DNA of 64,000 nucleotides from an uncultured bacterium (GTDB lineage Bacteria > Omnitrophota > Omnitrophia > Omnitrophales > Abzuiibacteriaceae): the NCBI GenBank assembly GCA_964387845.1, contig CAYLXA010000011.1, positions 32,001 to 96,000 on the forward strand, in the 5' to 3' direction. Every line of letters begins with the position of its first letter. Positions within the stretch are counted from its first letter, which is position 1. The notes below the pieces were generated by a model. It was not told the origin of the DNA. It did not search any database and saw only the letters and a list, made by a program, of their open reading frames with translations. A program made the translations under genes and the position numbers. Shown here one piece after another: positions 1 to 64,000 of this stretch.

Positions 1-59
1 CAAACACCAACGGGAGCCCTGAATCCGAGCCGAGCATTAAAGGTGATTGATAGCCAATT

Positions 60-851
60 ATGGAAATCATGACAAACAAAACCAGCATTCATCCGACAGC
101 CATTGTTCACCCTGGCGCCAAGTTGGGCGCCGGAGTTGAAGTGGGGCCGTATTCCATTATTGAAGGCACGGTCCAAATTGGCGACGGAACCAAAATCGAC
201 TCGCACGTGGTGATCAAAGGCCACACGACAATCGGCCGTGAAAATGAAATTTTTACTGGCGCTGTTGTCGGAAGTTTAACACAGGATAAAAAATACAAAG
301 GCGGCGTCACTTATCTAAAGATTGGCGACCGGAATAAAATCCGCGAGTATGTCACAATCAATCCCGGCACGGGCGACGGAACGGAAACTGTTATCGGTAA
401 CGATAATTTAATCATGGCTTACGCACACATTGCGCATGATTGCATTTTAGGCAGTAACATTACACTCGCAAATAATGGCACGCTTGCAGGTCACGTGATT
501 GTTGAAGACCGTGCCATTATTGGCGGCTTAAGCGCGGTACACCAATTTGTTCGCATTGGATATTTGTGCATTGTCGGCGGTTGTTCGAAAGTCGTGCAGG
601 ACATTCCGCCTTTTATGATGGTGGATGGCCATCCGGCCGAAGCATACGGACTTAATTCCGTCGGCCTGGAACGTGCAAAGGTTTCGAAATCAGACCGGTC
701 TAATTTAAAGAAAGCTTTCAAAATTCTTTTTCGTTCTAAATTGACACTTCCTTCTGCGCGCGAGCGCATCAAAAAAGAAGTTCCGAAGTGCCCATCCATT
801 GATACTCTCCTGGAATTTCTTTCCAAGTCAGAACGCGGTATTTGTAACTAA
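60..851 (+). CDS. lpxA: Acyl-ACP--UDP-N-acetylglucosamine O-acyltransferase (first step of lipid A synthesis)
   Basis: 263 aa. Hexapeptide-repeat left-handed beta-helix pattern (repeated [LIV]G-x-x-x-x-I motifs). The C-terminal helical domain is typical of LpxA. It sits next to lpxI and lpxB. Confidence 0.88.
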   Translation: MEIMTNKTSIHPTAIVHPGAKLGAGVEVGPYSIIEGTVQIGDGTKIDSHVVIKGHTTIGRENEIFTGAVVGSLTQDKKYKGGVTYLKIGDRNKIREYVTINPGTGDGTETVIGNDNLIMAYAHIAHDCILGSNITLANNGTLAGHVIVEDRAIIGGLSAVHQFVRIGYLCIVGGCSKVVQDIPPFMMVDGHPAEAYGLNSVGLERAKVSKSDRSNLKKAFKILFRSKLTLPSARERIKKEVPKCPSIDTLLEFLSKSERGICN

Positions 852-968
852 TTCATTTTAAATCACTTACGCTAATTCCGATAGAAACTTTGAAATAGTT
901 GTATACATTTTTGTAACAGTCATATACCATACCGCTCTTAACAATTTTGTAATATAGAGAAAAATCAA

Positions 969-1772
969 ATGGCAAAAATTGGGCTCATAGCAGGAAACGG
1001 AAAACTGCCGATCGCAATTGCTCGGGAAGCAAAGTCATCGGGTTTTGAAGTGCATGTGTGCGCGATTAAAGGCGAAGCGCTTCAGGATTTAGAAAAAATA
1101 GCGGACTCTATTGAATGGGTAAAGCTCGGCCAACTCGGAAAACTCATTCATTATTTTCACGCTCAAGATGTTCGTGACGCTGTAATGGCGGGCAAGATTA
1201 CGAAAACCAATATTATGAAAGGCGACATCATTCCGGACGTTGAAATGGTGAAGATGGTTGCCGGAATCAAAGACCGGAAAGACGATACGCTGCTTGGCGC
1301 TGTCGCCGATTATTTGGGCCGGAAAGATATCCGAATTTTAAGTTCCGTAAAATTTCTTGAAGATTCGCTACCGAAAACCGGTGTTCTGAGCAAGCGCAAG
1401 CCCAAAAAAAGCGACGAAGAGGAAATTGATTTTGCGTGGCAATTGGCCAAACAAATCGCCGGGTTTGATATCGGCCAGACGGTTGTTACCAAAAACAAAG
1501 CCGTCCTTGCCGTTGAAGCGATCGAGGGAACTGACGAAGCCATTTTACGCGGCGGAGAATTGGGCGGCGGCAGCGTCGTGGTTGCGAAAGTCGCCAAACC
1601 GAATCAAGACATGCGGTTTGATGTTCCGACAATCGGGCTTCAAACTTTGGATGCCATGGTGCGTGCCAAGGTCGATATTCTCGCAATCGAAGCGGGGAAA
1701 ACGATCCTGCTTGAAAAGGACGAATTTTTGAAGAAAGCGGATCAGTATCACATGCTGGTCGTCGCGAGGTAA
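969..1772 (+). CDS. lpxI: UDP-2,3-diacylglucosamine hydrolase LpxI (DUF1009 family)
   Basis: 267 aa. Begins MAKIGLIAGNGKLP and has the TIG/AIEA motifs typical of LpxI. It lies immediately downstream of lpxA, where LpxI replaces LpxH in many non-gammaproteobacteria. Confidence 0.75.
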   Translation: MAKIGLIAGNGKLPIAIAREAKSSGFEVHVCAIKGEALQDLEKIADSIEWVKLGQLGKLIHYFHAQDVRDAVMAGKITKTNIMKGDIIPDVEMVKMVAGIKDRKDDTLLGAVADYLGRKDIRILSSVKFLEDSLPKTGVLSKRKPKKSDEEEIDFAWQLAKQIAGFDIGQTVVTKNKAVLAVEAIEGTDEAILRGGELGGGSVVVAKVAKPNQDMRFDVPTIGLQTLDAMVRAKVDILAIEAGKTILLEKDEFLKKADQYHMLVVAR

Positions 1773-1778
1773 AAGAAG

Positions 1779-3335
1779 ATGAAAAAAGACGATTTAAGCG
1801 GGTTAAAGCGCGAGGTTAAGGAATTAACAGCGCTCAACGAAATTTCGAAAGCCATTTCGTCTTCCCTCAATTTAGAAGAAGTGGTCCAGAAAATGATGGA
1901 CGTGCTCCATCAGCATTTGGGCATGGAGCGGGGCACGCTGACGCTTCTTGACCCCAACACACAAGAGCTGACAATCGAAGTTGCGCGCGGCCTTGACCGG
2001 CATGCCATTGAGCGGGGAAAATACAAGCTCGGCGAAGGCATTACCGGAAAAGTGGTGCAATCCGGCAAGCCGATCGTGGTTCCCAATATCGGTGAAGAGC
2101 CGCTTTTTCTTGACCGTACAAAATCACGAGGTGATTTAAAAAAGGCTAACATTGCTTTTATTTGTATTCCCATCCGTCTCGGCCAGCGAGTTGTCGGAGC
2201 GCTGAGTGTCGACCGCTTGTTCCAGGAAGACATTTCATTTGAAGAGGATTTGCGCCTTCTCAACATTATTGGTTCGATGGTGGCGCAAGCCGTCCGAGTC
2301 CACGAACTCGTCGAAGAAGAAAAGCGGTCACTTACCATTGAAAATCAACAGCTTCGTACGGAACTCAAGAAAAAATTCAGGCCGGATAACATCATCGGCG
2401 ACAGCAAGCGGATGAGTGATGTTTATTCGGCGATCCAGCTTGTCTGTAAAACCAAAGCCACGGTTTTAATCCGCGGCGAAAGCGGTACCGGAAAAGAACT
2501 TGTGGCGCATGCGATTCATTATCAAAGCGACCGTGCGAACAAACCGTTTATCAAAGTATCCTGCGCTGCACTTCCCGAAACCCTGCTTGAGAGCGAGCTC
2601 TTCGGCCATGAAAAAGGGGCATTTACTGGCGCCAATGCCATGAAAATGGGCCGGTTTGAACTCGCCAATGAAGGAACGATTTTCTTGGACGAAGTCGGTG
2701 AAATGAGCCGCGCGACGCAGGCGAAGCTGTTGCGCGTTCTTCAGGAACGAGAATTTGAACGCGTCGGCGGCGTCGAAACAATCCGCATCAATGTGCGTTT
2801 GATTACGGCTACGAACCGTGATCTTGAAAAAGAAGTCAGGGAAGGGCGTTTCCGGGAAGATCTTTATTACCGTTTGAATGTGGTTCCGATCTTTATGCCG
2901 CCGCTTCGGGAGCGGAAGGAGGATTTAACCCTGCTTGTGAAATATTTTCTCGAGAAGTTTAATAAAGAAAATAATAAACAAGTGAAGCATTTAAGCGAAG
3001 ACGCTTGGGATCATGTGATGGGTTATTCGTGGCCGGGCAATGTCCGGGAGCTTGAGAACGCAATCGAGCGCGCGATGATCATGTGCCAAACTGATACGAT
3101 TTCACGTGAACATTTTCCGATTGATTTACAAGCACGCATTTCACCTATTCAGGAAATCATCAATAGCACCAATGCGGATTCTGGGCCTGATTTACTGAAA
3201 GCGGTCGAAGCGCTTGAAAAGCGCATGATTATGGATGCGCTCCAAAAAACTGCGGGCAATAAGCGCAAAGCGGCGCAGACGCTGGGGATCACAGAACGAA
3301 TTCTGGGCTATAAGGTTAAAAATTATAATTTGTAA
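1779..3335 (+). CDS. Sigma-54-dependent transcriptional activator (enhancer-binding protein) with an N-terminal GAF domain and a C-terminal Fis-type HTH
   Basis: 518 aa. AAA+ core motifs [23 protein letters not shown] and the GAFTGA loop are present. A C-terminal HTH follows, and the N-terminal ~170 aa resembles a GAF sensor. RBS GAGGTAAAAG lies upstream. Confidence 0.85.
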
Positions 3336-3378
3336 GAATCGCCCTTTTTTATCTGAAATTCTTCCTTTTATTTCCCCC

Positions 3379-3406
3379 TTGCTTGCAAAAGGCGTTGCAG
3401 TACAAT
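3379..3406 (+). promoter_or_regulatory. Candidate sigma-70 promoter (TTGCTT, 16-nt spacer, TACAAT) upstream of the permease gene
   Basis: Hexamers were read directly from the sequence. Spacing is acceptable. Not validated. Confidence 0.3.
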
Positions 3407-3455
3407 AAGTCCTTCATGTTTAATAGCCCTTCTAAATTCTAATACGAGCTTATTG

Positions 3456-5183
3456 ATGCAAACACTCATTAAACGTGTTGACCGCCCCAGAGAATTAAGC
3501 TGGTTTCAGGCCGGCGCCATGCTGTACGGTGACTGGGGGACGAGCAAAGCCTACGTGCTCGGTATCGCATTTGCGCTTTCAGGCCACGCATCCTGGTTCT
3601 TTCTCGGGTTGATGTCCGGGCTTACGGCTTTGGTGGGCGTTTGTTATATCATCATCTGCCGTATTTATCCGGACGGCGGCGGCGTTTATTCTTCCGTCAA
3701 ACATCGCTCTAAGAATTTGGCCGTGGTCGGCGCTCTTCTATTGGTGGCTGATTATGTGATTACGGCTTCACTGAGCGCGCTTGAAGCGTTTCACTATTTC
3801 AATGTACCGCACCCGGAAATTTGGGCAATTTGCGTCATTATTTGTATCGGAATTGTGAATTGGGTCGGTCCGACAAAAAGCGGAAGCGTTGCGGTCTTTA
3901 TTGGCCTTACCGCATCAATAACCGCCGGCGTTTTGTTTTTCTGTACACTTCCTTCTTTGCCGCACGTTGAGTTAAGTTGGCCGCAGGGTGATTGGTTTCA
4001 AAATTGGGCGAATTTTACGGGAATCGTTTTAGCGTTATCCGGAGTTGAAGCCGTCGCTAATATGACGGGCATCATGAAAAATCCGGTTGATCAAACAGCC
4101 AAAAAGGCCATTTGGCCGGTCTTGTTAGAAGTATCGGTATTAACTTTTTTGCTCGGTGTTGCCATGAATGCAATACCGGGACTGACGGGCCACACCGAAG
4201 ATATGTTGAGAGCGCTCGGCAGTCACTTTGTGGGTCCCTGGTATGGCCAATTGATTTCCATCGTTTTCGGATTTTTGCTGCTGTCAGCAACCAATACGGC
4301 AATCGGAAGTTTGGCAAGCCTTCAATTTTCGCTCGCTAAAGACGGGGAGCTGCCGCATGTTTTTGCAAAACTAAACCGTTTCGGCATGCCGTTTGTAGGG
4401 TTGATGGTTGCAACCGCACTTCCTGTTTTGATCCTTATCTTAGAGCATGATGTTCTGCATTTGGCCGCGCTTTACGCGATCGGTGTTGTGGGCGCGATTA
4501 CGCTCAATATCGGTGCTTGTGCGACCAATTTTCAAATTCAAATCGGCAAGAAAGAAAGATTATTATTAACGATTGCTGCCATTATTCTTTTGTTGATTGA
4601 GCTGACTATTGCTTATCAAAAACACCACGCCCTCATCTATGTTTTGAGCGTGATTGGTATCGGTTTATCTCTCCGATATCTTGCAAAACTGGTCTTGCCG
4701 GCTCCTGTGGTTGAGCAGATTCCCGAAGTTAATGTGTTAACCGTTGCCGAGGCAAAGGAAATTGCGCCGCTTTATAAAAGTTCATCGCTCGTAGCGCTTA
4801 AATCCTTAAATCCATTATTGCTCGAAGAGGCTGCCTTAAGACTGAAAGCGCGGAAAGAAAATTCTATCTATTTAACCTACGTTGAAGAAAGTCCCGCAGG
4901 CCGTGAACTGCCGACGGAACTTGCACCTTCGATTGAATCGATGGCACTTTTGGAGCAAGCGCAGAAGGCTTTGGAAGAGCGCGGCATTACCGCAGTTCCG
5001 ATTTGGCGGTTCGGTGAAGACCCGGGTAAATTAATTGCCGATGCCGCGCGCGAGTTGAATGTCAATACGGTTATGATCGGCGCAACCCGTAGGAGCGCTC
5101 TCATTAGTCTGTTAAGAGGCGATGTGCTTCGAACTCTTGCCAAACATCTTCCCACAGGTTGTCATCTCCTCATTAGCGGATAA
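3456..5183 (+). CDS. APC-superfamily (amino acid/polyamine-type) permease fused to a C-terminal universal stress protein (UspA) domain
   Basis: About 12 predicted TM helices are followed by about 130 aa with a Usp-like fold (…VMIGATRRSALISLLRGDVLRTLAKHLPTGCHLLISG). The ATG at 3456 was chosen over the TTG at 3453. Confidence 0.6.
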   Translation: MQTLIKRVDRPRELSWFQAGAMLYGDWGTSKAYVLGIAFALSGHASWFFLGLMSGLTALVGVCYIIICRIYPDGGGVYSSVKHRSKNLAVVGALLLVADYVITASLSALEAFHYFNVPHPEIWAICVIICIGIVNWVGPTKSGSVAVFIGLTASITAGVLFFCTLPSLPHVELSWPQGDWFQNWANFTGIVLALSGVEAVANMTGIMKNPVDQTAKKAIWPVLLEVSVLTFLLGVAMNAIPGLTGHTEDMLRALGSHFVGPWYGQLISIVFGFLLLSATNTAIGSLASLQFSLAKDGELPHVFAKLNRFGMPFVGLMVATALPVLILILEHDVLHLAALYAIGVVGAITLNIGACATNFQIQIGKKERLLLTIAAIILLLIELTIAYQKHHALIYVLSVIGIGLSLRYLAKLVLPAPVVEQIPEVNVLTVAEAKEIAPLYKSSSLVALKSLNPLLLEEAALRLKARKENSIYLTYVEESPAGRELPTELAPSIESMALLEQAQKALEERGITAVPIWRFGEDPGKLIADAARELNVNTVMIGATRRSALISLLRGDVLRTLAKHLPTGCHLLISG

Positions 5184-5196
5184 AAATTCTTCCGGC

Positions 5197-5225
5197 ACAT
5201 TTTTGTGAAAAACCGACAAAAATGT
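5197..5225. promoter_or_regulatory. Perfect 10-bp inverted repeat ACATTTTTGT-N9-ACAAAAATGT, about 110 bp upstream of the sigma-54 promoter; candidate enhancer (UAS)
   Basis: Palindrome read directly. It contains a TGT-N9-ACA core. The distance to the -24/-12 element is typical for enhancer-binding-protein sites. Confidence 0.35.
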
Positions 5226-5315
5226 AGTTTTGAGGCTGTTTCTAGCCTGACTTTTTAGGGCCTGTCAGTTTTATTACCTCTAATATCCCGTCTTTTATTT
5301 TGAGAGCAAGCGGAT

Positions 5316-5331
5316 TGGCATGACGCTTGCT
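5316..5331 (+). promoter_or_regulatory. Sigma-54 (-24/-12) promoter TGGCAT-N5-TTGCT driving amtB-glnK
   Basis: TTGGCATGACGCTTGCT matches the TGGCAC-N5-TTGCW consensus. GG (5317-5318) and GC (5329-5330) are 11 nt apart. It lies about 95 nt upstream of the amtB start. Confidence 0.6.
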
Positions 5332-5426
5332 ATTCAAGCCGCTAATTGAAAGTCCGCCCTCTATCCTATTTAGAGCAAGCGCTGGCAATCAAAATCAAAA
5401 AAACCCTGATAAGGGAGGATAAAATT

Positions 5427-6809
5427 ATGGAAATCTCAGAAGTCAAAATAATGGCAGATACAATATGGGTGCTGCTGGCAGCCATGTTGGTGTTCTGGAT
5501 GAATGCCGGATTCGGATTGGTGGAATCGGGCTTTGCACGCGCAAAAAACTGCGTGAACATCCTGTCGAAAAATTTCATCGTATTCGCAGTCTCCAGTATC
5601 GCGTTTTATTTCTTAGGCTGGGGCTTAATGTTCGGCGATGGCAATCCGTTTATGGGTTTGCAGGGCATTTCGATGTTGGGCGGCGCTGATAATAGCCCGG
5701 CGTCTGGAGATGCTTATCAAGGTGTTTACAGCGCAATTAGTTGGGCCACCGTTCCTTTGTTGGCAAAATTTTTCTTTCAGCTCGTGTTTGCAGGAACGGC
5801 GGCAACGATTGTTTCCGGAGCGGTAGCGGAAAGAATCAAGTATGTTTCCTTTATTGTGTTTTCATTTATTCTTGTCGGGTTAATTTATCCGATCGTCGGC
5901 CATTGGATTTGGGGCGGCGGATGGCTGGCAAGCGCAGGCATGTGGGATTTTGCAGGTTCAACGGTTGTGCACTCAGTGGGTGGCTGGGCGGCACTGGCCG
6001 GTATTTTGGTGTTAGGTCCTCGCTTTGGAAAATATGGAAAAGATGGCAAAGTTCATCCGATTCCGGGCCACAACATGAGCACCGCAACGCTTGGTGCTTT
6101 TATTCTTTGGCTCGGCTGGTTTGGATTTAATCCGGGCTCCACAATGGCAGCTGCTGTGAATGATATTGCGCGTATCTGCGTGACCACAAACAGTGCTGCG
6201 GCTGCGGCAATTTTGAGCGCAACCATCGTTTCCTGGATTTTGCTCGGAAAACCGGATCTTGGCATGACCATCAATGGTTGCTTGGCAGGTTTGGTTGCCA
6301 TCACGGCACCTTGCGCATTTGTGAGTGTTAACAGCTCGCTTATTATCGGAGCACTTGCAGGTGCATTGGTGGTTGTGGCAGTTATTTTCTTTGACAAGGT
6401 TAAAATAGACGATCCCGTTGGTGCTTTGTCAGTTCATTTGGTGAACGGCGTATTTGGTACCATTTGTGTCGGCCTTTTTGCGCAAGCGGATATATTGCCG
6501 AATACCACCGGAAACGGGTTATTTTATGGCGGCGGCGCCACACTTTTAATGGCACAATTAAAAGGCATTGCTGCAACCGGCGCGTTTGTGTTCATCGGTT
6601 CGCTCGTTGCATGGTTTATCATTAAGGCGCTCATGGGTATCCGCGTGACCTTGCATGAAGAAATCGAAGGTCTTGATATCGGCGAACATGGCAATGCGGC
6701 CTATCCGGAATTTGCGGGCAGAAAGCAAAGCTACACTTTTCTCGGGCTTGGCAACCGCAGTGAATTGACGTCGGAAGCTGAGAAAAAAGAAGAGTACGCA
6801 AAAGTTTAA
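5427..6809 (+). CDS. amtB: Ammonium transporter (Amt family)
   Basis: Eleven-TM Amt signature (…WMNAGFGLVESGF…). Start set at the ATG at 5427, preceded by the GGGAGG RBS. The upstream ORF extension from 5346 is unlikely. Confidence 0.9.
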   Translation: MEISEVKIMADTIWVLLAAMLVFWMNAGFGLVESGFARAKNCVNILSKNFIVFAVSSIAFYFLGWGLMFGDGNPFMGLQGISMLGGADNSPASGDAYQGVYSAISWATVPLLAKFFFQLVFAGTAATIVSGAVAERIKYVSFIVFSFILVGLIYPIVGHWIWGGGWLASAGMWDFAGSTVVHSVGGWAALAGILVLGPRFGKYGKDGKVHPIPGHNMSTATLGAFILWLGWFGFNPGSTMAAAVNDIARICVTTNSAAAAAILSATIVSWILLGKPDLGMTINGCLAGLVAITAPCAFVSVNSSLIIGALAGALVVVAVIFFDKVKIDDPVGALSVHLVNGVFGTICVGLFAQADILPNTTGNGLFYGGGATLLMAQLKGIAATGAFVFIGSLVAWFIIKALMGIRVTLHEEIEGLDIGEHGNAAYPEFAGRKQSYTFLGLGNRSELTSEAEKKEEYAKV

Positions 6810-6851
6810 GCGCATATTCGCACCATAAACTTCTTAAAGAAAGGAACGAAA

Positions 6852-7193
6852 ATGAAAAAGATTGAAGCAATAATTCGGCCCGAAAGGCTGGAAGAAGTGG
6901 TCGAGGCGCTTGAGCGCGCAGGATATCCCGGTATCATGATTACCGAGATCGAAGGCCATGGGCTCCAGAAGGGCGTACGCCAGCAATGGCGCGGTGAAGA
7001 GTTTCAGGTTAACTTTCTGCCGAAAGTGAAGGTCGAGATCGTCGCCAATGAAAAAGAAGTGGATAGTATTGTTGACGCGATCATTCGGTCGGCCTCTACA
7101 GGCGGAGTCGGTGATGGGAAGATATTTGTTTCCAACGTTGATGAAGCGATCCGGATCCGCACGAAAGAACGCGGCGTCAAGGCGCTCAGTTAA
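6852..7193 (+). CDS. glnK: Nitrogen regulatory protein P-II
   Basis: 113 aa, MKKIEAIIRPE…T-loop…RIRTGE-like C-terminus. Linked to amtB, the classic amtB-glnK pair. Confidence 0.9.
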   Translation: MKKIEAIIRPERLEEVVEALERAGYPGIMITEIEGHGLQKGVRQQWRGEEFQVNFLPKVKVEIVANEKEVDSIVDAIIRSASTGGVGDGKIFVSNVDEAIRIRTKERGVKALS

Positions 7194-7219
7194 TTCGGTT
7201 AACTGAAGTTACAAAATTT

Positions 7220-7254
7220 AGGGGCAGTCCTTCGGGGCTGCCCCTATTTTTTTC
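7220..7254. terminator. Bidirectional Rho-independent terminator between convergent glnK and lpxB
   Basis: GC-rich hairpin AGGGGCAGtCC-TTCG-GGgCTGCCCCT followed by a T8 run. An A-run sits on the other side for the minus strand. Confidence 0.6.
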
Positions 7255-7255
7255 T

Positions 7256-8398
7256 TTAGAGGTTGTTGAGGATGGCTAGGGCCGCTCGCTCGGCAGCGCC
7301 TGAAGGCCCGATGTTGTTTCGGATTTCTTCCAAGTCGCGGATTATGCGGCTTCTTGATTCTGGATTCTGGATTAAATCCAAAATTGCTTTTGAGATTGCC
7401 GCAGGTTTTGCGTCATGCTGGATGAATTCCTGGATAATTTTCCGGCCCGCTGCGACATTGGCGAGGCCGATGTAGGGGATTTGAATCAGCATTCGCCCCA
7501 ATAGGTAAGTCGTCCAATGCGTCTTATAAAGAATCACAAAAGGCGTGAGTGTCAGTGCCGTTTCAAGTGTAGCAGTTCCGGATGTGACAATTGCGGCATC
7601 GGAGGCGTGCAGCATGGGTTCTACCGCCTTGCCGCGTATCCGCTTAATCGATAGCATAGGCTCGTAATTTTTGAGAATTGAATCGTAGATTTCGAGGCCT
7701 ACATTTTCACTTTCAGGAAGTAGAAACGAAACCGATTTGGTTTCTTGTGAAATAAGCCGGGCAGATTCCAGAATGACGGGCAAAATCCTTTCGATTTCTG
7801 TTTTGCGTGAGCCGGGCAGAAGTGCAATCACTTTTTCGGCGTTTTCCACGCCGAATTCTTTCTTTAACGCCTCTTTTGATTTTGTAACCGGCGCGCGCTC
7901 TGCGAGCGGATGGCCCACCCAAGTGACGGGAACGCCGGCTTCCTGATACATTTTCTCTTCGAAATGAAATAAAACAAGCATCCGGTCGACCGTTTCCTTG
8001 ATGAGATGAATCCGGTGCTTGGCCCAAGCCCAAAGCTGCGGTGAGACATAATAAAAAGTTTTGATCCGCCGGTTGATTTGTTTTGCAAAGCGCAGATTGA
8101 AGCCGGGGTAATCAATCAGGATGAGGCAGTCGGGCTTTAACTTCAAAACATGCTGCAGTGTGGCATAGAAAATTTTCCGGATTTTGAAATATTTAGCCAG
8201 CACGTCGCCAAATCCGATGGCAGCCAGCGCGCAAAGGTCATCAAAGAGCTTGACGCCCTCGGCTTCCATTAATTTTCCGCCGAGGCCTTCAAATTTTAAA
8301 CCGGGATTTTGCTTTTTAAGCGCACGGACAAGCTCGGCACCGCGTTGGTCGCCTGAAGGTTCCCCCGCGATGAGAAAAATGGTCTTAGATTCAGGCAT
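7256..8398 (-). CDS. lpxB: Lipid-A-disaccharide synthase
   Basis: IFLIAGEPSGD N-terminal motif, about 380 aa. The start is taken at MPESKTIF (8398), overlapping the upstream gene by 8 nt. The longer ORF running to 8518 is probably an artefact. Confidence 0.85.
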   Translation of the reverse strand: MPESKTIFLIAGEPSGDQRGAELVRALKKQNPGLKFEGLGGKLMEAEGVKLFDDLCALAAIGFGDVLAKYFKIRKIFYATLQHVLKLKPDCLILIDYPGFNLRFAKQINRRIKTFYYVSPQLWAWAKHRIHLIKETVDRMLVLFHFEEKMYQEAGVPVTWVGHPLAERAPVTKSKEALKKEFGVENAEKVIALLPGSRKTEIERILPVILESARLISQETKSVSFLLPESENVGLEIYDSILKNYEPMLSIKRIRGKAVEPMLHASDAAIVTSGTATLETALTLTPFVILYKTHWTTYLLGRMLIQIPYIGLANVAAGRKIIQEFIQHDAKPAAISKAILDLIQNPESRSRIIRDLEEIRNNIGPSGAAERAALAILNNL

Positions 8399-9335
8399 TG
8401 GAGTACTTTGGGGAATTTTTTTTGATATCGTCAACGATCTGAAGCCCGATTTTGAGCGCATCGCGGGCTTCCACATCAACTTTTCCGTCGGTTTTTCCGG
8501 AGAGAACCGCCTGGACAAAACTTTCGAGTTCGGCTTTGAGCGGTTCGCCTTTTTGGATTTCCAATTTTTCGCTCGTGATGCCCAAGATTCCTTTTTTAAA
8601 GATCTGGGCGGTTTGCGCTTGATAATCGAGAGAGATGTAAGCGTCTTCCTGAAAGATCCGGATTTTGCGCTGTTTGTCGGGCGTTAGGCGCGAGGCCGTT
8701 AAATCAGCAACAGTGCCGTTTTTGAACCGGATTCGCACATTGGCGATGTCTTCGTGCGGCGTGAGCACATTGATGCCGACACAGTCCATGAACGCAATTT
8801 CGGATTTGACGAGCTGAAGCACGATATCGATATCGTGAATCATCATGTCGAGCACAACGCCGCAGTCTTTGACACGGTCGGTGAAAGCGCTTAGGCGGTG
8901 AATTTCGAGGAAACGGATGTTTCTTGCAATTTTTTGAATTTTTTGAAGCCCGGCGTTGTGCCGTTCTACGTGACCGACTTGGAGAACGAGTTTCTTTTGC
9001 TTTGCGATTTCAATTAATTCATCCGCTTCACCCAGTTCAAGCGTGATTGGTTTCTCGATCAAGACATGCGTCCCGGCTTCCATAAAAGGTTTTGCTACTT
9101 CATAGTGGTAAGCGGTCGGTACGACAACGCTGACGGCGTCGACTTTTCCGATCAAATGGCGGAAATCGGTCGTAAATTGTGTTCCAAGCTCCCTGGCTTT
9201 TTCTTCTTTGGATTTATCGCGGTCGCAAAGAGCAATCAAGTCAACATTGGGAAGGGAGGCGTAAATCCGGGCGTGTTCTTTGCCCAGATGCCCGATTCCG
9301 ATAACAGCAACTTTCAATTTTTTACCTGTATTCAT
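8391..9335 (-). CDS. Gfo/Idh/MocA-family NAD(P)-dependent oxidoreductase, co-operonic with lpxB
   Basis: N-terminal Rossmann motif VAVIGIGHLGKEH, with the EKP and GHxxRH motifs of the Gfo/Idh/MocA family. 314 aa. Confidence 0.75.
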   Translation of the reverse strand: MNTGKKLKVAVIGIGHLGKEHARIYASLPNVDLIALCDRDKSKEEKARELGTQFTTDFRHLIGKVDAVSVVVPTAYHYEVAKPFMEAGTHVLIEKPITLELGEADELIEIAKQKKLVLQVGHVERHNAGLQKIQKIARNIRFLEIHRLSAFTDRVKDCGVVLDMMIHDIDIVLQLVKSEIAFMDCVGINVLTPHEDIANVRIRFKNGTVADLTASRLTPDKQRKIRIFQEDAYISLDYQAQTAQIFKKGILGITSEKLEIQKGEPLKAELESFVQAVLSGKTDGKVDVEARDALKIGLQIVDDIKKNSPKYSNA

Positions 9336-9395
9336 AACCGAGTCGGCATTTTATCAGACGGGGCTTGAAAAGCAAATTGATAAAGTTTGCCGCAA

Positions 9396-9424
9396 TTGAC
9401 TTTCGTTTTTGAATTGGTTAGTAT
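9396..9424 (+). promoter_or_regulatory. Candidate sigma-70 promoter (TTGACT, 17-nt spacer, TAGTAT) for msbA
   Basis: Hexamers read from the sequence in the divergent intergenic region. Confidence 0.3.
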
Positions 9425-9476
9425 GGCTCGTTTTCTCTAAAATGTGATGTGACCTTCATTTAGAAAGTTTTAGGAT

Positions 9477-11231
9477 ATGGGCGTCTATAAGCGGCTTTTA
9501 GGATATGTTTACCCGCACCGGCACAGGCTGGCGATGGCTGTGGTGTGCATGTTTTTCCTTTCTATATCGCAGGTACTGGTTTCGGCCGTGCTTTATATCG
9601 TCGTTAACGGCTTTTACAACGAAGGTTACGTTATTATAGAAAATATTCCCCACGCGCCGGATTTTGTGCAAGGAATCCGGTTTCCGGTCACCTGGATTCC
9701 CATTATAGTTGTCGGCGTCTTTTTATTTCGCGGTGTTTTTGATTACGCCTCCAATTACCAGATGGCAGCTGTTGGTATCCGCGCAATCCGGAAAGTGCGC
9801 GATGATTTGTATGAAAGGCTGGTTCATCTGTCGCTTGATTTTTATTCGCGCGGGCGTACCGGCGAATTGATGAGCCGCATCTTAAACGACGTCGGATTTA
9901 TCCAGGGCGGTATTACGGATGTGCTGGTCGACCTTGTCAAACAACCCTTCGTTATTTTGTTCAACATCCCCATGATTTTCATTTGGGGCGGGCCGGTTGC
10001 GATCGCGGCAGTTTTGGTATTTCCGATTGTGGTGATTCCGATTGCCGCACTCGGTAAGCAGCTGCGCGGACTGACGCGGAAAATGCAGGAACGCACCGCC
10101 GATATTTCATCGATGCTCGAAGAAACTTTTACCGGCATCCGAATCGTCAAAGCGTTTAACATGGAACAGCGGGAAATCGAAAAATTCAAAGGCGTTAACC
10201 GCAGCGTTTTCGAGTTTTTCAAAAAAACAATTCGTGTGACCGTGATTCAGCGCCCGATCATCGAAGTGTTTGCCGCAATCGGTGCCGGCACGGCAATTTG
10301 GTTTGGCTATCAACATTTGACCCCTGACCGTTTCGTAGCGCTCATCGGATCGCTTTTTATTTTCTACGAGCCGTTTAAAAAACTGAGCAAGGTCAATAGC
10401 ACGATTCAACAATCTATTGCGGCCGGAAACCGGATTTTTGAAGTGATGGATCAAGTGCCTTCCGTGCAGAGCAAGCCCAATGCGGCGAAACTCGCGGCGC
10501 CGATTCAATCGGTTTTGTTCGACAACGTTCATCTTTCCTATGAAACCGGCAGTGAAATATTGAGCGGCATCTCAATCGAAGTGAAAGCAGATCAAGTTTT
10601 GGCGATCGTGGGTCCGAGCGGTTCCGGGAAAACTTCCTTGGTGAATATGATTCCGCGTTTTTATGATCCGACCAAAGGAAGCATCAAGATCAACGGGATT
10701 GATATCCGTGATTGTGAATTGAAATCACTCCGTGAACAAATCGGCATTGTGTCGCAAGAAACTGTTTTGTTTAACACAACGGTCATGGAAAACATTGCTT
10801 ACGGAAAACCTTCCGCAACTTTAGAGCAGGTGATTGAAGCCGCTAAAGCTGCGTTTGCTGACGAATTTATACGAGCACTGCCGAATGGATACGGAACGAT
10901 CGTGGGCGAAAAGGGCGTCAAGCTTTCCGGCGGTCAGCGTCAACGGCTTTCGATTGCGCGCGCGCTTCTCAAAAATCCGCCTATTTTAATTTTGGACGAA
11001 GCTACGTCACAGCTGGATACTGAAAGCGAAAGACAGGTTCAGGCCGCGATTGACCGCCTGATGCAGGGAAGGACCGTTTTTGTGATTGCGCACCGGCTTT
11101 CGACCATTCAGAGCGCAGACCGGATTATTGTATTGGAACGGGGAAAGATTGTGCAGTCCGGAACAAACGACCGGTTGCTGCAAGAAGAAGGTCCCTACAA
11201 ACGCCTTTACAACCTACAGTTTAATATTTAG
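9477..11231 (+). CDS. msbA: ABC transporter permease/ATPase, lipid A flippase-like
   Basis: 584 aa. An N-terminal 6-TM domain is followed by Walker A GPSGSGKTS, the ABC signature LSGGQRQR and Walker B ILILDEATS. It sits in an lpx neighbourhood. Confidence 0.7.
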   Translation: MGVYKRLLGYVYPHRHRLAMAVVCMFFLSISQVLVSAVLYIVVNGFYNEGYVIIENIPHAPDFVQGIRFPVTWIPIIVVGVFLFRGVFDYASNYQMAAVGIRAIRKVRDDLYERLVHLSLDFYSRGRTGELMSRILNDVGFIQGGITDVLVDLVKQPFVILFNIPMIFIWGGPVAIAAVLVFPIVVIPIAALGKQLRGLTRKMQERTADISSMLEETFTGIRIVKAFNMEQREIEKFKGVNRSVFEFFKKTIRVTVIQRPIIEVFAAIGAGTAIWFGYQHLTPDRFVALIGSLFIFYEPFKKLSKVNSTIQQSIAAGNRIFEVMDQVPSVQSKPNAAKLAAPIQSVLFDNVHLSYETGSEILSGISIEVKADQVLAIVGPSGSGKTSLVNMIPRFYDPTKGSIKINGIDIRDCELKSLREQIGIVSQETVLFNTTVMENIAYGKPSATLEQVIEAAKAAFADEFIRALPNGYGTIVGEKGVKLSGGQRQRLSIARALLKNPPILILDEATSQLDTESERQVQAAIDRLMQGRTVFVIAHRLSTIQSADRIIVLERGKIVQSGTNDRLLQEEGPYKRLYNLQFNI

Positions 11232-11277
11232 CCTCAGTTTTCTTTGTTTTTATCTGTAAATAAGCTATAAATCCTGC

Positions 11278-11306
11278 TTGCTCCCATCAGGCGATATTGA
11301 TATAAT
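11278..11306 (+). promoter_or_regulatory. Candidate sigma-70 promoter (TTGCTC, 17-nt spacer, TATAAT) for the rpsB-tsf operon, followed by a ~175-nt leader
   Basis: Perfect -10 hexamer with acceptable -35 and spacing. The leader contains a 9-bp stem hairpin (11343-11367). Confidence 0.4.
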
Positions 11307-11481
11307 TTCCTACTTTTTGGTTTCCCGCTCGTTCCGCAGGTCTTCATGTTTCACGACAACATGAAGGGCTTGAAAGTGAAGATGCGACAGGCGATTGTCC
11401 CGCCTATTTTTCCTGAAAAACAATCATTGGATTGAGCAGGTTGTAAAAAATAGTTTGTTCACTAGGAGGTTTATTTTGTCA

Positions 11482-12336
11482 ATGTCAGTAACTTTGAAGC
11501 AATTGTTGGAAGCAGGCGTTCATTTTGGCCATCAAACGCGCCGGTGGAATCCCAAAATGGCGAAGTATATTTTTGGCGAGAAGAACGGAATTTATATCAT
11601 CAATCTCGAGAAAACGCTCACAGCGCTTCAGTCTGCCTGCGAATATGTGAAGCAGGCGGTTTCGCGCGGCGAAGTGATTCTCTTTGTCGGTACCAAAAAG
11701 CAGGCGCAGGAATCCATCCGCACCGCAGCCGACGAGCTGCAAATGCCTTACGTCAATCAACGCTGGCTGGGCGGCATGCTGACCAACTATGAAACAATCC
11801 GCAAAAGTCTCCACAAGCTTGATGAAATCGATACGATGGAAAGAGAAGGCACCTATCAATTTCTTGCCAAGAAAGAAGTGAACCGGATCAAGAAAAAAGG
11901 CGAGAAGCTCAACAAGGTGCTTTCCGGAATCCGCAACATGAAGCGTTTGCCTGGCGCCGTTTTCATTATTGATCCCACAAAAGAAGAAATCGCAGTCCAA
12001 GAAGCCCGCAAGCTGGGCATTCCGATCGTTGCATTGATCGATACCAATTGCGATCCGGATTTGATCAATCATCCGATTCCAGGCAATGACGATGCGATCC
12101 GCTCCATCAAGCTGATTGTCGAAGCTGTGAAGCAAAGCGTGATTGAAGGCCGTAACGAACATCAACGCATTGCCGACGAAAAGGCACTTGCCGAAGCGGC
12201 CGAGACCGCTAAGCAGATGCAAGAATCCAGCGAAGAAGCTCAGGAAGAAATCTTGGAAATTGCAGATGAAGTTGTCGCAAAATTAGATGATGAAGACAAA
12301 CCCCGCGCCAAGAAAGCGCGCGTTAAAAGCGATTAA
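11482..12336 (+). CDS. rpsB: 30S ribosomal protein S2
   Basis: N-terminus [35 protein letters not shown] at 11464. The ORF-track start at 11395 is an upstream TTG extension. Confidence 0.92.
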
Positions 12337-12348
12337 GGAATTTAGATC

Positions 12349-13185
12349 ATGACTACTAATGTACATTCTTCTCAAGTGAAAGAACTCCGCGATATTACCG
12401 GAGCCGGCATGATGGACTGCAAGCAGGCGCTGCTTGAAACCGGCGGTGATATCGAAAAAGCAAAAGACTATCTCCGGAAAAAAGGCGTTGCCTCAGCCGA
12501 TAAGCGTGCGTCGAAAGAAGCTAAAGACGGTATGATTTTTATCCAGAACGACGGAAAAACCGGCGCCATGGCCGAAGTCAATTCCGAAACTGATTTCGTT
12601 GCACGGACAGATGATTTTCAAAAACTAGGCGCAGCAGCAGTCAAAGCAGTTGCCGAGAAAGGCGAAGCTGCGATTGAGTCGGATGCGATTCAAACACAGG
12701 CAAAAGAAGTCAGCGGAAAAATAGGCGAGAAGATTTCGGTCCGCCGCGCTGTCCGTTTTCAAACGAACGCAGGCCTCGTGGTTTCGTATCGCCACCACAA
12801 TCAAAAAATCGGTGTGATGGTTGAGCTTGCATTTTCGAATGCGGCACTGGCCCAAAATGCGGAAGTAGAAAAGCTGGGCAAAGATATCGCCATGCAGTCC
12901 GCCGCTCTTCGGGCTCCGTTTTTGAGCAAAGATCAAGTATCTGCCGAATTTTTAGAGCGTGAAAAATCGATTTTCAGGGATCAAGTCAAGGACAAACCGG
13001 CCAATGTGCAGGATAAAATTATTGACGGCAAATTACAGAAGCGCTTCGAAGAAGTTTGTCTGCTCGAGCAGAAATCCGTGATTGATCCGGCAAAATCCAT
13101 CGCGCAATTGGTGGATGCGCTCGGGAAAAAACTTGGAAGCCCGATCACCGTAAAACGTTTTCAGCGCTTTGAAATCGGTACTTGA
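12349..13185 (+). CDS. tsf: Elongation factor Ts
   Basis: Begins with a UBA-like N-terminus (VKELRDITGAGMMDCKQAL). 278 aa. Follows rpsB. Confidence 0.92.
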   Translation: MTTNVHSSQVKELRDITGAGMMDCKQALLETGGDIEKAKDYLRKKGVASADKRASKEAKDGMIFIQNDGKTGAMAEVNSETDFVARTDDFQKLGAAAVKAVAEKGEAAIESDAIQTQAKEVSGKIGEKISVRRAVRFQTNAGLVVSYRHHNQKIGVMVELAFSNAALAQNAEVEKLGKDIAMQSAALRAPFLSKDQVSAEFLEREKSIFRDQVKDKPANVQDKIIDGKLQKRFEEVCLLEQKSVIDPAKSIAQLVDALGKKLGSPITVKRFQRFEIGT

Positions 13186-13215
13186 TATCATTGAAAATTT
13201 CAAAGCGTTTATTAA
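13166..13215 (+). terminator. Hairpin (11-bp stem CGCTTTGAAAT/ATTTCAAAGCG) spanning the tsf stop, followed by a T-rich tract; possible partial terminator or attenuator between tsf and pyrH
   Basis: Inverted repeat read directly from the sequence. A second 10-bp stem hairpin lies at 13229-13280. Confidence 0.3.
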
Positions 13216-13329
13216 TATGAATCAAGTACCGCACTTACTACGCATCGGACCTTATTTGTTTATTAATGAGGTAAGTGCGGCGCTGAATAATCAATAGAAC
13301 ACAGCCTGAAACCAACGGAGCCTGTCTCT

Positions 13330-14049
13330 ATGAAAAGTAAAAGAGCCGCGTTTAAGCGCGTTGTTCTGAAAATCAGCGGTGAAGCACTGCAGGGAAGCCA
13401 GCATTACGGCATTGACCACAAAGTGGTTCTCACCATCGCCAAACAAATCAAAACCGTCAACGATTCCGGCGTTGAAATCGCTTGCGTTATCGGTGCGGGC
13501 AATATTTTCCGCGGCATGCAGGCTGTTCGTCAAGGGATGGACCGCGTTAATGGTGACTACATTGGCATGCTGGCGACGATGATCAATTCGCTTTCACTGC
13601 AAGATGCGCTCGAAAAGTTGGGCGTGCATACCCGCGTGATGACGGCCATCCCGATGGAAAAGCTAGCGGAGCCTTACATTCGCCGCCGCGCACTCCGGCA
13701 CTTGGAGAAACGGCGTGTGGTTATTTTCGCCGCCGGAACCGGCAATCCTTATTTCACGACCGACACCGCCGCTGCACTGCGCGCCATTGAAATCAATGCC
13801 GATGCGGTATTAAAAGCAACGCGGGTCGACGGTGTTTATTCGGGCGATCCATTGAAGGACAAAAAGGCTAAAAGATTTGTCCGGCTTAAATATTTAGATG
13901 TTCTGAAAAAACAGCTGCAGGTCATGGATGCGACCGCAGTGTCATTGTGTATGGAAAACAAGCTTCCGATTGTCGTATTTAATTTAAATACGCCGGGCAA
14001 TATTGAAAAAGTAATGCGCGGCGATTCGATCGGAACCGTCGTTAGTTAA
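13330..14049 (+). CDS. pyrH: Uridylate (UMP) kinase
   Basis: [11 protein letters not shown]…GAGNIFRG signature motifs. 239 aa. Confidence 0.92.
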
Positions 14050-14069
14050 TTCAGCAAGCGAGGATTATT

Positions 14070-14642
14070 ATGCAAACCGCAACTTCTGCCAAATCTGTTC
14101 TCGATGAAACCCAGAACCGCATGCAAAAATCCGTTGATGCGACCCATAGCGAATTCCGCAGTATCCATACGGGCCGTGCTTCCATTGCATTGGTCGAAGC
14201 TATTCCGGTTGAGTGCTACGGATCATCCAAGCCGCTAAAAGGTATCGCGTCCATCACAACGCCGGATGCTAAGACGATCAATATTCAACCTTGGGATCCG
14301 TCGATCATTAGCGCAATCGATAAGGCCATCGTCAAAGCCGAGCTTGGCTTGGTTCCTTCAAATGACGGCCGCGTGGTTCGGATTAAAATTCCGTCACTGA
14401 CGGCAGAGCGGCGCAAAGAATTGGATAAAATTATTCGCAAAATCGCAGAAGACGGGCGCGTTTCAATCCGCAACATCCGCCACGAAGCAAATGAAGCGGT
14501 GAAGCGGCTTGAAAAAGCGAAGACGGTCAGTGAAGATGAATCGCGGGGTACTCAGAAAAAAGTTCAGGAGGCCACCGATCGCTTTACGAAAATGGTTGAT
14601 GAGCTTCTGGCGAAGAAGGAAGTTGAAATTCAGGAAGTTTAA
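14070..14642 (+). CDS. frr: Ribosome recycling factor
   Basis: 190 aa, typical RRF sequence. GAGGA RBS upstream. Confidence 0.92.
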   Translation: MQTATSAKSVLDETQNRMQKSVDATHSEFRSIHTGRASIALVEAIPVECYGSSKPLKGIASITTPDAKTINIQPWDPSIISAIDKAIVKAELGLVPSNDGRVVRIKIPSLTAERRKELDKIIRKIAEDGRVSIRNIRHEANEAVKRLEKAKTVSEDESRGTQKKVQEATDRFTKMVDELLAKKEVEIQEV

Positions 14643-14649
14643 AGACACA

Positions 14650-14679
14650 GTATCTAGTATCTCGTATCTAGTATCTAGT
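14650..14679. repeat. Tandem heptamer array (GTATCTN) x4, left arm of a long inverted structure
   Basis: GTATCTA GTATCTC GTATCTA GTATCTA GT was read directly from the sequence, immediately after the frr stop. Confidence 0.7.
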
Positions 14680-14743
14680 TGAACTTATTATTATATGAAT
14701 AGATATTGTTTCTTTCACGTTTTCCTTCCGTTCAATTCTTTAC

Positions 14744-14778
14744 TAGATACTAGATACCAGATACAAGATACGAGATAC
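14744..14778. repeat. Tandem heptamer array (NAGATAC) x5, the reverse complement of the left arm and so its right arm
   Basis: TAGATAC TAGATAC CAGATAC AAGATAC GAGATAC was read directly from the sequence. It ends 9 nt before tRNA-Lys. Confidence 0.7.
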
Positions 14779-14787
14779 GGAAATAAC

Positions 14788-14861
14788 GGGCCCATAGCTC
14801 AGTCTGGTAGAGCACTGCCCTTTTAAGGCAGGTGTCGTTGGTTCAAATCCAACTGGGCTCA
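14788..14861 (+). tRNA. tRNA-Lys (anticodon TTT)
   Basis: Cloverleaf folded by hand. The acceptor GGGCCCA/TGGGCTC is followed by the discriminator A. The anticodon stem CTGCC/GGCAG carries the loop CTTTTAA. The T-loop is GGTTCAAATCC. Confidence 0.85.
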
Positions 14862-14961
14862 ATTTGATTTCGGATTGTGGAGTGCAGATTGAGAGAATAG
14901 ATTGATGATTGTTGATTCCGAAATCCGAAATTAACAATCCGAAATTGTATAATTTGTTAAT

Positions 14962-15035
14962 GTCCCCATCGTCTAGCCTGGTCAGGACAAGAGCTTTTCA
15001 AGCTCTCGGCAGGGGTTCAAATCCCCTTGGGGACA
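14962..15035 (+). tRNA. tRNA-Glu (anticodon TTC)
   Basis: The acceptor GTCCCCA/TGGGGAC is followed by A. The anticodon stem AGAGC/GCTCT carries the loop TTTTCAA. A GTCTAG D-arm typical of tRNA-Glu is present. Confidence 0.85.
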
Positions 15036-15051
15036 CTTTTCTCCGGTATTC

Positions 15052-16266
15052 ATGCCAAAATTTATTCGCTCAAACCTGATTATTTTTGCTGCGGGGTTTT
15101 TGCTCATCTCTATTTTTTCCACTATTCGTTACGAACGGTTTGCATCGAAACGCCAGTACGGGGATTTTCACGTTTACTATGTAACCGGTGAACGGATGCT
15201 GGCAGGCCAATCGATTTATGTCGATGAAACCGAAAAAGTAACGCCCTATAAATATTCACCGCTCACTGCATCTTTCTTTTCCTTACTCGCACTTTCAAAC
15301 GAAAGAACCGCAGCCGGTGTTTGGCACTGCCTCAATCTGGTCTTTTTGCTGGTAAGCGTAATCGCCGGGGGAGGGCTTGCGCGAAAAATTTCAGACGGTC
15401 ACGGAAAATATTTCGTTGCATGGTCTTCGATTTTAGCCGTTATCGGAATTTCGCCGGCCATTCTCCATTGCATGAATTCGGGGCAGGTGGGAATCGCGAT
15501 TTTATTTTGCTATGTGCTGGGCGTTTATTTCACCTCCCGCGATCGGGACATCGCCGCCGGATTTTTCTTTGCGCTATCGTGCATGTTTAAATATCTTCCG
15601 ATTTTGATTTTGCCTTATTTTATATGGCAGAAAAAATGGAAACTGGTTTGGTCTATGATCGGCTGGCTGTTTGTGCTTCATTTTTTGCCGGCGCTTTGGC
15701 TCGGCTGGGATATCAATCTTCGGTATCTCCGGCAATTTCTTCCGTTTTTGACCGGAACCACGCTGGATCATATTTCTCTCCTGGATTTCAAAAATCAGTC
15801 CATGTGGGCGTATTTATACCGGCTGTTTTTCTATGATTTGGGCTTGTTTGAAATCAGAAATCACCCGCACTGGATCTTAGCTTTCGGGGCAATCCTATTC
15901 ACCGCGCTTTACGGACTTGTGATTTCTAGGACGCGTAGAGGATTTCTAGTGCTAGGCTGTTCGTTGCTGGCAATTTTGATCGTGATCTTCAACCCTAATG
16001 CTTGGAAGCATAATTTTGTCCTCTTTTTGCTTCCATATCAAATTTTACTTGCCGCGGCGCTGCAGCTTGGTTGGCAAAGCCGGCAAGCCACGCTTTTGAT
16101 GCTGGTCAGCATCTTATTTTTCGCCTCAAACCAGTCTCTGGTCGGTTGGGGCGGCCGGTTGGAACTGATGTCTTTATCGATTTTGCTTCTGGCCGGGCTG
16201 GTTCTATTCGCCGGATTGCTTCTCAGCCGGTTCCCTCAGGATCCTGCCCCAAAACACAACCTTTAG
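15052..16266 (+). CDS. Polytopic membrane protein, GT87/DUF2029-like (GT-C fold) glycosyltransferase candidate
   Basis: 404 aa with more than 10 predicted TM helices. A DFHVYY motif near the N-terminus resembles the DUF2029/PimE-like family. Family assignment is from memory and is moderate. Confidence 0.5.
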   Translation: MPKFIRSNLIIFAAGFLLISIFSTIRYERFASKRQYGDFHVYYVTGERMLAGQSIYVDETEKVTPYKYSPLTASFFSLLALSNERTAAGVWHCLNLVFLLVSVIAGGGLARKISDGHGKYFVAWSSILAVIGISPAILHCMNSGQVGIAILFCYVLGVYFTSRDRDIAAGFFFALSCMFKYLPILILPYFIWQKKWKLVWSMIGWLFVLHFLPALWLGWDINLRYLRQFLPFLTGTTLDHISLLDFKNQSMWAYLYRLFFYDLGLFEIRNHPHWILAFGAILFTALYGLVISRTRRGFLVLGCSLLAILIVIFNPNAWKHNFVLFLLPYQILLAAALQLGWQSRQATLLMLVSILFFASNQSLVGWGGRLELMSLSILLLAGLVLFAGLLLSRFPQDPAPKHNL

Positions 16267-16405
16267 GGCTTTATCTGACCCTTTAACCCAATATCTAGTA
16301 TTACCCAAAAAGTCTTTCTAAAGCCGTTAAGTTTCTCTAAGTTGTTGACGTACTTGTTGTTTAGGCGATATCGGTGATTCAAAAGTCGCATTTTGGAGGT
16401 GGCTC

Positions 16406-16549
16406 ATGATCACTAAAATGTTAAAAGTATTTGTTCTGACTGTTGCCATGACCTCAACTGTGGTAACCGCATCTTTCGCTTTTGACGGGAAAGATGCGCT
16501 TTCTGGTGTAGTTGTCAAATCAACACTTAAAGCAACGACTTGTCTTTGA
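16406..16549 (+). CDS. Unannotated small ORF (47 aa) with a signal-peptide-like N-terminus, a candidate secreted peptide
   Basis: A GGAGG RBS lies 6 nt upstream of the ATG. The peptide is MITKMLKVFVLTVAMTSTVVTASFA|FDGKDALSGVVVKSTLKATTCL. Not in the ORF track because it is under 60 aa. Confidence 0.3.
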   Translation: MITKMLKVFVLTVAMTSTVVTASFAFDGKDALSGVVVKSTLKATTCL

Positions 16550-17177
16550 CTATCTCTTGAAACCTTCCCGATCTTTTTTCTTCATAACAGCAGCAGGCTT
16601 TTTACTCTTTATTTTGATTTCACACCATCCAGCGGTTCATAGTTTGGATGTTTATTGGATGGGCATATTATACCGTAGCGATATTTCGTTCTTTAATATT
16701 GTGTTTATTCCGTTTATTTTGTGGGGATCGCCTCAAATTATAATCCCCGCGTTTCTTTTGTTATCATTCTGGTTTTATCAGCAAAAGAACTTTAAAGCGG
16801 CTTATTTATGTCTTGCGTCTCTTATAATCGCAACAGGCCTTGAGTTTGTGCTTAAGAATATTTTATGGGTTCCCAAGCCTTCCACAGAGTCATTCGGATC
16901 GCGGTTTCCATTTAAATGGACAGTTGCTTCTTACAAAACCCAGTCGTCATTGCCTAGCGGGCATGTTCTTAGAACGGTTCTTTTTATCTTATTCCTCGTT
17001 CATTGGATTCCTGCGATTCGTAACCGCAAGGCCCTGAAAGTATTTTTAATGTTCTTGCCCTTCATTACAGCTTTTGCTGCAGTCTATTACGGTGCGCACT
17101 GGACAAGAGATGCCGTCGCAGGAGCGTGGCTTGCGGTCTTGGCTTTTCTAGTCTGTGATAGATACGTTGCCTCTTGA
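16512..17177 (+). CDS. PAP2-superfamily (acid phosphatase / lipid phosphate phosphatase) membrane protein
   Basis: PAP2 motifs PSGH (SLPSGHV) and H-x3-D (AHWTRD) are present, with several TM helices. The start is uncertain (TTG at 16512 or an internal ATG at 16656). Confidence 0.65.
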   Translation: MSNQHLKQRLVFDYLLKPSRSFFFITAAGFLLFILISHHPAVHSLDVYWMGILYRSDISFFNIVFIPFILWGSPQIIIPAFLLLSFWFYQQKNFKAAYLCLASLIIATGLEFVLKNILWVPKPSTESFGSRFPFKWTVASYKTQSSLPSGHVLRTVLFILFLVHWIPAIRNRKALKVFLMFLPFITAFAAVYYGAHWTRDAVAGAWLAVLAFLVCDRYVAS

Positions 17178-17306
17178 ATGTTCGGCTGCCTTGACACTCT
17201 ACTTTCCTTATGATAATTTAAGCCCACTTTTTAAAAATCAAACTCATGTAGTTTGATTTTTAGCGTTAGTTTCCGGACGCTAAATTCCAAAAGGAGGGAC
17301 TTCAGC

Positions 17307-17825
17307 ATGGCAAAAAAGCTGGAAGAAAAGATTTTAGACGTTGATGCGAGTATGCAGGGAACGATCACATTTCGTGATCCTGTTAACCTGCGTATTAACG
17401 GAAGTTTTGAAGGCCGTTTGGATGTCCGAGGGAATTTGACCATTGGTGAAAATGCTAACGTGAAAGCCGATATCAGAGGCGATAAAATCTTAGTTGCAGG
17501 AAAAGTGACCGGTAATATCACGGCGTCTGCCAGTCTGGCGGTTATATCGCCTGCGGTGATTCGCGGCAACATTAAGTCCCCGATTTTCAGTGTTGCTGAA
17601 GGTTCCGTTATTGAAGGTCAAGTATCGATGACAAATTTACAAAATTTAGATGCCAATAGCACGCTGTCGTTGCGCGATTTAGCCCAGTACCTTGAAGTTG
17701 AGATGCGCGTCATTGAAGAGTGGGCGCGTGAGAAAAAAATTCCCGGCCGTCAAGAAAACGGCGAGTGGCGGTTTAATAAAGCCACGATTGATAAATGGGT
17801 GCAGGACGAAAAAGTAAAATTGTAA
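17307..17825 (+). CDS. Bactofilin (DUF583 polymer-forming beta-helical cytoskeletal domain) fused to a C-terminal excisionase-type helix-turn-helix (HTH_17) DNA-binding domain
   Basis: Residues ~20-120 show the bactofilin repeat pattern (…RINGSFEGRLDVRGNLTIGENANVKADIRGDKILVAGKVTGNITA…). The C-terminal 50 aa (LSLRDLAQYLEVEMRVIEEWAREKKIPGRQENGEWRFNKATIDKWV) is a typical excisionase/MerR-like HTH. AAGGAGGG RBS before the ATG at 17307. Confidence 0.65.
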   Translation: MAKKLEEKILDVDASMQGTITFRDPVNLRINGSFEGRLDVRGNLTIGENANVKADIRGDKILVAGKVTGNITASASLAVISPAVIRGNIKSPIFSVAEGSVIEGQVSMTNLQNLDANSTLSLRDLAQYLEVEMRVIEEWAREKKIPGRQENGEWRFNKATIDKWVQDEKVKL

Positions 17826-17876
17826 AGTTGATCCGATTCTTTCCGATTTTGTTCCACCAAAGATTTTGCATTTGAA

Positions 17877-18170
17877 ATGCTGCTAACCGAAGAAGAAGTC
17901 CAGAATTATTTAGGAGTTGACCGTTCTCATATTGAAAGGTTGATGAAACGCGGGAAACTCACGGCTTTTCGTGTCGGCGGCTCCTATCTCCGATTCCGCA
18001 AAGAGGAAGTCATTGCACTTAAAGCAGGTAAGCGCTTTGTGCCGGCCGAACAAATGGGCCGCAGGAGTTGGCTGGATCGTGCGCGTGATTTTTGGAAGTT
18101 TTACAGTTTTTATGTCCTCTCGTCGATTTTGATTGCACTCGCGGTTCTCCTGATTATCCAATACATCTAA
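17877..18170 (+). CDS. Excisionase-type HTH (HTH_17) DNA-binding protein with a C-terminal transmembrane anchor
   Basis: The N-terminal segment LTEEEVQNYLGVDRSHIERLMKRGKLTAFRVGGSYLRFRKEEV is the HTH_17 signature. The C-terminal segment FYVLSSILIALAVLLIIQYI is a hydrophobic helix. Confidence 0.6.
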   Translation: MLLTEEEVQNYLGVDRSHIERLMKRGKLTAFRVGGSYLRFRKEEVIALKAGKRFVPAEQMGRRSWLDRARDFWKFYSFYVLSSILIALAVLLIIQYI

Positions 18171-18175
18171 TATTC

Positions 18176-18556
18176 ATGACCGTTCCGTTCCAAATTGGCG
18201 TTGATATCGTGAGCGTGCGCCGGATGGAAGAATCCATCAAGCGTCACGGAAAATCCTTTCTCGATAAAGTATTCACGGCCGGCGAGCAATCTTATTGCGA
18301 AAAAAAGCGCAATAAGTATGAAAATTACGCTGCACGGTTTGCTGCCAAAGAAGCAGTGATTAAAGCCAAGGGCGGCGGTGCGGGCCGGATGCGTTTTAAA
18401 GATATCGAAGTCAAACGAGGCAAGAACGGCAAGCCATTTATTTCGATTACTCCTCAAGTCCGGCGTGAAATGTTCATCAAACCAAAAGCCGAATTTGAGC
18501 TGACTATGGCGCACGAACGGGAATTTGCGATCGCAACCGTCCTGATGTCAGCCTAG
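18176..18556 (+). CDS. acpS: Holo-[acyl-carrier-protein] synthase (4'-phosphopantetheinyl transferase)
   Basis: GVDIVSV(R)R…F(A)AKEA(V)IKA motifs typical of AcpS. About 126 aa from the ATG at 18176. Confidence 0.85.
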   Translation: MTVPFQIGVDIVSVRRMEESIKRHGKSFLDKVFTAGEQSYCEKKRNKYENYAARFAAKEAVIKAKGGGAGRMRFKDIEVKRGKNGKPFISITPQVRREMFIKPKAEFELTMAHEREFAIATVLMSA

Positions 18557-18560
18557 CGCT

Positions 18561-19268
18561 ATGCGTTATCTGATCGTTAACGCCGACGATTTTAATCTCA
18601 CCCAAGGTATTTCCCGCGCGGTTTTTTGCGCGCATGACCGCGGCATTGTGAATTCCACAAGCGTGATGATTAATTTTCCGCTGTCCTCATATCAAATATC
18701 GGGCCTCAGTAAACGCCCGGGCCTTAGCGTTGGGCTTCATTTGAATGTCACATCGGGTTCTCCGAAATTCAAAAAGGCAAGCGCATACCTATCCGGCAAA
18801 TTTGACCCGCATGTTTTATTCGCTGAATATGAATCACAGATCAAAAAGTTTCAAACAGTGTTTAAAAGGAAGCCGGATCATTTAGATACGCATCATCACA
18901 TTCATGCATCGCCAAAAGTTGCGTTGGTCTTATCCAAAATTTCGAGAAAATATAAAATCCCGGCCCGTCGGTCGGCTACGCTTCGAAGCGCAGCGACAAC
19001 CGATTATTTTTTTGGGAATTTATCGCCGCAAAAATATTGGACTCACACAAGTTTGCTGACGATTCTTGAAAACTTACCGCAGGGGACGAGCGAAATTATG
19101 TGTCATCCCGGTTTTGTTGATTCCGACCTGCGTTCCAAAAGTTCGTTCTTAAAGGGGCGCGAATGCGAGCGCAAGCTTTTTTCGAAACGATCATGGCGCT
19201 TGTTTTTGCGCCGCCACGGCATTCAACAGGTAAAATTTTCAAGCCTGCTTCCGGGCTCTGTGTTATAA
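18561..19268 (+). CDS. ChbG/HpnK/YdjC-family carbohydrate deacetylase
   Basis: N-terminal LIVNADDFNLTQG (YdjC signature NADDFG). 235 aa. Confidence 0.7.
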   Translation: MRYLIVNADDFNLTQGISRAVFCAHDRGIVNSTSVMINFPLSSYQISGLSKRPGLSVGLHLNVTSGSPKFKKASAYLSGKFDPHVLFAEYESQIKKFQTVFKRKPDHLDTHHHIHASPKVALVLSKISRKYKIPARRSATLRSAATTDYFFGNLSPQKYWTHTSLLTILENLPQGTSEIMCHPGFVDSDLRSKSSFLKGRECERKLFSKRSWRLFLRRHGIQQVKFSSLLPGSVL

Positions 19269-19278
19269 TACGCGGCTT

Positions 19279-20049
19279 ATGAGAGTCCTGATTACCAATG
19301 ACGATGGTATTCACTCGCCGGGGTTAAGGGCGATTGTGGATGCGATCCACAAAGAAGCCGAATGCCTGGTAGTAGCACCGCACAAGGAAAGGTCGGCGAC
19401 GGCGCATTCTATTTCTCTTTATGATGAAATTTGGGTCGAATCGGTTCACATCGGGGACGGGCTAAAAGGATATTCGGTCGAAGGAACGCCGGCTGATTGT
19501 GTGAAATTTGCGTTTGCGGAGCTTTTGAAGAAGAAAGTCGACCTCATTATATCGGGCATTAACCTGGGGTTAAATACGGGTATCAGCGTTTATTATTCAG
19601 GGACTGTGTCGGCGGCGCGTGAAGGATTGATCAACGGCGTTCCGTCGATCGCCATTTCGCAAGGCAAGCAGCAAACGCGCGATTTCGCATATGCCGGGAA
19701 GCTCGTATCAAAGTTGGTGCATGGCTATAAAAATTTACATTTTCCGAAAGATACATTTTTAAATATCAATGTACCTCCCGTCGAATCTCAGCAGGTGAAA
19801 GGGATTCGAGTGACGAAACAGGCGCATTCACGGTTTGACGAATGGTTTGAGGAAATTAAAAAATCCGGATCTAACGGCCGGAAACCGTATCAAGTCCGCG
19901 GCGATATCGAAATTTTAAGTCCGGACGGCACGAGCGATGAAGAAGCGATTCGAGAAGGTTATGTGTCGATGACGCCACTTCTTTTGGATTCAACGCATTA
20001 CAAGCAGATGTCCCATTTTGAGAAATGGGTGAGGGATAACGGAATTTAG
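19279..20049 (+). CDS. surE: 5'/3'-nucleotidase SurE
   Basis: MRVLITNDDGIHSPGL N-terminus. 256 aa. Confidence 0.9.
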   Translation: MRVLITNDDGIHSPGLRAIVDAIHKEAECLVVAPHKERSATAHSISLYDEIWVESVHIGDGLKGYSVEGTPADCVKFAFAELLKKKVDLIISGINLGLNTGISVYYSGTVSAAREGLINGVPSIAISQGKQQTRDFAYAGKLVSKLVHGYKNLHFPKDTFLNINVPPVESQQVKGIRVTKQAHSRFDEWFEEIKKSGSNGRKPYQVRGDIEILSPDGTSDEEAIREGYVSMTPLLLDSTHYKQMSHFEKWVRDNGI

Positions 20050-20066
20050 TTTTTTGGAAATTTGAA

Positions 20067-20258
20067 TTATTTCGGAACGGCGCCGTCAAGTGTCTCGAAC
20101 ACAATGGTGACGAGGCTGTGGCAGCGCGGGCACTTGATTTGCTTGAAAGCTTGGATGTTGTCGTGTTTGGGCCGGTACATAATGCTCAAGATCTTGGTTG
20201 AGAACTTGGCTTCTTCGCCGGACCACTGACAGGATGTACAAGCGTATGTCTGTTTCAT
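20067..20258 (-). CDS. Small zinc-ribbon protein (two CxxC pairs), hypothetical
   Basis: 63 aa with CTSC…CPRC. It converges on the surE end. Confidence 0.4.
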   Translation of the reverse strand: MKQTYACTSCQWSGEEAKFSTKILSIMYRPKHDNIQAFKQIKCPRCHSLVTIVFETLDGAVPK

Positions 20259-20469
20259 CGTGTAGAGTTGTATCGGCAGCGGGTTAGCGAACTTAAGAAA
20301 TTTGCAGGAAATTTTTAAGATTTTTTATCAGTAATACTAGATTTAGTGGTATCTAAGGTAAAATACCACAGGATTATGGGTAGCCCCGCGTCGCTGACTT
20401 TGTCAGCTCCTGGGGCGAACATCTTCCTTTATGAATAAGCACCTGAGACTTTTAAGGCAGAAGATATTC

Positions 20470-20542
<73 letters not shown>

Positions 20543-20594
20543 AATTTAGTTTTTGATATGTTGTTGTTTGTTATCACGTTGTACTAATCCTTGT

Positions 20595-20680
20595 GCCGAA
20601 GTGGCGGAACTGGCAGACGCGCTGGACTCAAAATCCAGTGGTGCTCAAACACCGTGTGGGTTCGATTCCCTCCTTCGGCA
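20595..20680 (+). tRNA. tRNA-Leu (anticodon CAA), class II with long variable arm
   Basis: The acceptor GCCGAAG/CTTCGGC is followed by the discriminator A. The anticodon stem CTGGA/TCCAG carries the loop CTCAAAA. A long variable arm is present. 86 nt. Confidence 0.85.
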
Positions 20681-20797
20681 CTGATTTTCATTAAAAATTA
20701 AATAACACTATTTGGGAATCAGCGCTGCCCCTGAATCTCGATAAAACACGTTTTTTCGTTTCTTGATATTCAGGGGCGGCACTGACTTTCATTAAAG
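20676..20797. repeat. 20-nt direct repeats CGGCACTGAYTTTCATTAAA (20676-20695, overlapping the tRNA-Leu 3' end, and 20778-20797) flanking an 82-nt palindromic insert
   Basis: Repeats with 1 mismatch. The insert carries a 10-bp inverted repeat GCCCCTGAAT/ATTCAGGGGC. Confidence 0.55.
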
Positions 20798-20872
20798 TGT
20801 TCCATTCGATTATTAATCAAAGTCAGCGCCTGCACTTGAGTGGCAAAACTCAAGTGCGGCACGTGTAAAGTT

Positions 20873-23329
20873 ATGACCGACAAACACAAACCCTATCCAT
20901 TCGACCAAATTGAACCCAAATGGCAAAAGCATTGGGTTCAAAATAAAACTTTTAAGACGCCGGATCCGGGAGAGCCGGGAAGCGAAAAGCCGAAATTTTA
21001 CATTCTCGACATGTTTCCGTATCCTTCGGGTGCGGGGCTTCATGTCGGCCACCCGGAAGGCTACACTGCCACCGACATTCTCGCACGCTATAAACGTATG
21101 CGTGACTTCAATGTCCTGCATCCGATGGGCTGGGATGCGTTTGGACTTCCGGCCGAGCAGCACGCACTTGAAACCGGCACGCACCCCAAAGCCACCACCG
21201 AGAAAAACATTGGTGTTTTCCGCAGGCAAATCCAATCGATCGGTTTCAGCTACGACTGGGACCGCGAAGTCGATACAACCGATCCCGATTATTTCAAATG
21301 GACACAATGGATTTTTCTCCAACTGTACAAAAAAGGGCTCGCTTACGAAGCGGAAGTTCCGGTGAATTGGTGCGAAGCGCTTGGGACTGTGCTCGCCAAC
21401 GAAGAAGTGATTGACGGCAAATCGGAGCGCGGCGGCCATCCGGTTGTGAGAAAGCCGATGCGGCAGTGGATTTTAAAAATCACGGAATATGCGGACCGGC
21501 TGCTGGAAGATTTGGAAGAACTGGATTGGTCGCCTGCTATTAAAGAAATGCAGCGCAACTGGATCGGAAAGTCCGTCGGTGCTGAAGTGGATTTTCAAGT
21601 AGCGGGTTCGAATGAGAAAATCCGCGTATTTACAACTCGTCCCGATACTTTATTTGGCGCGACTTACATGGTTTTAGCGCCTGAGCATCCGCTTGTCAAA
21701 AAAATGGCAACCGCTGATCAGAAAAAATTTGTTGAAGCTTACATTGATCAGACCGCGCGTAAAACTGACTTGCAGCGCACAGACCTAGCCAAAGAAAAAA
21801 CGGGTGTCTTTACCGGCGCTTACGCCATCAATCCCGTCAATCAAAAACAAATTCCGATTTGGATTGCGGATTACGTTTTGATCAGTTACGGCACAGGAGC
21901 CATCATGGCAGTTCCTGCGCACGATGAGCGCGACTTTGAATTTGCGACAAAATTCAAACTCCCGATTGTCGAAGTGATTTCAGGCGGCAATATTTCGAAC
22001 GAAGCTTTCACCGGTATCGGAAAATGCATCAACTCAACCACGCCGGATAAATCATTTTCTATCGACGGACTTCCGAGTGACGCTGCAAAGGAAAAAATCA
22101 CAAAATGGCTCGAAGATAAAAAAATCGGCGAGAAATCAATTCAGTACAAGCTGCGCGACTGGCTTTTCTCGCGCCAGCGGTATTGGGGCGAGCCGATTCC
22201 GGTGATTCATGTCGACGGCAAACCAAAACCGCTTTCTGAGAAAGATTTGCCCATCATGCTTCCAGAAACTAAATCTTACAAACCAACCGGAACCGGCGAA
22301 AGTCCGCTCGCCGGGATTCCGGATTGGGTCAACACCAAAGATCCTGAAACAGGGAAGCCGGCGAAACGCGAAACCAATACGATGCCGCAATGGGCCGGTT
22401 CCTGCTGGTATTATTTGCGCTACCTGGATCCGAAAAATGGCAAACAACTCGTTGATCCCAAAAAAGAAAAATATTGGATGCCGGTCGACCTTTATGTCGG
22501 CGGTGCCGAGCACGCGGTGCTTCATTTATTGTACGCACGCTTTTGGCATAAAGTGCTTTACGATGCCGGCGTGGTTTCAACAAAGGAACCTTTTCAAAAA
22601 CTTGTTAATCAAGGAATGATTTTGGGCGAGGACAATCAGAAAATGTCCAAATCGCGCGGCAATGTGATCAATCCCGATGACGTGATCCGCGAATATGGCG
22701 CAGACAGTCTGCGGCTTTATGAAATGTTCATGGGCCCGCTTGAAATGGTGAAGCCGTGGTCCATGCGCGGGGTGGAAGGTGTTTCACGGTTTTTGGCGCG
22801 TGTTTGGCGCCTTTTTGTTGATCGTGACGACAAGCTTCAAAAAACGATTGAAAACCGGCAGCCGACGAATGATGAATTACGCGTTCTGCATCAAGCGATT
22901 CAAAAGGTGACGGACGATCTGGACAACATGCGTTTCAACACAGCGATTTCAGCGCTGATGGTGTTTGTGAACGAAATGACAAAAGCTGCAACGCAGCCAA
23001 AATCAATGCTCGAAACCTTTCTGCTGCTTTTGGCGCCGTTTGCGCCGCACATTGCCGAAGAACTTTGGAGCCGGCTGGGGCATTCGCAAACACTGGCTTA
23101 TGAAAAGTGGCCTTCTTACGATAAGAAGTACTTAGTTCAGGACGAGGCCGAAATTGCCGTTCAAGTATTGGGTAAAATCAAGGCACGCATCGTCGTTTCG
23201 CGCAATATATCGGAAGATGAATTAAAGGCAAAAGTACTCGAACTTCCTGATATTAAACCCCTTATCGACGGCAAAAAGATAAATAAAATCTTTATAGTCC
23301 CCGGGAGATTGGTTAATATCTTAGTCTAA
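20873..23329 (+). CDS. leuS: Leucine--tRNA ligase
   Basis: HVGHPEGY (HIGH-type) motif, KMSKS as QKMSKSRGN, and a large CP1 editing insertion. 818 aa from the ATG at 20873. Confidence 0.92.
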
Positions 23330-23337
23330 CAGCGATG

Positions 23338-23414
23338 CTTCAAGCTACAAGACTCAAGCTTCAGGCTTCAAGATAGTGCGTTTCTGCTTGTAGCTTGTAG
23401 CCTGTAGCTTGCAG
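23338..23414. repeat. Inverted arrays of tandem heptamers, (CTTCAAG-like) x5 (23338-23372) and (CTTGTAG) x4 (23387-23414), around a 14-nt loop
   Basis: Left arm CTTCAAG CTACAAG ACTCAAG CTTCAGG CTTCAAG. Right arm CTTGTAG CTTGTAG CCTGTAG CTTGCAG (rc = CTACAAG). Read directly from the sequence, between the leuS stop and the GH35 start. Confidence 0.7.
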
Positions 23415-23430
23415 TTTGAAATTTGAAACT

Positions 23431-25467
23431 ATGCGACACATCCAGGTTAAAGATCGTCAGCTTCAGTTCGGCAACAAAAAAATCCCCCTTATCAGCGGCG
23501 AAGTTCATTACTGGCGCCTCAATCCCAGCTACTGGAAAGCCATTCTTACCAAAGTCAAGGAAATGGGCCTTGATATTGTTTCTACCTATGTGCCGTGGGA
23601 TTATCACGAATACAAGCAAGGCAAATTCGATTTTCATGGCAAAACGGATGAAACCCGCAATCTCGTAAGCTTTCTGGAGTTAACACGCAAGATGGGTTTT
23701 TGGGTCATCATCCGGCCCGGTCCTTATATTTACAGCGAATGGCCGAATGACGGCATTCCTTCTTACGCCTATAAATATCACCGCCTTCATCCCAAGTTCC
23801 TGGGATACGCCGAAAATTATTTAAGAAAAGTCACCGCCGTCATCAAACCATATTTGGCATCGCGTTCCAAAGGCCACATTGTTCTTGTCCAAGCCGACAA
23901 CGAAATCGATCCGTGGCCGGATGCATTCGGGCATCAATACGGACTTGCCGGAAAACCCGGCATGTTCCAGGAATTTTTGAGCCGGCGTTACGGCGGCGAT
24001 ATTGATTTGCTCAACCGAAACTGGAAAACCGAATACAAAAGCTTCAACGAGGCCGGCCCGTTTATTGCTTGCATGATGAAAGATGAGCGCGGGCTTCCTT
24101 TAAAGGGTGATAAAGAACTCCGCCGAAATCTTGATTATTTTGAATTCAAATATGATTACGCACATCAGTGTGCCAAATGGAATATCGAGATATTCCGCAA
24201 GCTCGGCGTCGATGTTCCGCTCTATTTGAACCTGTATCCGTTTTTTTATGCCCACGATTGGGCGCGCATGCAGTCTGAAAGCGATATGGTCGGAGTCGAT
24301 CTTTATCCTTCCAATGAATTAATGGAAGATGAGCATGAACACCGCAAGATGGTTGACAAGATCCGATATTTAAAGAGCATTTCGAAAGTTTCTTATATTG
24401 CCGAATTTGCCGCAGGTGTCTGGCATGCGCGGCATTATGAATCCGGTGTCCTGATGCCGAATCACTACCGCCTGATCACACTTTCCGCTTTGCAGGGCGG
24501 TGCGGCCGGATGGAATTGGTATATGCTCGTCAATCGCGACAATTGGTACATGTCGCCCATTAACGAATGGGGAAGGCCGCGCGCCGAGCTTTATCACGTT
24601 TTCAAAGACTTGGTTCATCTTTATCGCGAACTTGATCCGCCGTCATTGGAAAAATTAACGAACATCGCTGTGACGTTCAATCCCATTCAATATGCGGCGC
24701 GCACGATGCCGGTCGAAAGCCAGATTTTGACGGCGCTTTATGAAGCTGACCTGGATTATGAATTTATCAACCCCGAAATTGGATTGAGCGACAAGCCGAT
24801 TCTGTTTTATTCCGGTAATCAATGGCTCGGCAGGAAAGCGCAGAATAATTTAAGAAAGTACGTGGAGAAAGGCGGTATTTTGGTGGCATTCCGCAATTTT
24901 CCGAGAAAAGATGATAATTTCGAAACCTGCGATATTTTGGGCTTTGAGGAACCCTCCCGGATTTTATTTGAATTCCGTAGGAAGTTTGTCATCAAGCTTG
25001 ATAAAAAATCCAGCGCAGAAGCGAATAGCTCGGTTTTTAGTTATGATCACTGCAGCGGCAAACCGGTCAAGGTGGATTTTGGCAATTACGGTTCCCATAT
25101 CATCGGTTATGAGAAAAAAGTAGGGAAAGGCACGATTTTCCACTTGGGCGTGGAACCGACGAAGGAAATTATTCTGGCTATCCTTAGCTATTTCGGAATT
25201 GCGATTTATACCCATACGACTACGCGCGATGTTAAAACCAGCTTATTTCGGAAAGGGAAACGTTTTTATTTGATCGCGGTCAATAACGGAAAAGAAGACA
25301 AAAGCGCCGTGGTCGAATTGGGCCTCCCCAACGGGCGGGTCAGGCGCGTCAAAGCTACCGACCTTCAAACGCACGAAGAAAAAGAATATGTTTGCCATCA
25401 AGGTGTTTCGGTAAATGTCGATATTCCTAGAAAGGACGGCAAGGTCTTAGAAATCACTATTAAATAA
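23431..25467 (+). CDS. Glycoside hydrolase family 35 beta-galactosidase-like protein, no signal peptide
   Basis: N-terminal GH35 pattern (…ISGEVHYWRL…GPYIYSEWPNDGIP…VQADNEID). About 680 aa. ATG at 23431 was chosen over the TTG at 23416. Confidence 0.75.
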   Translation: MRHIQVKDRQLQFGNKKIPLISGEVHYWRLNPSYWKAILTKVKEMGLDIVSTYVPWDYHEYKQGKFDFHGKTDETRNLVSFLELTRKMGFWVIIRPGPYIYSEWPNDGIPSYAYKYHRLHPKFLGYAENYLRKVTAVIKPYLASRSKGHIVLVQADNEIDPWPDAFGHQYGLAGKPGMFQEFLSRRYGGDIDLLNRNWKTEYKSFNEAGPFIACMMKDERGLPLKGDKELRRNLDYFEFKYDYAHQCAKWNIEIFRKLGVDVPLYLNLYPFFYAHDWARMQSESDMVGVDLYPSNELMEDEHEHRKMVDKIRYLKSISKVSYIAEFAAGVWHARHYESGVLMPNHYRLITLSALQGGAAGWNWYMLVNRDNWYMSPINEWGRPRAELYHVFKDLVHLYRELDPPSLEKLTNIAVTFNPIQYAARTMPVESQILTALYEADLDYEFINPEIGLSDKPILFYSGNQWLGRKAQNNLRKYVEKGGILVAFRNFPRKDDNFETCDILGFEEPSRILFEFRRKFVIKLDKKSSAEANSSVFSYDHCSGKPVKVDFGNYGSHIIGYEKKVGKGTIFHLGVEPTKEIILAILSYFGIAIYTHTTTRDVKTSLFRKGKRFYLIAVNNGKEDKSAVVELGLPNGRVRRVKATDLQTHEEKEYVCHQGVSVNVDIPRKDGKVLEITIK

Positions 25468-25484
25468 GAAAGCATCCGCCCGAT

Positions 25485-26375
25485 ATGTACGAATCGTTTT
25501 TCGGATTTAAAGAGTGCCCCTTCAACGTTACCCCAGATCCCAGGTTTATCTTCTTTAGCCGTCAGCACACCGAAGCTTTTTCGAGCTTGCTTTATGGAAT
25601 TGAATCCCGGAAAGGTTTTATTGCCGTTACCGGCGAAATCGGAGCCGGAAAAACTACGCTTTGCCGCCTTTTGCTTGAGAAATTAAAAGGCCGCGCGAAA
25701 ACATCGTTGATTTTAAATCCGAATTTATCGGAATCCGAGATTTTGCTTTCGGTGGTTGAAGATTTCGGCGTGGGTGTGCGCAGAAGCCTTTATCCGCAGA
25801 ATGTAGAGAAAGATTCAAATCTGGTGATCTTGCCGCCCGTTTCGGGAAATAAAAAAAGATACTTTGATTTATTAAACCGCTTTTTGCTTCACGAGTTTGA
25901 ACAGGGGTCGAACGCCGTATTGATCGTGGATGAAGCGCAGGATTTAAAACCAAGAGCGCTTGAGCAAATCCGCCTGCTTTCGAATTTAGAAACAGACAAG
26001 CACAAACTGATTCAAATCATTCTGGTCGGCCAGCCCGAACTTCGAGATACCTTGAACAGCCCGAATTTGGAGCAGCTCCGTCAGAGAATCGTGGTTTCCT
26101 ATCATCTGCGTAATCTCGATTTGAACGATACCAAAGCCTACATCATCCATCGTCTTCGTGTGGTGGGCTGGATGGAAGAAATGCTTTCGATCGATGCGTC
26201 TGCGTTTGAAGCAATTTACCGCTGCACGGAAGGCATTCCGCGGCTCATCAATGTTTTGTGCGACCGGACGCTTTTGTCGGCTTATGCAAAAGGCGCGCGG
26301 GCCGTGAACGCTTCCAATGTGGAAGAAGCCAGAAGTGATTTGGCATGGATACCGGAGATGGCCGCCGCTGCTTGA
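25485..26375 (+). CDS. GspA/ExeA/MshM-like AAA ATPase (AAA_22) lacking a peptidoglycan-binding C-terminus
   Basis: N-terminus FFGFKECPFNVTPDPRFIFFSRQHTEA…, Walker A GEIGAGKTT, Walker B LIVDEAQ. 296 aa. Confidence 0.7.
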   Translation: MYESFFGFKECPFNVTPDPRFIFFSRQHTEAFSSLLYGIESRKGFIAVTGEIGAGKTTLCRLLLEKLKGRAKTSLILNPNLSESEILLSVVEDFGVGVRRSLYPQNVEKDSNLVILPPVSGNKKRYFDLLNRFLLHEFEQGSNAVLIVDEAQDLKPRALEQIRLLSNLETDKHKLIQIILVGQPELRDTLNSPNLEQLRQRIVVSYHLRNLDLNDTKAYIIHRLRVVGWMEEMLSIDASAFEAIYRCTEGIPRLINVLCDRTLLSAYAKGARAVNASNVEEARSDLAWIPEMAAAA

Positions 26376-26384
26376 GGTCATGAC

Positions 26385-27068
26385 ATGAGCATTATCAACG
26401 ATGCCCTTAAAAGGGCCGAGCAGTTTCGAAAGTGGACCAGCAGCGAAGTTTCAGCCGCCACTCATTCAGCAAGCCGTTCCGAAGTTGCGGTTTTAGACGA
26501 GCCGCCGCCTCCAAAAGTTCAACCGGTTACGCCGCGCCCCAAAATCAAAGTCGAGGCGCCAACCGAAATTCCGAAACCGCTTCCTGAGAAGAAAGCCAAA
26601 ACTCAGGCTGCTTCTCCGAATTCATTCTTAATTGTTTCATTGGTCGGATTATCAGTCTTGATTGTGGTGGCGCTCTTCCTGCTTTTATCTCGTTTTTCTG
26701 TCAGCCATGACTCGATTTTGAACCAAACAATCGCAGAACCTGTTTCCGGCATTCAGGCCGATGCAGCTCTCTTGACGGAAATTCAAGCGCCGGCGGTTGT
26801 TAGTCAAGCGCAAGCTCCCGCGATCCAGGCGCCCAAACCGGAATCTAAACGCATCATCCGCAAAGAACGAAAAACACCGCGGCCTCTGAAGTCTCAATAT
26901 CAATTGACCGGTGTTTACGGGATCGGCGGGTCAGAACGCTATGCGTTCATCAACGGCAAGATCGTGCAAACCGGCGGAATCGTGAATGATGCTTCCGTGG
27001 TGTCGATCGATCAAAATTCCGTGACGCTCAAGCGCGGAAGCCGTGTTTTTGTTTTGACGATGCCCTGA
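26385..27068 (+). CDS. GspB/ExeB-like partner protein
   Basis: N-terminus MSIINDALKRAEQ (GspB-type start). One TM segment and a Pro/Ala-rich linker. C-terminal YQLTGVYGIGGSERYAFINGKIVQTGG…VVSIDQNSVTL is a GspB-like domain. Confidence 0.5.
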   Translation: MSIINDALKRAEQFRKWTSSEVSAATHSASRSEVAVLDEPPPPKVQPVTPRPKIKVEAPTEIPKPLPEKKAKTQAASPNSFLIVSLVGLSVLIVVALFLLLSRFSVSHDSILNQTIAEPVSGIQADAALLTEIQAPAVVSQAQAPAIQAPKPESKRIIRKERKTPRPLKSQYQLTGVYGIGGSERYAFINGKIVQTGGIVNDASVVSIDQNSVTLKRGSRVFVLTMP

Positions 27069-27263
27069 GTTTTTGATATAAACCCGAATATTCCCTCCAC
27101 GCAATTTCCTATGAAGCCATACTCTGTCTACGAAAAGATTATTTTCCTGATTTTCCTGATTTTGCTACTTGTGTGGACGGCTTGGGGGCGTTGGGATGAC
27201 CTGAAGTTTGAAAGTTTCGGCCTCATTCAGTCTTTGCGGGATTTTCTGATAAAACCCGATTGA

Positions 27264-27292
27264 TTGACATTCCTTTCAGCGGATGGTAGAGT
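27264..27292 (+). promoter_or_regulatory. Candidate sigma-70 promoter (TTGACA, 17-nt spacer, TAGAGT) for the heptose kinase/kdsB operon
   Basis: Consensus -35 with ideal spacing. Read from the sequence. Confidence 0.4.
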
Positions 27293-27337
27293 ACGCACCC
27301 ATGTTAATTGTCATCCATCCAAACCGTATTCATTAAC

Positions 27338-28369
27338 ATGGCGATCAAGAGCAAGACACCTAAAACTCCTAAAACATCGATTCCCAAGAGCCGTTTTACC
27401 AGTCTCATTCGGCACTTCAACAAAAATCACCTCATCATTATCGGCGATTTCATATTAGATGAATTTGTCTGGGGAACGGTAGACCGCATTTCTCCCGAAG
27501 CGCCGGTTCCGGTTGTGCGTGTAGACCGTGAATCATTCATGCCGGGCGGGGCGCTCAATGTGGCGCATAATATCCGTTCGCTGAAAGGCATCGTGTATCC
27601 GTGCGGCGTCGTGGGCCGTGATCTTTACGGTAGAATGCTGCTGAAAGTTATGCGCCGCGAAAAAATCGAAACCGGCGGCGTGATTTACGATAAGGCCCGC
27701 CCGACAACCTTAAAAACACGTGTGATTGCGCATTCGCAGCAAGTGGTCCGCTTCGACCGCGAAAAGTCTGGGAATATCAGCGAAGCCGACTCCAAACAAA
27801 TCCTCAAATTTGTCCGCGAAACTCTCAATCATTCACATGTTTTAATTATCGAAGATTACGGAAAAGGCGTTGTCACGCCCGAGCTTTTGCGTGAAATCAT
27901 TCAACTGGCCCGTTCGCGTAAAGTTCCGATCCTGGTGGACCCAAAAGAGAAAAACTTTTCATACTATAGAGGCGTCACTGCCATTACGCCGAACAAAAAA
28001 GAAGCACTGGCGGCTTATGGCGCCCGAACTTCGGATGAACAACCGTCGCTCGAAAAAGTCGGCGAGCGGTTGCTTGAAAAATTTGAATGCGATGCCGTGT
28101 TAATGACGCTCGGCGAAGAGGGAATGATGCTGTTTGAAAAAAATGGCGACATCACGCGGATTCCGACCGCCGCGCGCGAAGTGTATGATGTTTCCGGAGC
28201 GGGCGACACCGTGATTTCCGTTTTCGGTTTGGCATTGGCATCCGGCGCCACGATGAAAGAAGCCGCGTTTTTAGCGAACGCAGCCGCGGGCGTTGTGGTC
28301 GGCAAACTCGGAACCGCAACACTTTCGCAGGAAGAATTGCTGGATGCGCTGAGCGGGAAAAGCACATGA
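27338..28369 (+). CDS. D-glycero-beta-D-manno-heptose-7-phosphate kinase (RfaE domain I / HldA-like PfkB-family kinase)
   Basis: PfkB ribokinase-like fold with a C-terminal GAGDT motif (SGAGDTVISVF). The N-terminal IIIGDFILDEFVWGTVDRISPEAPVPVV is typical of RfaE/HldE domain I. Adjacent to kdsB. Confidence 0.75.
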   Translation: MAIKSKTPKTPKTSIPKSRFTSLIRHFNKNHLIIIGDFILDEFVWGTVDRISPEAPVPVVRVDRESFMPGGALNVAHNIRSLKGIVYPCGVVGRDLYGRMLLKVMRREKIETGGVIYDKARPTTLKTRVIAHSQQVVRFDREKSGNISEADSKQILKFVRETLNHSHVLIIEDYGKGVVTPELLREIIQLARSRKVPILVDPKEKNFSYYRGVTAITPNKKEALAAYGARTSDEQPSLEKVGERLLEKFECDAVLMTLGEEGMMLFEKNGDITRIPTAAREVYDVSGAGDTVISVFGLALASGATMKEAAFLANAAAGVVVGKLGTATLSQEELLDALSGKST

Positions 28370-29100
28370 AAGCAATTTGCGTGATTCCGGCCCGGCTTGA
28401 ATCCACAAGACTTGCGCGCAAACTTTTAAGGCCTCTTGCTGGCAAACTTTTGATACAATACGCCTACGAAAATGCAAAGCGCGCCAAAAAATGTGCAAAA
28501 GTTTTAGTGGCCTGTGATCACGAAGATTTGATAAAGGCCGTCGAAGCGTTCGGCGGCGAAGCGGTGCTGACGAGTGAGTATCACCAAAGCGGTACCGAAA
28601 GAATTGCGGAAGTGGCGGAAAAATTTCCGGCCGATGTGTATGTGAATTTACAGGCGGACGAGCCGCTCCTTCATTCGAGCGCAATCGATGATCTGATTTC
28701 CGCTTTTGAAGTCGAGCCGGATTTGAAAATGGCGACGGCTTGCATCCGGATGCGCGAAGAATCCGATTTTCTGAACCCGAATGTCGTAAAAGTGGTCAAA
28801 AATCAGAAGGATGAAGCGCTTTATTTTTCGCGTTCGCCGATTCCGCATGACCGCGAAAAGGCATCGACAGATTTTTTTAAGCATCTCGGGATTTACGCGT
28901 ATGAGCGTCAGTTTTTGATTAAAATTCCGAAGCTGACGGCGTCGAATTTAGAAAAACGCGAGAAATTAGAACAACTGCGCGTACTCGATAACGGTTTTAC
29001 GATCAAAGTTTTGGAAACGGCTTACGATTCGATCGGCGTTGATACGGAAGAGGATTTGAAAAAAGTGGAGAAAATATTGAAAGAAGGCGCCCGTGCCTAA
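28366..29100 (+). CDS. kdsB: 3-deoxy-manno-octulosonate cytidylyltransferase (CMP-Kdo synthetase)
   Basis: [16 protein letters not shown]…EQLRVLDNG motifs. 244 aa. Confidence 0.9.
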
Positions 29101-30775
29101 GTATATTTTTGTGACCGGCGGCGTGGTTTCATCGCTCGGCAAAGGCATTGCTTCCGCGTCCATCGGCAAGCTGCTCGAAACCAAAGGGCTTAAAGTCATG
29201 ATGCAAAAGCTGGATCCTTACATCAACGTGGATCCCGGCACGATGAATCCTTACGAGCACGGCGAAGTTTACGTGACGGATGACGGCGCCGAAACGGATT
29301 TGGATTTGGGCCATTACGAGCGCTACACACATTCACCGCTCGGAAAGTTCAGCAACGTCACGACCGGCCAGGTTTATTACAGCGTGATTTCAAAAGAGCG
29401 GCGCGGCGATTATTTGGGCAGCACCGTTCAAGTAATTCCGCACATCACGGATGAAATCAAGGAAAGAATCCGCGCAGTGTCGAAAGGCAAACGCTGCGAT
29501 GTCGTGATTTCCGAAATCGGCGGAACGGTCGGCGATATCGAATCGCTTCCGTTTTTGGAAGCCGCGCGCCAATTCCGCCACGAAGTCGGGCGCGACAATG
29601 TGATTTTCATTCACCTCACACTTCTTCCGTTTATCCGGGCAGCCGGAGAACTCAAAACAAAACCGACTCAGCACAGCGTCGGCCGTTTGCGCGAAATCGG
29701 TATTCAGCCCGACATTTTGCTTTGCCGGACGGAACGCCGCCTGGGAAATGACTTGAAACGTAAGATCGCGCTTTTCTGCGACGTGGATACCGACGGCGTC
29801 ATCGAAGCGCGCGACGTTCGGACGATTTATGAAGTCCCGCTGATGTTTAAAGAGCAAGGACTCGACAAAGCGATTTGCCGCTTTTTGGGAATCGATTATA
29901 AAGCCGGCAATTTGCAGGATTGGAAATCGAACGTTGTGGATAAGGTCCTTAATCCGAAGCATCGCGTCAGAATCGCGGTGGTCGGAAAATACATCGAACT
30001 GAAAGACGCCTATAAATCAATTTATGAGGCGCTTACGCATGCCGGTATTGCAAGTAATACGGAAGTGATCATCCGCCGCTACAACGCTGAGCGGATGATG
30101 AAGGGGAATTTGGACCGCTTTCTCTGGAATATTGACGGTATTTTGGTTCCGGGTGGATTCGGCAGCCGCGGCATCGAAGGAAAAATCCGCGTGATTCAGT
30201 ACGCGCGTGAAAATAAAGTGCCGTTTTTCGGCATTTGTTTGGGGATGCAATGCGCTGTGATTGAATTTGCGCGCAACGTTGCCAATCTCAAAAATGCAAA
30301 CTCCACCGAATTCAATAAAAAGACCCCGCATCCCGTGATCAGCATGCTGGAAGAGCAGGAGGGCGTTAAAGACCTGGGCGGCACCATGCGCTTGGGTGCA
30401 TATCCGTGCGATTTGAAAAAAAATACGAAAGCGCATGACGCGTACCGCGCAGACCAAATTTCAGAGCGCCACCGCCACCGTTACGAATTCAATAACAAAT
30501 ACCGTGAAACGCTCGAGTCACACGGGCTGCGCGTTTCGGGAACCTATCAAAATAATAAGCTGGTTGAAATCGTTGAGTTGCCGGAACATCCGTGGTTTGT
30601 GGCCGGCCAGTTTCATCCGGAGTTTCAATCAAAGCCTGACGTGCCGCACCCATTGTTCAAATCATTTGTAGCCAAGGCGCTTCAATTTAAGCGCTCGGTT
30701 GATTTAGCGGATCATGAACAAGACGACGATAACCAAAACACCGAAACCATCCATGAAACCAGTACGCTTGCTTGA
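29093..30775 (+). CDS. pyrG: CTP synthase
   Basis: N-terminus [18 protein letters not shown]-terminal glutamine amidotransferase domain with GICLGMQ. 560 aa. Confidence 0.93.
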
Positions 30776-31574
30776 CATTACTTTCGGAAGCCCGAACGAG
30801 TTTGTGTTGATCGCGGGCCCCTGTGTCATTGAAAACGAGAAAAGCGCGCTGCGCCACGCCGAGAAAATTTCGCAGGTCGCACGCGAACTTCAGATTCCGT
30901 ACGTGTATAAATCCAGTTTCGACAAAGCCAACCGCTCTTCCGGAGATTCCTTTCGCGGTCCTGGTATCAAAAAAGGCTTGGCAATTCTGAAGAAAATCAA
31001 AAAGGAATTTGATGTTCCGATTTTAAGCGACATTCACGAAATTGCGCAGGTGAAGCCGGCTGCTGAAGTGATCGACATTCTGCAAATCCCGGCGTTTTTG
31101 TGCCGTCAGACGGATTTGGTGGTTGCGTGTGCCAAGACGAAAAGAATTGTGAACGTGAAGAAAGGCCAGTTTTTGGCGCCGTGGGATATGAAAAATATCG
31201 TCCGAAAAATTGAGGCCGCCGGAAACCGCAATATTTTACTCACGGAGCGCGGCGTTTCGTTCGGCTACAATTATTTGGTGAGCGATTTCCGCGCGATCCC
31301 GGTCATGCGCGAACTGGGTTATCCGGTTGTGTTCGACGCAACGCATTCCGTACAGCTTCCGGGCGGCTTGGGGCATGCTTCAGGCGGTAACGCCGAATTT
31401 ATTCCGACGCTTGCACGCTGCGCGATTGCGAGCGGTGCCGATGCGATTTTCATGGAAGTCCACGAAAATCCGAAGGAAGCCAAATCCGACGGGCCAAACA
31501 ATTTGCCGCTTTCAGAACTCAAGTCGCTTCTTACGGTTTTAAAACACATCCGCCGGGTAGCGCCTGTCCACTAA
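30753..31574 (+). CDS. kdsA: 2-dehydro-3-deoxyphosphooctonate aldolase (Kdo-8-phosphate synthase)
   Basis: [20 protein letters not shown] and FDATHS motifs. The start is taken at MKPVRLL, overlapping the pyrG 3' end by 23 nt. Confidence 0.88.
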
Positions 31575-31575
31575 A

Positions 31576-32541
31576 ATGAAATCCGACCGCACGCTGGCCA
31601 AAAAAATCATCAAAGTTGAAGCTGACGCGATCAAAGCGCTTTTGTCGCGCATTGACCAAAAGTTTGAGAAAGCGCTCAGCTTGCTCGAAAATGCCTCAGG
31701 CCGTGTCATCATCACGGGAATGGGCAAGCCCGGTTTGATCGGCCGAAAAATCGCGGCAACACTTGCTTCGACGGGAACGCCGAGTCTTTTTTTACATCCG
31801 GCCGAAGCCATTCACGGTGATTTGGGGATGGTGACGAGGCATGACGTTGTGCTAGCGATTTCAAACAGCGGGGAAACGGAAGAAATCACAAAACTGCTTT
31901 CCACGATTAAAAAAATCGGCTCCAAATTAATCGCGTTAACGGGGAATTTGAAATCCACTTTGGCGCGCCATGCGGACGTGGTTCTGGATGTCGGCGTTCA
32001 TTCCGAAGCTTGCCCATGGGGCTTGGCACCGACCGCTTCAACAGCGGTTGCGCTTGCGCTTGGCGATGCGCTTGCGTTATGTCTTGCGAAACGAAAAGGC
32101 TTTAAATCCGAAGATTTCGCATTTTTGCATCCGGGCGGCAGTCTCGGTAAAAAACTGCTGCGCGTGAAAGACATCATGCGGACCGGAAAAGCGCACGCGG
32201 TTGTGAAAGAATCGACCACCGTCGAGAAAGCGCTCTTTGCGATTACGGCTGCACGTGCAGGATCTTGCAGTGTTGTGAATTCAAGCGGAAGGCTGGTCGG
32301 GTTTTTTACCGACGGCGATTTGCGGCGTCATTTGAGGGAAGAGGGTGTCCGCATTCTTCAGATGCGGATTTCGAAAATCGCTACCCGGAAACCGACCACG
32401 ATTTTGCAGGATCATCTGGCAGCGGAAGCTTTTCAAAAGCTTCGGGACCGTAAAATTGACGAACTTCCTGTCGTAGATCAAAAGGGCCGCGCAGTCGGGC
32501 TCTTGGATGTTCAAGATCTTCTCAAAGCCGGTATTTTTTAG
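31576..32541 (+). CDS. kdsD: Arabinose-5-phosphate isomerase (KpsF/GutQ family; SIS domain plus tandem CBS domains)
   Basis: SIS-domain motif VIITGMGKPGLIGRKIAATLASTGTP. C-terminal CBS pair. 321 aa. Confidence 0.85.
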   Translation: MKSDRTLAKKIIKVEADAIKALLSRIDQKFEKALSLLENASGRVIITGMGKPGLIGRKIAATLASTGTPSLFLHPAEAIHGDLGMVTRHDVVLAISNSGETEEITKLLSTIKKIGSKLIALTGNLKSTLARHADVVLDVGVHSEACPWGLAPTASTAVALALGDALALCLAKRKGFKSEDFAFLHPGGSLGKKLLRVKDIMRTGKAHAVVKESTTVEKALFAITAARAGSCSVVNSSGRLVGFFTDGDLRRHLREEGVRILQMRISKIATRKPTTILQDHLAAEAFQKLRDRKIDELPVVDQKGRAVGLLDVQDLLKAGIF

Positions 32542-32623
32542 TTTTCCTGCCTTTTACTCCTTATTTCTTTTGCCGATTTCCATATCTCAAGTGTTTTCAA
32601 TAGGTTACGTATCCAAACAAGGT

Positions 32624-32652
32624 TTGACAAAAAATCAGGCTCTCACTATAAT
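32624..32652 (+). promoter_or_regulatory. Consensus sigma-70 promoter (TTGACA, 17-nt spacer, TATAAT) with a ~145-nt leader ahead of the esterase gene
   Basis: Perfect -35 and -10 hexamers at ideal spacing. The leader contains a 27-codon uORF and a CGCGAATTCGCG palindrome followed by a T-run. Confidence 0.5.
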
Positions 32653-32799
32653 TAACTTCTCCATTTATCGATAGTTACGGCAAATCGGAGTTGTTGTCTA
32701 TGCTTTCCACGCGAAGAAGCATGAAACGCGCCTTTATGCGGCATGCGAATTCGCGTTTTTTATTCTTATATCTGAAATCATAAATTATCTGGCAAGCAA

Positions 32800-33522
32800 A
32801 TGAAGCGACTACTTGGTTTGGTGTTTATAATCTGCGGGCTATGTATTTTTGCCAACCGTTCTTTTGCCGAGTTTTACGGTGATCCGGTGCTCGGTCTGGT
32901 TGATTTCAAGGAAGACCGCTACGGCGCGTCATTCTACGTTCCGGAAAATTATGATGCCAAGCAAGATTGGCCGCTTGCCGTGGTGCTTTATTCGGATGAG
33001 GCAGAAAAAGGAAAATTGTTTGTCGATAAATGGCTTGCGGAAGCCAAAAAGCGGAAGGTAATCGCTCTTTTTATATCGTATCTGAATCCGCAGGAAATGC
33101 CGTTCGGCTCCGACGAACGGACGCTCGGGATTGTGGAAGAGATCAAGCGGCGTTATTCGATCGCGAGCGACAAAATTTTACTTTCAGCGTTCGGCGAAGC
33201 CGCTCATTACGCTTATTATTTGGCGTTCCGGTATCCCGACGAATTTCGGATGGTTGGCTTAATCGGCGGCGGCGCAGAAGGCCGCTATGAACCATTTTTA
33301 AATTACGGTCACAGTAAAGTTAAAAATGTTTCGTTTTTGATTTTGTACGGTATGAAGGATCCGTTGATTGATGGGACAAATTTTACCGAGAAGCATAAAC
33401 AGCTTGCGCTGCGCGGGCAGAATATCGAAATTGAAGCATTTGAAAATTTAGACCGCAAGGCTTATCCGGAACAAATCGGAAAAGTCATGGACTGGTTTAC
33501 AACACTGAAAAAAATAAAATGA
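32800..33522 (+). CDS. Secreted alpha/beta-hydrolase-fold esterase (signal peptide), hypothetical
   Basis: The N-terminal signal MKRLLGLVFIICGLCIFANRSFA is followed by an esterase-like core. Function is weakly supported. Confidence 0.45.
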   Translation: MKRLLGLVFIICGLCIFANRSFAEFYGDPVLGLVDFKEDRYGASFYVPENYDAKQDWPLAVVLYSDEAEKGKLFVDKWLAEAKKRKVIALFISYLNPQEMPFGSDERTLGIVEEIKRRYSIASDKILLSAFGEAAHYAYYLAFRYPDEFRMVGLIGGGAEGRYEPFLNYGHSKVKNVSFLILYGMKDPLIDGTNFTEKHKQLALRGQNIEIEAFENLDRKAYPEQIGKVMDWFTTLKKIK

Positions 33523-35192
33523 AACTAACTGGCGCACAAATTACGATTGAAATGTTAAAGCGCGAAGGCGCTCCGTATATTTTTGGGTTGCCGGGCGGCG
33601 CGATTTTGCCGACCTTTGATGCACTATATGATTCGGGCCTGAATTTTATTCTGGTTCGCCACGAGCAGGGCGCAGGCCACATGGCAGATGGTTACGCGCG
33701 TTCAACCGGTAAGCCGGCGGTTTGTATGGTGACTTCAGGCCCCGGCGCACTCAATTTGGTGACGGCCATCGCAACGGCGAATATGGATTCGGTGCCGATG
33801 GTGTGCATCACGGGGCAGGTGGCGACTCATTTAATCGGGAACGACGCATTTCAGGAAGCGGATGTGATCGGCTGTACGCGCCCGATTACGAAACACAGTT
33901 ATTTAGTGAAAAAAGTTGAAGATTTGCCGCGCATTATTAAGGAAGCGTTTTATATCGCATCGACCGGCCGGCCCGGCCCGGTGCTGGTCGATCTTCCTGT
34001 GGATGTCACGCGCGCGACGATGGAGTTTGAATATCCATCTAAAATTTCCATTCGCGGCTACAATCCGCCGATCGCAGGCGAGCCGGAAAATATTGAACTT
34101 GCGGCCGATTTGATTGCCAAAAGCAAACGCCCGATTCTCTATGTGGGCGGGGGAACGATTGCAAGCGGTGCGAGCAAAGAACTTTTGGAACTCGCGGAAA
34201 AAACCGGTATCCCGGTGACCACAACGCTGGCGGGCCTTGGAGCGTTTCCGGAAACGCATGAACAATCGCTGCGGATGCTCGGCATGCACGGAACGGTTTA
34301 TGCAAATTACGCGGTTCAGGGCTGTGATCTTTTAATTTCGGTCGGTGCGCGTTTCGATGACCGCGTGACGGGGAAGCTCGATAAGTTTGCGCCGCACGCG
34401 AAAATTATTCACATTGATATCGATCCTGCTTCGATTTCGAAAAACGTGAAAGTCAATTGCGCGATCGTGGGCGATGTGCGCGCGATTTTGAAAGAACTGA
34501 ACAAGCTCGTGAAACATTTGAATTTGAAAGCGTGGAACGAACAGATTGCCGCGTGGAAGCAGAAGCACCCGATGCGTTTTGAAAATGGCGGAGACGGAAT
34601 TAAATCGCAGCTTGTTATTCAAGAGCTTGGGAAAGCAACGAACTCGAACGCGATTGTGACCACCGGCGTCGGGCAGCATCAAATGTGGGCCGCGCAGTGG
34701 TTTAATTTTATTAAGCCACGTACGATGATTACCAGCGGCGGGCTTGGAACGATGGGCTACGGATTTCCAGCCGCAATCGGCGCGCAGCTGGCACATCCCG
34801 GTGAAACGGTGTTTTGCATTGATGGTGACGGTTCGTTTCAAATGACCAGTTTCGAACTTGCAACGGCTGTACATTATAAAATTCCGGTGAAAATTGCACT
34901 CTTGGACAACGCTTACTTAGGCATGGTGCGCCAGTGGCAGGAAATGTTCTATAAAGAACGGTATTCGGGGTCTGAGCTTGGTTCTTCAAATCCTAATTTT
35001 GTGAAATTGGCCGAAAGCTTCGGCATGATGGGAATTTCGGCATCCAAGAAAAATGAGGTCCGGCCGGCGATTGAGAAAGCGCTTGAGCATGACGGGCCTG
35101 TTTTGATGCATTTTAAAGTTGAAAAGCAGGATAACGTGTTTCCGATGGTTCCGGCGGGCCAGGCGCTCGATCAGGTCATCGACATGGCGTAA
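33519..35192 (+). CDS. ilvB: Acetolactate synthase large subunit
   Basis: ThDP-enzyme motifs (GxPG…, GDGSFQM). 557 aa. Followed by the small subunit and ilvC. Confidence 0.9.
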   Translation: MKLTGAQITIEMLKREGAPYIFGLPGGAILPTFDALYDSGLNFILVRHEQGAGHMADGYARSTGKPAVCMVTSGPGALNLVTAIATANMDSVPMVCITGQVATHLIGNDAFQEADVIGCTRPITKHSYLVKKVEDLPRIIKEAFYIASTGRPGPVLVDLPVDVTRATMEFEYPSKISIRGYNPPIAGEPENIELAADLIAKSKRPILYVGGGTIASGASKELLELAEKTGIPVTTTLAGLGAFPETHEQSLRMLGMHGTVYANYAVQGCDLLISVGARFDDRVTGKLDKFAPHAKIIHIDIDPASISKNVKVNCAIVGDVRAILKELNKLVKHLNLKAWNEQIAAWKQKHPMRFENGGDGIKSQLVIQELGKATNSNAIVTTGVGQHQMWAAQWFNFIKPRTMITSGGLGTMGYGFPAAIGAQLAHPGETVFCIDGDGSFQMTSFELATAVHYKIPVKIALLDNAYLGMVRQWQEMFYKERYSGSELGSSNPNFVKLAESFGMMGISASKKNEVRPAIEKALEHDGPVLMHFKVEKQDNVFPMVPAGQALDQVIDMA

Positions 35193-35215
35193 TTCATTAT
35201 CGAAAGGGTACTGAC

Positions 35216-35785
35216 ATGGCTAAAACAGCAGCGAAAGCAGCAAAAAAAGAAGAACCAAAGGGCTCAAACGGGTCGGGCTCTATTGATAATGGAACGGTGC
35301 ATACACTTTCTGTTCTGGTTGAAAACCACTTTGGTGTCTTGGCGCGTGTCGCAGGCCTTTTCTCGGCGCGCGGGTTTAACATCGACAGCCTTGCCGTCGG
35401 CGAAACGGAAGATCCGACTGTCTCGCGCATGACGATTGTCGCACAGGGCGATCAGCGTATTTTGGATCAAATCATCAAACAGCTCGGCAAGTTGATTGAC
35501 GTGATCAAGGTTGTCAAAATTTTCTCTGAAGAAAAAATTGAGCGTGAGCTGGTTTTAATCAAAGTAACGGCTTCCAGCGCCAAGCGTGCCGAAGTTTTAC
35601 AAATTGTGAACACATTCCGTGCAAAAGTTGTTGATATTAACGCGAAATCGCTGACGGTCGAAGTAACCGGCACGAAAAGCAAGGTCGATGCCATGCTCGA
35701 ACTATTGCGCCCGGTCGGAATTCGGGAAGTCGTGCGGACCGGAACTATTGCGCTCAGCCGAAAAGGCGAGCTGAAAGCTTCATAA
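35216..35785 (+). CDS. ilvN: Acetolactate synthase small (regulatory) subunit with a Lys-rich N-terminal extension
   Basis: ACT domain [31 protein letters not shown]. 189 aa. Confidence 0.85.
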
Positions 35786-35798
35786 AAAGGAAATTAAA

Positions 35799-36830
35799 AT
35801 GAAAAAAATTTATTACGATCAAGATGCGGATTTGAATCATTTGAAAGGCAAAAAAGTAGCCATCGTTGGTTATGGCATCCAAGGCCGCGGACAAGGTCTC
35901 AATCTGCGCGATTCCGGTGTTGACGTGATTATTTCCCAGCGTCCCGGCGGCAAAAATTACGAAATGGCGGTTGAAGACGGTTTTAAGCCCGTGAGCGCTA
36001 AAGAGGCGGCCCAGCAGGCGGATATTATCCAGATTTTAACCCAGGACCATTTACAAGCCGAGATTTATGAGAAGGATATCGCGCCGGAATTAAAACCGGG
36101 CAAGTCGCTTCTGTTCTCGCATGGCTTCAATATTCATTTCGGCTACATCAAACCGCCCAAAACGGTGGATGTGTTCATGATTGCACCGAAAGGGCCCGGC
36201 GCTTTGGTACGCTCGCAGTTTGTGGAAGGGGGCGGTGTGCCGTGTTTGGTCGCGATTCATCAGGATGTCACGAAAACGGCGTTGAAAGTGGGCCTTGCTT
36301 ACGCAAAAGCGATCGGCGGAACCCGTGCGGGCGTTATTGAAACGTCATTCCGCGAAGAAACCGAAACCGATTTGTTCGGCGAGCAGTCTGTTTTGTGCGG
36401 AGGACTTTCAGAATTAATCCGTGCCGGCTTCGAAACTTTGGTGAACGCAGGCTATGCGCCCGAAATGGCGTATTTCGAATGTTTGCATGAAGTGAAATTG
36501 ATCACTGACGCTGTTTTTGCCGGCGGAATTTCCGGCATGCACCGCCGCGTGTCGGATACGGCGGAGTATGGTGATTATACGCGCGGCAGCCGCTTGATTA
36601 CGGCCGAGACGCGCAAAGAAATGCAGAAAATTTTGAAAGAAATTCAGACCGGCTCTTTTGCGAAAGAGTGGATGGAAGAAAACAAAAAAGGCCGTCCACT
36701 TTATAACAAACTCCGGAAAGAATGTGATGAACACCCGATTGAGAAAATCGGAGCCAAGCTACGTGAAATGATGCCTTGGATTTCGGCTTCGCTAGAAAAA
36801 AAGCCAAAAGCCAAAGCCCTAGCAAAATAA
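35799..36830 (+). CDS. ilvC: Ketol-acid reductoisomerase
   Basis: [21 protein letters not shown] Rossmann N-terminus. 343 aa. Confidence 0.93.
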
Positions 36831-36895
36831 ATTTCAATCCGCCTTTGGCGGGGAAATTTTGACATCATTCACATGAGCTTGGAGGTACGAATTCG

Positions 36896-38452
36896 GTGGA
36901 AACCAAACCAAAACGAAAAATCTATATTTTTGACACCACATTGCGCGACGGCGAGCAATGCCCGGGCGCGTCTTTGTCGCCCGATGAGAAAGTTGAAATC
37001 GCCAAACAGTTAGAACGTCTGAACGTCGACATCATCGAGGCAGGATTTCCGATTGCGTCGCCCGGTGAAATCGAAGCCATCCAGAAAATATCAAAAAGCG
37101 TTAAAAAACCCGTCATTTGCGGCCTTGCCCGCATGATTGAAAAAGATATTCAAGCCGCTAAAGAAGCTTTGAAGTTCGCCAAGCGCAAACGCCTCCACGT
37201 TTTTTTGGCGACTTCCAAAATTCACCGCGAGCATAAGCTCAAGAAAGACCCGACCGAGATTTTAAAGCTCTCATCGCAGATGATCCGCGCTGCCAAAAAG
37301 TCTTTCGACGATATCGAATTTTCACCGGAAGACGCTTCACGCACGGAACGCGATTTCTTGGTGGAAGCCGTTGCTTCCGCCATTGAGGCCGGTGCAACGA
37401 CGGTCAATATTCCGGACACGGTCGGTTATGCGCTTCCATATGAATTCGGCGAATTAATTCAGCATTTGGTCCGCAAAATTCCGGAATTGGGCCGTTCCGT
37501 CAATTTATCGGTGCATTGCCACAACGATTTGGGTTTGGCCGTGGCGAATTCCTTGGCAGCGGTTGAAAACGGCGCCAATCAAGTGGAATGTACGGTGAAT
37601 GGCATCGGCGAGCGCGCGGGTAACGCGTCGATGGAAGAAATCGTGATGGCCATCGATACGCGCAAGGATCACGAAGCGTTTTCCAATCTTTATACCGATG
37701 TGAAACCGGAAGAAATTACAAAAGCCTCCCGTTTGGTATCGCGCTTGACGGGCATGGTGGTTCAGCCGAACAAGGCGATTGTCGGGCGTAACGCGTTCTC
37801 ACACGAATCCGGCATTCATCAGGATGGAATTTTAAAACTCCGGCAAACTTACGAAATTATGGACCCGAAACGGATCGGGCTTTCGGGCAGCGAGCTGGTC
37901 ATGGGCAAGCATTCCGGCCGTCACGCGTTTCGTGAACGTTTGGAAAAACTCAATTTTCATTTAAGCGCCAAGGAAGTCGACAAGGCGTTCGATCGGTTCA
38001 AAGTTCTCGCGGATCAGAAAAAATATGTTTTTGACCGCGATATCGAAACCATTGTTGAAGATCAGCTGTCGACTGTTTCAAAAACTTGGGAATTCGATTA
38101 TTTAAAAATCTCAAGCGAAACCGGCTCAACACCCAAAGCCACTGTCCGTTTAAAGCGGAAACAGAAAACGTTTGAAGCTACATCAGAAGGCGATGGCCCG
38201 GTTGATGCCTGCTACAAAGCGGTCGAGAAAATCGTCAAAATGAACGCGAAGCTCGTTCATTATGCGATCCAATCCGTGACAAGCGGCAAAGACGCGGTCG
38301 GGGAAGTGACCGTAAAACTTTTAATCGGCGGCCAGGAAGTCGCCGGGCGCGGTACGAGCACGGACGTGATCGAAGCCAGCGTCAAGGCGTACATCTTTGC
38401 GGTTAATAAAGTCTGTGCCCGTTATTTGAAAACAAAACGCGCGCCCGTATGA
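36896..38452 (+). CDS. leuA: 2-isopropylmalate synthase
   Basis: IFDTTLRDGEQ motif, HxH metal site (HCHNDLG), and a C-terminal LeuA dimerisation/regulatory domain. GTG start. Confidence 0.88.
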   Translation: METKPKRKIYIFDTTLRDGEQCPGASLSPDEKVEIAKQLERLNVDIIEAGFPIASPGEIEAIQKISKSVKKPVICGLARMIEKDIQAAKEALKFAKRKRLHVFLATSKIHREHKLKKDPTEILKLSSQMIRAAKKSFDDIEFSPEDASRTERDFLVEAVASAIEAGATTVNIPDTVGYALPYEFGELIQHLVRKIPELGRSVNLSVHCHNDLGLAVANSLAAVENGANQVECTVNGIGERAGNASMEEIVMAIDTRKDHEAFSNLYTDVKPEEITKASRLVSRLTGMVVQPNKAIVGRNAFSHESGIHQDGILKLRQTYEIMDPKRIGLSGSELVMGKHSGRHAFRERLEKLNFHLSAKEVDKAFDRFKVLADQKKYVFDRDIETIVEDQLSTVSKTWEFDYLKISSETGSTPKATVRLKRKQKTFEATSEGDGPVDACYKAVEKIVKMNAKLVHYAIQSVTSGKDAVGEVTVKLLIGGQEVAGRGTSTDVIEASVKAYIFAVNKVCARYLKTKRAPV

Positions 38453-39321
38453 AATTTCCGAATTTCAAAGGGCCGAGCGATGAAATCCGGGTTTACGGCC
38501 TTTTCGGGTTTCCGCTTGGGCATTCACTGTCGGCCGAAATGCACAACGCGGCATTCCGTGCGCTCGGCATGGCGGCGATTTATCTTCCGTTTGAGCGCAG
38601 CTCGAAACAATTTCTAAAGCTCGCGTGTTCAAAAAAACGGATGATTCTGGATGGTTTCAATTTAACCATTCCGCACAAAGAATCGATTTTGCCTTATTTA
38701 AACCAAATTGATCCGGCGGCGAAATTGGCAGGTGCGGTCAATACCGTGAAACGCGATGGAAATCGTTGGACCGGTTGGAATACCGATGTTTTCGGGTTTC
38801 TGGCAGGGCTCCGCGAAAGTAAATTTCACGCGCGGGGCAAAAAAGCCGTTATTCTAGGTGCGGGCGGTGCGGCGCGGGCGGTGATGGTTGCACTTCTGAA
38901 GTCAGGTGTCCGCGAAATCGCGGTCATCAACCGGACGCAGTCGAGAGGAAAATCTCTCGCTCGAGAATTCCAGAAGAAATTCCGGAAAGCGGCCATCCGA
39001 AATGCTGCAAAAACTCGGTTGAAACAGGAGTTGGCAAACACTGATCTTTTAGTGAATTCGACTTCGGTAGGTTTAAAGGCGGGCGAGCGCGGTCTTTTAT
39101 CAAAATCGGATTTTCCGAAACGAAAAATTTTAGTTTACGACCTGATTTATCACAAAAAGACGCCGCTTTTGAAGCTTGCCGGCCGGCTCGGGCACCGGGT
39201 TCAAAGCGGCGAAACGATGCTCTTGATGCAAGGCGTTAAAGCATTTGAAATTTGGACCGGGAAAAGGGCGCCTGTCAACGTGATGCGAAAGGCTTTAAAA
39301 GATGCCATCCGAACTGCTTGA
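38449..39321 (+). CDS. aroE: Shikimate dehydrogenase
   Basis: GHSLSAEMHNAAF and ILGAGGAARAV motifs. 290 aa. Confidence 0.85.
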   Translation: MKFPNFKGPSDEIRVYGLFGFPLGHSLSAEMHNAAFRALGMAAIYLPFERSSKQFLKLACSKKRMILDGFNLTIPHKESILPYLNQIDPAAKLAGAVNTVKRDGNRWTGWNTDVFGFLAGLRESKFHARGKKAVILGAGGAARAVMVALLKSGVREIAVINRTQSRGKSLAREFQKKFRKAAIRNAAKTRLKQELANTDLLVNSTSVGLKAGERGLLSKSDFPKRKILVYDLIYHKKTPLLKLAGRLGHRVQSGETMLLMQGVKAFEIWTGKRAPVNVMRKALKDAIRTA

Positions 39322-40081
39322 TGTTTTTCTTTTTGTGTTTGGATTGATTGTCGGAAGCTTTCTGAATGTGTGTATTCACCGCTTTCCGCGCGAGGAGTCA
39401 ATCGTTTCGCCCGGCTCGCATTGCCCGGCATGCGGCAAGCCGGTTGCGTGGTATGACAATATTCCGCTGGTCAGTTATTTGATTTTGGGCCGGAAATGCC
39501 GGCATTGCGGAATCAAGATTTCATCACGTTATTTTTTTATCGAGCTCATAACCGGCATCGCATTTTTAGCGTCCGTGCGGTTTTTCGGCTGGACGGGGCA
39601 GGCGGCTGCCTCGGCGTGCTTTTTGGCGATTTTGCTCGGAATCAGCGCGACGGATATGGAGCATCAGATTATTCCGGATGAATTCAGTCTCGGCGGTTTG
39701 GCGCTCGGGTTTTGTTTTAGTGCGGCGTTTCCGGTTTTGCACCGCGAAACGGAAATTTTGCGCTCTATTTTGATGAGCGCAATCGGCGCGCTGGCCGGCG
39801 GCGGCGCGATTTATTTGACCGGCGTTTTCGGCGAATTTGTTTTCAAAAAAGAAAGCATGGGCGGCGGCGATGTGAAGCTCATGGCTATGATGGGCGCTTT
39901 TTTGGGCTGGCAGGGTGTCCTGCTGGTTTATTTTTTATCGCCGCTCCTTGCGCTTCCGCTCGGGGTTTACGTGAAATTCAGGAAGAAAGAAGATTATATT
40001 CCGTACGGCCCTTTTTTGGCGCTTTCGGGCGTTGTGGTTTTATTTTTTGGTGATTATTTACTTCGCAATCTCATTTTTTAA
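39302..40081 (+). CDS. pilD: Prepilin peptidase (A24 family, type IV pilin leader peptidase / N-methyltransferase)
   Basis: Zinc-binding CPACGK…CRHCG tetracysteine, polytopic membrane domain, GGGDVKL active-site region. Overlaps aroE by 20 nt. Confidence 0.85.
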   Translation: MPSELLDVFLFVFGLIVGSFLNVCIHRFPREESIVSPGSHCPACGKPVAWYDNIPLVSYLILGRKCRHCGIKISSRYFFIELITGIAFLASVRFFGWTGQAAASACFLAILLGISATDMEHQIIPDEFSLGGLALGFCFSAAFPVLHRETEILRSILMSAIGALAGGGAIYLTGVFGEFVFKKESMGGGDVKLMAMMGAFLGWQGVLLVYFLSPLLALPLGVYVKFRKKEDYIPYGPFLALSGVVVLFFGDYLLRNLIF

Positions 40082-40096
40082 GAAAAGAGGAAATTC

Positions 40097-41221
40097 ATGC
40101 TGCAATACATGACATCAGGCGAATCGCACGGCGCATATTTGTCCGCCATTTTGGAAGGCATGCCGAGCGGCATTCCCGTAGACTTGGCGGCGATCAATCA
40201 GGATCTTGCGAGGCGCCAGCAGGGCTACGGCCGCGGCGGGCGTCAGCAGATTGAAAAAGACGAAGTTGTGATCACAGGCGGCATTTACCAAGGCAAAACA
40301 ACGGGTGCACCGATCGGCTTTTTGCTTGCCAATAAAGATGTCAAAATCGACAAACTTCCGCAGCTTTCGCGGCCCCGGCCCGGCCATGCAGACCTGTCAG
40401 GATCTCTGAAGTACAACGAAGGTATCCGTGAAATTTTAGAGCGCGCCAGCGCCCGCGAAACCGCAATGCGAGTCGCGGTCGGCGGAATGGCAAAATTATT
40501 TTTGAAGCAATTTGACGTCCAAATCGCGGCGCATGTTGTCCAGATTGGATCCGTTAAAATTAGCGAAAAGCAACCCGTCACTTTTTCGGATATTTTGAAA
40601 AAGAGAGAAGGTTCGCAAGCAGCTTGCATCGATCGCGATGCCGAAGCGAAAATGATTACATTGATCGATGAAGCTTTGAAAGCGCGCACGACCGTCGGCG
40701 GCATTTACGAAGTCCGCGCAAACCATATTCCGATCGGCTTGGGTTCGCACGTGCATTACAAACGCAAACTCGACGGCCGCATTGCGCAGGCATTCATGAG
40801 CATGCAATCCGTGAAAGCCGTGGAAATCGGCCTCGGGACGCGCGTTGCCGAAACGCCCGGTCACGAAGCACATGATGAAATCTTATATGAAAAGGGAAAA
40901 GGATATCGGCATGCCACGAATCGCGCAGGCGGCATTGAAGGCGGGATGTCAAACGGCGAAGAAATCGTGGTCCGCGCGACAATGAAGCCGATTTCGACTT
41001 TAAGGCAGCCTTTACGCTCGGTCAATATGAAGACCAAGCAGGAAGAGCGCGCCGACTTCGAGCGTTCCGACATTTGTGCGGTGCCCGCCGGAAGCGTGAT
41101 CGGCGAATCCATTTTGGCGTTTGAACTTGCGGATGCATTTGTTGAGAAGTTCGGCGGTGATTCTGTCACCGAAATGAAACGCAATTACGACGGCTATCAG
41201 GAACAATTGAAAAAAAGTTAA
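40097..41221 (+). CDS. aroC: Chorismate synthase
   Basis: TSGESHG N-terminal signature. 374 aa. Confidence 0.92.
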   Translation: MLQYMTSGESHGAYLSAILEGMPSGIPVDLAAINQDLARRQQGYGRGGRQQIEKDEVVITGGIYQGKTTGAPIGFLLANKDVKIDKLPQLSRPRPGHADLSGSLKYNEGIREILERASARETAMRVAVGGMAKLFLKQFDVQIAAHVVQIGSVKISEKQPVTFSDILKKREGSQAACIDRDAEAKMITLIDEALKARTTVGGIYEVRANHIPIGLGSHVHYKRKLDGRIAQAFMSMQSVKAVEIGLGTRVAETPGHEAHDEILYEKGKGYRHATNRAGGIEGGMSNGEEIVVRATMKPISTLRQPLRSVNMKTKQEERADFERSDICAVPAGSVIGESILAFELADAFVEKFGGDSVTEMKRNYDGYQEQLKKS

Positions 41222-41258
41222 TCCACAGCATTCCCTCCGCTGGCTGATTGGCTTATCT

Positions 41259-41765
41259 ATGGAAAATATTTACCTCATTGGGATGATGGGTTCCGGGAAA
41301 TCCACGACGGCGGTTGAGTTGGCAAAATTTTTGAAGTCAAAAACCGCCGACATTGATGACTTGATCGTCAAGGCCGCGAAAAAAAGCATCAATCAAATCT
41401 TCCAGGAAGACGGCGAGCCGGCATTTCGCGATTTGGAATCGAAGCTGCTTGGAGAAACGTCGCAAAAGAAGGCACAAGTGGTGGCAACGGGTGGCGGGGT
41501 TGTGCTGAAGCCGAAAAATGTGGAGCAAATGCAGGACTCGGGAACCGTTATTTATTTAAAAACCAGTTTTTCGATTTTATGGGAACGCGTGCAACACAAT
41601 CAAAACCGGCCGCTTTTGCGGGGCGATTCTCCGGAAGCAGCCCTGAAACAGATTTTTGAGGAAAGAACGCCGCTTTATGAAAAGGCAGCGCAGCATGTGT
41701 TTTTGACGGACCAAAAAACACCGAAACAGGTTGCGCAGGAAATTTTTGAACGGTTATTCAAGTGA
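41259..41765 (+). CDS. aroK: Shikimate kinase
   Basis: Walker A GMMGSGKST. 168 aa. Confidence 0.85.
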   Translation: MENIYLIGMMGSGKSTTAVELAKFLKSKTADIDDLIVKAAKKSINQIFQEDGEPAFRDLESKLLGETSQKKAQVVATGGGVVLKPKNVEQMQDSGTVIYLKTSFSILWERVQHNQNRPLLRGDSPEAALKQIFEERTPLYEKAAQHVFLTDQKTPKQVAQEIFERLFK

Positions 41766-41772
41766 ACTGATG

Positions 41773-42918
41773 AAAAAAATCAGAGTGAATTTAAAAAACA
41801 GGCCTTACGACATTCTCGTCGGGCGTGGTTTGCTTAAGCAAGCCGGAAAACTCTTGAAATCGGTTGCTTCGGGGCGAAAAGTGTTTGTGGTTTCGAACCG
41901 GAAAATCGCAAAAGCAGCCGGAATTTTCAAAATCCTGAACGCTTCGCTCAAAAAGTCCGGCTTTGAAGTGATTTACCACGAACTGCCGAACGGCAATGAA
42001 AAAGATAAGTCAGAAACAGAGCTTCTCAAATTGTGGAAATCGATGGCACGCGCCCGGCTCGACCGCTCGAGCACCGTGATCGGATTGGGCGGCGGTGTTG
42101 CGGGTGATATTGCCGGATTTGCGGCGTCGACTTACATGCGCGGAATCAATGTGGTGCAAATTCCCACGACGCTTTTGGCACAGGTGGACAGCGCCATCGG
42201 CGGAAAAACCGGAATTGATCTGACGAACGCTAAAAACATGGTCGGTACTTTTCATCAGCCGAAATTGGTGATTTCGGACTTGGATTTGGTGGCGCATTTA
42301 CCGCTCGGTGTTCTGCAAGGTTCTTTTGCGGAAATCATTAAGTACGGCGTCATTCGGGACCCGAAATTATTTGAGCTTTTAGAGGCGTATGGTGAGGCAT
42401 TTTTGACGCATGCCGCACAGAAGCGCCTCTCAGGCCGTGATTTTGCATTCTTGCAGAATGTCGTGGCCCGGTCGGCCAAAATCAAGGCTGAGGTGGTTGC
42501 GAAGGATGAATATGAGACAAAAGGGCTCCGGATGATCCTTAATTACGGCCATACTTTTGGCCATGCTCTGGAAGGTGCCTCCAATTATAAGCTAACTCAT
42601 GGTCAAGCAGTAGGTTATGGCATGCATTTGGCGGCTTGCCTGGCTCATCGGTTAGGCCTGGCAGGGCCTCGTTTTGTGATCCGACAGGGCTGTTTGATCG
42701 AAAGTTTGGGCCTTTCGACCGACATTTTGGAGGTTGGCCGGAAAAATCGGTTGCATTCGAAGGCTTTAATTGATTTAATGCTTCGGGATAAAAAGACACG
42801 CAGTGGACGTGTTCGTTTTATCCTGCCGAGGCGAATCGGAAAAGTCGAGGTTGTGACGTTTCAAAAACCCGATTTGGCTTTGGTGCGGGATATTTTTAGG
42901 AAGTTAGGGATTCGTTAA
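41773..42918 (+). CDS. aroB: 3-dehydroquinate synthase
   Basis: GGGV(A)GD NAD-binding motif, and metal-binding motifs at …NYGHTFGHALE… and HGQAV. The start is taken at MKKIRV. Confidence 0.88.
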   Translation, partial: KKIRVNLKNRPYDILVGRGLLKQAGKLLKSVASGRKVFVVSNRKIAKAAGIFKILNASLKKSGFEVIYHELPNGNEKDKSETELLKLWKSMARARLDRSSTVIGLGGGVAGDIAGFAASTYMRGINVVQIPTTLLAQVDSAIGGKTGIDLTNAKNMVGTFHQPKLVISDLDLVAHLPLGVLQGSFAEIIKYGVIRDPKLFELLEAYGEAFLTHAAQKRLSGRDFAFLQNVVARSAKIKAEVVAKDEYETKGLRMILNYGHTFGHALEGASNYKLTHGQAVGYGMHLAACLAHRLGLAGPRFVIRQGCLIESLGLSTDILEVGRKNRLHSKALIDLMLRDKKTRSGRVRFILPRRIGKVEVVTFQKPDLALVRDIFRKLGIR

Positions 42919-42939
42919 CGTTGAACGTGAAGGTTTGTC

Positions 42940-43044
42940 ATGAAGGTAGTCAGGTTTGTGCTCGGCGTTGTGGTAGGGCTGGTATTTGTGCAGGTGATTA
43001 GCTGGCTGAATGCGACGTACTTGTGGGCATATTTTTATAGATAA
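42940..43044 (+). CDS. Unannotated 34-aa hydrophobic small ORF (MKVVRFVLGVVVGLVFVQVISWLNATYLWAYFYR) just upstream of dprA
   Basis: GAAGG lies 7 nt before the ATG. A single TM helix is predicted. Under 60 aa, so absent from the ORF track. Confidence 0.25.
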   Translation: MKVVRFVLGVVVGLVFVQVISWLNATYLWAYFYR

Positions 43045-43052
43045 GGAGGGCT

Positions 43053-44183
43053 ATGCGGGACGAAGAAGCCATTCTTCTACTGTCTCAAACTAGCCTCCAC
43101 GCAAAAAAGCTCAAAACGGTTTTTGAAAGCAAGATTCCGCTTGCGCGTTTTCTCGAATATCCTCTCCAATTTCAAAATCAGTTAGCCGGCGTTATTTCTC
43201 CGGAATTTTTGAGTTCGCTCGAACTTGCGAAATCGCAGTATAGGCCGGAGTCTGTCCTGGAGCGCTGCGCAGAACTCGGCGTTCAAATCATCGGTTACAC
43301 GGATGAACGTTATCCGTCACTTCTCCGGGAGATTCATGATCCGCCGGCGCTCCTATATGTCAAAGGCCGTTTAATTCCGGAAGACCGGATTGCCATGGCG
43401 CTCGTCGGTTCGCGTTATCCGAGCGCCTACGGGATGAAAATGGCGCACCGGTTTTCTTATGAACTGGCGGAAGCCGGCGTCACGGTTGTCTCGGGGATGG
43501 CGCGCGGCGTGGATGCCGAAACGCATCGCGGAGCGCTGAAAGCCCGCGGCCGGACGGTCGCGGTTTTGGGATCCGGAGTCAACGTGGTTTACCCGAAGGA
43601 AAATCAGAAATTATACGACGAGATTTCGGAGAAGGGCGCCGTGGTCAGCGAATTTCCTTTGGATATGAAACCGCTCGCTTTCAATTTTCCGATGCGTAAC
43701 CGCATCATTGCCGGCATGTCGCTCGGCGTTTTGGTCGTTGAAGCGCATTCGAAAAGCGGTTCATTAATCACTTCATCCTTTGCAGCCGAAGAAAACAGGG
43801 AAGTTTACGCCATTCCGGGGCCTGTTGATGCGATTCAGTCGCGCGGAACCAATACTTTGATTCAGCAGGGCGCCAAACTGGTTCAATCTTCGGAAGATAT
43901 TCTCACGGATTTGGAACTTGTGTTTAAATCGGACCCCTTATTGAAAGAAGAGGCGGTTGTGGACGGCGATCATTCTGATTTGGCACTCGATGATGAAGAG
44001 TCAAAAATTCTTTCGATTTATGAAGCTCGCGGAGTCCAAGAATTGATGCTGGAGGAAATTGAAAAAGAAGCCAATTTTCAGCCGAGGACACTTTGCAAAC
44101 AGCTGCTTCAGTTGGAATTGAAAGGATTGGTCCGTAAGCGCCCCGGAGGACTATACGAAAGGGCTCAAGAAAACAGCGTTTGA
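43053..44183 (+). CDS. dprA: DNA processing protein A (Smf)
   Basis: Rossmann-like motifs VGSR…VSGMARGVD…AVLGSG. C-terminal winged-helix-like tail. AAGGAGGG RBS. Confidence 0.88.
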   Translation: MRDEEAILLLSQTSLHAKKLKTVFESKIPLARFLEYPLQFQNQLAGVISPEFLSSLELAKSQYRPESVLERCAELGVQIIGYTDERYPSLLREIHDPPALLYVKGRLIPEDRIAMALVGSRYPSAYGMKMAHRFSYELAEAGVTVVSGMARGVDAETHRGALKARGRTVAVLGSGVNVVYPKENQKLYDEISEKGAVVSEFPLDMKPLAFNFPMRNRIIAGMSLGVLVVEAHSKSGSLITSSFAAEENREVYAIPGPVDAIQSRGTNTLIQQGAKLVQSSEDILTDLELVFKSDPLLKEEAVVDGDHSDLALDDEESKILSIYEARGVQELMLEEIEKEANFQPRTLCKQLLQLELKGLVRKRPGGLYERAQENSV

Positions 44184-44244
44184 AAACGTTATTATCTTCA
44201 GGTATTATCTCTACAGTTCAATCCATCAGTTATGAAAGGAGTTT

Positions 44245-44658
44245 GTGATGAGTGAAACAATTCAAATGGGAAGCGGTTCGGCATCGGCTCCAAAGGGCAA
44301 GCGCTTTGCGGTAGCCATTATCGATCTATTCTTTATTCCGATTATTTTGGGCGTGGTTGCCGGCTTGATCCTGATTGCGGTACCTGAAGTTGTCCGTAAC
44401 ATTTTGCTGATCGTTCTCAACATCGGATGGTTGATTTTTCGCGATGTGGTGTATTCTCCGGGACGCAGCATGGTGGGTCTGAAGTTGGTCAGTCTCACGG
44501 GCGGAAAAGTGACAGTTGCTCAAGCTTTCATCCGAAATGTCCTCTTGATTGTGCCGTTTGTGCTGATTATTGGCTACATCGTGGAAATCGTCATGGTTTT
44601 CAGTAAGGGCAATCGGTTAGCAGACGGATGGGCGAAGACCCAGGTGGTTGCGGCTTAA
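44245..44658 (+). CDS. RDD-family membrane protein
   Basis: RDD-domain signature (…FRDVVYSPGRSMVGLKLV…) with 3 TM helices. Confidence 0.6.
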   Translation: MMSETIQMGSGSASAPKGKRFAVAIIDLFFIPIILGVVAGLILIAVPEVVRNILLIVLNIGWLIFRDVVYSPGRSMVGLKLVSLTGGKVTVAQAFIRNVLLIVPFVLIIGYIVEIVMVFSKGNRLADGWAKTQVVAA

Positions 44659-44675
44659 TTCAAAACTGTTGGACG

Positions 44676-44712
44676 AAAATGCCTTCTGATTAAGGTCAGA
44701 AGGCATTTTTTG
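44676..44712 (+). terminator. Rho-independent terminator
   Basis: 13-bp stem AAATGCCTTCTGA/TCAGAAGGCATTT with the loop TTAAGG, followed by a T6 run. Confidence 0.65.
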
Positions 44713-44726
44713 TTAAAGGGGAAGGT

Positions 44727-45101
44727 ATGGCCAAGCGGAAGGTGAATGTTAAAAAGATCACAGCAGATCAAGAGCTTCGGGAGCTCCGGCGCGAGCTCCG
44801 GCTGATGCAGCAGGACATGGGGTATATGAAAAAGCATGTCGATAAGCTTTGGGAGCTGGGTACCGAGTCGAGCAAAAGACTCCAGGATGCCGAAGTCCAG
44901 ATCAACCTCTTAAGCCGCTTGGTCGTGACTTTGGCCATTGAAAAGATGAATATGCGTCTTTCGGTTTTAAGGCGCATGATTCGCCGCATTGAGAAGGACG
45001 CTATTACAGATTCGCAAATCCAACAGCTTGAAAGTCTTTACAAGCTTGAACATCCGGCAGATGCTGATAAGAAATCCAAGGACGCTGAATCGGACGCATA
45101 G
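44727..45101 (+). CDS. Coiled-coil hypothetical protein
   Basis: 124 aa, heptad-rich and charged. No recognisable family. Confidence 0.45.
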   Translation: MAKRKVNVKKITADQELRELRRELRLMQQDMGYMKKHVDKLWELGTESSKRLQDAEVQINLLSRLVVTLAIEKMNMRLSVLRRMIRRIEKDAITDSQIQQLESLYKLEHPADADKKSKDAESDA

Positions 45102-45266
45102 CTGTCACAAGTTGTTTTATTTAAATAAGTTACAAGCACTCATTAACGTCCGATAATCCTCCCCTTTACAAATCTAACGAACTTCTATAGAATTAACCGT
45201 TTTTGTTTGGTCTCAAAATAACCGATATAAGTAGGGTTGCAGGATTTATCTGTCAGGATCGATTTG

Positions 45267-45470
45267 ATGAAACTCAGAATTAACGGCGATTGGATGGAGA
45301 TCAAGGAAGGCCTTAACTTATCGGGCTTACTAAAAGATATGCAAATAGCGCCTCGGGGCGTGGCGGTAGAACTGAATAAACAAGTGCTTTCGCCGAAAGA
45401 ACCATGGGAGAACATCATGCTGAAAGAAGGCGATATGCTTGAAATTGTCCACGCTGTGGCGGGGGGCTGA
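45267..45470 (+). CDS. thiS: ThiS/MoaD-family sulfur-carrier (ubiquitin-like beta-grasp) protein ending in Gly-Gly
   Basis: 67 aa, MKLRINGDWMEI…LEIVHAVAGG. C-terminal GG. No thiF/thiG/moaE in the window. Confidence 0.6.
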   Translation: MKLRINGDWMEIKEGLNLSGLLKDMQIAPRGVAVELNKQVLSPKEPWENIMLKEGDMLEIVHAVAGG

Positions 45471-45475
45471 GCGGC

Positions 45476-47548
45476 ATGTCAAAACGTTTAGTGATCGTCG
45501 AATCGCCCTCGAAGGCTAAAACCATCAACAAGTTTCTCGGCAAGGAATACCAGGTTGAAGCCTCTTTCGGCCACGTCCGCGATTTACCAAAAAGCAAAAT
45601 GGGTATCGAAGTTGCGGATAGTTTCAAACCGACCTACATCATTCCTTCCAAAGCGCGGAAAGTGGTAAGCCAGCTCAAAAAAGCCGCAAAAGGCAAGAAA
45701 GAAGTATTTCTCGCACCTGATCCTGACCGTGAAGGAGAGGCAATCAGCTGGCATCTGGCGACTATTCTTGAAGATGACGGCCGCGTTATCAAACGCGTCG
45801 AATTCAACGAAATTACGAAAGACGCCGTCCGGCGTGCTTTTGATCATCCGCGTGACATTAATGAAAAACTCGTGAATGCCCAGCAGGCCCGGCGCATTCT
45901 TGACCGCCTTGTCGGCTACGAGCTCAGCCCGCTTCTGTGGAAGAAAGTCCGCCGAGGTTTGAGCGCAGGCCGCGTACAGTCGGTTGCGCTGCGTTTAATT
46001 GTAGACCGCGAACGCGAAATCAAAAAGTTTGTTCCCGAAGAATATTGGTCGCTTCAGGCGAAGTTATTCACAGACCGCGAAAAAGACAAAGTTTTTACGG
46101 CCAAGCTCGACCGCATTGAAGACAAAAAAGTCGAACTCAAAAATGAAGCCGAAACTTTAAAGATCAAAAATCTTCTCGAAACTTCCGATTTTAAAATTCA
46201 TTCGATCGACAAAAAAGAACGTGTCCGCAGACCACAGGCGCCTTATACCACGAGCAAACTCCAGCAGGAAGCTTTCAACCGCCTTGGTTTTCCGGCGGCC
46301 AAGACCATGAAAGTGGCCCAAGGGTTATACGAAGGCCTTGAAATCGGCGACGAAGGAACCGTTGGTTTGATCACTTACATGAGAACAGACTCAGTGCAGG
46401 TTTCGAAAACCGCGGAAGAGGAAGTGGTTAAATTTATTCAAGACAGCTATGGAAAAGATTTCCTCCCGGAATCTCCGCGCGTCTATAAATCAAAGAAAGG
46501 CGCGCAAGAAGCGCACGAAGCAATCCGCCCCACATCCGCCGCGCGTACGCCGGAATTAATGCGCCAATATATGGATGATGACCAATTTAAGCTCTACGAC
46601 CTCATTTGGCGCAAATTCGTGGCCAGTCAGATGGCGAATGCGGTGGATTTGGTGACGTCCGTTGAAATTGTCTCGGCCGAAAAATATTTCTTCAAAGCCA
46701 GCGGCACGACCAATATATTTCAGGGATTCGGAAAAGTGTTTGAGGAAAGACAGGTAAGAAAGAAACGCAAAAGCGCGGAAGCCGAGGAACAAAAAGAAGA
46801 CGAAGAGGAAGAGCAGAGGGTGCTTCCCGAAATGCAGGAAGGCGAAAAGCTGAACCTTGAAGAACTTGTCGGTAACCAGCATTTTACGAAACCGCCTCCG
46901 CGTTTCAATGATGCGAGCCTTGTGAAAGCGCTTGAGGAAGACGGAATCGGCCGGCCGAGTACGTATGCGCCGACCATTTATACTTTGTTGTCGAGGTTTT
47001 ATGTTCAGAGAAAAGGCGGCGCATTGATGCCGACCGATTTGGGTGAAACGGTGGTGGACCTTTTGGTACAGCACTTTCCCACCGTTTTAAATTTGGAATT
47101 TACAGCACAAATGGAAGCAGAACTGGATAAGATCGAGGAAGGAGAAATCGAGTGGGAGCAGGTGTTGAAGGATTTTTACGCGCCGTTTTTGGTGGATTTG
47201 GAGAAGGCCAAGGTTGAGATGCAGAACATGAAGATCGAACCGGTCGAAACGGATCAGATCTGTGAAAAGTGCGGGCGGAAGATGGTGATCCGCTGGGGCC
47301 GTTTCGGAAAGTTTATCGCATGCCCGGGATTTCCCGAATGCCGCAACACGAAGGCAATCTCAACCGGTGTCAAATGCCCGCAGGAAAATTGCGGCGGCGA
47401 ATTGGTCAAACGCAAATCACGGCGCGGCGGTCCGTTCTACGGCTGTTCCAACTATCCGACCTGCACTTATCTGGTCAACGAGCTTCCCAAAACCGGCGAG
47501 GAGTCGGCCGAAGGAAAGGCAGCTAGCGAAGGCAATCCGACTGCTTAA
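45476..47548 (+). CDS. topA: DNA topoisomerase I with C-terminal Cys4 zinc ribbons
   Basis: The N-terminal TOPRIM segment LVIVESPSKAKTI is followed by the active-site Tyr region. The C-terminal CxxC…CxxC zinc fingers are present. 690 aa. Confidence 0.93.
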   Translation: MSKRLVIVESPSKAKTINKFLGKEYQVEASFGHVRDLPKSKMGIEVADSFKPTYIIPSKARKVVSQLKKAAKGKKEVFLAPDPDREGEAISWHLATILEDDGRVIKRVEFNEITKDAVRRAFDHPRDINEKLVNAQQARRILDRLVGYELSPLLWKKVRRGLSAGRVQSVALRLIVDREREIKKFVPEEYWSLQAKLFTDREKDKVFTAKLDRIEDKKVELKNEAETLKIKNLLETSDFKIHSIDKKERVRRPQAPYTTSKLQQEAFNRLGFPAAKTMKVAQGLYEGLEIGDEGTVGLITYMRTDSVQVSKTAEEEVVKFIQDSYGKDFLPESPRVYKSKKGAQEAHEAIRPTSAARTPELMRQYMDDDQFKLYDLIWRKFVASQMANAVDLVTSVEIVSAEKYFFKASGTTNIFQGFGKVFEERQVRKKRKSAEAEEQKEDEEEEQRVLPEMQEGEKLNLEELVGNQHFTKPPPRFNDASLVKALEEDGIGRPSTYAPTIYTLLSRFYVQRKGGALMPTDLGETVVDLLVQHFPTVLNLEFTAQMEAELDKIEEGEIEWEQVLKDFYAPFLVDLEKAKVEMQNMKIEPVETDQICEKCGRKMVIRWGRFGKFIACPGFPECRNTKAISTGVKCPQENCGGELVKRKSRRGGPFYGCSNYPTCTYLVNELPKTGEESAEGKAASEGNPTA

Positions 47549-47586
47549 ATCTGCAGGCGCTTTGCTCGGTCGGGCTGATCAAGTTC

Positions 47587-48483
47587 ATGTCTTCTAAGGA
47601 AACAAAAGAATCGTCTTTGGTAAACCGCTTTCTTCAATATTTAGAAGCCGAGCGGAACGCTTCCAGCCACACAATCAAAGACTACGGCATTGATCTCCGT
47701 GATTTTCTCATTTTCTCAAAAGAAAAAGATTTGGCTGCCCTCGATTATCTGGATGTCCGCCGCTATTTAGCGCTTCTCAAGGAAAAACAATACCAACGCA
47801 GCACTGTTGCGCGCAAGCTGGCCTGCCTCCGGTCGTTTTTTAAATTCCTCGTCCGCGAAAACATGCTCAAAGTCAATCCGGCAGTCGGTGTCGCAACGCC
47901 CAAACGCGAAAAGAAACTGCCGTCATGCCTTGAGCTTGAAGAAATCGAGCATCTTTTAGACGCGCCAAACGGCAGCAAATGGGAAGAAAAGCGCGACAAA
48001 GCTATTTTGGAAGTGCTCTATAGTTCCGGGATTCGCGTGAGTGAATTGACGGGCCTTAATCATGAAGACGTCGATCTGTTCAGCGGTATTATGAAAATCC
48101 GCGGAAAAGGGAAGAAAGAGCGGATTGTGCCGGTCGGCTCTATCGCGCTTAAATCGATTCAAGCCTACGCGGATGCGAGGCCGGCGTCAAAGAACGGAAA
48201 AAATTCGGATGCCATGTTTATTAATAAAAGCGGTACGCGGCTCACGGACCGGAGTGTCCGCCGGATTTTGATTAAGTACGCGCGCCGGATTTCGCTCACA
48301 AAAGAAATCTCGCCGCACATGCTCCGGCATTCGTTTGCGACTCACATGTTGGATCGCGGCGCCGATTTAAGAAGCGTTCAGGAACTTTTGGGCCATCAGA
48401 ATTTATCGACCACGCAAATTTATACGCATATTTCAACCAAACGGCTGCGCGAAGCGTACGACAAAGCGCATCCGCGAGCCTGA
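47587..48483 (+). CDS. Tyrosine site-specific recombinase, XerC/XerD family
   Basis: The R…HxxR…Y catalytic pattern is present (…HMLRHSFATHML…LGHQNLSTTQIYTHI). 298 aa. XerC and XerD cannot be distinguished from the sequence alone. Confidence 0.85.
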   Translation: MSSKETKESSLVNRFLQYLEAERNASSHTIKDYGIDLRDFLIFSKEKDLAALDYLDVRRYLALLKEKQYQRSTVARKLACLRSFFKFLVRENMLKVNPAVGVATPKREKKLPSCLELEEIEHLLDAPNGSKWEEKRDKAILEVLYSSGIRVSELTGLNHEDVDLFSGIMKIRGKGKKERIVPVGSIALKSIQAYADARPASKNGKNSDAMFINKSGTRLTDRSVRRILIKYARRISLTKEISPHMLRHSFATHMLDRGADLRSVQELLGHQNLSTTQIYTHISTKRLREAYDKAHPRA

Positions 48484-48487
48484 CGCG

Positions 48488-49777
48488 ATGTTGTTTCGCT
48501 TGTTGTACAAAGCAGCTCTTTGTTTATACGGTTTGGCTTACTTGCCTCATTTAATCATGCGGGCAAAGCAGGAGCCCGATCAAGGCCGCTTTTTGAAAGA
48601 ACGGCTCGGAAATTTCGCGCAGGATTTCGGCGGTGCGCCGTGGATTTGGATTCATGCCGTCAGTGTCGGTGAAGCCATGGCGCTCCGAAAATTTCTCGAA
48701 AACCTGCAGGCGCGTTTTCCGGAGTTCCGGATTTTAATTTCGACCACGACGCCGACAGGCCAGAAAATCGCGCAAGGTTTTAAAAACGAAAAAATCCGCG
48801 TGGTTTATTTTCCGCTGGATTTCCGGTCAATGATGAAACGCGCAATTGATGCGGTAAAACCGCGCATGATTGTTTTGATGGAAACCGAAATTTGGCCGCA
48901 TCTGATTGATTTGGCGCATGAACGGCGGATTCCGATCGGCATTATGAACGGACGGATTTCGGAGCGTGCTTTTAAGAAATACCGAAAGATTAAGTTCTGG
49001 ATGTCGCCCATTTGCGCCAAGCTTTCATTTTGCCTGGTACGTGAAAACGGTGACCGGGAGCGTTTTCTCGAGCTGGGAGTTTCGGTGGATAAGATTCAAG
49101 TGACGGGCAATATGAAATATGACGTTGATGCGGAATTAGATGCAGCCGCGTTGCGTGAATTTCAGACAGCGCTCGGACTTCAAAATGAATTGCTTTGGAC
49201 CTGCGGCAGTACGCATGACGGGGAAGAGGCGGTTTTGCTCGAGGTATTTTCGAAATTAAAGGAGAAATTTCCGAAGTTGAAGCTGATTTTAGCGCCGCGC
49301 CATCCGGAACGTGCACTTCAAGTATTAAATCTGGCAAAAAATGCCGGATTTCAAGCCGTGCTTTACAGCCGGAGGGAATCAGCTTTTGATGTGTTGGTGG
49401 TGGATCTTGTGGGGCTTTTGCAGAAATTTTATGCGGTATCGAATTTGGTGTTTGTCGGCGGAAGCTTGATTCCGCACGGCGGGCAAAACCCGATTGAGCC
49501 GGCTCGCGAAAGTAAGCCAGTGCTTTCCGGGCGCCATGTTCACAATTTTGAGCAAGTGTTCGAACAGTTGGAAAAATCCGGAGGTGCTGTTCTGGTTTCC
49601 GGATCGGAAGAATTATACAAGCACGCTTTATCGCTTTTAACGGATCTGCCCAGAACGAAAGAAATGGGTGAGCGTGCTTACAAAACAGTTAACGGATTAA
49701 AAGGCGCTTCGCAAAGAAATTTGCAGGCCCTCGAACCTATTTTGCGTTCAGCAGAAAAACTTGAGGTGGTTACATGA
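48488..49777 (+). CDS. waaA: 3-deoxy-D-manno-octulosonic acid (Kdo) transferase
   Basis: N-terminal WIHAVSVGE motif. GT30 fold. 429 aa. Followed by lpxK. Confidence 0.88.
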   Translation: MLFRLLYKAALCLYGLAYLPHLIMRAKQEPDQGRFLKERLGNFAQDFGGAPWIWIHAVSVGEAMALRKFLENLQARFPEFRILISTTTPTGQKIAQGFKNEKIRVVYFPLDFRSMMKRAIDAVKPRMIVLMETEIWPHLIDLAHERRIPIGIMNGRISERAFKKYRKIKFWMSPICAKLSFCLVRENGDRERFLELGVSVDKIQVTGNMKYDVDAELDAAALREFQTALGLQNELLWTCGSTHDGEEAVLLEVFSKLKEKFPKLKLILAPRHPERALQVLNLAKNAGFQAVLYSRRESAFDVLVVDLVGLLQKFYAVSNLVFVGGSLIPHGGQNPIEPARESKPVLSGRHVHNFEQVFEQLEKSGGAVLVSGSEELYKHALSLLTDLPRTKEMGERAYKTVNGLKGASQRNLQALEPILRSAEKLEVVT

Positions 49778-50808
49778 CGACAAAGAATTATTTTAAGTCA
49801 ATTATTGAAGGCAGGCGCAACGACGCCGACGCTTCGTTCTGGAAACCCTTGCTGTCACTGGCAAGCCGTTTGTACCGGACGGCGGTCGAGGCGCGCAAGT
49901 CGTTTTACGACAAAAAAGTTTTCAAATCCAAAGCGCTTCAGATTCCGGTGATCAGTATCGGAAACATCACCTGGGGCGGCGTCGGGAAAACACCGCTTAC
50001 GCAATACATCAGCCGGTTTTATTTGGACCAAAAGAAAACCCCGCTCATTTTAACGCGCGGTTACGGTAATGACGAAACGCGTGAGTTCCAGACCAAGGTT
50101 CCGGAAGCGCTTTTGGGCGTCGGTAAAAACCGTTTTGAAGTGGCCAGTCAGCTGCTCAAAAGCCAAAAAGCCGATGCTGCGATTTTAGACGACGGTTTTC
50201 AACATTACCAGCTTGCGCGCGACCTTGATATTGTGGTGATAAATGTGCTCAATCCTTTCGGAAATGAAAAACTCATTCCGCGCGGTATTTTGCGCGAACC
50301 GCTTGAAGCGCTTGACCGGGCGAATATCGTTGTATTCAACGATGTGAATTTAATTTCGCGCAAATCATTCGAATCCATCCGCGACCGCGTGAAACAACTA
50401 GCGCCGCGCGCGGAACTGATCGAAGCGCAGCATGAGCCGCTCTACTTTTATTGGGCAAAATCAAAAGCGCGCATGGACCTGAACAAGGTCAGCGGAAAGC
50501 CGGTTACGACATTCTCGGGCGTCGGAACCCCTCGGTCATTTCAGCTTTTGCTTAATTCCTTGGGCGTGAAAACCGTCCGGAATTTTGAATTTTGTGACCA
50601 TCATCCGTTTTCGGAAAAAGAGCTCCAGGAAATTCAGGAGGTCAAACGGTCAAGCCAGTCCGAGTTTGTCATCACGACCGAAAAAGACCTTCTCAGAAAA
50701 GAAGAGCTGATCACAAACATCCTAGATCCGCTGGTTTTAAAAATTTCGATGCGCATCACGGTCGGGGAATCGATTTTGCAGGACCGTTTGCGGCACATTT
50801 TGCGTTAA
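49774..50808 (+). CDS. lpxK: Tetraacyldisaccharide 4'-kinase
   Basis: P-loop ISIGNITWGGVGKTP. 344 aa. Confidence 0.88.
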   Translation: MTTKNYFKSIIEGRRNDADASFWKPLLSLASRLYRTAVEARKSFYDKKVFKSKALQIPVISIGNITWGGVGKTPLTQYISRFYLDQKKTPLILTRGYGNDETREFQTKVPEALLGVGKNRFEVASQLLKSQKADAAILDDGFQHYQLARDLDIVVINVLNPFGNEKLIPRGILREPLEALDRANIVVFNDVNLISRKSFESIRDRVKQLAPRAELIEAQHEPLYFYWAKSKARMDLNKVSGKPVTTFSGVGTPRSFQLLLNSLGVKTVRNFEFCDHHPFSEKELQEIQEVKRSSQSEFVITTEKDLLRKEELITNILDPLVLKISMRITVGESILQDRLRHILR

Positions 50809-50821
50809 AAAGGAGAAAAGC

Positions 50822-52765
50822 TTGTTCGATTCACTGGCTTATCATACGGTTAAAATTTTCGCGGGGTTTATCCAGCGCATGCCGGTCGGTTTTAATTTTT
50901 TTCTGGCCGGTATTTTGGGGAATCTCGCGTATTTATTGGATAAACGGCGCTACGTGGCTTATGCCAATCTGAAGGCCGCCTTCGGTACCGAATGGACGCC
51001 GCGTGAAATCAGGGCGATTATCCGGAAAAGCTACGTCCATTTTGCGAAAACTATGATGGAAATTCTTTATTTTCCAAAAATGGATAAAGCTTATATCGAA
51101 AAATATATTCAAATGAATAATCCCGAGTTTTATCAAGAGGGTGTCAGCGGTAAAAAAAGCACTATTTTTATGATGGCACACTTTGGCAATTGGGAGCTTG
51201 CGCAAATTTATTCCGGCATTCTAGACAAACCGCTTCATATTTTTGCGCGTGATCAAAAGCACACCCGCTTGAATGATTTTTTAAATCAACTCCGCGCCGC
51301 GCACGGCGCCCAAACCATTTCAACCTCACGGGTCCGCGAACTTATGCGGGCCATTCGGGAGAAAAGGGCCATCGGCGCTTTGGGCGATCAGGGCGGCGGG
51401 CCGGATGGAGTTATCGCGCCGCTTTTTGGGCGCAAAGCCACATTTCCGAGAGGGCTGGTTTCGCTTGCCGCGAGAATGGGAGCATCGATTGTGCCTGCTT
51501 TTATGATTCGCCAAAATGGCCCGTATCAGCTGATCCAGGTTTTTCCGCCGCTTAATTTAATTCAGACAGGCAATCAGGAAAACGATGAAATTAAGAACAA
51601 TCAGCTCTTTTTAAATCACCTGGAAAAAATGGTCCGGCAATATCCGGAACAGTGGTTATGGCAGTATAAATGGTGGAAATTTTCCAGGACCAAGAAAGTT
51701 TTGATTTTGGAAGATACGAAAGCCGGCCATGCCGCACAGGCGCGCGCGATCGGCCGGGAATTTGAGAGACTGGCCAAAGAATTGCCCGAGGGTTATGAAA
51801 TCAAAACCGAATATGTGAAGGTTGAATTTAAAAACAAACTGGCTTCGATTCTATTTTTTCTCGACTCGTTTTTCTTTTACCCTTTTGCGCAAAGCCGGCT
51901 TTGGATTATGAAATGGTATTTGAAGCCGTCTTCGTTCGAAAAAATCAAAAATGTGCATGCGGACGCCGTTGTGGCCTGCGGCTCCAAATTAACACCGGTT
52001 GCGTTATGGCTTTCGCGAGAAAATTTGGCCAAAACGGTTATCGTGATGAAACCTTCGTTCCCATACCAATTTGCGCATTTTGACCTTGTGATTTTGCCGA
52101 AGCATGACCATGCCGGGAATTTGAAGTCTCATCATATCCGGACCACGGTTGCGCCGAATCTGTCGGATATCGATCATTTGAATCACCACCGGCAGAAATT
52201 GGCGGATGTTTTGCATCTCAACGGAAAATCAAGGCTTTCGATTTTTATCGGCGGTGACTCCAAATCATACAAATTGGAGAAGTCAAAGATGGAAAATTGG
52301 CTGAATACTTTGGCCGAGCTCAGCCGGAAAAAACATATGGAGTTTATGATCACAACATCGCGCAGGACAGGCGCCGGCATTGATGCGCTTGTCCGAGAAA
52401 AAACGGCGAAAAATCCGAATTGTAAGTTGATGGTGATTGCAAACGAGAAAAATATCGAAGGCATTACTTACGGGATGCTCGCTTCTTCCGATGTGGCGGT
52501 TGTGACCGAAGACAGCGTATCGATGATTTCGGAAGCTTTGAGCGCGGGGAAGCGCGTGATTGTGCTCAAGGCCGGAAACGGCCAATTACCGCGTAAACAC
52601 CGTGAATTTCAGGAACTTTTGGCGAGCGAGGGTTTAATCGAAGTGGCAACTGCCGATGATTTTTCTGTTAAATTCGAAACTGCTCAAAAACACGGAGCAA
52701 ATACAAATTTGATCGAAGCAGAACGAAAATTAATTCGGGATGAGCTCAGAAAAATTTTAATCTAG
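50822..52765 (+). CDS. Fusion protein with an N-terminal LpxL/HtrB-type lipid A late acyltransferase domain and a C-terminal ELM1/DUF1022-like (GT-B-like) domain
   Basis: The N-terminal ~300 aa has the lysophospholipid-acyltransferase HX4D-type region (MMAHFGNWELAQ). The C-terminal ~340 aa begins VLILEDTKAGHAAQARAIG, which resembles the DUF1022 signature sDGkpGhenQ. TTG start with an AAGGAGAA RBS. Confidence 0.65.
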   Translation: MFDSLAYHTVKIFAGFIQRMPVGFNFFLAGILGNLAYLLDKRRYVAYANLKAAFGTEWTPREIRAIIRKSYVHFAKTMMEILYFPKMDKAYIEKYIQMNNPEFYQEGVSGKKSTIFMMAHFGNWELAQIYSGILDKPLHIFARDQKHTRLNDFLNQLRAAHGAQTISTSRVRELMRAIREKRAIGALGDQGGGPDGVIAPLFGRKATFPRGLVSLAARMGASIVPAFMIRQNGPYQLIQVFPPLNLIQTGNQENDEIKNNQLFLNHLEKMVRQYPEQWLWQYKWWKFSRTKKVLILEDTKAGHAAQARAIGREFERLAKELPEGYEIKTEYVKVEFKNKLASILFFLDSFFFYPFAQSRLWIMKWYLKPSSFEKIKNVHADAVVACGSKLTPVALWLSRENLAKTVIVMKPSFPYQFAHFDLVILPKHDHAGNLKSHHIRTTVAPNLSDIDHLNHHRQKLADVLHLNGKSRLSIFIGGDSKSYKLEKSKMENWLNTLAELSRKKHMEFMITTSRRTGAGIDALVREKTAKNPNCKLMVIANEKNIEGITYGMLASSDVAVVTEDSVSMISEALSAGKRVIVLKAGNGQLPRKHREFQELLASEGLIEVATADDFSVKFETAQKHGANTNLIEAERKLIRDELRKILI

Positions 52766-52775
52766 AGGAAACCTC

Positions 52776-54947
52776 ATGAGAGTACTTCAAGTATTGCCGG
52801 AACTGAATGTGGGCGGGGTTGAACGCGGCGTGATTGACCTTGCGCGCGCCATGAAAAAACACGGCGAAGAAATTCATGTGATGTCGCGGGGTGGTGCGCT
52901 TGTCCAGGAACTCGTGAAGATGGGCGTGCCGCATTATGCGCTGCCGGTTCACGATAAATCAATTTGGTCATTGCGCCTCGTGAAGGAAATCGCAAAAATC
53001 ATCGAACGTGAGCGCATCGACATCGTGCATGCCCGAAGCCGCGTGCCGGCTTGGCTTGCATATCTGGCAGCACGCCGCACGAATTGCGATTTTATTACGA
53101 CCTGCCACGGTTATTATTCGAAGCATTTTCTAAGCCGCATCATGGGCTGGGGAAAGCGCGTGATTGTAATCTCGCACAGCATCGGCCGCCGCATGATCGA
53201 TGATTTTCACGTGCCGCCCGAGCGGATCCGTCTCATCCACCGCGGCGTAGATTTAACGCAGTACACATTTTCACCCGAAAAATATCTGAAGCCGGCCGGC
53301 GAGAAATTCAAAATCGTCAACATCGGCCGCATCACGCCCATCAAAGGCCAGAAGGAGTTCATCCAGGCGATTCATCTCCTGAGCAAACAAATTCCGAATG
53401 TGGAAGCTTGGATTGTTGGTTCGGCGGATGACCGGAAAATGGAATATTTCGAAGAGCTGAAACTTTTTGTCGAACGGACCGGCATGACCAAGCACGTAAA
53501 ATTCTTGGGAACGAGGCGCGATATTCCGGAGCTTTTGCGCGAGGCCGACCTACTGGTGCTTTCCACGAAAATTCCGGAAGCATTCGGGCGCGTGATCATT
53601 GAGGCAGGGGCAGTCGGGACAGCGGTGTGCGCATCGCGAATCGGCGGCATTCTCGATATCGTTGAAGACGGCAAAAACGGGCTTCTTTTTTATCCGCTTC
53701 ACATCGAAGAAATGGTCAAAGCGATGACACAGCTGCTCAAAAACCGGAAGCAATGCTACGACTTCGCGCACAAGCTCCGCGAGAAAGTCGAGCGTGAATT
53801 CAGTCTCGAGCAAATGGTCGACAAAACACTCGAAGTTTACCGCGAAACCCGTCAGGAGCGCAGGATTTTGATTATTAAACTTGGCGCGGCAGGCGACCTG
53901 GTTTTGGCGATACCAAGTTTCCGCATGCTGAGGAAAAAATTTCCGAATGCGCACATTTCACTTTTGGTTGATTCAAAATTGACCTCGCTCGTAGAAAATT
54001 GCCCCTATATTAATGAAGTGATCGCTTATGACCGCGGCGAAAAAACAAACCGGCTGCGAAGGCTTCTGAAACTTTCGAAAAGCCTGGCTGAGCGGCGCTT
54101 TGATTTGTCGATCGACTTACAGAATAACGCCAAAACGCATTTAATCAGCTTCCTGGGCCGTATCCGCAACCGAATCGGGTACTTGAGGGGATGGAGCGGC
54201 CATTTGCTCAGCAAGCCCGTGTTAGAGCCCAAGCAGCTTTTGGCGCCGATTGAACATCAGTTCGAGCTCCTGAAACGTGTCGGAATCACACAGCTCGATA
54301 CCGAAATGGAATTGTGGCCGACGGAACAGTCGGAAAAGTTTGCGGAAGAGCAATTGAATACAAACCAGCATTCACATCAGCCGCTTGTCGGCTTTGTGAT
54401 GGGTTCAAGTCCGGGTTGGCCCACAAAACGCTGGCCGGTAGAACATTTCCGAGAGCTTGCGGAACGCATTGTGCAGGATTTAGACGGTAGAGTCGTCCTT
54501 TTGGGCGCGCCGGGCGAGGAAGGCCTTGCGGATGTATTTAAAAATCATTCTCTGGGCACAGACCGCCTCATTAATTTGATCGGAAAAACCACTTTTTCGG
54601 ATATGGCAAGCGTGATCAAGAGGTCGAATGTATTGGTATCCGGCGATAGCGCACCCATTCACATTGCGGCTGCTACGAAAACAAAACTCGTCGCCTTTTT
54701 TGGGCCCACGGAGCCTAAGCGCCATTTGCCGCCCGGTGCCGATCACGCGGTTTTGGTGCGGCGGATTCCGTGCCAGCCGTGTTACTCGGGCCATTGTAAA
54801 AACCCGGATACGTTGGAATGCCTCAAAAAAATAAAAGTAAACGAAGTATTTGAGCAAGTGAAATATCAGCTTGCATCCGCACAAAAGAGCCGCGCGAAGC
54901 ATGACGCTTCGGAAGATAAGGTCGGCACGCCGGCGGAATCCGTTTAG
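52776..54947 (+). CDS. Fusion of a GT4 (group 1) glycosyltransferase with a GT9 ADP-heptose:LPS heptosyltransferase domain
   Basis: The N-terminal ~370 aa is GT4-like, with an EX7E-type region in the second Rossmann half. The C-terminal ~350 aa starts ILIIKLGAAGDLVLAIPSF, a classic GT9 N-terminus. 723 aa. Confidence 0.75.
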   Translation: MRVLQVLPELNVGGVERGVIDLARAMKKHGEEIHVMSRGGALVQELVKMGVPHYALPVHDKSIWSLRLVKEIAKIIERERIDIVHARSRVPAWLAYLAARRTNCDFITTCHGYYSKHFLSRIMGWGKRVIVISHSIGRRMIDDFHVPPERIRLIHRGVDLTQYTFSPEKYLKPAGEKFKIVNIGRITPIKGQKEFIQAIHLLSKQIPNVEAWIVGSADDRKMEYFEELKLFVERTGMTKHVKFLGTRRDIPELLREADLLVLSTKIPEAFGRVIIEAGAVGTAVCASRIGGILDIVEDGKNGLLFYPLHIEEMVKAMTQLLKNRKQCYDFAHKLREKVEREFSLEQMVDKTLEVYRETRQERRILIIKLGAAGDLVLAIPSFRMLRKKFPNAHISLLVDSKLTSLVENCPYINEVIAYDRGEKTNRLRRLLKLSKSLAERRFDLSIDLQNNAKTHLISFLGRIRNRIGYLRGWSGHLLSKPVLEPKQLLAPIEHQFELLKRVGITQLDTEMELWPTEQSEKFAEEQLNTNQHSHQPLVGFVMGSSPGWPTKRWPVEHFRELAERIVQDLDGRVVLLGAPGEEGLADVFKNHSLGTDRLINLIGKTTFSDMASVIKRSNVLVSGDSAPIHIAAATKTKLVAFFGPTEPKRHLPPGADHAVLVRRIPCQPCYSGHCKNPDTLECLKKIKVNEVFEQVKYQLASAQKSRAKHDASEDKVGTPAESV

Positions 54948-54949
54948 CA

Positions 54950-55963
54950 ATGGTCATTATTTGCGTCCTCAAGAATTGGCTCGGCGATGTGATTTTCACA
55001 TCGCCTGCGCTCCGGACGATCCGGATGAATTATCCGGCCGCACAGATTATTTGTCTGGCGCCCAAACGCTGCTCGGATATTTTGCGGGCAAACCCCAATG
55101 TGGACGAAGTCATTTCATTTGACGAACGTAGCGAACAAAAAAGTTTATCGGAAAAATGGAAGCTGATTTTAAAGCTGAGGCGGTTTAAGCCGGATCAAGT
55201 TTATTTGTTTCACAGGTCGCTCACGCGCGCATTTTTGATGTTCCTGACCGGCGCTAAGGAGCGGATCGGGTATGCCGGCAAGCGCGGTTTTCTATTAACA
55301 AAAGCAGTTGCCGAGCCCAAAGAAAGAATGCACGCGGTTGATTATAATTTAGAGCTTTTGCGAAGAGCCGGATTTCAAGTCACGGGAGATGCTCTCTATG
55401 AATTCCGCTTTGACAAGAAAGATTTGGAAAACGCGAAAAGAATCATTACGGAAGCGGAATTGGGCCATGAACGGATTATCGCGATTCACCCGGGCGCCAA
55501 TTGGCCGCCCAAACGCTGGCCAATCGAGCATTTCCGCGCGTTGTCACTTGAGCTGACGCGCCGTTACCGGGTGTCGGTTGTGATTACGGGCGGCGCCGAT
55601 GACCGCGAAGCGGCCGAGAAAATTGCGGCTGATGCCAGTCATCCGAACATTCGGTCACTTGCCGGAAAAACAAGCTTAAAAGAGCTCGGCGCATTATTTT
55701 CACTTTGCACGCTTATGATTTCTTCCGATTCGGGGCCGCTTCATATCGCAGGCGGCGTCGGTACAAACGTGCTCGGCATTTTCGGGCCTACGAATCCTGC
55801 GCTCACCGGCCCTCGGGGCAGGGGTAAAAATGTGGTCATTCATTATGTGCCGAAAGGAATGAAATCGCCTTGGTTTGGTGACGAATTTCCTCAGTCCGGC
55901 TGGATGGAATTAATTACGGTCAATGAAGTTTTACAGACTATCGAACGGGAAAGGCTTTTGTAG
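54950..55963 (+). CDS. GT9-family heptosyltransferase (WaaC/WaaF/WaaQ-like), paralog 2
   Basis: N-terminal LGDVIFTSPALR and C-terminal DSGPLHIA motifs. 337 aa. Confidence 0.8.
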   Translation: MVIICVLKNWLGDVIFTSPALRTIRMNYPAAQIICLAPKRCSDILRANPNVDEVISFDERSEQKSLSEKWKLILKLRRFKPDQVYLFHRSLTRAFLMFLTGAKERIGYAGKRGFLLTKAVAEPKERMHAVDYNLELLRRAGFQVTGDALYEFRFDKKDLENAKRIITEAELGHERIIAIHPGANWPPKRWPIEHFRALSLELTRRYRVSVVITGGADDREAAEKIAADASHPNIRSLAGKTSLKELGALFSLCTLMISSDSGPLHIAGGVGTNVLGIFGPTNPALTGPRGRGKNVVIHYVPKGMKSPWFGDEFPQSGWMELITVNEVLQTIERERLL

Positions 55964-55964
55964 G

Positions 55965-56897
55965 ATGGATCTTTCAAAGGTTGAAAAAATCTTGGTCGTG
56001 ACGCTGAGTAATTTGGGCGATATTGTGCTCACGACACCGGTGATGGCAGCGCTGCGCGACCGATTTCCAAAAGCATTTATGACAGTTATTGTCGGGCCAA
56101 AAGGCAAAGACCTTTTAGCCAACAGCGCGACGATCAACGAAATTTTGATTTATGATAAAACGAAGCCGCTTTTCGAAAGGGCGAAATGGGTCTTGGAACT
56201 TCGGAAACGGAAGTTCGATCTTGCCGTCGACCTTCGCAATACAGCAATCCCACTGCTTGTCGGCGCACGATATTTTAACAGCATCTTTTTTGATCATCGC
56301 GAAAAGCGAGCCCGGAAAAAGCATTTAAGCCGGATTCAATTTTTGGGGATCGGAGAGCCGAAGAGCCGGTTTCAATTTTTTACGCCGGATGAAGAAAAAT
56401 CGGCGCTTGCGAAATTGAGAAAAGCCGGTGTGTTCAATGAATCTTGGATTGCGATTGTGCCGGGCGCGGCCAACCATTTGAAGCGCTGGCCGTATGAGCG
56501 TTATGCTGAAATAGCAGCTCACTTTAAACAGAAAGGATTTCAAACGGTTATTGTGGGAAGCGGCGCCGAACGTGCGATGGGCGACCTGGTTGCTAAGTGC
56601 AATCCGGGCATTGGCATTATCAATGCCTGCGGTTCATTTGAGATCCGCGAGGTGGCAGCTGTTCTGAGTCATTCGAAATTGATTGTATGCAACGACAGCG
56701 GCCTGATGCATTTGGCAAATGAGCTTGATATTCCTGTGGTTGCTATTTTTGGGCCCACGAATCATTTGCAATACGGTAAGTTTGGCCCTAAAAACCGGGT
56801 GGTTCACGGCGACGGCAGCCAGTTTTCTATTCATCAAATCAAAACTCCGGATGTTGTCCGCGCGTGTGAGGAATTATTAAATGGCGCCCAACATTAA
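55965..56897 (+). CDS. GT9-family heptosyltransferase, paralog 3
   Basis: LGDIVLTTPVMAAL…NDSGLMHLA. Start at the ATG at 55965, right after the upstream stop. Confidence 0.8.
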   Translation: MDLSKVEKILVVTLSNLGDIVLTTPVMAALRDRFPKAFMTVIVGPKGKDLLANSATINEILIYDKTKPLFERAKWVLELRKRKFDLAVDLRNTAIPLLVGARYFNSIFFDHREKRARKKHLSRIQFLGIGEPKSRFQFFTPDEEKSALAKLRKAGVFNESWIAIVPGAANHLKRWPYERYAEIAAHFKQKGFQTVIVGSGAERAMGDLVAKCNPGIGIINACGSFEIREVAAVLSHSKLIVCNDSGLMHLANELDIPVVAIFGPTNHLQYGKFGPKNRVVHGDGSQFSIHQIKTPDVVRACEELLNGAQH

Positions 56898-57945
56898 CCC
56901 GGGAAAAATCAAACGCATTTTGCTGGTTCGTACAGACCGCATTGGTGATGTGGTGGTCACAACGCCGGTTTTTCGTGCCGTTAAGGAACAATTTCCAGCC
57001 GCACATCTTGCCATTCTCGTCGACAAAGCGCTTCGCGATTTGGTGGAAGGACATCCGGATTTAGATGAAGTTATTTTGTATGATAAAAAAGGAAGCGAAA
57101 AAAGTTTGCTGGGAGCTTTCCGCTTTGCTCGTACTTTAAAACAAAAAAAGTTTGACGCTGCCATTCATTTTCATCCGCGCGCCCGCGCATACTGGACAAG
57201 TTTTCTGGCCGGCATTCCGGTTCGAATCGGATACAAAAGAAAGAACCATTGGCTGCTTACGCATTCGATCAAAGACAATAAGGGCGAAGGGAGAAAGCAT
57301 GAAGCGGAGTATGTTTTTGATTTGCTGGCACTTTTAGGAATCAAGCGCCCCCAAAAACTGATTGCTAGCATACCGCTTCAGGAAAAGAGCCAGGAAAGTG
57401 CAGAGCGGCGCTTGAGCGGCATCGGCCGGTTTTTTGCAGTCCACCCGAGCGCCAGTTCGCCGTCTAAAATTTGGCCGGCTTCGTATTTTGCGGAAGTCGC
57501 GGATTTTTTAGCGCAAAAATTTCAGCTGACACCGGTTTTAATCGGCGGAGCTTCGGATTCGAAGCAGGGCAAAACCGTTTTCAGTTTGATTAAATCAAAA
57601 TCGATTAACTTGTGCGGCCAATTAAGCTTGGGTGAATTGGCCTGGGTGCTCAAAAAATCCGAATTGGTGATTTCGAATGACTCCGGGCCAGCACATATCG
57701 CTTCTGCGGTCGGAGCGCCCGTCATTTCCATTTTCGGCCGAAGTTTGGCCGGCCTCGGGCCTGTGCGCTGGCATCCGCTCAATGAAAAGAGCTGGTATCT
57801 GCAGAAAGACGTGGGCTGTGCGGTTTGCCTTGCGGATTTATGCCAGATTGAGTTTAAATGCCTGACCGAATTAAAGCCTGCGGATGTGATTCAATTGATC
57901 GAAGAAAAACAAAGCGAGATTTTTCAGCATGCAAAAGCCCGTTAA
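56881..57945 (+). CDS. GT9-family heptosyltransferase, paralog 4
   Basis: IGDVVVTTPVFRAV…NDSGPAHIA. 354 aa. Confidence 0.8.
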   Translation: MAPNINPGKIKRILLVRTDRIGDVVVTTPVFRAVKEQFPAAHLAILVDKALRDLVEGHPDLDEVILYDKKGSEKSLLGAFRFARTLKQKKFDAAIHFHPRARAYWTSFLAGIPVRIGYKRKNHWLLTHSIKDNKGEGRKHEAEYVFDLLALLGIKRPQKLIASIPLQEKSQESAERRLSGIGRFFAVHPSASSPSKIWPASYFAEVADFLAQKFQLTPVLIGGASDSKQGKTVFSLIKSKSINLCGQLSLGELAWVLKKSELVISNDSGPAHIASAVGAPVISIFGRSLAGLGPVRWHPLNEKSWYLQKDVGCAVCLADLCQIEFKCLTELKPADVIQLIEEKQSEIFQHAKAR

Positions 57946-59080
57946 ACGAGTGCTTCTCATTCATCCTTTCGGAATCGGCGATGCGCTTTTCATGACGCCC
58001 GTGATTGATGCGTTGAAGCAAGCCGGTGCCGAAAAAATCGATTTGCTTTTGGGCAGCCGGACAAAAGCCGTTTTTGAGCATAACCCGTCCGTTGATGAAA
58101 TTTTCGTTGTTGACCGAGACAAGATCCGGAGCCAGTCAACATTCCGTAATATTTTGGAAACAGCGAAACTGGTTCTTAAACTCCGGAAAAACCGGTATGA
58201 CCATCTGTTTGATTTCTCTTTGGCGCGGCAATACGCATTTTTTGCTTTTTTATTTCTCAACATTCCGAAACGCATCGGATTTCATTATAAAAGGCGCGGC
58301 ATTTTCCTGACACACAGGATGGTTCTCGAGAAAAGTTTTTCCGGCAAGCACGTGATTGAATATTATTTAGAACTTTTGAAATTCGTCTCTATCCGGCCGT
58401 CTACGCGCTCGATCCAACTGTCCATCACAAAAGAAAATGAAGACGAAGCAGAGGGTGTTCTACGCAAAGAAAACGTTCCGCCATTTTTTGCCGTTGCGGT
58501 CCCGGGCGGCGGCGAATCCTGGGGGAAAGATGCCCGGCTTAAGCGGTGGCCGACGGCGCATTTTGCGAAATTGTTTGAACTTATCGACAAAGACAAAAGT
58601 TTAGGATCGGCGCCTTTCAAAGTTGTTATTTTGGGCGGCAAAAGTGAATCGGAGCTTGCCGAATCTCTAAAAGCTTTGAACCCCGGCCGCTTTATTAATT
58701 TAGCGGGGAAGCTGCCGCTTCTTGCTTCGGCGGCGGTTTTAAAACGCGCACGGCTTCTTGTGGCCAACGACGGCGGTTTGGTGCATGTCGCAGCGGCCGT
58801 TGGGACGCCCACGATTGCTTTATTCGGGCCGGTTGACCCGAAAGTTTACGGCCCGTATCCGCTTCACCCGGCGCGTATCGCAGTCACAAACGACGGACCG
58901 GAATGCCGTCCGTGTTATCAAAATATGCGTTATAATAGCGCCTGTGAACATGTGGAATGTTTAACCGGACTTTCGCCGGACGGTATTTTTTACCGGCTCA
59001 GTGAGTCCGGATTTTTTGAACGAATTCAAAAAGCGCCGGTTTCTGCGGCAGCCGATACTCATTTATATGAAAATCAATAA
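57929..59080 (+). CDS. GT9-family heptosyltransferase, paralog 5
   Basis: IGDALFMTPVIDAL…NDGGLVHVA. 383 aa. Confidence 0.8.
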   Translation: MQKPVKRVLLIHPFGIGDALFMTPVIDALKQAGAEKIDLLLGSRTKAVFEHNPSVDEIFVVDRDKIRSQSTFRNILETAKLVLKLRKNRYDHLFDFSLARQYAFFAFLFLNIPKRIGFHYKRRGIFLTHRMVLEKSFSGKHVIEYYLELLKFVSIRPSTRSIQLSITKENEDEAEGVLRKENVPPFFAVAVPGGGESWGKDARLKRWPTAHFAKLFELIDKDKSLGSAPFKVVILGGKSESELAESLKALNPGRFINLAGKLPLLASAAVLKRARLLVANDGGLVHVAAAVGTPTIALFGPVDPKVYGPYPLHPARIAVTNDGPECRPCYQNMRYNSACEHVECLTGLSPDGIFYRLSESGFFERIQKAPVSAAADTHLYENQ

Positions 59081-59873
59081 GATTTGGTGGCTTATTATTT
59101 TGTCATTGGCGCTCAGCGCATGCGCCCATAGACCGCGCGCCGTTCAATTTCCGAGTAAAATTGAAAAGCCGAAATTTACGATCCCGCTCGGTGAAAAAAT
59201 CAACTACAGTATCCGCTGGCTCGGCTTTGAAGTGGGCACCGCGCAAACGGAAGTGAAGGAAATTGTGCAGATTAACGGCCGCGATGCTTACCACGTCGAA
59301 GTGAAAGTACGCTCGAATCGGCTGATCAGCTTGATTTATCCGGTCCGCGACGAACACCATAGTTACATTGATGTCGAACATCTTTACTCGCTTCGCTATG
59401 AGAAAAAGTTGAAAGAGGGAACCTACGAAGCAGATGATTTAATCGAATATGACCAAATTAATCACAAGGCGCGTTACGAGTCGCGCAGAAACGGGACGAT
59501 CAAAGAAATGCTGATTCCAAAAGACGTTCAGGACCAGCTTTCGTGCACATATTGGTTCCGCATGCAGGAAATGAAGCCCGGCGACCGGCTCCAAATTCCG
59601 GTCAATGTCGACGAGAAAAACTGGAATTTGGAAGTTCAAGTGCAGGCATGGGAAGAGCTGGAAGTCGACGGTTTTGGCCGGGTAATTGCAATCCGCGCAG
59701 AACCTTTGGCTCGGTTTCACGGCTTGTTTGTCCGGAAAGGGCGCGCCTGGGGCTGGATGGGAACGGACCATAGGCGCATTCCGCTTTTAATGAAAACCGA
59801 AATTCCGATTTTAGGTTCGATTGAAATGGTAATTACGGAATACAAGTACGGCGATGACCACATCAAAGCATAA
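59067..59873 (+). CDS. Lipoprotein (lipobox LSAC), DUF3108-like
   Basis: Start taken at MKINKIWWLIILSLALSAC. It shows signal peptidase II features. Family recall is weak. Confidence 0.45.
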   Translation: MKINKIWWLIILSLALSACAHRPRAVQFPSKIEKPKFTIPLGEKINYSIRWLGFEVGTAQTEVKEIVQINGRDAYHVEVKVRSNRLISLIYPVRDEHHSYIDVEHLYSLRYEKKLKEGTYEADDLIEYDQINHKARYESRRNGTIKEMLIPKDVQDQLSCTYWFRMQEMKPGDRLQIPVNVDEKNWNLEVQVQAWEELEVDGFGRVIAIRAEPLARFHGLFVRKGRAWGWMGTDHRRIPLLMKTEIPILGSIEMVITEYKYGDDHIKA

Positions 59874-60693
59874 AAAGAAACATCAGAAACTCATCAAGAA
59901 GCGCGGCCGCCGCCGTTTTCGCGCGCAGGTTTTGCTGTGGATCGCGGCGTTTTTGGCCGCATTTTATCTTTTCACATTCCGCGAAATTCCGGTCTTGATG
60001 TATCACTTTATCGGGACCGAAGCCGAAGCGCGCGAGAACTCTTTGATTGTTTCCGCCAAAACGTTTGACCAGCAGCTTTCTTGGCTTCGTCAATGGGGTT
60101 ATCGGATTTACTCGTTGGAGGAATATGAGGCGCTCAGGGCTCACCGTTCGTTTTCTTTCGAAAAGGGTGTTGTGATTACGTTTGATGACGGCAATATCGG
60201 ATTCTTGACGAATGCGCTGCCGATTCTCGAGAAATACCAAGCGCCTGCAGCCAATTTCATGGTGACTGATAGCATGCGCAAAAAAACAAACGGCAGCGTG
60301 TCGGTGGAAGATGCGCGCAAACTTGCCGAAAATCCGCTGATTACGCTAGGGTCCCACACCGTTCATCACGTCGGTTTGATGGACCAATCAGAGCTTGCGC
60401 TTCGGAAAGAAATAGCGGGTTCACGGCGCGAACTTTCGAAAATGCTCGGCAAAGACATTGCCTATTTTGCGTACCCGGGCGGATTTTTTGACGAAGAAGC
60501 GCTTGAGATGGTCAAATCGGCCGGTTATCGGCTGGCATTTACGACTTCGTGGAAGCGTTTGAAAGGCGACCAGGAAAATGCGTATTCAATCGTGCGCGTG
60601 AAGGTAACCGAAAAAGACAGAAATCCGGCCAACTTTTGGTACAAAATATCCGGCTTTTACACGCTCTTGAAACGGCTGCAGAACGCATTTTAG
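59854..60693 (+). CDS. Polysaccharide deacetylase (CE4 / NodB homology domain) with an N-terminal TM anchor
   Basis: NodB motifs TFDDG, the H-x3-H site (GSHTVHH) and YPGG are present. Confidence 0.8.
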   Translation: MTTSKHKKKHQKLIKKRGRRRFRAQVLLWIAAFLAAFYLFTFREIPVLMYHFIGTEAEARENSLIVSAKTFDQQLSWLRQWGYRIYSLEEYEALRAHRSFSFEKGVVITFDDGNIGFLTNALPILEKYQAPAANFMVTDSMRKKTNGSVSVEDARKLAENPLITLGSHTVHHVGLMDQSELALRKEIAGSRRELSKMLGKDIAYFAYPGGFFDEEALEMVKSAGYRLAFTTSWKRLKGDQENAYSIVRVKVTEKDRNPANFWYKISGFYTLLKRLQNAF

Positions 60694-60697
60694 TTTT

Positions 60698-61051
60698 ATG
60701 TTTATCGAGGTCGAGCCCAATCCCAACTGCAAGAAAAGCGATTTATTTGTTTTTAATGAAATGGAAAGCCCGAAGCCGGTTGCGGGTTTGAAACTCACGA
60801 GAAAAGGTGCTGATATCACAGCCGATGTGACGGGCGTTGATGCGGGCGGAAAATTCGTGCAGGCATTTGCGCAAAAAGTGCAGGATTCAGGCGCCGGTTT
60901 CGGTTTTCTAATTTTCGGCGGCGCGTGGGGAATCCGCCTGAGGCCTTCGGATTTAAGGCATGAAAAATGGGACCTGGCGAATCCGAATCAATGGGGCGAG
61001 GCCTATTTGGTTTATGCAGATGAGGAAGGGATCATCGCTCCTCCTCATTAA
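60698..61051 (+). CDS. Hypothetical protein
   Basis: 117 aa. No recognisable family. Confidence 0.4.
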   Translation: MFIEVEPNPNCKKSDLFVFNEMESPKPVAGLKLTRKGADITADVTGVDAGGKFVQAFAQKVQDSGAGFGFLIFGGAWGIRLRPSDLRHEKWDLANPNQWGEAYLVYADEEGIIAPPH

Positions 61052-61131
61052 ACAGTTCGGGAAAATATTAATCAGAGAGGAGCGTTGCCCCTAGGAGCGA
61101 AGCGACGTGGGGTTATCTTAAGGAGTTAATC

Positions 61132-61482
61132 ATGAGCGAAATTACAGTTTATCAAAAACCGACCTGCACAACTTGCAAGCAAGTGTATGCCGCGCTGAAA
61201 GAAAGCGGTGTTGATTTTAATTCGGTGAATTATTATGTCGATCCGATCTCAAAACCCAAACTCAAAGAACTGCTGAGAAAAATGAACATTTCTGCCGCCG
61301 AACTTCTCCGCAAGAAAGAAGATATCTACAAAACGCTGGAATTGGCCGACAAGAAACTTTCCGAAGACCAGATTGTGGAATTGATGGTGAAGCACCCGGA
61401 TCTCATTCAGCGTCCGATTGTTGAGAAGGGAAACCGTGCGATTCTTGCCCGCCCTGCCGAACGTTTGAAAGAAATCCTCTAA
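61132..61482 (+). CDS. ArsC/Spx-family (YffB-like) thioredoxin-fold protein
   Basis: MSEITVYQKPTCTTCKQ N-terminus with the CxxC-type redox motif of the ArsC family. 116 aa. Confidence 0.7.
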   Translation: MSEITVYQKPTCTTCKQVYAALKESGVDFNSVNYYVDPISKPKLKELLRKMNISAAELLRKKEDIYKTLELADKKLSEDQIVELMVKHPDLIQRPIVEKGNRAILARPAERLKEIL

Positions 61483-61650
61483 TTCAGTTAGTTCTTGAAA
61501 AGGACTAATTTCCTAACTTCTTAAAGACTTTTCTAACAAAAAATCTCGTCACGACAGATGTAAATCTGGTGATACTAGATTTTTCATGTTTTTTAAATGC
61601 CGGACATTGACACAGTCAATTTGGTTGTGTAACTTTTACGCAAACCAGTC

Positions 61651-63999
61651 ATGAATTCGACCCTTGCTAATCGTTCAGAAACCGGAAGTTTTTCGCGAAG
61701 TAAAAACCACCGGCCCCTCTTTGTTCTTATTTTTCTTTACGCTATGTTTTTCCTGGTTTCGAAACCATCCTTTGCCGACACCATTGTTCCGGGCGGGAAT
61801 ATTTCATCTAACATAACCTGGACTTCCGCCGGAAGTCCGTACATTGTTCAGGGTAGTATCACGGTTAGTTCGGGCACTTTAACCATTGAACCGGGTGTTG
61901 TCGTAAAAGCAGAGCCAAATGCAAACGTAGAAATCCGGACTTCCGGTGGAAAACTTTTTGCGGAAGGAACGTTAGAAGAGCCAATTTTGTTTACTTCAAA
62001 CAGCGCAAATCCTTCCCCGGGCGAGTGGAAAGGCATTTTCTTTGATGGAGGCACCGCGACCGATTCGTCTCTTAAGCACTGCACAATTGCCTATGCTCAG
62101 AATGGAATCCGAATTAGTCAAAATGTTTTTATGTTTGTGCAAAACACCACGTTTCAAAACAATTCAAGCGTTGCTGTTTCAGCGCCTACTCTCAAAGAAA
62201 CCCGTAATTTCGGCTCTGGAAACACTTATATTGGAAATGGCAGAGATGCAATTGAGTGGACTGCTACCTTAACCGCTACGGTCGATCAAGATATGACACT
62301 TGCCAGTCAAGGTGTCCCGTATATTGCGAATGGGAGTATCAACGTAGCTCGTTTTGTTGGTCTTTCGACTATGACTGTCCAGCCTGGTGTTGAAATCCGA
62401 TTTAAACCGAATCAAAATCTAAAATTTGAAGTTGGCGGAGGTGGTTGGCAGGGCAGAGTACTTTTTCAAGGCTCGCAAGCTCAGCCGATCCGTTTAACAG
62501 TTGATAGCCAGAACCCTACGCCCGGAAGCTGGCAGGGAATTCGGTTTGACACTGGAGCACAGCCAGGTTTTATCCTAGATTATGTCATTTTTGAATATGC
62601 CGGCGCCCCCGCTGTTAGTGTTCCGCAGGATCTTGGTTTTTATACCATCTCCCATTCTACTATTCGTCATTCATCCGGAATCGGCGTATCTTTAAGAGGG
62701 AATGGCGCGTTACAAAATAACATTATAGAAAATAATGGCGGTCAAGGAATTGAAATTTTATCCGGTTCACCATCCATCCTATCCAACACGGTTCAACAAA
62801 ATGCATCAACGGGTCTTTTGATGCAATCAAATGCGGGAACTCCATTAATTGATGACAACCATTTTCTGAATAATGGAAGCCGAGCTGCGAACATCTATTC
62901 ATTAAGGCAAATTCGCAATATGACTCAGAATAATACTTTTTCCGGAATAACCAATCCAATTTGCCAATGTATTGAATTTATGAATACGGCACCTACTTTG
63001 ATTAATTATGATACGACACTTTATGATTTTACTTACCCTTATGTGTTTAATGGAAGTATCCAGGTTTATCGGGAAGTTCCTCCACATTCAACATTAACCA
63101 TTCAACCTGGAACCGAACTTAAATTTAAGCCAGGCCAGAATTTAATCCTCGGAATTGGATATAGACCCAACCAGTATGTGGGCGCTTTAGTTGCTTTAGG
63201 CGATGATCAAAATCCTATTCGTTTTAGTTCTGCTGCTGCAGTGCCGGCACCCGGCGATTGGCAAGGGTTGAAATTGGAAGGATTTATGATTCCCGATCAA
63301 ATGTCCAATGTGATAGTTGAGCATGCCGGAAATGCCGGTATTACCGTATGGGATACGCATCTTGAAATTAACAATTCGACCATCCAAAATAATTCCGGCG
63401 ATGGTATGCAAATCGTTGGTTCCGGCCAGCTGGATGTGAAAAACACTTCATTTCTCTCTAACGGATTAAAAGCCATTAATCATACAGGATCTTCCGGCGC
63501 GGTACTCGCTCCGCTTAATTGGTTCGGAAGTTCGAACGAGCCATCCGCACAAGTTTCAGGTAGTGTTCAATATGAACCTTGGCTTATTTCAGCACCAACG
63601 ACGCCGTTTCAATGGACAGCGGCCAATCTTTCATCCAAACAGTTTAATCCCGACGAAAGTTCGGCAACATTTCAATTTAGTCATCCGGAAGCTGCCAATT
63701 GGATGCTTGAAATTTTAAATTCAGACCTCAGCCAGGTACTAAAAACGATCAAGGGGCAAGGCCCGAATCCGTCCATTATTGAATGGAATGGAAATGATGA
63801 TAGTAAAGAATTTTTGCCGGATGGTATGTATAAGTATCGTTTTAGCGGCTCAAGCCAAATAACCAGCCAACAGGCTGCGCCTGCGTTGGGCAACATTCAA
63901 TTAAATAATGCGTTGCCTGCGGCGGAAATTATTTTGCCGACCGCTTCTCAAATTATTCCCGGCCATACAATTGTGCAAATCCAAGGAACTGCTCAAGGA
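61651..63999 (+). CDS. Large secreted right-handed parallel beta-helix repeat protein with a FlgD-Ig-like domain (5' partial, continues beyond the window)
   Basis: I translated the open frame from the ATG at 61651 to the window edge by hand and found no stop. The N-terminal signal peptide is …FFLVSKPSFA|DT. Repeated NN(S/G)GxGIxI/…beta-helix repeats are present (NNGGQGIEILSGS, NNSGDGMQIVGSG). Near residue 700 the pattern …IIEWNGNDDSKEFLPDGMYKYRF matches FlgD-Ig-like domains. Confidence 0.65.
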   Translation, partial: MNSTLANRSETGSFSRSKNHRPLFVLIFLYAMFFLVSKPSFADTIVPGGNISSNITWTSAGSPYIVQGSITVSSGTLTIEPGVVVKAEPNANVEIRTSGGKLFAEGTLEEPILFTSNSANPSPGEWKGIFFDGGTATDSSLKHCTIAYAQNGIRISQNVFMFVQNTTFQNNSSVAVSAPTLKETRNFGSGNTYIGNGRDAIEWTATLTATVDQDMTLASQGVPYIANGSINVARFVGLSTMTVQPGVEIRFKPNQNLKFEVGGGGWQGRVLFQGSQAQPIRLTVDSQNPTPGSWQGIRFDTGAQPGFILDYVIFEYAGAPAVSVPQDLGFYTISHSTIRHSSGIGVSLRGNGALQNNIIENNGGQGIEILSGSPSILSNTVQQNASTGLLMQSNAGTPLIDDNHFLNNGSRAANIYSLRQIRNMTQNNTFSGITNPICQCIEFMNTAPTLINYDTTLYDFTYPYVFNGSIQVYREVPPHSTLTIQPGTELKFKPGQNLILGIGYRPNQYVGALVALGDDQNPIRFSSAAAVPAPGDWQGLKLEGFMIPDQMSNVIVEHAGNAGITVWDTHLEINNSTIQNNSGDGMQIVGSGQLDVKNTSFLSNGLKAINHTGSSGAVLAPLNWFGSSNEPSAQVSGSVQYEPWLISAPTTPFQWTAANLSSKQFNPDESSATFQFSHPEAANWMLEILNSDLSQVLKTIKGQGPNPSIIEWNGNDDSKEFLPDGMYKYRFSGSSQITSQQAAPALGNIQLNNALPAAEIILPTASQIIPGHTIVQIQGTAQG

Positions 64000-64000
64000 A

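Follow-up and report, generated by a model that had tools for sequence, protein, structure and literature searches.

The junction between frr and the tRNA-Lys gene in the 64-kb stretch of Omnitrophota DNA analysed here (the window) is occupied by an STRR-type hairpin of heptamer repeats, tandem heptamers having been known since 1990 as cyanobacterial STRR. We read this hairpin (locus 1), with a probability that we put at roughly 0.4, as a putative double-stranded RNA stem in a transcribed spacer that processes, protects or insulates RNA and whose arms have grown by 7-nt slippage. New here is an example from an uncultured phylum whose two arms have stayed conserved across deep divergence, as well as the recurrence of the inverted arrangement across Omnitrophota, Bacteroidota and CPR inside the same housekeeping operon. 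If the RNA-processing reading holds, such hairpins would be common punctuation in bacterial operons that goes unannotated.

Table 1. Features of locus 1 and of the two further heptamer-repeat hairpins, numbered from the first base of the window.
Feature	Position	Strand	Evidence or remark
frr (ribosome recycling factor)	14070–14642	+	PF01765 RRF on identical product; last gene of rpsB-tsf-pyrH-frr cluster
Left arm, GTATCTN, 4.3–4.4 copies	about 14650–14679	+	TRF, inverted-repeat finder
AT-rich loop, 62–64 nt	14680–14741	+	between the arms; ~28% G+C
Right arm, NAGATAC, 5.3–5.4 copies	about 14742–14778	+	reverse complement of left arm
tRNA-Lys(UUU)	14788–14861	+	ARAGORN; Rfam tRNA, 71.4 bits
Hairpin in tRNA-Lys/tRNA-Glu spacer	14864–14945	+	period-7 autocorrelation, inverted arms, fold
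tRNA-Glu(UUC)	14962–15036	+	ARAGORN; Rfam tRNA
leuS/GH35 hairpin (locus 2), GCTWCAA x5 / TTGTAGC x4	23337–23414	+	TRF, inverted arms, fold

The genes 5′ of frr encode S2, EF-Ts and UMP kinase, and frr itself ends in a TAA codon (14640–14642). Tandem heptamer arrays in inverted order between frr and tRNA-Lys, as described in the first-pass annotation, were found in agreement by TRF and an inverted-repeat finder, TRF calling period 7 at 14649–14679 (4.4 copies, 91% matches) and at 14741–14778 (5.4 copies, 90% matches). The left arm, whose first base lies 8 nt past the frr stop, reads GTATCTA GTATCTC GTATCTA GTATCTA GT, and the right arm, whose last base lies 9 nt 5′ of tRNA-Lys, reads (AC)TAGATAC TAGATAC CAGATAC AAGATAC GAGATAC. 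Across periods 5 to 12, the window contains no strict tandem arrays besides these two; they comprise at least three head-to-tail 7-nt units, as in heptanucleotide LSSR/STRR, and form heptamer-built, mutually complementary arms, as in STRR/P6b-type hairpins. The AT-rich spacer, given earlier as 64 nt, measured as listed in Table 1 and holds no ORF, its 62 nt being too short for ORF remnants to show. Folding of the RNA from 14640 to 14790 bore out the proposed imperfect stem of ~30 bp, with −44.8 kcal/mol, whereas 200 dinucleotide-shuffled sequences gave −25.1 ± 3.5 and none of them folded as well (z = −5.59). According to the inverted-repeat finder, 30-nt arms are complementary at 93% in one register and at 90% in another, shifted by 7 nt, and because of this the claim of many alternative pairing registers was correct; a 35-nt arm pair is 83% complementary. 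Misassembly, which the earlier annotation had named as a possible undoing of its proposal, was ruled out, since 12,274 nt, arrays included, match at 100% identity in an independent Logan assembly (run SRR15237813), and orthologous arrays occur in four other assemblies. The Logan assembly is the only other one of this species and, being identical, leaves the comparison of copy numbers to rest on orthologs.

The window holds a second locus of like architecture and different heptamer, annotated at 23338–23414 and confirmed here by TRF (period 7 at 23337–23372, 5.1 copies, and at 23386–23411, 3.7 copies), by 29-nt inverted arms that are 76% complementary and by a fold weaker than that of locus 1 (z = −2.1). 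Locus 2 fills the gap from the leuS stop (23329) to the GH35 start. It is present in the relative L087 (z = −4.5), with 4/5 units versus 5/4 in the window, and missing at the orthologous leuS/GH35 site of L037 (TAAATG), L115 and L118; no target-site duplication is visible at locus 2. Another hairpin, overlooked in the first-pass annotation, lies in the spacer between the two tRNA genes, with NNNGATT-type and TCCGAAA units, a period-7 autocorrelation of 0.53 over 14862–14961, inverted arms at 14864–14890 and 14917–14945, a fold of z = −2.8 and a counterpart in L037. Period-7 autocorrelation exceeds 0.5 in these 3 of ~30 intergenic regions of the window, with the remainder at ~0.25. The heptamers of the three hairpins are unrelated to one another. 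All three are intergenic, and hence non-coding as in heptanucleotide LSSR/STRR, and their neighbours are co-directional genes or stable-RNA genes (mRNA–tRNA, tRNA–tRNA and ORF–ORF).

GTATCTC/GAGATAC arrays also occur at the frr/tRNA-Lys junction of four relatives (L117, L038, L037 and L087), in a five-genome comparison that, with the window included, spans 66–100% identity in SurE and 73–100% in Frr, the best Frr match for the window in the GTDB-representative genome collection being 74%. Left and right units number 1/3 in L117, 4/2–3 in L038, 4/4 in L037 and in L087 and 4.4/5.4 in the window, a change in copy number between related genomes that is again typical of heptanucleotide LSSR/STRR; the sequences support slippage-type change at locus 1. 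Identity to the orthologs is 56–77% for the arms (73–77% for the left arm) versus 21–39% for the loop, and this conservation of the arms but not the loop over deep divergence argues that the paired arms are themselves important. Predicted stems are similarly stable in the window, L037 and L087 (z = −5.6, −5.0 and −4.9 respectively), and RNAalifold on four orthologs kept the stem, with 17 arm pairs of which two have compensatory changes and a small covariation term (−0.69 kcal/mol, from only four sequences whose repeats align ambiguously). The heptamer sequence is conserved rather than covarying, which would fit sequence-specific protein binding or concerted evolution equally well. Counting against our preferred reading are the weak stem of L038 (z = −1.3) and ~5 right-arm differences between L037 and L087 for which the left arm shows no compensation.

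These comparisons overturn the view of the arrays as a genome-specific class. Besides the orthologous junction of four relatives, the architecture is found in termite-gut Bacteroidales, in CPR loci and around genes for IVP (four-helix-bundle/23S IVS protein) of seven phyla, and it has been published for cyanobacteria (PMC2670836, PMC4476775) and the Coxiella IVS (PMC4990558). In the Bacteroidales L045, L051, L052, L058 and L063, heptamer-repeat hairpins lie between cistrons of the same operon. Individual copies are dispensable, given that locus 2 is lacking in L037 and a hairpin at surE was found in L087 only, these two being very close relatives, and this too speaks against the preferred reading.

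Such gain and loss is also what would be expected if the hairpin were a functionless by-product, a small ancestral inverted repeat (CGTATCTCG...CGAGATACG) that grew by 7-nt slippage and palindrome symmetrisation and is merely tolerated, an explanation that we regard as unlikely. A bias to period 7 is general, with 17 arrays versus 0–6 for each other period in an 866-kb control set of unrelated loci and 11 versus 0–7 in 219 kb of Omnitrophota, and among the long simple-sequence repeats of bacteria, heptamers have been described as the most frequent (Mrazek 2007, as quoted in PMC4679880 and PMC4692102). The neutral explanation also accommodates the variation in unit number, seen both among orthologs and among contigs with identical IVP proteins, as well as the left arm of L117, which is one unit, and the 36 viral contigs in which GTATCTN x3 occurs, always as a plain one-strand tandem array with no strict inverted partner of at least two units and no IVP gene; the viral arrays gave no information on function. 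It fits less well with both arms keeping the same heptamer across a divergence that wiped out the loop, which concerted evolution could mimic, or with the maintained complementarity of the arms, which concerted evolution does not obviously explain. Moreover, inverted pairs were found for period 7 only and in intergenic spacers only.

Several other identities were considered for locus 1. Rho-independent terminators consist of a short GC-rich stem with a 3–8 nt loop, followed by a U-tract. Locus 1 resembles them in being a stable hairpin just 3′ of a stop codon but differs in its AT-rich 30-bp stem, 62-nt loop and lack of a U-tract, the sequence 3′ of the stem being GGAAATAAC. In line with its earlier description as no canonical GC-rich terminator, a terminator scan was silent at locus 1, while calling canonical terminators elsewhere in the window (e.g. 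7213–7252). An unconventional intrinsic terminator or insulator closing the frr operon, which we hold to be most improbable, would be consistent with the very stable stem directly 3′ of the frr stop codon, the T-runs after analogous Bacteroidales hairpins (TTTTT in L045, T9 in L052) and the small GC hairpin that the relative L001 has at the corresponding site. However, all three window hairpins lack a U-tract and went uncalled by the scan, enclosing 62 nt in the stem is far from terminator geometry, and locus 2 separates leuS and GH35, which abut in relatives.

CRISPR arrays have direct repeats of 23–50 nt with unique spacers between them, and the contiguous 7-nt units of locus 1 uphold the statement that it is not one. 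REP, BIME and MITE elements come as many dispersed near-identical copies, MITEs having in addition terminal inverted repeats and target-site duplication. Within the 64 kb, the three hairpins have unrelated heptamers, and the 9-mer ATCTAGTAT from locus 1 is also present at three intergenic sites (16293, 20334 and 61572), with 0.04 matches expected in the whole window. Membership in a known RNA family was rejected by an Rfam E-value search of 13800–24000, which returned four tRNAs only, plus sub-threshold chance matches; these are plain tRNAs, with no trnL(UAA) group I intron in which a Class I/II motif would reside.

Iteron and operator arrays have a cognate protein, the usual helix phasing and an adjoining promoter or origin. 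A DNA-level role of this kind, in which a protein on the inverted GTATCTC units would regulate tRNA-Lys/Glu transcription or insulate it from frr, is in our estimation very unlikely. It could explain why heptamer sequence is conserved beyond pairing in five genomes and why the 9-mer recurs beyond expectation, and it could draw on a weak promoter-like TTGAAC-17-GATATT inside the loop. The latter had been proposed as the promoter of the tRNA pair, a proposal that found no support, since the match to consensus is 8/12, below the scan threshold, and its position is unconserved in orthologs; indeed, lenient scans of the five orthologs and L001 revealed no promoter conserved in position. Also unfavourable to protein-bound iterons are the unrelated heptamers at the other loci, even between abutting ORFs, which would therefore require a separate protein for each, the lack of a candidate binder and the 7-bp spacing, which places successive sites ~240 degrees apart on B-DNA and is unusual for cooperative binding.

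The closest known systems are 7-bp STRR hairpins such as those of the hupS-hupL spacer in Nostoc, Anabaena and Lyngbya, for which transcript stabilisation or translational coupling has been proposed (PMC2670836). Like locus 1, STRR have 7-bp tandem units, are intergenic or intercistronic and form hairpins; they differ in being cyanobacterial and in their heptamers, whereas the arms of locus 1 are separate arrays around a 62-nt loop, beside tRNA genes. Members of an STRR family are spread over a whole genome and share a few units; for the genome analysed here, recurrence was assessed within 64 kb. A second parallel, from the group I intron in tRNA-Leu(UAA) of Nostoc, is the P6b stem, whose heptamers are TDNGATT in Class I and NNTGAGT in Class II (PMC4476775, PMC3488679). 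P6b is likewise a long stem with degenerate heptamers in both arms, changes length as either arm gains or loses 7-nt units, can be replaced entirely between relatives, as can the window hairpins, and is part of a tRNA transcript, as locus 1 would be if co-transcribed. The NNNGATT units of the tRNA-Lys/Glu spacer resemble Class I; locus 1, in contrast, lies outside an intron, has no catalytic RNA context and has an unrelated unit, GTATCTN.

In the 23S IVS of Coxiella burnetii, which carries an S23p/four-helix-bundle ORF, RNase III cuts a ~28-bp terminal stem where an array of GACAGAT heptamers starts, and the number of these units varies between strains (PMC4990558). Terminal inverted repeats forming a stem with tandem heptamers, in what at locus 1 would also be a stable-RNA precursor, are common to both. 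Locus 1, however, has a loop without an ORF, no PF05635 gene in the window and a location other than 23S rRNA. Heptamer arrays of GGGAATC in Xanthomonas and GGGGAYT in Nostoc, some as inverted pairs (PMC4692102), belong to heptanucleotide LSSRs that, like locus 1, are intergenic, over-represented relative to other unit lengths and variable in copy number between relatives. Unlike locus 1 they are G-rich and discussed as G-quadruplexes, and inverted order, the exception among them, is its defining feature. Short intergenic heptamer arrays are also represented by TAACTGA in marine Beggiatoaceae, with 2–6 copies near gene starts, occurrences in Cyanobacteria and Bacteroidetes as well, and a proposed role in translational regulation (PMC4679880). 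There, unlike in the window, a single heptamer is used genome-wide, with 169 direct sets versus one indirect (PMC4679880).

We infer co-transcription at locus 1 and, by analogy with these systems, cleavage and stabilisation. The rpsB-tsf-pyrH-frr transcript would most likely continue into tRNA-Lys/tRNA-Glu, co-transcription being plausible because the loop has no positionally conserved promoter and the spacer of L001 is merely 48 nt. In such a transcript the complementary arrays are predicted to pair as an imperfect ~30-bp double-stranded stem, placed between frr and the tRNA, which may act as a boundary element at the RNA level and as a substrate for RNase III-type processing. It could also shield the 3′ end of frr mRNA after RNase P releases the tRNA, and would prevent misfolding of the adjacent RNAs. 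The 7-nt periodicity would then be a by-product of stem growth and uniformity, with units coming and going through replication slippage, which according to a published hypothesis is biased to 7 nt in bacteria, and with arm complementarity presumably maintained by selection or by arm-to-arm template switching.

The other context in which we encountered inverted heptamer arrays is that of IVP gene cassettes, sampled as 18 independent genes from seven phyla. In these 18, IVP genes were almost always enclosed by heptamer-repeat stems: inverted flanks (at least 15/18) were found for 14/18 genes versus 8/400 controls, and period-7 arrays on both sides for 9/18 versus 0/400. The cassettes fold with a terminal stem of 26–30 bp made from the arrays. 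Our literature search, thin on subscription journals, found no paper stating a general association of IVP with heptamers. This association raises the prospect, in our view decidedly unlikely, that inverted heptamer arrays are the nucleic-acid partner of S23p/IVP/Avd-like four-helix-bundle proteins: every such gene would sit in a stem whose arms have 4–5 heptamers each and which is recognised by the pentameric protein or by RNase III together with it, and ORF-less hairpins would be miniature or orphaned selfish ‘IVS-like’ elements in transcribed spacers of essential operons. If true, STRR hairpins, the trnL P6b stem and 23S IVSs would have one explanation. The association also ties heptamer hairpins to the sole case with biochemistry, that of the Coxiella IVS stem and RNase III, and could make the question of their role testable.

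Locus 1 shares with IVS/PF05635/TIGR02436 cassettes the terminal inverted repeats and the long stem with tandem heptamers, and has no PF05635 ORF between its arms. Its derivation from such a cassette, as a miniature ORF-less IVS whose terminal inverted repeats are the arrays, nonetheless receives very little credence from us: neither the window nor ~155 kb of DNA from related Omnitrophota yielded an IVP gene to tblastn or to a profile from 121 IVP sequences, the different heptamer at each window locus means that the hairpins are not copies of one element, and locus 2 shows no target-site duplication. In its favour are the enrichment of inverted and two-sided period-7 flanks at IVP genes, the array-built stems of their cassettes and the presence/absence polymorphism at locus 2. 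Furthermore, other phyla have IVP cassettes within spacers of this operon, 5′ of pyrH in L010 and 3′ of frr in L054.

The junction between frr (PF01765; downstream of rpsB, tsf and pyrH) and tRNA-Lys contains two inverted arrays of tandem heptamers, hereafter locus 1, which the first-pass annotation had described and which sequence reading, Tandem Repeats Finder and an inverted-repeat finder confirmed. Both arrays have period 7 (4.4 and 5.4 copies, 90-91% matches in Tandem Repeats Finder), and two registers, offset by 7 nt, pair the 30-nt arms at 93% and 90% complementarity. Folding of 14640-14790, a check proposed earlier, gave -44.8 kcal/mol, with shuffled sequences averaging -25.1 +/- 3.5 (z = -5.6; 0/200). 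The arrays are not an assembly artefact, an eventuality that had been raised: run SRR15237813, as assembled in Logan, matches window 8226-20499 at 100% identity. Judged by Frr, the closest genomes are MAGs of Candidatus Omnitrophota; the organism belongs to the Omnitrophota.

Features of locus 1 and of other sites in the window
Feature	Position	Strand	Basis or remark
frr stop codon	14640-14642	+	sequence read
Left arm, GTATCTA GTATCTC GTATCTA GTATCTA GT	14650-14679	+	sequence read
Loop between arms, 62-64 nt, ~28% G+C	after 14679	+	sequence read
Right arm, (AC)TAGATAC TAGATAC CAGATAC AAGATAC GAGATAC	14742-14778	+	sequence read
tRNA-Lys(UUU) start	14788	+	9 nt beyond right-arm end
tRNA-Lys/tRNA-Glu spacer	14862-14961		7-periodic, inverted arms
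ATCTAGTAT, three further sites	16293-16301, 20334-20342, 61572-61580		all intergenic
63-aa ORF	20067-20258	-	convergent with surE
tRNA-Ala/tRNA-Leu pair	20470-20681		
Inverted repeat	20719-20785		27-nt arms, 13-nt loop
leuS/GH35 hairpin (locus 2)	23337-23414		GCTWCAA / TTGTAGC

The annotation's statement that locus 1 is neither a canonical Rho-independent terminator nor a CRISPR array holds, there being, for instance, no U-tract 3' of the arms at the window loci; it is probably no known REP/BIME-type element either, and an unconventional terminator is highly improbable. The promoter it had placed in the loop is unsupported. Between the arms there is no conserved promoter, and neither an Rfam family nor an ORF.

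Comparison of the frr-tRNA junction in relatives, likewise suggested earlier, revealed this heptamer at the corresponding position in four genomes. L037 (Frr 87%) has left units GTATCTC GTATCTC GTGAAGC GTATCTC and right units GAGACAC TAGATAC GAAATGC GAGATAT; L087 (SurE 84%) shares its left arm and its loop exactly and differs from it at ~5 right-arm positions. L038 (Frr 73%) reads GTATTTC GTAGTTA GTATCTC GTATTTC and GAGATAC GAAATAC, and L117 (SurE 66%) has one CGTATCTCG only on the left and GAGATAC GAGGAAC GAGATGT on the right. In L001 (Frr 74%), the spacer is just 48 nt, with a small GC hairpin. The L037 and L087 stems (z about -5) are as exceptional as that of the window, and the L038 stem is weak (z = -1.3). 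Identity to the window is 73-77% in the left arm, 56-68% in the right arm and 21-39% in the loop; RNAalifold kept 17 arm pairs, two with compensatory changes, and covariation is small. Because the arms lie at one junction in four relatives and exceed the loop in identity, the paired arms are old and preferentially retained, with drifting unit number. In L038, the segment 5' of tRNA-Lys (10730-10900) also holds tandem copies of a ~61-nt unit, each of which starts with the initial ~11 nt of the tRNA (GAGCCCGTAGC) and then carries a hairpin (GACGTTTTTTGAAAACGTC); these copies look like partial duplications of the tRNA 5' end.

The second locus with a different heptamer noted earlier is real; it fills the gap between leuS and the GH35 gene and its fold is less exceptional than that of locus 1 (z = -2.1). 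A third locus, the tRNA-Lys/tRNA-Glu spacer, had been overlooked. These three alone among ~30 window intergenic regions have period-7 autocorrelation >0.5, and all are flanked by co-directional genes. Locus 2 recurs in L087 with differing unit counts (z = -4.5) and is not present in the more distant L115 and L118. L037, though very close to L087 and nearly identical to it at the frr locus, lacks it, the leuS stop meeting the next ATG directly (TAAATG). The difference is a clean presence/absence polymorphism, the whole ~100-nt hairpin being missing (L037 19534-19540 versus window 23327-23434 and L087 13960-14070) with no obvious target-site duplication. L087 has an additional TTNAAAG / CTTTNAA hairpin 3' of surE that the window lacks, and the tRNA-Lys/Glu spacer hairpin is kept in L037 but replaced by unrelated hairpins in L087. 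Single hairpins are quickly gained, lost and replaced.

Nor is the class genome-specific, as had been proposed, given the shared heptamer in four relatives and inverted arrays in other phyla. Across frr-anchored loci of many phyla (866 kb after de-duplication), 17 tandem arrays have period 7, against 0-6 for each other period from 4 to 15 (11 against 0-7 in 219 kb of Omnitrophota DNA), and inverted pairs were seen among period-7 arrays only. ORF-less heptamer hairpins occupy the same operon in termite-gut Bacteroidales: AATGGTT/AACCATT directly 3' of frr in L045 (z = -10.8, then T5), GAATGAA/TTCATTC between pyrH and frr in L052 (then T9), and other heptamers between frr and dnaE in L051, L058 and L063. 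L007, L010 and L011 provide further examples. GTATCTN arrays of three or more units (up to ~12, always on one strand) also occur in 36 IMG/VR viral contigs (L120-L155), giant-virus MAGs included, where we found neither a strict inverted partner of at least two units nor an IVP gene (23S rRNA intervening sequence protein).

The most interesting outcome, collateral to locus 1, is the association of such stems with IVP genes (four helix bundle family PF05635/TIGR02436, also called Avd-like; loci L010, L054, L089-L102 and L103-L114). In L010 (15380-15793), AATTACG x4 and CGTAATT x4, 350 nt apart, enclose a 117-aa member, and inverted short tandem-repeat arrays, nearly always of heptamers, flank every further IVP gene examined. 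Magasanikiibacteria contig L054 has two (16777-17250 and 10550-11000), one with AATTNNN/NNNAATT units and the other, directly 3' of frr, with 9-10-mers. Close homologs in Chitinophagales, in Acidobacteria and in one further genome share the units AATTACG/CGTAATT, whose unit number varies among contigs with identical protein, and 12/12 plasmid-borne IVP genes (L103-L114; Cyanobacteria, Bacteroidota, Bacillota, Spirochaetota, Chloroflexota) are flanked by inverted arrays, each with its own heptamer. A period-7 score of at least 12/14 was found upstream of 11/18 IVP genes versus 6/400 control ORFs, downstream of 13/18 versus 4/400 and on both sides of 9/18 versus 0/400; upstream/downstream complementarity of at least 15/18 occurred in 14/18 versus 8/400. 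In two cassettes, the arrays form a 26-30 bp terminal stem in MFE and centroid structures alike. A literature search of incomplete coverage returned no paper on a general link, and the consistency of these stems around IVP genes gives experiments a way into a puzzle that is 35 years old. Searches of the window and of ~155 kb of DNA from Omnitrophota relatives found no IVP gene, and the window hairpins are therefore ORF-less; that locus 1 is a cassette remnant stripped of its ORF is improbable.

Published analogues exist. In the Coxiella 23S intervening sequence (IVS), which has a 28-bp terminal stem, two or three GACAGAT heptamers, depending on strain, lie 5' of the S23p ORF, and RNase III cuts at the start of the first (PMC4990558). 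Cyanobacterial 7-bp STRR (short tandemly repeated repetitive) sequences fold into hairpins in the hupS-hupL spacer, among other places, with suggested roles in transcript stability or translational coupling (PMC2670836). The Nostoc trnL intron P6b stem consists of TDNGATT or NNTGAGT heptamers; its length varies as either arm gains or loses units, and whole stems can be replaced (PMC4476775, PMC3488679); Xanthomonas GGGAATC arrays are at times inverted pairs (PMC4692102). Mrazek 2007, as related in PMC4679880 and PMC4692102, found that, in most genomes of bacteria, heptanucleotides outnumber every other class of long simple repeat and proposed slippage tied to the polymerase footprint. Locus 1 is a heptamer-repeat (STRR-type) hairpin, a known kind, new in being in Omnitrophota and adjoining tRNA genes.

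By analogy, we favour, with a probability of roughly 0.4, a transcribed stem for RNA processing, protection or insulation. Probably, frr and the tRNAs share one transcript, which would place both arms on one RNA and let them form a ~30-bp stem, a possible target, like IVS stems, of double-strand-specific processing. Instead, or as well, the stem might be a protective 3' hairpin of frr mRNA once RNase P frees tRNA-Lys, and might insulate the folding of adjacent RNAs. Stem growth through slippage, and not stem function, best accounts for the 7-nt periodicity; that locus 1 is altogether a neutral slippage product is somewhat unlikely.

DNA operator or iteron arrays are also improbable, albeit supported by the conserved heptamer and by the recurrence, at three intergenic sites outside locus 1, of the 9-mer ATCTAGTAT, which spans the join of two GTATCTA units (0.04 matches expected in the whole window). 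Two of these share the 12-mer GTAATACTAGAT, a GTATCTA unit faces the one 5' of tRNA-Ala, and another lies within a hairpin with 21-nt arms (61539-61584). The sites may represent proto-arrays or else a dispersed motif.

The 63-aa ORF, with two CxxC pairs (MKQTYACTSCQW...KCPRCHS...), is conserved in sequence in L037 and L087; gene calling placed 63-aa genes on the minus strand immediately 3' of surE in L087 and L118, and the extra L087 hairpin sits exactly between the two convergent stop codons. The inverted repeat between tRNA-Leu and leuS (arms 81% complementary) has no 7-base periodicity or Rfam match and is conserved in L037 (16870-16940). The tRNA-Ala/tRNA-Leu pair is on the minus strand in L087 (11180-11380), inverted relative to the window and L037, and its flanking genes are collinear with both.

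What the first reader, a model, noticed from the sequence alone, without database searches (positions are those of the whole stretch)
17307..18170. Bactofilin fused to an excisionase-type HTH, followed by a membrane-anchored HTH paralog: candidate DNA-tethering cytoskeletal module
**Seen in the sequence**
- The first gene encodes an N-terminal bactofilin (DUF583) beta-helical polymerisation domain joined directly to a C-terminal HTH_17 DNA-binding domain.
- The adjacent gene encodes a second HTH_17 domain ending in a single C-terminal transmembrane helix.
- Both sit upstream of acpS.
- The first gene is preceded by a 5' UTR with two hairpins: a 10-bp stem spanning an upstream out-of-frame ATG at 17253, and a 6-bp stem TAGCGT…ACGCTA.

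**Established knowledge**
- Bactofilins polymerise into membrane-associated scaffolds.
- In Myxococcus they position ParAB through an adaptor (PadC) rather than binding DNA themselves.

**Inference**
- A bactofilin with an intrinsic DNA-binding domain, partnered with a membrane-anchored HTH, would form a direct polymer-DNA-membrane tether.
- Such a tether could serve chromosome or plasmid anchoring, or localised transcription control.
- I am not aware of this fusion being characterised.
Basis: partly seen in the sequence, partly recalled or inferred. Interest (0 to 1): 0.6.

Follow-up and report, generated by a model that had tools for sequence, protein, structure and literature searches.

The report
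Bactofilin-HTH protein with membrane-anchored partner
Bacteria of the uncultured phylum Omnitrophota carry a conserved gene pair: a filament-forming bactofilin with a helix-turn-helix domain at its end, and a small membrane-anchored helix-turn-helix protein. Together they probably form a membrane-attached scaffold that nobody has studied, but the filament protein's helix-turn-helix domain does not look like a normal DNA binder.

Summary
Gene A (17307-17825) encodes a bactofilin beta-helix, a 12-residue linker and an HTH_17 winged helix. Gene B (17877-18170) encodes an HTH_17 winged helix, a basic linker and a C-terminal membrane helix. acpS follows 5 nt later.

The fusion is not a frameshift. 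More than 1,300 protein clusters and 424 GTDB species genomes encode it, and every named one is Omnitrophota. B directly follows A in 79 of 79 loci, and also in two relatives at 36-39% identity that have lost the acpS linkage.

The DNA-tether reading is only partly supported:
- A lacks the canonical N-terminal membrane-targeting peptide. A paralog clade without B carries one (M-x-F-F-K-R-K-K).
- A's winged helix is acidic. Its mean net charge is -0.9, and -2.1 over 185 fused domains. Glu/Asp occupies the position of BldC Arg30, which is essential for DNA binding.
- B is basic and BldC-like.

My best reading is that B is the dedicated membrane receptor of A filaments, and that the winged helices act mainly as docking modules. 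DNA binding through B is not excluded.

I found no publication on this module. I rate it a new variant of a known kind, of moderate to high interest.

The parts
17191..17219 (+). Sigma-70-type promoter of the operon: -35 TTGACA (17191-17196), 17-nt spacer, TG at 17211-17212, -10 TAATTT (17214-17219)
   Evidence: Read directly from the sequence. A strict -35/-10 pattern is found in 29 of 75 upstream regions of orthologs, against 0.8 expected in shuffles, and the window's hit lies at -116 from the ATG. The generic scan missed it because the -10 hexamer is weak.
17232..17283 (+). 5' UTR with two hairpins: a 13-nt perfect inverted repeat (17232-17244 / 17250-17262, loop CATGT) and an 8-pair stem (17260-17267 / 17276-17283). 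Their function is unknown.
   Evidence: MFE -23.3 kcal/mol, z-score -2.4. The sequences are not conserved in relatives. No Rfam family matches.
17291..17299 (+). Strong Shine-Dalgarno sequence (AAGGAGGGA) for gene A
   Evidence: Read from the sequence. An AAGGAG/GGAGG motif sits at the same position in nearly all orthologous loci.
17307..17825 (+). Gene A: bactofilin-HTH_17 fusion protein, 172 aa
   Evidence: Pfam domains. 1,336 homologs, with both domains in each of the best 120. 424 GTDB species genomes. AF2 model with pLDDT 84.8.
17331..17624 (+). Bactofilin beta-helix domain (aa 9-106). The N-terminal tail MAKKLEEK lacks the canonical MFSKKKK-type membrane-targeting peptide. I102 sits at the C-terminal polymerisation-interface position.
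   Evidence: Foldseek matches 6ria, 2n3d and 6rib with TM-score 0.73-0.81. The profile alignment to the PDB places I102 in the column of TtBac F105 / CcBacA F130. N-terminal tails compared. Membrane-targeting consensus taken from PMC12448750.
17661..17810 (+). C-terminal winged helix-turn-helix of A (aa 119-168; order alpha1-alpha2-beta-beta-alpha3). It is acidic to neutral, with conserved E130, E132, E137 and E/D138.
   Evidence: Foldseek matches BldC 6ama/6amk (TM-score 0.76-0.81, rmsd 1.4-1.6 A), RdfS, RacA and pSK1 Par. Charge and conservation. Alignment to B and BldC.
17877..18170 (+). Gene B: tail-anchored HTH_17 protein, 97 aa
   Evidence: It follows A on the same strand in 79 of 79 loci, and also in L087 and L089.
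17880..18023 (+). N-terminal BldC-like winged helix-turn-helix of B (aa 2-49)
   Evidence: HTH_17 at E 8.8e-11. TIGR01764 'excise' scores 38.8 bits, above its 28.8 cut-off. BldC 6amk matches at E 3e-5 with the alignment shown. AF2 secondary structure.
18024..18167 (+). Basic disordered linker (aa 50-64), then a conserved juxtamembrane motif D-F-W-[RK]-F-[NY]-[NS]-F-Y (aa 71-79), then the C-terminal transmembrane helix running to the last residue
   Evidence: 80-sequence alignment: D71, F72, F75 and Y79 are (near-)invariant, and the linker has a mean net charge of +3.2. The AF2 model shows a helix over aa 65-96.
18176..20049 (+). Co-transcribed housekeeping genes: acpS (18176-18556), ydjC-family (18561-19268), surE-like (19279-20049). 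They are linked to A-B only within the core clade.
   Evidence: Pfam and NCBIfam matches. Gaps of 4-10 nt between genes. AcpS is found in 77 of 79 loci, YdjC in about 65 and SurE in about 35. These genes are absent downstream of A-B in L087 and L089.

Best explanation
A and B form a two-protein, membrane-attached cytoskeletal module that is specific to Omnitrophota.

A polymerises through its bactofilin beta-helix, which displays one winged helix per subunit on a flexible 12-residue linker. This step is inferred from homology.

A has lost the N-terminal membrane-targeting peptide that canonical bactofilins use. B supplies the membrane link in trans. B is inserted by its C-terminal helix, with its basic linker and winged helix in the cytoplasm. 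This step is inferred from the conserved gene pairing and from the complementary presence or absence of a membrane-targeting peptide.

The winged helix of A is not a canonical DNA reader. It most likely serves as a protein-docking module. Its partner could be B's basic winged helix and linker, arranged head-to-tail as BldC and RdfS domains are, or it could be another client. This step is the least certain.

B's own winged helix keeps part of the BldC DNA-contact set. A secondary DNA contact through B is therefore possible.

The client that the scaffold positions is unknown.
For: Shown here:
1. Both domains of A and the architecture of B are confirmed.
2. The bactofilin fold and the hydrophobic residue at the polymerisation interface are retained.
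3. The family is large and restricted to Omnitrophota. There are 1,336 clusters and 424 species genomes, and 'PVC group' is the only other label seen.
4. B directly follows A in 79 of 79 loci. In L087 (39% identity) and L089 (36% identity) the other neighbours have changed, yet B still follows A and keeps its wHTH and C-terminal TM helix.
5. A's N-terminal tails read MAKK..EEK, with no Phe at positions 2-3. The B-less paralog clade starts M-x-F-F-K-R-K-K in 8 of 9 sequences, which resembles the bactofilin membrane-targeting consensus MFSKKKK (PMC12448750).
6. A's wHTH is acidic, with E/D at the position of BldC Arg30. B's cytoplasmic part is basic, at a mean of +3.8.

Precedents from the literature:
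- An overproduced PbpC membrane anchor replaces the BacA membrane-targeting peptide in trans (PMC12448750).
- B. subtilis bactofilins BacE and BacF bind the HTH protein BacR near its HTH and hold it at the membrane (PMC13649987).
- The HTH domain of RodZ binds MreB (established knowledge, van den Ent 2010).
Against: No direct evidence of an A-B contact was obtained. The tools allowed no complex prediction. Charge compensation between A's wHTH and B was absent (r about 0.1), and mutual-information covariation on 77 pairs could not be interpreted.

The B-less paralog clade keeps an even more acidic wHTH (-4 to -7). The wHTH therefore cannot exist only to bind B.

A bactofilin-PilZ relative (P0177) shares A's N-terminal motif and has no B next to it.

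Some distant fusion members carry basic residues in the recognition helix, for example P0161 (VRKW, net +4). DNA binding may therefore be ancestral, or kept in part of the family.

An acidic net charge argues against DNA binding but does not disprove it.
Confidence: 0.42

Rival explanations
1. This is the first reader's model: a polymer-DNA-membrane tether. B's winged helix, A's winged helix or both bind DNA. The bactofilin filament aligns many weak DNA-binding domains, much as BldC multimerises on direct repeats, and B's membrane helix fixes the complex to the membrane. The result would anchor or organise the chromosome.
For: - Both domains belong to the MerR-like/excisionase wHTH class, whose solved members bind DNA. 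These include BldC, RdfS, RacA (which anchors the chromosome to the pole) and the pSK1 Par centromere binder.
- B matches BldC by sequence at E 3e-5.
- B keeps K/R at the Arg30 position in 50 of 80 sequences, an invariant Arg at the Arg48 position, and a basic wing and linker.
- BldC needs cooperative multimers to bind DNA (PMC5859096), and a polymer could provide that.
- A paralog sits next to a ParA/MipZ-like ATPase.
- The module is extremely conserved and sits in a housekeeping operon.
Against: - A's wHTH has a net charge of about -1, and the mean over 185 fused domains is -2.1. Acidic residues occupy the positions of BldC Thr29 and Arg30.
- B has a conserved Glu at the Thr29 position and lacks the residues equivalent to Lys26, Thr27 and Arg47.
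- B scores 30 bits against the BldC family model, whose cut-off is 77.
- No conserved operator or repeat was found near the operon.
- The TAATACTAGAT motif has only two exact copies.
Confidence: 0.25
2. This is a regulatory switch of the BacR-BacEF type. B is a membrane-tethered DNA-binding regulator. A filaments bind it through A's acidic wHTH, which acts as a competitor for DNA. The filaments thereby control whether B can contact DNA, coupling the assembly state of the scaffold to gene expression or nucleoid contact.
For: - In B. subtilis, bactofilin binding and DNA binding by the HTH protein BacR exclude each other, and the genes share an operon (PMC13649987).
- A's wHTH is acidic and B's cytoplasmic part is basic.
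- Relatives of the fusion often sit beside two-component or sigma-54 regulators (L081, L084, L087, L091).
- A perfect 13+5+13 palindrome lies just downstream of the promoter.
Against: - B is permanently membrane-inserted and has no sensor domain or release mechanism.
- The palindrome is not conserved in orthologous loci.
- There is no charge co-variation between A and B.
- The regulated target would have to be housekeeping genes.
Confidence: 0.15
3. A and B work independently. Their adjacency reflects only shared transcription with housekeeping genes, and the HTH_17 domains are unrelated small regulators.
For: - No direct interaction evidence was obtained.
- The paralog clade and the PilZ variant exist without B.
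Against: - Adjacency holds in 79 of 79 loci, and it persists at 36-39% identity where all other neighbours have changed.
- The presence or absence of a membrane-targeting peptide is complementary to the presence of B.
Confidence: 0.06
4. The HTH_17 genes are excisionases (recombination directionality factors) of an integrated mobile element or a defence island.
For: Weak matches to excisionase PHROGs and to the MADS MAD1 HTH.
Against: - The matches cover only the generic HTH_17 fold. MAD1 scores 42 bits against a cut-off of 80.
- No integrase is present. The neighbours are rpsB, tsf, pyrH, frr, tRNAs, acpS, surE and leuS.
- The locus is syntenic across a whole phylum.
Confidence: 0.01

Closest known systems
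Canonical bactofilins (C. crescentus BacA, T. thermophilus Bac; PDB 2n3d, 6ria/6rib)
   Same: - The Pfam domain is the same.
- The beta-helix fold is the same (TM-score 0.73-0.81).
- A hydrophobic residue sits at the C-terminal polymerisation interface.
   Different: - A has no N-terminal MFSKKKK-type membrane-targeting peptide.
- Its C-terminal tail is a folded wHTH domain rather than a short disordered tail.
- It has a dedicated tail-anchored partner gene.
B. subtilis BacE/BacF with the HTH regulator BacR (YhbD, DUF4004)
   Same: - A bactofilin and a small HTH protein are encoded in one operon.
- The HTH region contacts the bactofilin, and the HTH protein is held at the membrane (PMC13649987).
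   Different: - The HTH family differs: DUF4004 there, HTH_17 here.
- BacR is soluble and is not fused. Here one HTH is fused to the bactofilin and the other is membrane-inserted.
- BacE and BacF bind the membrane themselves.
C. crescentus BacA-PbpC and H. pylori CcmA-Csd5/7 (a membrane protein that links a bactofilin to the membrane)
   Same: A bitopic membrane protein binds the bactofilin through its cytoplasmic part and can supply membrane attachment in trans (PMC12448750).
   Different: - Those partners are cell-wall enzymes or shape proteins with periplasmic domains, and they bind through short peptides.
- B has essentially no extracytoplasmic part, and its cytoplasmic part is a wHTH.
M. 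xanthus BacNOP-PadC-ParAB
   Same: A bactofilin scaffold is connected to the chromosome-segregation machinery. A paralog of the fusion sits beside a ParA/MipZ-like ATPase.
   Different: - That connection runs through the adaptor PadC (ParB-like CTPase fold), not through a fused HTH.
- The window's operon has no ParB-like or ParA gene.
BldC (Streptomyces), RdfS, Xis: minimal HTH_17 / MerR-like winged helices that oligomerise head-to-tail
   Same: - The fold is the same (rmsd 1.4-1.6 A for A).
- B matches BldC by sequence at E 3e-5.
   Different: - BldC is a soluble, basic (+6), single-domain protein.
- A's domain is acidic and has E/D at the Arg30 position.
- B is membrane-anchored and scores below the BldC family cut-off (30 bits against 77).
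RodZ-MreB and RacA-DivIVA
   Same: - RodZ is a membrane protein whose cytoplasmic HTH binds a cytoskeletal polymer instead of DNA.
- RacA is a MerR-like wHTH that ties DNA to a membrane-associated scaffold. RacA appears among the fold matches.
   Different: - RodZ has an Xre-type HTH, is N-terminally anchored and carries a periplasmic domain.
- RacA is soluble and uses a coiled coil.
- Neither is homologous to B beyond the general HTH class, and no Pfam match to RodZ domains was found.

Membership tests
Bactofilin (PF04519 / DUF583) | Sequence match to the family model above the curated cut-off | tested here: met
   77.1 bits against a cut-off of 27.9, over aa 9-106.
Bactofilin (PF04519 / DUF583) | Right-handed beta-helix fold | tested here: met
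   The AF2 model has pLDDT of at least 90 over the core. Foldseek matches 2n3d, 6ria and 6rib with TM-score 0.73-0.81.
Bactofilin (PF04519 / DUF583) | Conserved hydrophobic residue at the C-terminal polymerisation interface (CcBacA F130, TtBac F105) | tested here: met
   The aligned column holds I102. It is Ile or Leu in the core clade and Phe in distant members. The substitution is conservative, but the residue is not Phe.
Bactofilin (PF04519 / DUF583) | N-terminal membrane-targeting peptide (consensus MFSKKKK) | tested here: not met
   The tails read MAKK..EEK, with no Phe at positions 2-3 in the 80 orthologs. The consensus comes from PMC12448750. This feature is typical of the family but not obligatory.
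Bactofilin (PF04519 / DUF583) | Nucleotide-independent polymerisation | not testable with these tools
   This needs purified protein examined by EM or sedimentation.
HTH_17 / excisionase-type MerR-like winged helix | Sequence match above the Pfam cut-off | tested here: met
   A scores 35.2 bits and B scores 42.3 bits, against a cut-off of 27. For TIGR01764 'excise', B scores 38.8 (cut-off 28.8, met) and A scores 25.6 (not met).
HTH_17 / excisionase-type MerR-like winged helix | Topology alpha1-alpha2-beta1-beta2-alpha3 | tested here: met
   Secondary structure of both AF2 models. A superposes on BldC and RdfS at 1.2-1.6 A.
HTH_17 / excisionase-type MerR-like winged helix | Basic DNA-contact residues on the recognition helix and wing (BldC K26, T27, T29, R30, K33, H46, R47, R48) | tested here: not met
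   For A: E137 sits at the T29 position, E/D138 at the R30 position (76 of 80 sequences), and a mostly hydrophobic residue at the R48 position. The net charge is -0.9. B is intermediate: K/R at the R30 position in 50 of 80, an invariant Arg at R48, but Glu at T29.
HTH_17 / excisionase-type MerR-like winged helix | DNA binding | not testable with these tools
   This needs EMSA or fluorescence polarisation with purified domains.
Excisionase / recombination directionality factor of a mobile element | Association with an integrase and element borders | tested here: not met
   The neighbours are housekeeping genes and the locus is syntenic across the phylum.
BldC family (NF033787) | Score above the family cut-off; a soluble single-domain protein | tested here: not met
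   B scores 30.3 bits against a cut-off of 77. B also carries a TM helix.
MADS defence system MAD1 (NF047737) | Score above the family cut-off, with neighbouring MADS genes | tested here: not met
   A scores 42 bits against a cut-off of 80. The only PADLOC hit is the HTH itself. No defence genes lie nearby.
Bactofilin-PadC-ParAB scaffold | A ParB-like adaptor and ParA encoded with the bactofilin or bound by it | tested here: not met
   The window's operon and flanks hold none. A ParA/MipZ-like gene lies near a 26%-identical paralog only.

The most novel reading that the evidence does not exclude
The pair is a new kind of nucleoid-membrane anchor. A bactofilin filament would template a linear, membrane-fixed array of BldC-like winged helices, made of B alone or of alternating A and B domains head-to-tail. 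The array would bind DNA cooperatively and tether or organise the small Omnitrophota chromosome at the membrane. That would be the first bactofilin system to contact DNA without a ParB-type adaptor.
Probability: 0.2. Interest if true: 0.8.

Novelty: new variant of a known kind. Interest (0 to 1): 0.58.

Why it matters
Bactofilins are a widespread bacterial cytoskeleton whose clients and mode of membrane attachment are known for only a handful of model species.

This module is nearly invariant across an entire uncultured phylum of ultra-small bacteria. Orthologs are 55-92% identical and occur in at least 424 species genomes.

It shows two features not described for bactofilins:
- a folded winged-helix domain fused to every subunit;
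- a dedicated tail-anchored partner that appears to replace the usual membrane-targeting peptide.

The module offers a natural test of the idea that bactofilins can be attached to the membrane in trans. It also offers a case where an 'excisionase-type DNA-binding domain' annotation is probably misleading.

If DNA binding were shown after all, the module would be an adaptor-free link between a cytoskeletal polymer, the membrane and the chromosome.

Tried and rejected
1. **Frameshift or chance fusion.** Rejected. The best 120 homologs are all 171-179 aa and carry both domains.

2. **Mobile-element excisionase or defence gene.** Rejected on context and on sub-threshold scores.

3. **Known RNA element in the 5' UTR.** No Rfam match. 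The hairpin sequences are not conserved, so I assign them no function.

4. **Palindrome 17232-17262 as an autoregulatory operator.** It has no counterpart in 75 orthologous upstream regions, so the idea is unsupported.

5. **TAATACTAGAT as a binding motif.** There are two exact copies, in opposite orientation, flanking the PAP2-to-surE block (sequences). That is too few to evaluate.

6. **Inter-protein co-evolution.** The correlation between the net charge of A's wHTH and that of B was about 0.1. APC-corrected mutual information on 77 pairs was dominated by clade-defining substitutions, with top inter-protein pairs such as A82-B27 and A53-B36. This is not interpretable.

7. **Structure-based phyletic survey against AFDB.** The library was unavailable.

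9. **acpS, ydjC and surE as part of the module.** Rejected. The linkage is lost in L087 and L089 while the A-B pairing persists.

10. **A's N-terminal motif (LDVDAxMQG...) as a strict marker of B partnership.** Weakened by the bactofilin-PilZ relative P0177, which has the motif but no adjacent B.
Full report
**What is there**

The finding's coordinates run from the start codon of gene A (17307) to the stop codon of gene B (18170).

Gene A encodes 172 aa. Pfam places Bactofilin PF04519 on aa 9-106 (E 1.3e-21, 77 bits, cut-off 27.9). It places HTH_17 PF12728 on aa 120-167 (E 1.5e-8, 35 bits, cut-off 27).

An AlphaFold2 model built on 21 homologs has a mean pLDDT of 84.8. It shows:
- a beta-helix over aa 9-106;
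- a low-confidence linker over aa 107-118;
- a winged helix-turn-helix over aa 119-168, with the order alpha1-alpha2-beta-beta-alpha3.

Foldseek against the PDB returns two groups of matches:
- For the first domain, the bactofilin structures 6ria, 2n3d and 6rib (TM-score 0.73-0.81).
- For the second domain, BldC-DNA complexes (6ama and 6amk; TM-score 0.76-0.81, rmsd 1.4-1.6 A), the excisionase RdfS, RacA and the pSK1 Par centromere-binding domain.

Gene B encodes 97 aa. HTH_17 covers aa 2-51 (E 8.8e-11). The 'excise' model TIGR01764 scores above its cut-off. By sequence, the closest solved structure is BldC (E 3e-5). The model of B has a winged helix over aa 2-49, a disordered stretch over aa 50-64, and one long helix over aa 65-96 that reaches the C-terminus.

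acpS starts at 18176, 5 nt after B's stop codon. A ydjC-family gene and a surE-like gene follow, separated by gaps of 4 and 10 nt. Upstream lie a PAP2 phosphatase and a GT87 glycosyltransferase. Farther out are rpsB, tsf, pyrH, frr, four tRNA genes and leuS. The locus is therefore a housekeeping region and not a mobile element.

**Transcription unit**

A sigma-70-type promoter lies 116 nt upstream of A. It has TTGACA at 17191-17196, a 17-nt spacer, TG at 17211-17212, and TAATTT at 17214-17219. A strict version of this pattern is found upstream of 29 of 75 orthologs, against 0.8 expected in shuffles.

- The first is a perfect 13-nt inverted repeat, 17232-17244 / 17250-17262.
- Its loop holds an out-of-frame ATG at 17246, not at 17253.
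- The second hairpin extends to 8 pairs.

These hairpins are not conserved in sequence among relatives and match no Rfam family. I assign them no function.

**The fusion is real and old**

A word-indexed search of 5.8 billion proteins found 1,336 relatives. The best 120 are all 171-179 aa and all carry both Pfam domains. Those with names come from Omnitrophica/Omnitrophota MAGs.

A scan of one genome per GTDB species found 424 genomes encoding a relative. Every titled locus among the best 80 is Omnitrophota.

An exhaustive HMMER search of 1.84 billion representatives found full-length fusions down to 26% identity. The labelled members of these deep clades are again Omnitrophota or 'PVC group bacterium', and Omnitrophota sits within the PVC group.

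Neither is met.

**A and B are a conserved pair**

I called ORFs in the 80 loci and searched them with the window's proteins. The results were:
- B's ortholog directly follows A on the same strand in all 79 loci that have downstream sequence.
- AcpS follows in 77 loci, YdjC in about 65 and SurE in about 35.
- PAP2 lies upstream only in the closest relatives.

Two much more distant fusions are still followed immediately by a 97-99 aa HTH_17 gene with a C-terminal membrane helix. These are P0308 (39% identity, 'PVC group bacterium') and P0166 (36% identity). Their other neighbours are different, and acpS is not there. The A-B pair is therefore the conserved core, and the acpS linkage is specific to one clade.

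The 80-sequence alignment of B shows a fixed architecture:
- a winged helix;
- a basic linker with mean net charge +3.2;
- a nearly invariant juxtamembrane motif, D-F-W-R-F-N-N-F-Y;
- a terminal membrane helix with at most a few residues beyond it.

B is thus a tail-anchored protein with no sensor domain.

**Membrane attachment**

Canonical bactofilins bind the membrane through an N-terminal peptide with the consensus MFSKKKK. The Phe and Lys residues of that peptide are essential (PMC12448750).

The tails of A and its 79 orthologs read MAKK..EEK and have no Phe at positions 2-3.

A paralogous clade of bactofilin-HTH_17 proteins (P0197 and P0325-P0332, 26% identity to A) has no B-like neighbour. 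Its members sit beside a ParA/MipZ-like ATPase or a two-component/sigma-54 system. Eight of its nine sequences start with M-x-F-F-K-R-K-K.

The pattern is complementary: an own membrane-targeting peptide where B is absent, and none where B is present. This is my main argument that B supplies the membrane anchor in trans.

There is experimental precedent. An overproduced PbpC membrane anchor fully replaces the BacA membrane-targeting peptide, and H. pylori CcmA is thought to reach the membrane through partner proteins (PMC12448750).

The hydrophobic residue of the C-terminal polymerisation interface (CcBacA F130, TtBac F105) aligns with I102. That position is Ile or Leu in the clade and Phe in distant members. 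Polymerisation is therefore plausible but untested.

**Is the fused domain a DNA binder?**

In BldC-DNA structures the contacts come from K26, T27, T29, R30, W31 and K33 on the HTH, and from H46, R47 and R48 on the wing. The R30A and H46E substitutions abolish binding, and RacA uses the equivalent arginine (PMC5859096).

A profile-profile alignment of A's domain with B's (97% probability), combined with the B-BldC alignment, gives the following picture.

For A:
- E137 (76 of 80 sequences) sits at the T29 position.
- E/D138 (76 of 80) sits at the R30 position.
- A mostly hydrophobic residue sits at the R48 position.
- E130 and E132 are also conserved.
- The domain's mean net charge is -0.9 (range -4 to +2).
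- The B-less paralogs lie at -4 to -7.

For B:
- K/R sits at the R30 position in 50 of 80 sequences.
- K/R sits at the K33 position in 48 of 80.
- An invariant Arg sits at the R48 position.
- The wing is basic (K32, R39, R41, K42).
- A conserved Glu sits at the T29 position.
- The domain's mean net charge is +0.7.
- The same stretch of BldC is +6.

I conclude that A's winged helix is unlikely to bind DNA in the canonical way. B might bind DNA, but it scores below the BldC family cut-off (30 bits against 77).

A few distant fusions carry basic recognition helices, such as P0161 (VRKW, +4). DNA binding may therefore be ancestral.

**Most likely mechanism**

A polymerises into filaments that carry one acidic winged helix per subunit. 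B, inserted in the membrane by its tail, binds the filament and attaches it to the membrane.

The winged helices act as docking modules. One possibility is a head-to-tail heterotypic contact like the BldC and RdfS oligomer interfaces. In that contact, A's alpha1-alpha2 face (L129, V131, W139 and the acidic ridge) would meet B's hydrophobic and basic wing.

Basis for each step:
- Shown here: the domains, the folds, the conservation, the pairing, the contrast in membrane-targeting peptides and the charge pattern.
- Inferred: polymerisation, the A-B contact and the site of that contact.

I put this reading at about 0.42.

The rivals are:
- A BacR-like switch at about 0.15. In this model A's acidic domain competes with DNA for B (PMC13649987).
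- Independent functions, at about 0.06.
- An excisionase role, which is excluded.

The persistence of an acidic winged helix in paralogs that lack B shows that this domain has a role beyond binding B. I cannot say what that role is.

**What did not work**

- Charge compensation and mutual-information covariation between A and B gave nothing interpretable with 77 pairs.
- The AFDB fold library was unavailable.
- Complex prediction was not possible with the tools.

**Comparison with known systems and novelty**

A is a member of the bactofilin family by sequence, by fold and by the interface residue. It lacks the typical membrane-targeting peptide.

Both winged helices are members of HTH_17. Neither qualifies as BldC, MAD1 or a mobile-element excisionase.

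Functionally, the closest known systems are:
- bactofilins attached through membrane partners (PbpC, Csd5/7);
- the BacEF-BacR pair;
- by analogy only, RodZ-MreB and RacA-DivIVA.

Full-text searches found no paper that combines bactofilin with HTH_17. No paper deals with bactofilins of Omnitrophota: the search with 'Omnitrophota' found none, and the search with 'Omnitrophica' returned only a ribosomal-protein phylogeny paper that uses the word bactofilin once. The papers that hold both 'bactofilin' and 'helix-turn-helix' concern other systems. Database names for these proteins are generic: 'polymer-forming cytoskeletal protein' and 'excisionase family DNA binding protein'.

Omnitrophota keep the dcw/FtsZ division genes (PMC12283558). 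The module is therefore not an obvious replacement for FtsZ.

I rate it a new variant of a known kind, with interest 0.58.

Noticed in passing
L084:866-4317 (also L085, L086); proteins P0197, P0325-P0332: A paralogous clade of bactofilin-HTH_17 proteins is 26% identical to A. Its members start with an MTS-like M-x-F-F-K-R-K-K peptide and carry a very acidic wHTH (-4 to -7). They lie three genes downstream of a 465-aa ParA/MipZ/CbiA-type ATPase that carries an AMPK1_CBM (glycogen-binding) domain, and three unannotated proteins are nearby. This may be a cargo-positioning system.
   Followed up: partly
L091:768-4554 (protein P0177); also L081-L083: A bactofilin of the same subfamily (53% identity over the beta-helix, same N-terminal motif) is fused to a PilZ domain instead of HTH_17. 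It is followed by a hybrid kinase, a sigma-54 response regulator and a single-domain response regulator. The same type of two-component/sigma-54 cluster follows the bactofilin-HTH_17 paralog P0329. Output domains appear to be swapped on one bactofilin chassis, which may link it to c-di-GMP or two-component signalling.
   Followed up: partly
window 16293-16303 (-) and 20332-20342 (+): The two exact TAATACTAGAT copies extend to GTAATACTAGAT[AT]T. They lie in opposite orientation in the intergenic regions that bracket the block from PAP2 to surE (16512-20049). A third copy with one mismatch is at 61570. The meaning is unknown. They may be promoter -10 regions, since the + copy lies about 130 nt upstream of tRNA-Ala.
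   Followed up: partly
window 17232-17262: A perfect 13+5+13 AT-rich palindrome (TAAAAATCAAACT CATGT AGTTTGATTTTTA) starts 13 nt downstream of the -10 hexamer. It could be an operator or a stabilising stem-loop at the 5' end of the mRNA. It is not conserved in orthologous loci.
   Followed up: partly
window 16406-16549 (+) and 20067-20258 (-): Two small unannotated ORFs flank the operon. One encodes a 47-aa protein with a signal-peptide-like N-terminus, preceded by GGAGGTGG. The other encodes a 63-aa protein with two CxxC pairs (zinc-ribbon-like) and is convergent with surE.
   Followed up: no
protein P0250 (231 aa): This protein consists of three tandem HTH_17 repeats (E 9.7e-36), each mildly basic (+1 to +2). 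It shows that HTH_17 domains are arrayed in series by other means in related metagenomic organisms.
   Followed up: no
protein P0255 (5,489 aa): This giant protein has 10 stretches that match the bactofilin-like beta-helix of A. It is reminiscent of the giant proteins reported from Omnitrophota, which I recall from memory and did not check.
   Followed up: no
window 14788-15036 and 20470-20681: Two tRNA pairs (Lys-Glu and Ala-Leu) bracket the GT87-to-surE segment.
   Followed up: no

Follow-up and report, generated by a model that had tools for sequence, protein, structure and literature searches.

The word ATACTAGAT, which recurs between the genes of a 64,000-nucleotide stretch of bacterial DNA (hereafter the window), is real and non-random, yet it is not one operator. 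The explanation to which we give an even chance of being right is a composite one: the copies would belong to a hairpin of 7-nt repeats next to tRNA-Lys, to an upstream box of two genes, and to one arm of a terminator-like hairpin. What looks like one striking motif can in this way combine a conserved box, a hairpin arm and an artefact of tandem repetition, and its treatment as one operator would misdirect experiments.

The word matches the window six times, at 14652(-), 14666(-), 14747(+), 16293(-), 20334(+) and 61572(+), exactly where the initial annotation had placed it. The claim that it is enriched holds as well: dinucleotide shuffles of the window predict 0.13 copies, and every shuffle contained at most one. 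So does its confinement to spacers, since all six copies fall in DNA that is neither coding nor tRNA, a fraction of roughly 3.7 kb (5.8%) in the window. A Markov model of the intergenic DNA predicts 0.025 copies; the probability of a presence in at least four regions is 1.5e-8, or 0.002 after Bonferroni correction over all 9-mers, and ATACTAGAT is the top-ranked 9-mer common to several spacers, with no other close. A cruder shuffle test, based on the maximal number of regions with any common 9-mer, reaches only p ~0.05 because low-complexity words dominate it: words drawn from A/T runs swamp this test, and the per-word Markov test was used instead. CTAG, described as usually depleted in bacterial genomes, is scarce here too, with 36 occurrences in the window against 248 expected from base composition, a strong depletion; eight of these 36 sit in the motifs studied here.

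Other claims fare less well. The copies were said to mark at least five upstream regions: they form four independent loci, belonging to three different kinds of element, and three of the six matches are an automatic product of 7-nt tandem repetition, as detected by TRF. The core was described as near-palindromic: its dyad symmetry is limited to CTAG, and the motif thus does not point to the dimeric HTH regulator that had been proposed. The single copies (16293, 20334 and 61572) have in common a 14-mer, GTRATACTAGATWT, with at most one mismatch. The word itself shows a 7-nt periodicity, AT.....AT, and the heptad that underlies it is ATCTNGT (complement ACNAGAT). Rfam searches, at gathering and at permissive thresholds, returned tRNAs and chance hairpin matches only.

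The nearest relatives of the frr protein are found in Candidatus Omnitrophota MAGs, with a best identity of 74%. The window is a housekeeping region with nearly all its genes on one strand, in the order rpsB-tsf-pyrH-frr, tRNA-Lys, tRNA-Glu, a GT87 membrane glycosyltransferase, a 47-aa ORF, PAP2, a bactofilin-HTH_17 fusion, an HTH_17 protein with a C-terminal hydrophobic segment that we read as a membrane anchor, acpS, ydjC, surE, a 63-aa Zn-ribbon ORF on the minus strand, tRNA-Ala, tRNA-Leu, leuS, a GH35 glycosidase, KDO, ilv, leu and aro genes, dprA, topA, LPS heptosyltransferases, an ArsC-family gene and a beta-helix protein. A phmmer search finds only two HTH_17 proteins in the window, at 17307-18167. 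The syntenic loci used for comparison are L037/L045 (a 439-kb JGI contig), L042, L043/L046, L050/L051, L052, L053 and L001, with L059, L060 and L063 as more distant ones; a Logan contig, L036, is identical to positions 8226-20499 of the window. The features discussed below are collected in Table 1.

Table 1. Position of the repeats, boxes, genes and signals discussed in the text, in window coordinates.
Feature	Position	Strand	Setting	Basis
Left heptad array, (GTATCTN)x4.4	14649..14679		5' arm of long stem	TRF, inverted repeats
Loop between arrays	14680..14740	+	AT-rich, 61 nt	
Right heptad array, (NAGATAC)x5.4, N = T, T, C, A, G	14741..14778		3' arm of stem	
tRNA-Lys	14788-14861			ARAGORN
Inverted pair of 7-nt units, ATTTCGG / TCCGAAA	14866..14945		between tRNA-Lys and tRNA-Glu	
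Box B, ACCCAATATCTAGTATTAC	16286..16304	+		
Zn-ribbon ORF, 63 aa	20067-20258	-		
Sigma-28/FliA-type promoter match, TTAAGTTC-N11-GCCGATAC	20270..20296	-	ahead of Zn-ribbon ORF	
Box C, ACCACTAAATCTAGTATTAC	20331..20350	-	reads toward Zn-ribbon gene	
Inverted heptad pair, (GCTTCAA)x5 / (GCTTGTA)x3.7	23337..23411		between leuS and GH35 gene	TRF, fold
Hairpin, AAAAATCTCGTCACGACAGAT / ATCTGGTGATACTAGATTTTT, then T-run	61539..61584	+		inverted repeat, folds

Half of the matches lie in the spacer between frr and tRNA-Lys. The left array starts 7 nt past the frr stop codon with the units GTATCTA GTATCTC GTATCTA GTATCTA G, and contains two exact copies and one variant copy of ATACTAGAT on the minus strand. 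The right array reads TACTAGA TACTAGA TACCAGA TACAAGA TACGAGA TAC and is followed by 9 nt, then by tRNA-Lys. TRF assigns both arrays a period of 7, with 4.4 and 5.4 copies and 90-91% matches. The seventh base of the unit NAGATAC is free, and both ATACTAGAT and CTAG appear only where N = T: the three matches in this spacer therefore follow from the repetition itself. No gap separates the heptads within an arm, and the arms are 90-93% complementary over 30 nt, which yields an imperfect stem of about 30 bp; the spacer folds with a minimum free energy of -44.3 kcal/mol (z = -6.8). Since the loop holds a sigma-70-like match, TTGAAC-N17-GATATT at 14680-14708 (read by eye), the arrays may flank a tRNA promoter, the intervening promoter being a consensus match only.

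In six genomes, counting that of the window, the same spacer has arrays at this position, with a 7-nt period and in inverted symmetry, and copy number and unit differ among them. The units are GTATCTC/GAGATAC in L037 and L042, GTATTTC/GAAATAC in L050, GTACTTC/GAAGTAC in L052 and GTGAATC/GATNCAC in L043; none of the arrays of the relatives contains CTAG, and all their array-bearing spacers likewise fold as long stems. The arrays keep their spot across deep divergence, with the neighbouring GT87 protein down to 48% identity. Since the unit drifts while position, period and symmetry are kept, the conserved thing at tRNA-Lys is the predicted hairpin and not the CTAG word. In L001 and L053 the spacer is short and has no arrays; that of L001 has a GC-rich hairpin.

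The left arm of the window pairs with its own right arm at -40.3 kcal/mol, against -28.0 kcal/mol with a foreign right arm; for L052 these values are -24.8 and -17.2 kcal/mol. Own partners pair far better in these two genomes, whose arms have thus co-evolved; the same comparison gives no evident co-evolution in L043 or L050. Between L037 and L042, left arm and loop agree at all 113 nt (100% identity) and the right arm differs by 5 changes, the neighbouring genes being about 80-83% identical. This asymmetry, which a plain stem does not predict, hints at a sequence-specific function or at a recent recombination. Within the population of L037, the arrays are identical in five assemblies from different samples, with no variation in copy number or length, and the locus is therefore not hypervariable; the length polymorphism of contingency loci, which not all definitions of SSRs demand, is thus absent from these five assemblies. 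Folding energies on the plus and minus strands, and counts of G.U pairs in the stems, show no strand bias, and an RNA role is therefore not favoured over a DNA role. HutP- or TRAP-like RNA repeats of the form NAG-N4 were considered and rejected: the arrays of the relatives lack the NAG pattern, and other loci have unrelated units.

The composite explanation would account for this locus as follows. An inverted pair of heptanucleotide SSRs would fold into the imperfect stem, and under selection the stem would persist at its place and with its 7-nt period as the sequence of the unit turns over. The stem could insulate, process or stabilise the frr/tRNA-Lys transcript, or, as a cruciform, it could flank the tRNA promoter. 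Slippage, and template switching from one arm to the other, probably keep the two arms alike.

Inverted heptad arrays also occur elsewhere. The pair between leuS and the GH35 gene is found in the window and in L042 and is absent from L037; the pair between tRNA-Lys and tRNA-Glu has its equivalent in L037, with units GATTNNN / AATCNNN. An AAAGTTA/TAACTTT pair lies between surE and the Zn-ribbon gene of L042, and a TTTTAAC-type heptad pair near leuS in L059. As their units are unrelated, arrays as such can do without the ATCTNGT heptad.

The copies at 16293 and 20334 have another character: they are the cores of a box of about 20 nt, ACCAC-N-A-N-ATCTAGTATTAC. Box B lies 20 nt past the GT87 stop and 102 nt ahead of the small-ORF start at 16406; on its 3' side come an A-run at 16307-16311 and then TTAAGTTT-N11-TGACGTAC at 16327-16353. 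Box C, which reads GTAATACTAGATTTAGTGGT on the plus strand, is upstream of tRNA-Ala. The claim that each copy lies upstream of a plus-strand start must be qualified here: by its placement, the copy at 20334 suits the minus-strand Zn-ribbon gene as well as tRNA-Ala or better. Orthologs of box B are conserved in L037, L042, L043, L050 and L052, and those of box C in L037, L042 and, partly, L059. In L042, tRNA-Ala and tRNA-Leu are on the other strand, yet box C is still beside the Zn-ribbon gene.

Box B (+) and box C (-) align over some 20-30 nt and point at converging units: B at the operon of the small ORF, PAP2 and the bactofilin-HTH_17 fusion, C at the Zn-ribbon gene. After each box come an A-run and a -35-like TTAAGTT element, 22 and 34 nt downstream, and the sequence is conserved from the boxes down to the start codons. 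Across eight box sequences the invariant positions, on the strand of ATACTAGAT, are A.AC.A.AT.T; the CTAG is variable, with CTAA, CTTG and CTAC occurring in orthologous boxes, which argues against the restriction-modification site suggested by the initial annotation. The boxes vary at the same positions as the array unit, namely 5 and 7 of ATCTNGT. L043 keeps box B, though its arrays have drifted apart from the box sequence: arrays and boxes are therefore under different constraints. A box model applied to about 365 kb, the window and its relatives, retrieved only the training sites and the L052 ortholog of box B. In L060 and L063, which keep the HTH_17 and Zn-ribbon genes, the box was not found. 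Box C holds a 12-bp near-palindrome, ACTAGATTTAGT, and box B has none. In consensus folds, box B falls outside the predicted pairs, and a pairing of box C with AGGATTATGG, by way of several G.U pairs around a GTGGT/ACCAC stem that is conserved, is possible; the single-sequence folds of the window and of L037 do not support this pairing.

The box is a sequence-constrained upstream element and, in the simplest view, a putative protein-binding site; in the composite explanation, a sequence-specific DNA-binding protein would act there on the two converging units. Against their being the operator of a regulon, we find no dyad symmetry, no candidate binder and no further copies in the 365 kb. It is thus in part only that the shared operator of the initial annotation survives: these two copies behave as a conserved cis-regulatory box, in the same orientation to two promoters, whereas the two supposed sites at tRNA-Lys are arms of one heptad hairpin whose unit changes between relatives, and the copy at 61572 forms one arm of a hairpin, terminator-like and absent from the relatives. 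Arrays and boxes may match through a common binder, through common ancestry or by drift in this lineage. We also considered, and rejected, boxes B and C as inverted repeats on either side of a 4-kb invertible or mobile segment: there is no recombinase gene inside, and within L037, as within L042, B and C differ at 5 of 14 positions, so that there is no concerted evolution. Comparison with the consensuses of IHF, Fis, Fur, LexA, tetO, Ter/RTP and dif gave nothing convincing.

Downstream of box C, the TTAAGTT element is part of the TTAAGTTC-N11-GCCGATAC match. The sigma-28 consensus is TAAAGTTT-n11-GCCGATAA (PMC2859248), and the match agrees with it at 13 of 16 positions, with exact spacing. The Zn-ribbon miniprotein is 100% conserved and kept in synteny, and a sigma-28-type match is present upstream of every ortholog, distant relatives included. 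At box B, TTAAGTTT-N11-TGACGTAC is a weaker sigma-28-like match, weak in its -10 part. The Zn-ribbon gene thus has a putative promoter that is a clear sigma-28-type match, and the small-ORF operon a weaker candidate. Together, the box and the sigma-28-type promoter of the miniprotein offer two testable elements in a lineage with almost no known regulation.

The last copy, at 61572-61580, lies within the 3' arm of a hairpin with 21-nt arms (z = -3.0), which begins 57 nt past the stop of the ArsC-family gene and has A- and T-runs on its flanks, the T-run being TTTTTCATGTTTTTT. The segment 61562-61582 is a true inverted pair, the only such region among the ATACTAGAT sites. With 13 of 14 positions as in box C, yet placed in a hairpin arm, this copy falls between the two classes. 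In the relatives ComEC comes after ArsC, with an unrelated spacer, and the 61572 region is absent; the beta-helix gene and its upstream spacer are window-specific. This hairpin is most simply a predicted terminator of the ArsC-family gene, of doubtful strength since its stem is AU-rich; the runs on its flanks are like those of a bidirectional terminator. Like intrinsic terminators and REP palindromes, the stem-loops described here are intergenic and lie just past stop codons. Unlike terminators, the frr/tRNA-Lys stem encloses a loop of 61 nt and lacks a T-run; unlike REP, there is no GTAG/CGTC tag, and no RAYT gene was seen. Ordinary GC-rich terminators exist in this genome too, one of them at 7213-7252.

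Could a single protein nevertheless read ATCTNGT everywhere, cooperatively on the arrays and weakly or singly on the boxes and at 61572? Such an operator family, with a small regulon and perhaps a neighbouring HTH_17 or Zn-ribbon protein as binder, is in our judgement unlikely, though it is the main rival of the composite explanation and several observations favour it: all copies have the same 9-mer and the single ones the same 14-mer, and a 6-kb span around the two HTH_17 genes takes in three of the four loci, with box B ahead of their operon. Two observations fit a single recognition factor better than they fit the composite explanation, namely that the same positions vary within arrays and among orthologous boxes, and that the copy at 61572 resembles box C while sitting in a hairpin. 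The perfect identity of left arm and loop between L037 and L042 also suits protein-binding or promoter DNA better than a stem. The arrays are like the heptad operators/parS of omega, the ribbon-helix-helix protein of pSM19035, in their contiguous 7-bp units, direct and inverted, near a putative promoter; the omega unit is WATCACW, against ATCTNGT here. Direct and inverted heptad arrays are a proven operator and centromere design, in which full activity takes at least 4 contiguous heptads, and each arm here has 4-5 (PMC9499535). Unlike omega operators, the two arrays are 61 nt apart instead of contiguous, and their unit is not conserved between relatives: it is GTACTTC in L052 and GTGAATC in L043, where box B is unchanged. 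Heptad arrays of unrelated units in other spacers also speak against one operator family, and no ribbon-helix-helix family was found among the 30 of about 59 window ORFs covered with Pfam, or in the gene tables of the relatives. As for the HTH_17 proteins, which the initial annotation had named as candidate binders, proximity is the sole link, and distant relatives keep these genes, and the Zn-ribbon gene, without the box. The excisionase-like wHTH proteins BldC, Xis and Apl are small and form head-to-tail oligomers on variable numbers of direct repeats (PMC5859096). By a Pfam HTH_17 match, the window proteins are candidate members of this family. Proteins of the HTH_17/BldC/Xis type recognise direct repeats spaced by one helical turn, about 9-10 bp (AATTXXXX(C) for BldC), where the period here is 7 bp (PMC5859096, PMC7498355). 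In a bolder form, which we hold to be very unlikely, this Omnitrophota clade would have a chromosomal heptad-binding protein with ATCTNGT as its recognition unit, the arrays as high-occupancy sites and the boxes as single ones; the bactofilin-HTH_17 fusion, the membrane-anchored HTH_17 protein and the Zn-ribbon miniprotein would be its candidates. If this were true, the locus would be a site of DNA tethering, a centromere-like site or one of global stable-RNA control, instead of a plain hairpin.

The remaining explanations dispense with an operator. The word might hold a sigma-70-type -10 hexamer, which would be TAGATT on the plus strand for tRNA-Ala, and perhaps for tRNA-Lys and the beta-helix gene, and TAGTAT on the other strand for the small-ORF operon and the Zn-ribbon gene. 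Candidates read by eye, TTAAGA-N17-TAGATT at 20315-20343 ahead of tRNA-Ala and TTTACC-N17-TAGTAT on the minus strand at box C, speak for such promoters, as does the leader-like conservation from the boxes to the start codons; the essential -10 positions A2 and T6 are however lost in orthologs (TTGTAT, TTGTGC, TACATC, TAAATC), the -35 candidates are absent or in the variable hairpin loop, the promoter scan does not list the hexamer sites, and TTGACA-N17-TAACTT, downstream of the copy at 61572, is a better promoter. We hold a promoter element to be quite improbable. There is also little probability, to our mind, in a total lack of function, with arrays born of neutral slippage in a genome prone to 7-nt microsatellites and single copies as their seeds or remnants. 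Over-represented heptamer SSRs in many bacteria are indeed attributed to polymerase slippage (PMC4692102), the word has its own 7-nt periodicity, and the leuS/GH35 pair is missing in L037; neutral arrays, however, would have to persist at one spot across the divergence seen in GT87, show no length polymorphism within a population, and leave left arm and loop 100% identical where genes are about 82% identical, next to boxes conserved at two loci in several genomes. Finally, the CTAG core in a CTAG-poor genome, a lineage-specific insertion of about 95 nt with a change of tRNA strand near 20334, and the window-specific gene after 61572 might suggest a target of restriction-modification or methylation, or remnants or ends of small mobile elements (MITE, REP). 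This is extremely unlikely: CTAG is variable in orthologous boxes, copies at orthologous positions in diverged genomes are unlike recent insertions, no transposase, RAYT or methyltransferase gene was seen near the ATACTAGAT copies, and the 365 kb hold no extra copies.

Under the composite explanation, much of what the arrays display is known already: intergenic heptanucleotide repeats that form stem-loops are not new, cyanobacterial STRR heptamers being an example of such repeats, and a conserved upstream box is ordinary. Heptameric repeats are over-represented in bacteria, are intergenic and sometimes come in inverted pairs; the literature proposes polymerase slippage as their origin and assigns them no function (PMC4692102, PMC4679880). 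Among them are the GGGAATC repeats of Xanthomonas and the GGGGAYT repeats of Nostoc (PMC4692102), and the TAACTGA repeats of Beggiatoaceae, Cyanobacteria and Bacteroidetes (PMC4679880). The arrays of the window are like these SSRs in having head-to-tail 7-nt units in 2 to about 5 copies, with 1-2 degenerate positions; in being strictly intergenic, near gene ends, with some inverted pairs able to form stem-loops; and in varying in copy number and unit between related genomes while keeping their location. Unlike them, they have AT-rich units (GTATCTN), unable to form quadruplexes, each locus has its own unit instead of one for the whole genome, and essentially all the strong arrays are in inverted pairs. 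As far as the literature that we searched shows, Omnitrophota is a new phylum for the phenomenon. The sole mildly surprising part is the deep positional conservation combined with sequence turnover, in an uncultured phylum. The tRNA-Lys hairpin offers a clean natural case for the role of heptamer repeats and for the matching of arms, in a phylum with many large intergenic hairpins made of 7-nt repeats: in 16 Omnitrophota loci, 7 is the commonest repeat period.

The 63-residue Zn-ribbon protein encoded on the minus strand is 100% identical in the window and in two syntenic loci from related Omnitrophota, L037 and L042, while the identity of proteins encoded nearby ranges from 43 to 92%. Its family comprises 56 clusters, all confined to Omnitrophota, and has no corresponding Pfam family. 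The gene is preceded by a sequence that matches a sigma-28/FliA-type promoter, and this match is kept at the equivalent place in all the relatives: L037, L042 and the more distant L059, L060 and L063. The leader predicted from the match is only about 5 nucleotides long in the window; in L037 and L042, it is about 25 nucleotides longer, and contains a GGGGA Shine-Dalgarno sequence. No flagellar genes lie within the 64-kb window.

Features of the window and their coordinates
Feature	Position	Strand	Remarks
Bactofilin polymerisation domain fused to HTH_17 domain	17307-17822		unusual DNA-binding protein
HTH_17 domain, then hydrophobic C-terminal segment	17877-18167		unusual DNA-binding protein
Zn-ribbon ORF, 63 aa	20067-20258	minus	CxxC...CxxC
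Sigma-28/FliA-type promoter match, TTAAGTTC-N11-GCCGATAC	20270-20296	minus	upstream of Zn-ribbon ORF
Beta-helix (NosD/pectate-lyase-like) secreted protein gene	61651-64000		downstream of ArsC-family gene

In the window and in its relatives, the Zn-ribbon ORF is always convergent with the operon bactofilin-HTH_17 / HTH_17 / acpS / ydjC / surE. The first two products of this operon were named in the initial annotation as examples of candidate binders of a recurrent CTAG-containing motif. Versions of both proteins in relatives are about 92% identical, and distant Omnitrophota keep both genes in synteny. The hydrophobic C-terminus of the second one is read as a putative membrane anchor.

Upstream of this operon, the region of about 95 nucleotides (16313-16405) that separates the conserved box B from the 47-aa ORF is strongly conserved throughout in five genomes, with the stretches CTTTCTAAAGCCGTTAAGTTTCT, TTGTCGTAC and GTTTAGAC conserved in the window and its orthologs. 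Its consensus fold is weak, with one compensatory pair, and an Rfam search of the region gave no match. Separately, the 9-mer AGGCGATAT is common to three regions classed as intergenic, at 16360-16368, in the 11290s and in the 45400s (uncorrected P about 2e-6). A small ThiS-like ORF (about 45268-45470) probably accounts for one of these regions.

In the spacer between frr and tRNA-Lys, the left arm of the opposed 7-nt repeats and the loop that follows are identical over 113 nucleotides between L037 (9461-9573) and L042 (8515-8627), whereas the right arm has 5 differences and the flanking genes are about 80-83% identical. Such identity would be explained either by constraint that is very strong or by recent exchange. 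In another relative, L050, 2.3 copies of a 75-nt unit (9316-9492), with 99% identity, stand directly upstream of tRNA-Lys and run into the 5' end of the tRNA: this end and the leader are thus partially duplicated.

Around tRNA-Ala, the window alone carries an insertion of about 95 nucleotides (20383-20469) between the conserved GTGGT/ACCAC hairpin and the tRNA, and inside it lies a perfect hairpin, GCTGAC-TTT-GTCAGC, within GCCCCG...CTGGGGC; in L037, tRNA-Ala directly follows the conserved hairpin. In L042 (14369-14545), tRNA-Ala and tRNA-Leu are on the strand opposite to that in the window and L037. Because the coordinate order, Ala then Leu, is retained, this is not a simple joint inversion; possible causes are a rearrangement and an assembly artefact. 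Finally, relatives have ComEC next to the ArsC-family gene, and the beta-helix gene stands at that place in the genome of the window alone: a lineage-specific insertion or rearrangement.

Follow-up and report, generated by a model that had tools for sequence, protein, structure and literature searches.

This locus raises the question of what an inverted array of 7-nt repeats is doing between two adjacent genes, and whether it ends the transcript of the first of them. The DNA analysed, referred to here as the window, is a 64,000-nt stretch from an uncultured member of the Omnitrophota, and the genes are leuS and a glycosidase gene directly downstream. Domain searches identify the flanking products as LeuRS, with its editing, catalytic and anticodon-binding domains, and a GH35/GH42-type glycosidase; the nearest matches of the LeuRS are from Omnitrophota MAGs (74%). 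Both genes are on the + strand, as are all features of the spacer between them. The leuS stop codon TAA is read at 23327–23329 and the GH35 start codon ATG at 23431–23433, the latter supported by the exact protein on a Logan contig and by alignment of homologous N-termini. The 101 nt that separate them (23330–23430) begin with a linker, CAGCGATG (23330–23337), which is 8 nt long rather than the nine given in a first-pass annotation. There follow a 5' arm of five heptamers, CTTCAAG, CTACAAG, ACTCAAG, CTTCAGG and CTTCAAG (23338–23372), a 14-nt spacer or loop, ATAGTGCGTTTCTG (23373–23386), a 3' arm of four heptamers, CTTGTAG, CTTGTAG, CCTGTAG and CTTGCAG (23387–23414), two copies of TTTGAAA (23415–23428) and a CT dinucleotide, such that the GH35 ATG stands 2 nt past the repeat block. 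The five and four heptamers, the 14-nt loop and the TTTGAAA pair had all been described at first pass, and both the coordinates and independent repeat detection bear them out: Tandem Repeats Finder calls each arm with a period of 7, at 5.1 and 3.7 copies, and an inverted-repeat search finds four inverted registers of 15–37 nt that are 73–93% complementary.

The block from 23338 to 23428 is exactly 13 × 7 nt in a single register. The loop is two unit lengths, so both arms share one 7-nt register, and a period scan joined positions 23386–23428 as one run. Two of the unit sequences, CTTCAAG and TTTGAAA, fit the pattern YTT-S-AAR and are perfect odd palindromes, and the central base of the units is C in the left half of the block and G in the right half; the block is thus a tandem array and an inverted repeat at once. 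Its thirteen registers comprise five C-centred YTT-S-AAR units, two degenerate units that form the loop, four G-centred units and the two copies of TTTGAAA. A 13-codon open reading frame, MLQATRLKLQASR followed by its stop (23335–23376), has its first codon 5 nt past the leuS stop, runs through the 5' arm and terminates in the loop. It has no equivalent in the comparable insert of the related contig L086 or in the frr element described below, and the most that L114 offers is a short frame starting with TTG; the presence of the ORF over the 5' arm is probably a coincidence. An assembly artefact was also considered and rejected: Logan contig L001 (SRR15237813) shows 100% identity to the window across 14,183 nt, the leuS–GH35 element included, and analogous elements are present in many independent assemblies.

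Long period-7 arrays are some 400 times commoner in the window than in shuffled sequence: the window has four runs that score at least 12, and 100 dinucleotide shuffles average 0.01. Among the other periods from 5 to 10, there are no runs of 5, 6, 8 or 10 nt and one run of 9-mers. This is a perfect 9-nt tandem repeat, ATTTTCCTG × 2.6, at 27141–27163 within the 239-nt spacer 5' of a PfkB-family gene, and it is the sole long non-heptamer array in the window. Period-7 runs at 36776–36815 and 7351–7373 were considered as further members of the class and were discarded, being coding sequence. When the leuS–GH35 element and a second heptamer element next to frr are left out, the intergenic DNA of the window shows no general 7-nt periodicity (lag-7 match of 0.254).

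The leuS–GH35 hairpin is real but mediocre. As RNA, it has a minimum free energy (MFE) of −34.9 kcal/mol (z = −2.19), 6 of 200 shuffles fold as well, and the MFE structure accounts for only 0.9% of the ensemble; the z-scores for DNA and for the antisense RNA are −2.5 and −3.05, respectively. The arms can pair in seven registers 7 nt apart, at 64–93% complementarity, and form a stem of about 30 bp that is mismatched approximately once per heptamer, with the TTTGAAA units pairing with the outermost 5' unit in the MFE structure. The imperfect stem proposed from inspection of the letters is upheld by both RNA and DNA folding, albeit as the weakest folder of its class (z of about −2.1 to −2.2). Across 15 elements of that class the folding energies are −431.8 kcal/mol for the sense and −445.7 kcal/mol for the antisense strand; this equality does not single out the coding-strand RNA as the selected form, and no strand asymmetry that would signal RNA-level selection is seen across the 15. 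Odd palindromy, although true of the leuS–GH35 element, was discarded as a rule for the class because 6 of 28 units against an expected 10% is not convincing. The element has no match in Rfam 15 at gathering score; a permissive search returned only look-alikes of microRNA precursors, at 15–20 bits where 53–90 are required, and these are spurious.

The pairing of leuS with a GH35-family gene directly 3' of it, at 20873–25467 in the window, is an odd combination of a housekeeping synthetase and a glycosidase-like protein, and it occurs in about 68 Omnitrophota contigs (including loci L082–L161). In approximately 48 of these 68 contigs, all of which were recovered through GH35, the gap between the genes is −8 to +11 nt, such that they overlap or abut, and inserts of 28–250 nt are present in only about 17. 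The closest relative, L082 (88% identity in GH35 and about 80% in DNA), has a junction that reads TAA/ATG, and a blastn alignment to it breaks exactly at window positions 23329 and 23431; the full 101 nt is therefore a clean lineage-specific gain. No target-site duplication is seen at this junction, since the flanks CAGCGATG and CT/ATG share nothing and the empty site in L082 is simply TAA/ATG. Because leuS and GH35 overlap or abut in the relatives, they look like a single transcription and translation unit that was recently interrupted in this lineage, and because the closest relative lacks the insert it is dispensable. Usage of Shine-Dalgarno sequences is low genome-wide in our survey, and the missing one at GH35 is thus uninformative about coupling.

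Inserts at this junction are scattered over a neighbour-joining tree of GH35, each next to insert-free sisters. L086 has the inverted-heptamer architecture with other units, namely GGCCAGT, GGCCAGT, TACCAGA and AACCAGA, a 16-nt spacer, and then CTGGTTA, CCGGTAA, CTGGTAT and CTGGTTT (z = −6.9); L114 has units of the AACCAGT type (z = −5.5), and L099 has a partial version. These three contigs with CCAG-core hairpins represent non-sister lineages. The generalization that every insert at this junction is a hairpin was rejected, as only 6 of 15 inserts are significantly structured.

The first-pass annotation took the hairpin for the intrinsic terminator of leuS or for an insulator between two operons, and we consider this quite improbable. 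A long stem-loop does lie straight after the stop codon, as in Rho-independent terminators, three U residues stand 3' of the stem as it was originally drawn, and hairpins without a U-tract can pause or terminate transcription in some bacteria. However, there is no U-tract after the stem, where the sequence is TTTGAAATTTGAAACT, and promoter and terminator scans report nothing on the sense strand at either of the two heptamer elements. The stem is long, mismatched and not GC-rich and the loop is 14 nt, unlike the short GC-rich stem with a loop of 3–8 nt that defines a canonical terminator; the GH35 start codon follows 2 nt after the repeats, leaving no room for a promoter, and the two genes overlap or abut in most relatives. 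The ordinary terminators of the window are also quite different, having a GC-rich stem of 10–12 bp, a 4-nt loop and a run of T residues. The leuS–GH35 element is thus not a canonical terminator, and such elements should not be labelled as terminators by default in annotation. We note that one of the ordinary terminators, at 7219–7246, is composed of TAGGGGCAGTCC-TTCG-GGGCTGCCCCTA followed by TTTTTTT (to 7252) and is bidirectional, lying between convergent genes, and that a second is at about 44690–44711.

The window contains a sister element, as the first-pass annotation had recognized from the shared architecture. It lies on the + strand at 14649–14779, between the frr stop (14642) and the tRNA-Lys gene (14788), with AGTATCT-like units × 4.4, a loop of 61 nt and TACTAGA-like units × 5.4. 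It folds much more strongly as RNA (z = −5.6), and it is orthologous in L082 at about 80% DNA identity, with AGTATCT replaced by CGTATCT or CGTGAAG. The heptamers of the two window elements had been called unrelated. This holds only approximately, as CTTGTAG and CTNGTAT (the frr unit in phase) agree at 5 of 7 positions, an agreement that loses its significance when every rotation and either strand may be used. A search for a CTNGTAN heptamer family across Omnitrophota found only this window and one chance match, and neither the window nor 2.7 Mb of related DNA contains a second copy of the 101-nt insert. No single heptamer common to many sites was found, units differing between the two elements of the 64-kb window and among the sites in related contigs. 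The earlier view that this is a recurring structural class and not one mobile family agrees with the many different units seen in Omnitrophota and Nitrospira and with the lack of a second copy in the 2.7 Mb.

Among 1.17 Mb of Omnitrophota contigs we found 27 period-7 arrays, as compared to two, five and one of periods 5, 6 and 9, and none of periods 8, 10, 11 or 12. Fifteen of the 27 have an inverted partner, for which we required a complementary dimer no more than 250 nt away with 2 mismatches or fewer out of 14; by our own estimate, chance would give about 0.01 per array. Partnered arrays lie outside genes in 15 of 17 cases by crude ORF calls. The elements begin 3–9 nt past stop codons or flank tRNA genes, and their arms usually have four or five units. 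These are site-specific (AGACTTA, TGGTACA, TTAAAAC, AAAGTGA, CGTATCT and others), and many consist of a constant 4-nt core and three variable nt; the variable positions are often non-complementary between the arms, which gives periodic 1 × 1 mismatches. A scan of viral contigs for a 14-mer returned at least 120 single, scattered matches, as we would expect by chance given the size of the collection, and is uninformative. Contig L083 has two heptamer hairpins about 300 nt apart (14037–14192 and 14478–14583), both with CGTATCT and CGTGAAG, the units that are also found in the L082 frr element, so that some units may be reused, both inside a genome and from one genome to another.

Counterparts are present in Nitrospira, whose loci were taken in solely for carrying leuS. 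The gene 3' of leuS there encodes a lipoprotein and is probably lptE. A 5' arm with units of GAGTGCT or AAAGTTT (7 nt) or GCGAGAnnn (9 nt), according to lineage, begins 0–4 nt past the leuS stop (L037 12430–12560, L081 8471–8610, L052 10543–10690 and others), and the complementary arm lies 50–65 nt downstream within the signal-peptide codons of the next gene, so that the pair encloses the start of that gene. The arms differ between lineages with complementarity kept, and other Nitrospira lineages have no insert, stop and start nearly overlapping. Within the GAGTGCT lineage the arms are conserved with one compensatory pair only, and a covariation test is therefore uninformative. A further arrangement is seen in L052 (7062–7239), L032, L036, L077 and L051, where inverted heptamer arrays surround a conserved core of about 125 nt that is promoter-like, with TATACT-like boxes at its end, and precedes the next gene. 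The flanking heptamer varies by species (AGGGGTA × 4 with ACCCCTT × 4, GGTGAGG with CCCCTCA, and CTGAGGG) and the core is conserved.

Both the excess of heptamers in prokaryotes, including cyanobacteria, and the existence of inverted heptamer pairs, in Xanthomonas, were known beforehand. Heptamers termed STRR have reportedly been described in cyanobacteria. More generally, heptanucleotides are the over-represented class among the long simple-sequence repeats of prokaryotes, and their proposed cause is polymerase slippage (Mrazek 2007, as cited in PMC4679880). The first pass called heptad periodicity undescribed for standard terminators; as a general claim this is wrong in view of that study, as far as PMC4679880 relays it, and of work on Xanthomonas (PMC4692102). 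The repeats of Mrazek 2007, in the same secondary account, and STRR resemble the present ones in that a 7-nt unit is the favoured period of long repeats, the location is intergenic and slippage is proposed, but they are direct arrays, whereas the leuS–GH35 element is an inverted pair held tightly between a stop and a start. The GGGAATC arrays of Xanthomonas consist of about four units each, lie mainly in the intergenic DNA between co-directional genes, and form 70–75 convergent pairs per genome that are capable of forming stem-loops and are mostly transcribed; their length and sequence vary among close species (Rehm et al. 2015, PMC4692102). Common to these pairs and the present elements are tandem 7-nt units, taken as at least 2–4 per array, a complementary array nearby, which at leuS–GH35 is 14 nt away, and an intergenic position. 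They differ in that Xanthomonas uses one G-rich, quadruplex-prone heptamer genome-wide, whereas here each site has a heptamer of its own, not G-rich, with one copy of each seen, and the phyla (Omnitrophota and Nitrospirota) are others. In Beggiatoaceae, TAACTGA occurs as direct heptamer repeats a few nt 5' of start codons, with a proposed post-transcriptional role and one inverted case only (MacGregor 2015, PMC4679880). The leuS–GH35 element is likewise a heptamer array a few nt from a start, but TAACTGA is one fixed heptamer in direct orientation. The class described here is related in kind to the Xanthomonas inverted pairs and the cyanobacterial heptamer repeats. Our literature search returned no paper on such repeats in Omnitrophota or Nitrospira.

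Two groups of intercistronic structures bear comparison. REP, BIME and REPIN elements of Enterobacteria and Pseudomonas are also imperfect palindromes of 30–100 nt inside operons, and they stabilise upstream mRNA. A REP element less than about 15 nt from a stop codon can reportedly depress the upstream gene, and the leuS–GH35 hairpin similarly begins 8 nt past the stop. REP elements, however, are high-copy, conserved, mobilised by RAYT transposases and without tandem heptamers, and a second copy of the leuS–GH35 insert was found neither in the window nor in the 2.7 Mb. The second group is the RNase III processing stems found between cistrons and around tRNA and rRNA genes, of which the phage T7 R sites and the stems of rRNA operons are examples. 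What they share with the present element is a stem that reaches about 22 bp or more, is interrupted by internal mismatches and lies between cistrons or beside tRNA genes, and several members of our class flank tRNAs. No conserved sequence boxes are shared with these stems, cleavage of the leuS–GH35 stem would be putative, and periodic repeat arms are, to our knowledge, not a feature of RNase III stems.

We conclude that the 101 nt are very probably a young, lineage-specific insert made of an inverted pair of heptanucleotide tandem arrays, and that they belong to a recurrent class of junction hairpins in Omnitrophota and Nitrospirota. As to origin, a 7-nt unit was likely amplified by strand slippage. 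Since the unit is an odd palindrome, even a single array is self-complementary and folds on itself; the central units of the folded array would then decay into the loop, and slippage turnover, hairpin-templated repair or selection for pairing may preserve the match between the arms. Our favoured reading, held with about even confidence, is that of a hairpin insert built by slippage whose role, should it have one, is to punctuate the RNA between the two cistrons and so to uncouple GH35 from leuS.

A more tentative part of this reading is the putative function, by which the element would set the level of GH35 against that of leuS in a putative co-transcript of the two genes, without Rho-independent termination. 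The co-transcript is predicted to fold into the periodically mismatched, multi-register stem of about 30 bp, with the base of the stem 8 nt past the leuS stop and 2–16 nt before the GH35 start. Such a stem should break an ancestral stop–start (termination–reinitiation) coupling and occlude the GH35 initiation region, and it might serve as a barrier to 3' exonucleases or as a site for double-stranded-RNA processing; by analogy with REP elements within 15 nt of a stop, leuS may itself be slightly depressed. A processing role fits with the frequent location of class members beside tRNA genes, and with a separate and highly stable stem between tRNA-Leu and leuS that has compensatory changes (see below). 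A ribosome stopping at 23327–23329 reaches only 2–3 nt into the 5' arm, and coupling based on unwinding would thus be weak. Against a selected RNA role are the weak stem, its dispensability in the sister lineage and the equal folding of sense and antisense strands.

A live rival is a neutral by-product, namely a mutational accident of slippage and palindrome growth that is tolerated since the stem-loop keeps the stop and start near each other in space. The sporadic distribution, with absence from the closest relative, the imperfect stem (z = −2.2), the lack of strand asymmetry across the class and the frequent mismatching of variable unit positions between the arms all point this way. We nonetheless think it unlikely that the element is purely neutral, because the class recurs at the same tightly packed junctions, with 15 of 17 partnered arrays outside genes by crude ORF calls, and because both the window and L082, at about 80% DNA identity, have kept the frr element. 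Moreover, the Nitrospira arms have been swapped wholesale and are still complementary, and a 30-bp stem between formerly coupled cistrons should affect expression to some extent.

The clean presence or absence of 101 nt with unchanged flanks, and the dispersal of inserts next to insert-free sisters, would also suit the other live rival, a mobile hairpin element (REP/REPIN, MITE or IS200/IS605-derived) with an insertion point exactly between stop and start. CCAG-core heptamer hairpins at one junction in the non-sister lineages L086, L114 and L099 are in keeping with such mobility, as is the occurrence of GTAG three times in the 3' arm, which recalls what we take to be the REP head. This explanation is nevertheless improbable given that target-site duplication is absent, that neither the window nor the 2.7 Mb of related DNA has another copy, and that the eight neighbouring proteins scanned have no transposase domain; heptamers differ among sites in one contig, and the CTNGTAN family test was empty beyond this window. 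An element that acts as DNA, either as a cruciform or as an array of sites for a protein reading 7-bp steps or for a Csp-like single-strand binder with one heptamer per monomer, would account for the symmetric folding of both strands and for the 4-nt core with three variable nt in many units, and CspB is described as binding in heptamer steps (as cited in PMC4679880). We give this hardly any credence: the cores differ by site, which rules out a single sequence-specific reader for all of them, a cruciform is unlikely to extrude with loops that range from 14 to more than 100 nt, and the binding protein is hypothetical, with no candidate found. A bolder extension, which we think very unlikely to be correct, is that inverted heptamer arrays are distinct, cross-phylum, self-renewing 'slip-hairpins' placed precisely at stop/start junctions or tRNA genes by a dedicated mechanism and acting as rapidly tunable valves between cistrons. 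Candidate mechanisms would be single-strand hairpin transposition or hairpin-primed templated synthesis, and the number of units would set the strength of the stem and hence the expression ratio of the neighbouring genes. If this were true, the CCAG- and CAAG-core repeats at the leuS–GH35 junction of non-sister lineages would represent targeted insertion.

The dominance of 7-nt units among the long simple repeats of prokaryotes has been a puzzle since 2007, and the paired, hairpin-forming version has been noted only in passing, in Xanthomonas. The present analysis shows this version in two phyla that are uncultivated or little studied, where the heptamer changes from site to site. The leuS–GH35 junction offers natural comparisons with and without the insert at a gene pair whose stop and start are otherwise fused phylum-wide. 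It lends itself to two questions, namely whether hairpins of this kind adjust the expression of their neighbours relative to each other, and how the arms stay complementary while the units turn over.

Several further structures accompany tRNA genes. In the window, the spacer between tRNA-Lys and tRNA-Glu (14862–14961) contains degenerate heptamers, GATTGnn about six times and then TCCGAAA twice, together with a perfect 11-nt inverted pair, ATTTCGGATTG and CAATCCGAAAT, and may belong to the class as a third element that has decayed. Contig L151 has heptamer hairpins on both sides of tRNA-Leu (6838–6918 and 7030–7115), parting it from tRNA-Ala, which together with the frr/tRNA-Lys case suggests a link with tRNA processing. 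The spacer from tRNA-Leu(CAA) to the leuS start (20682–20872) has no Rfam match and folds at −75.5 kcal/mol (z = −9.7) into a hairpin of about 145 nt and a second hairpin right before the ATG. Its core stem is kept in L082 through compensatory changes, GCCCC/GGGGC to GTCCC/GGGAC and GAATC/ATATTC to GAGTC/ATACTC, and it could be a processing stem or a regulatory leader of leuS.
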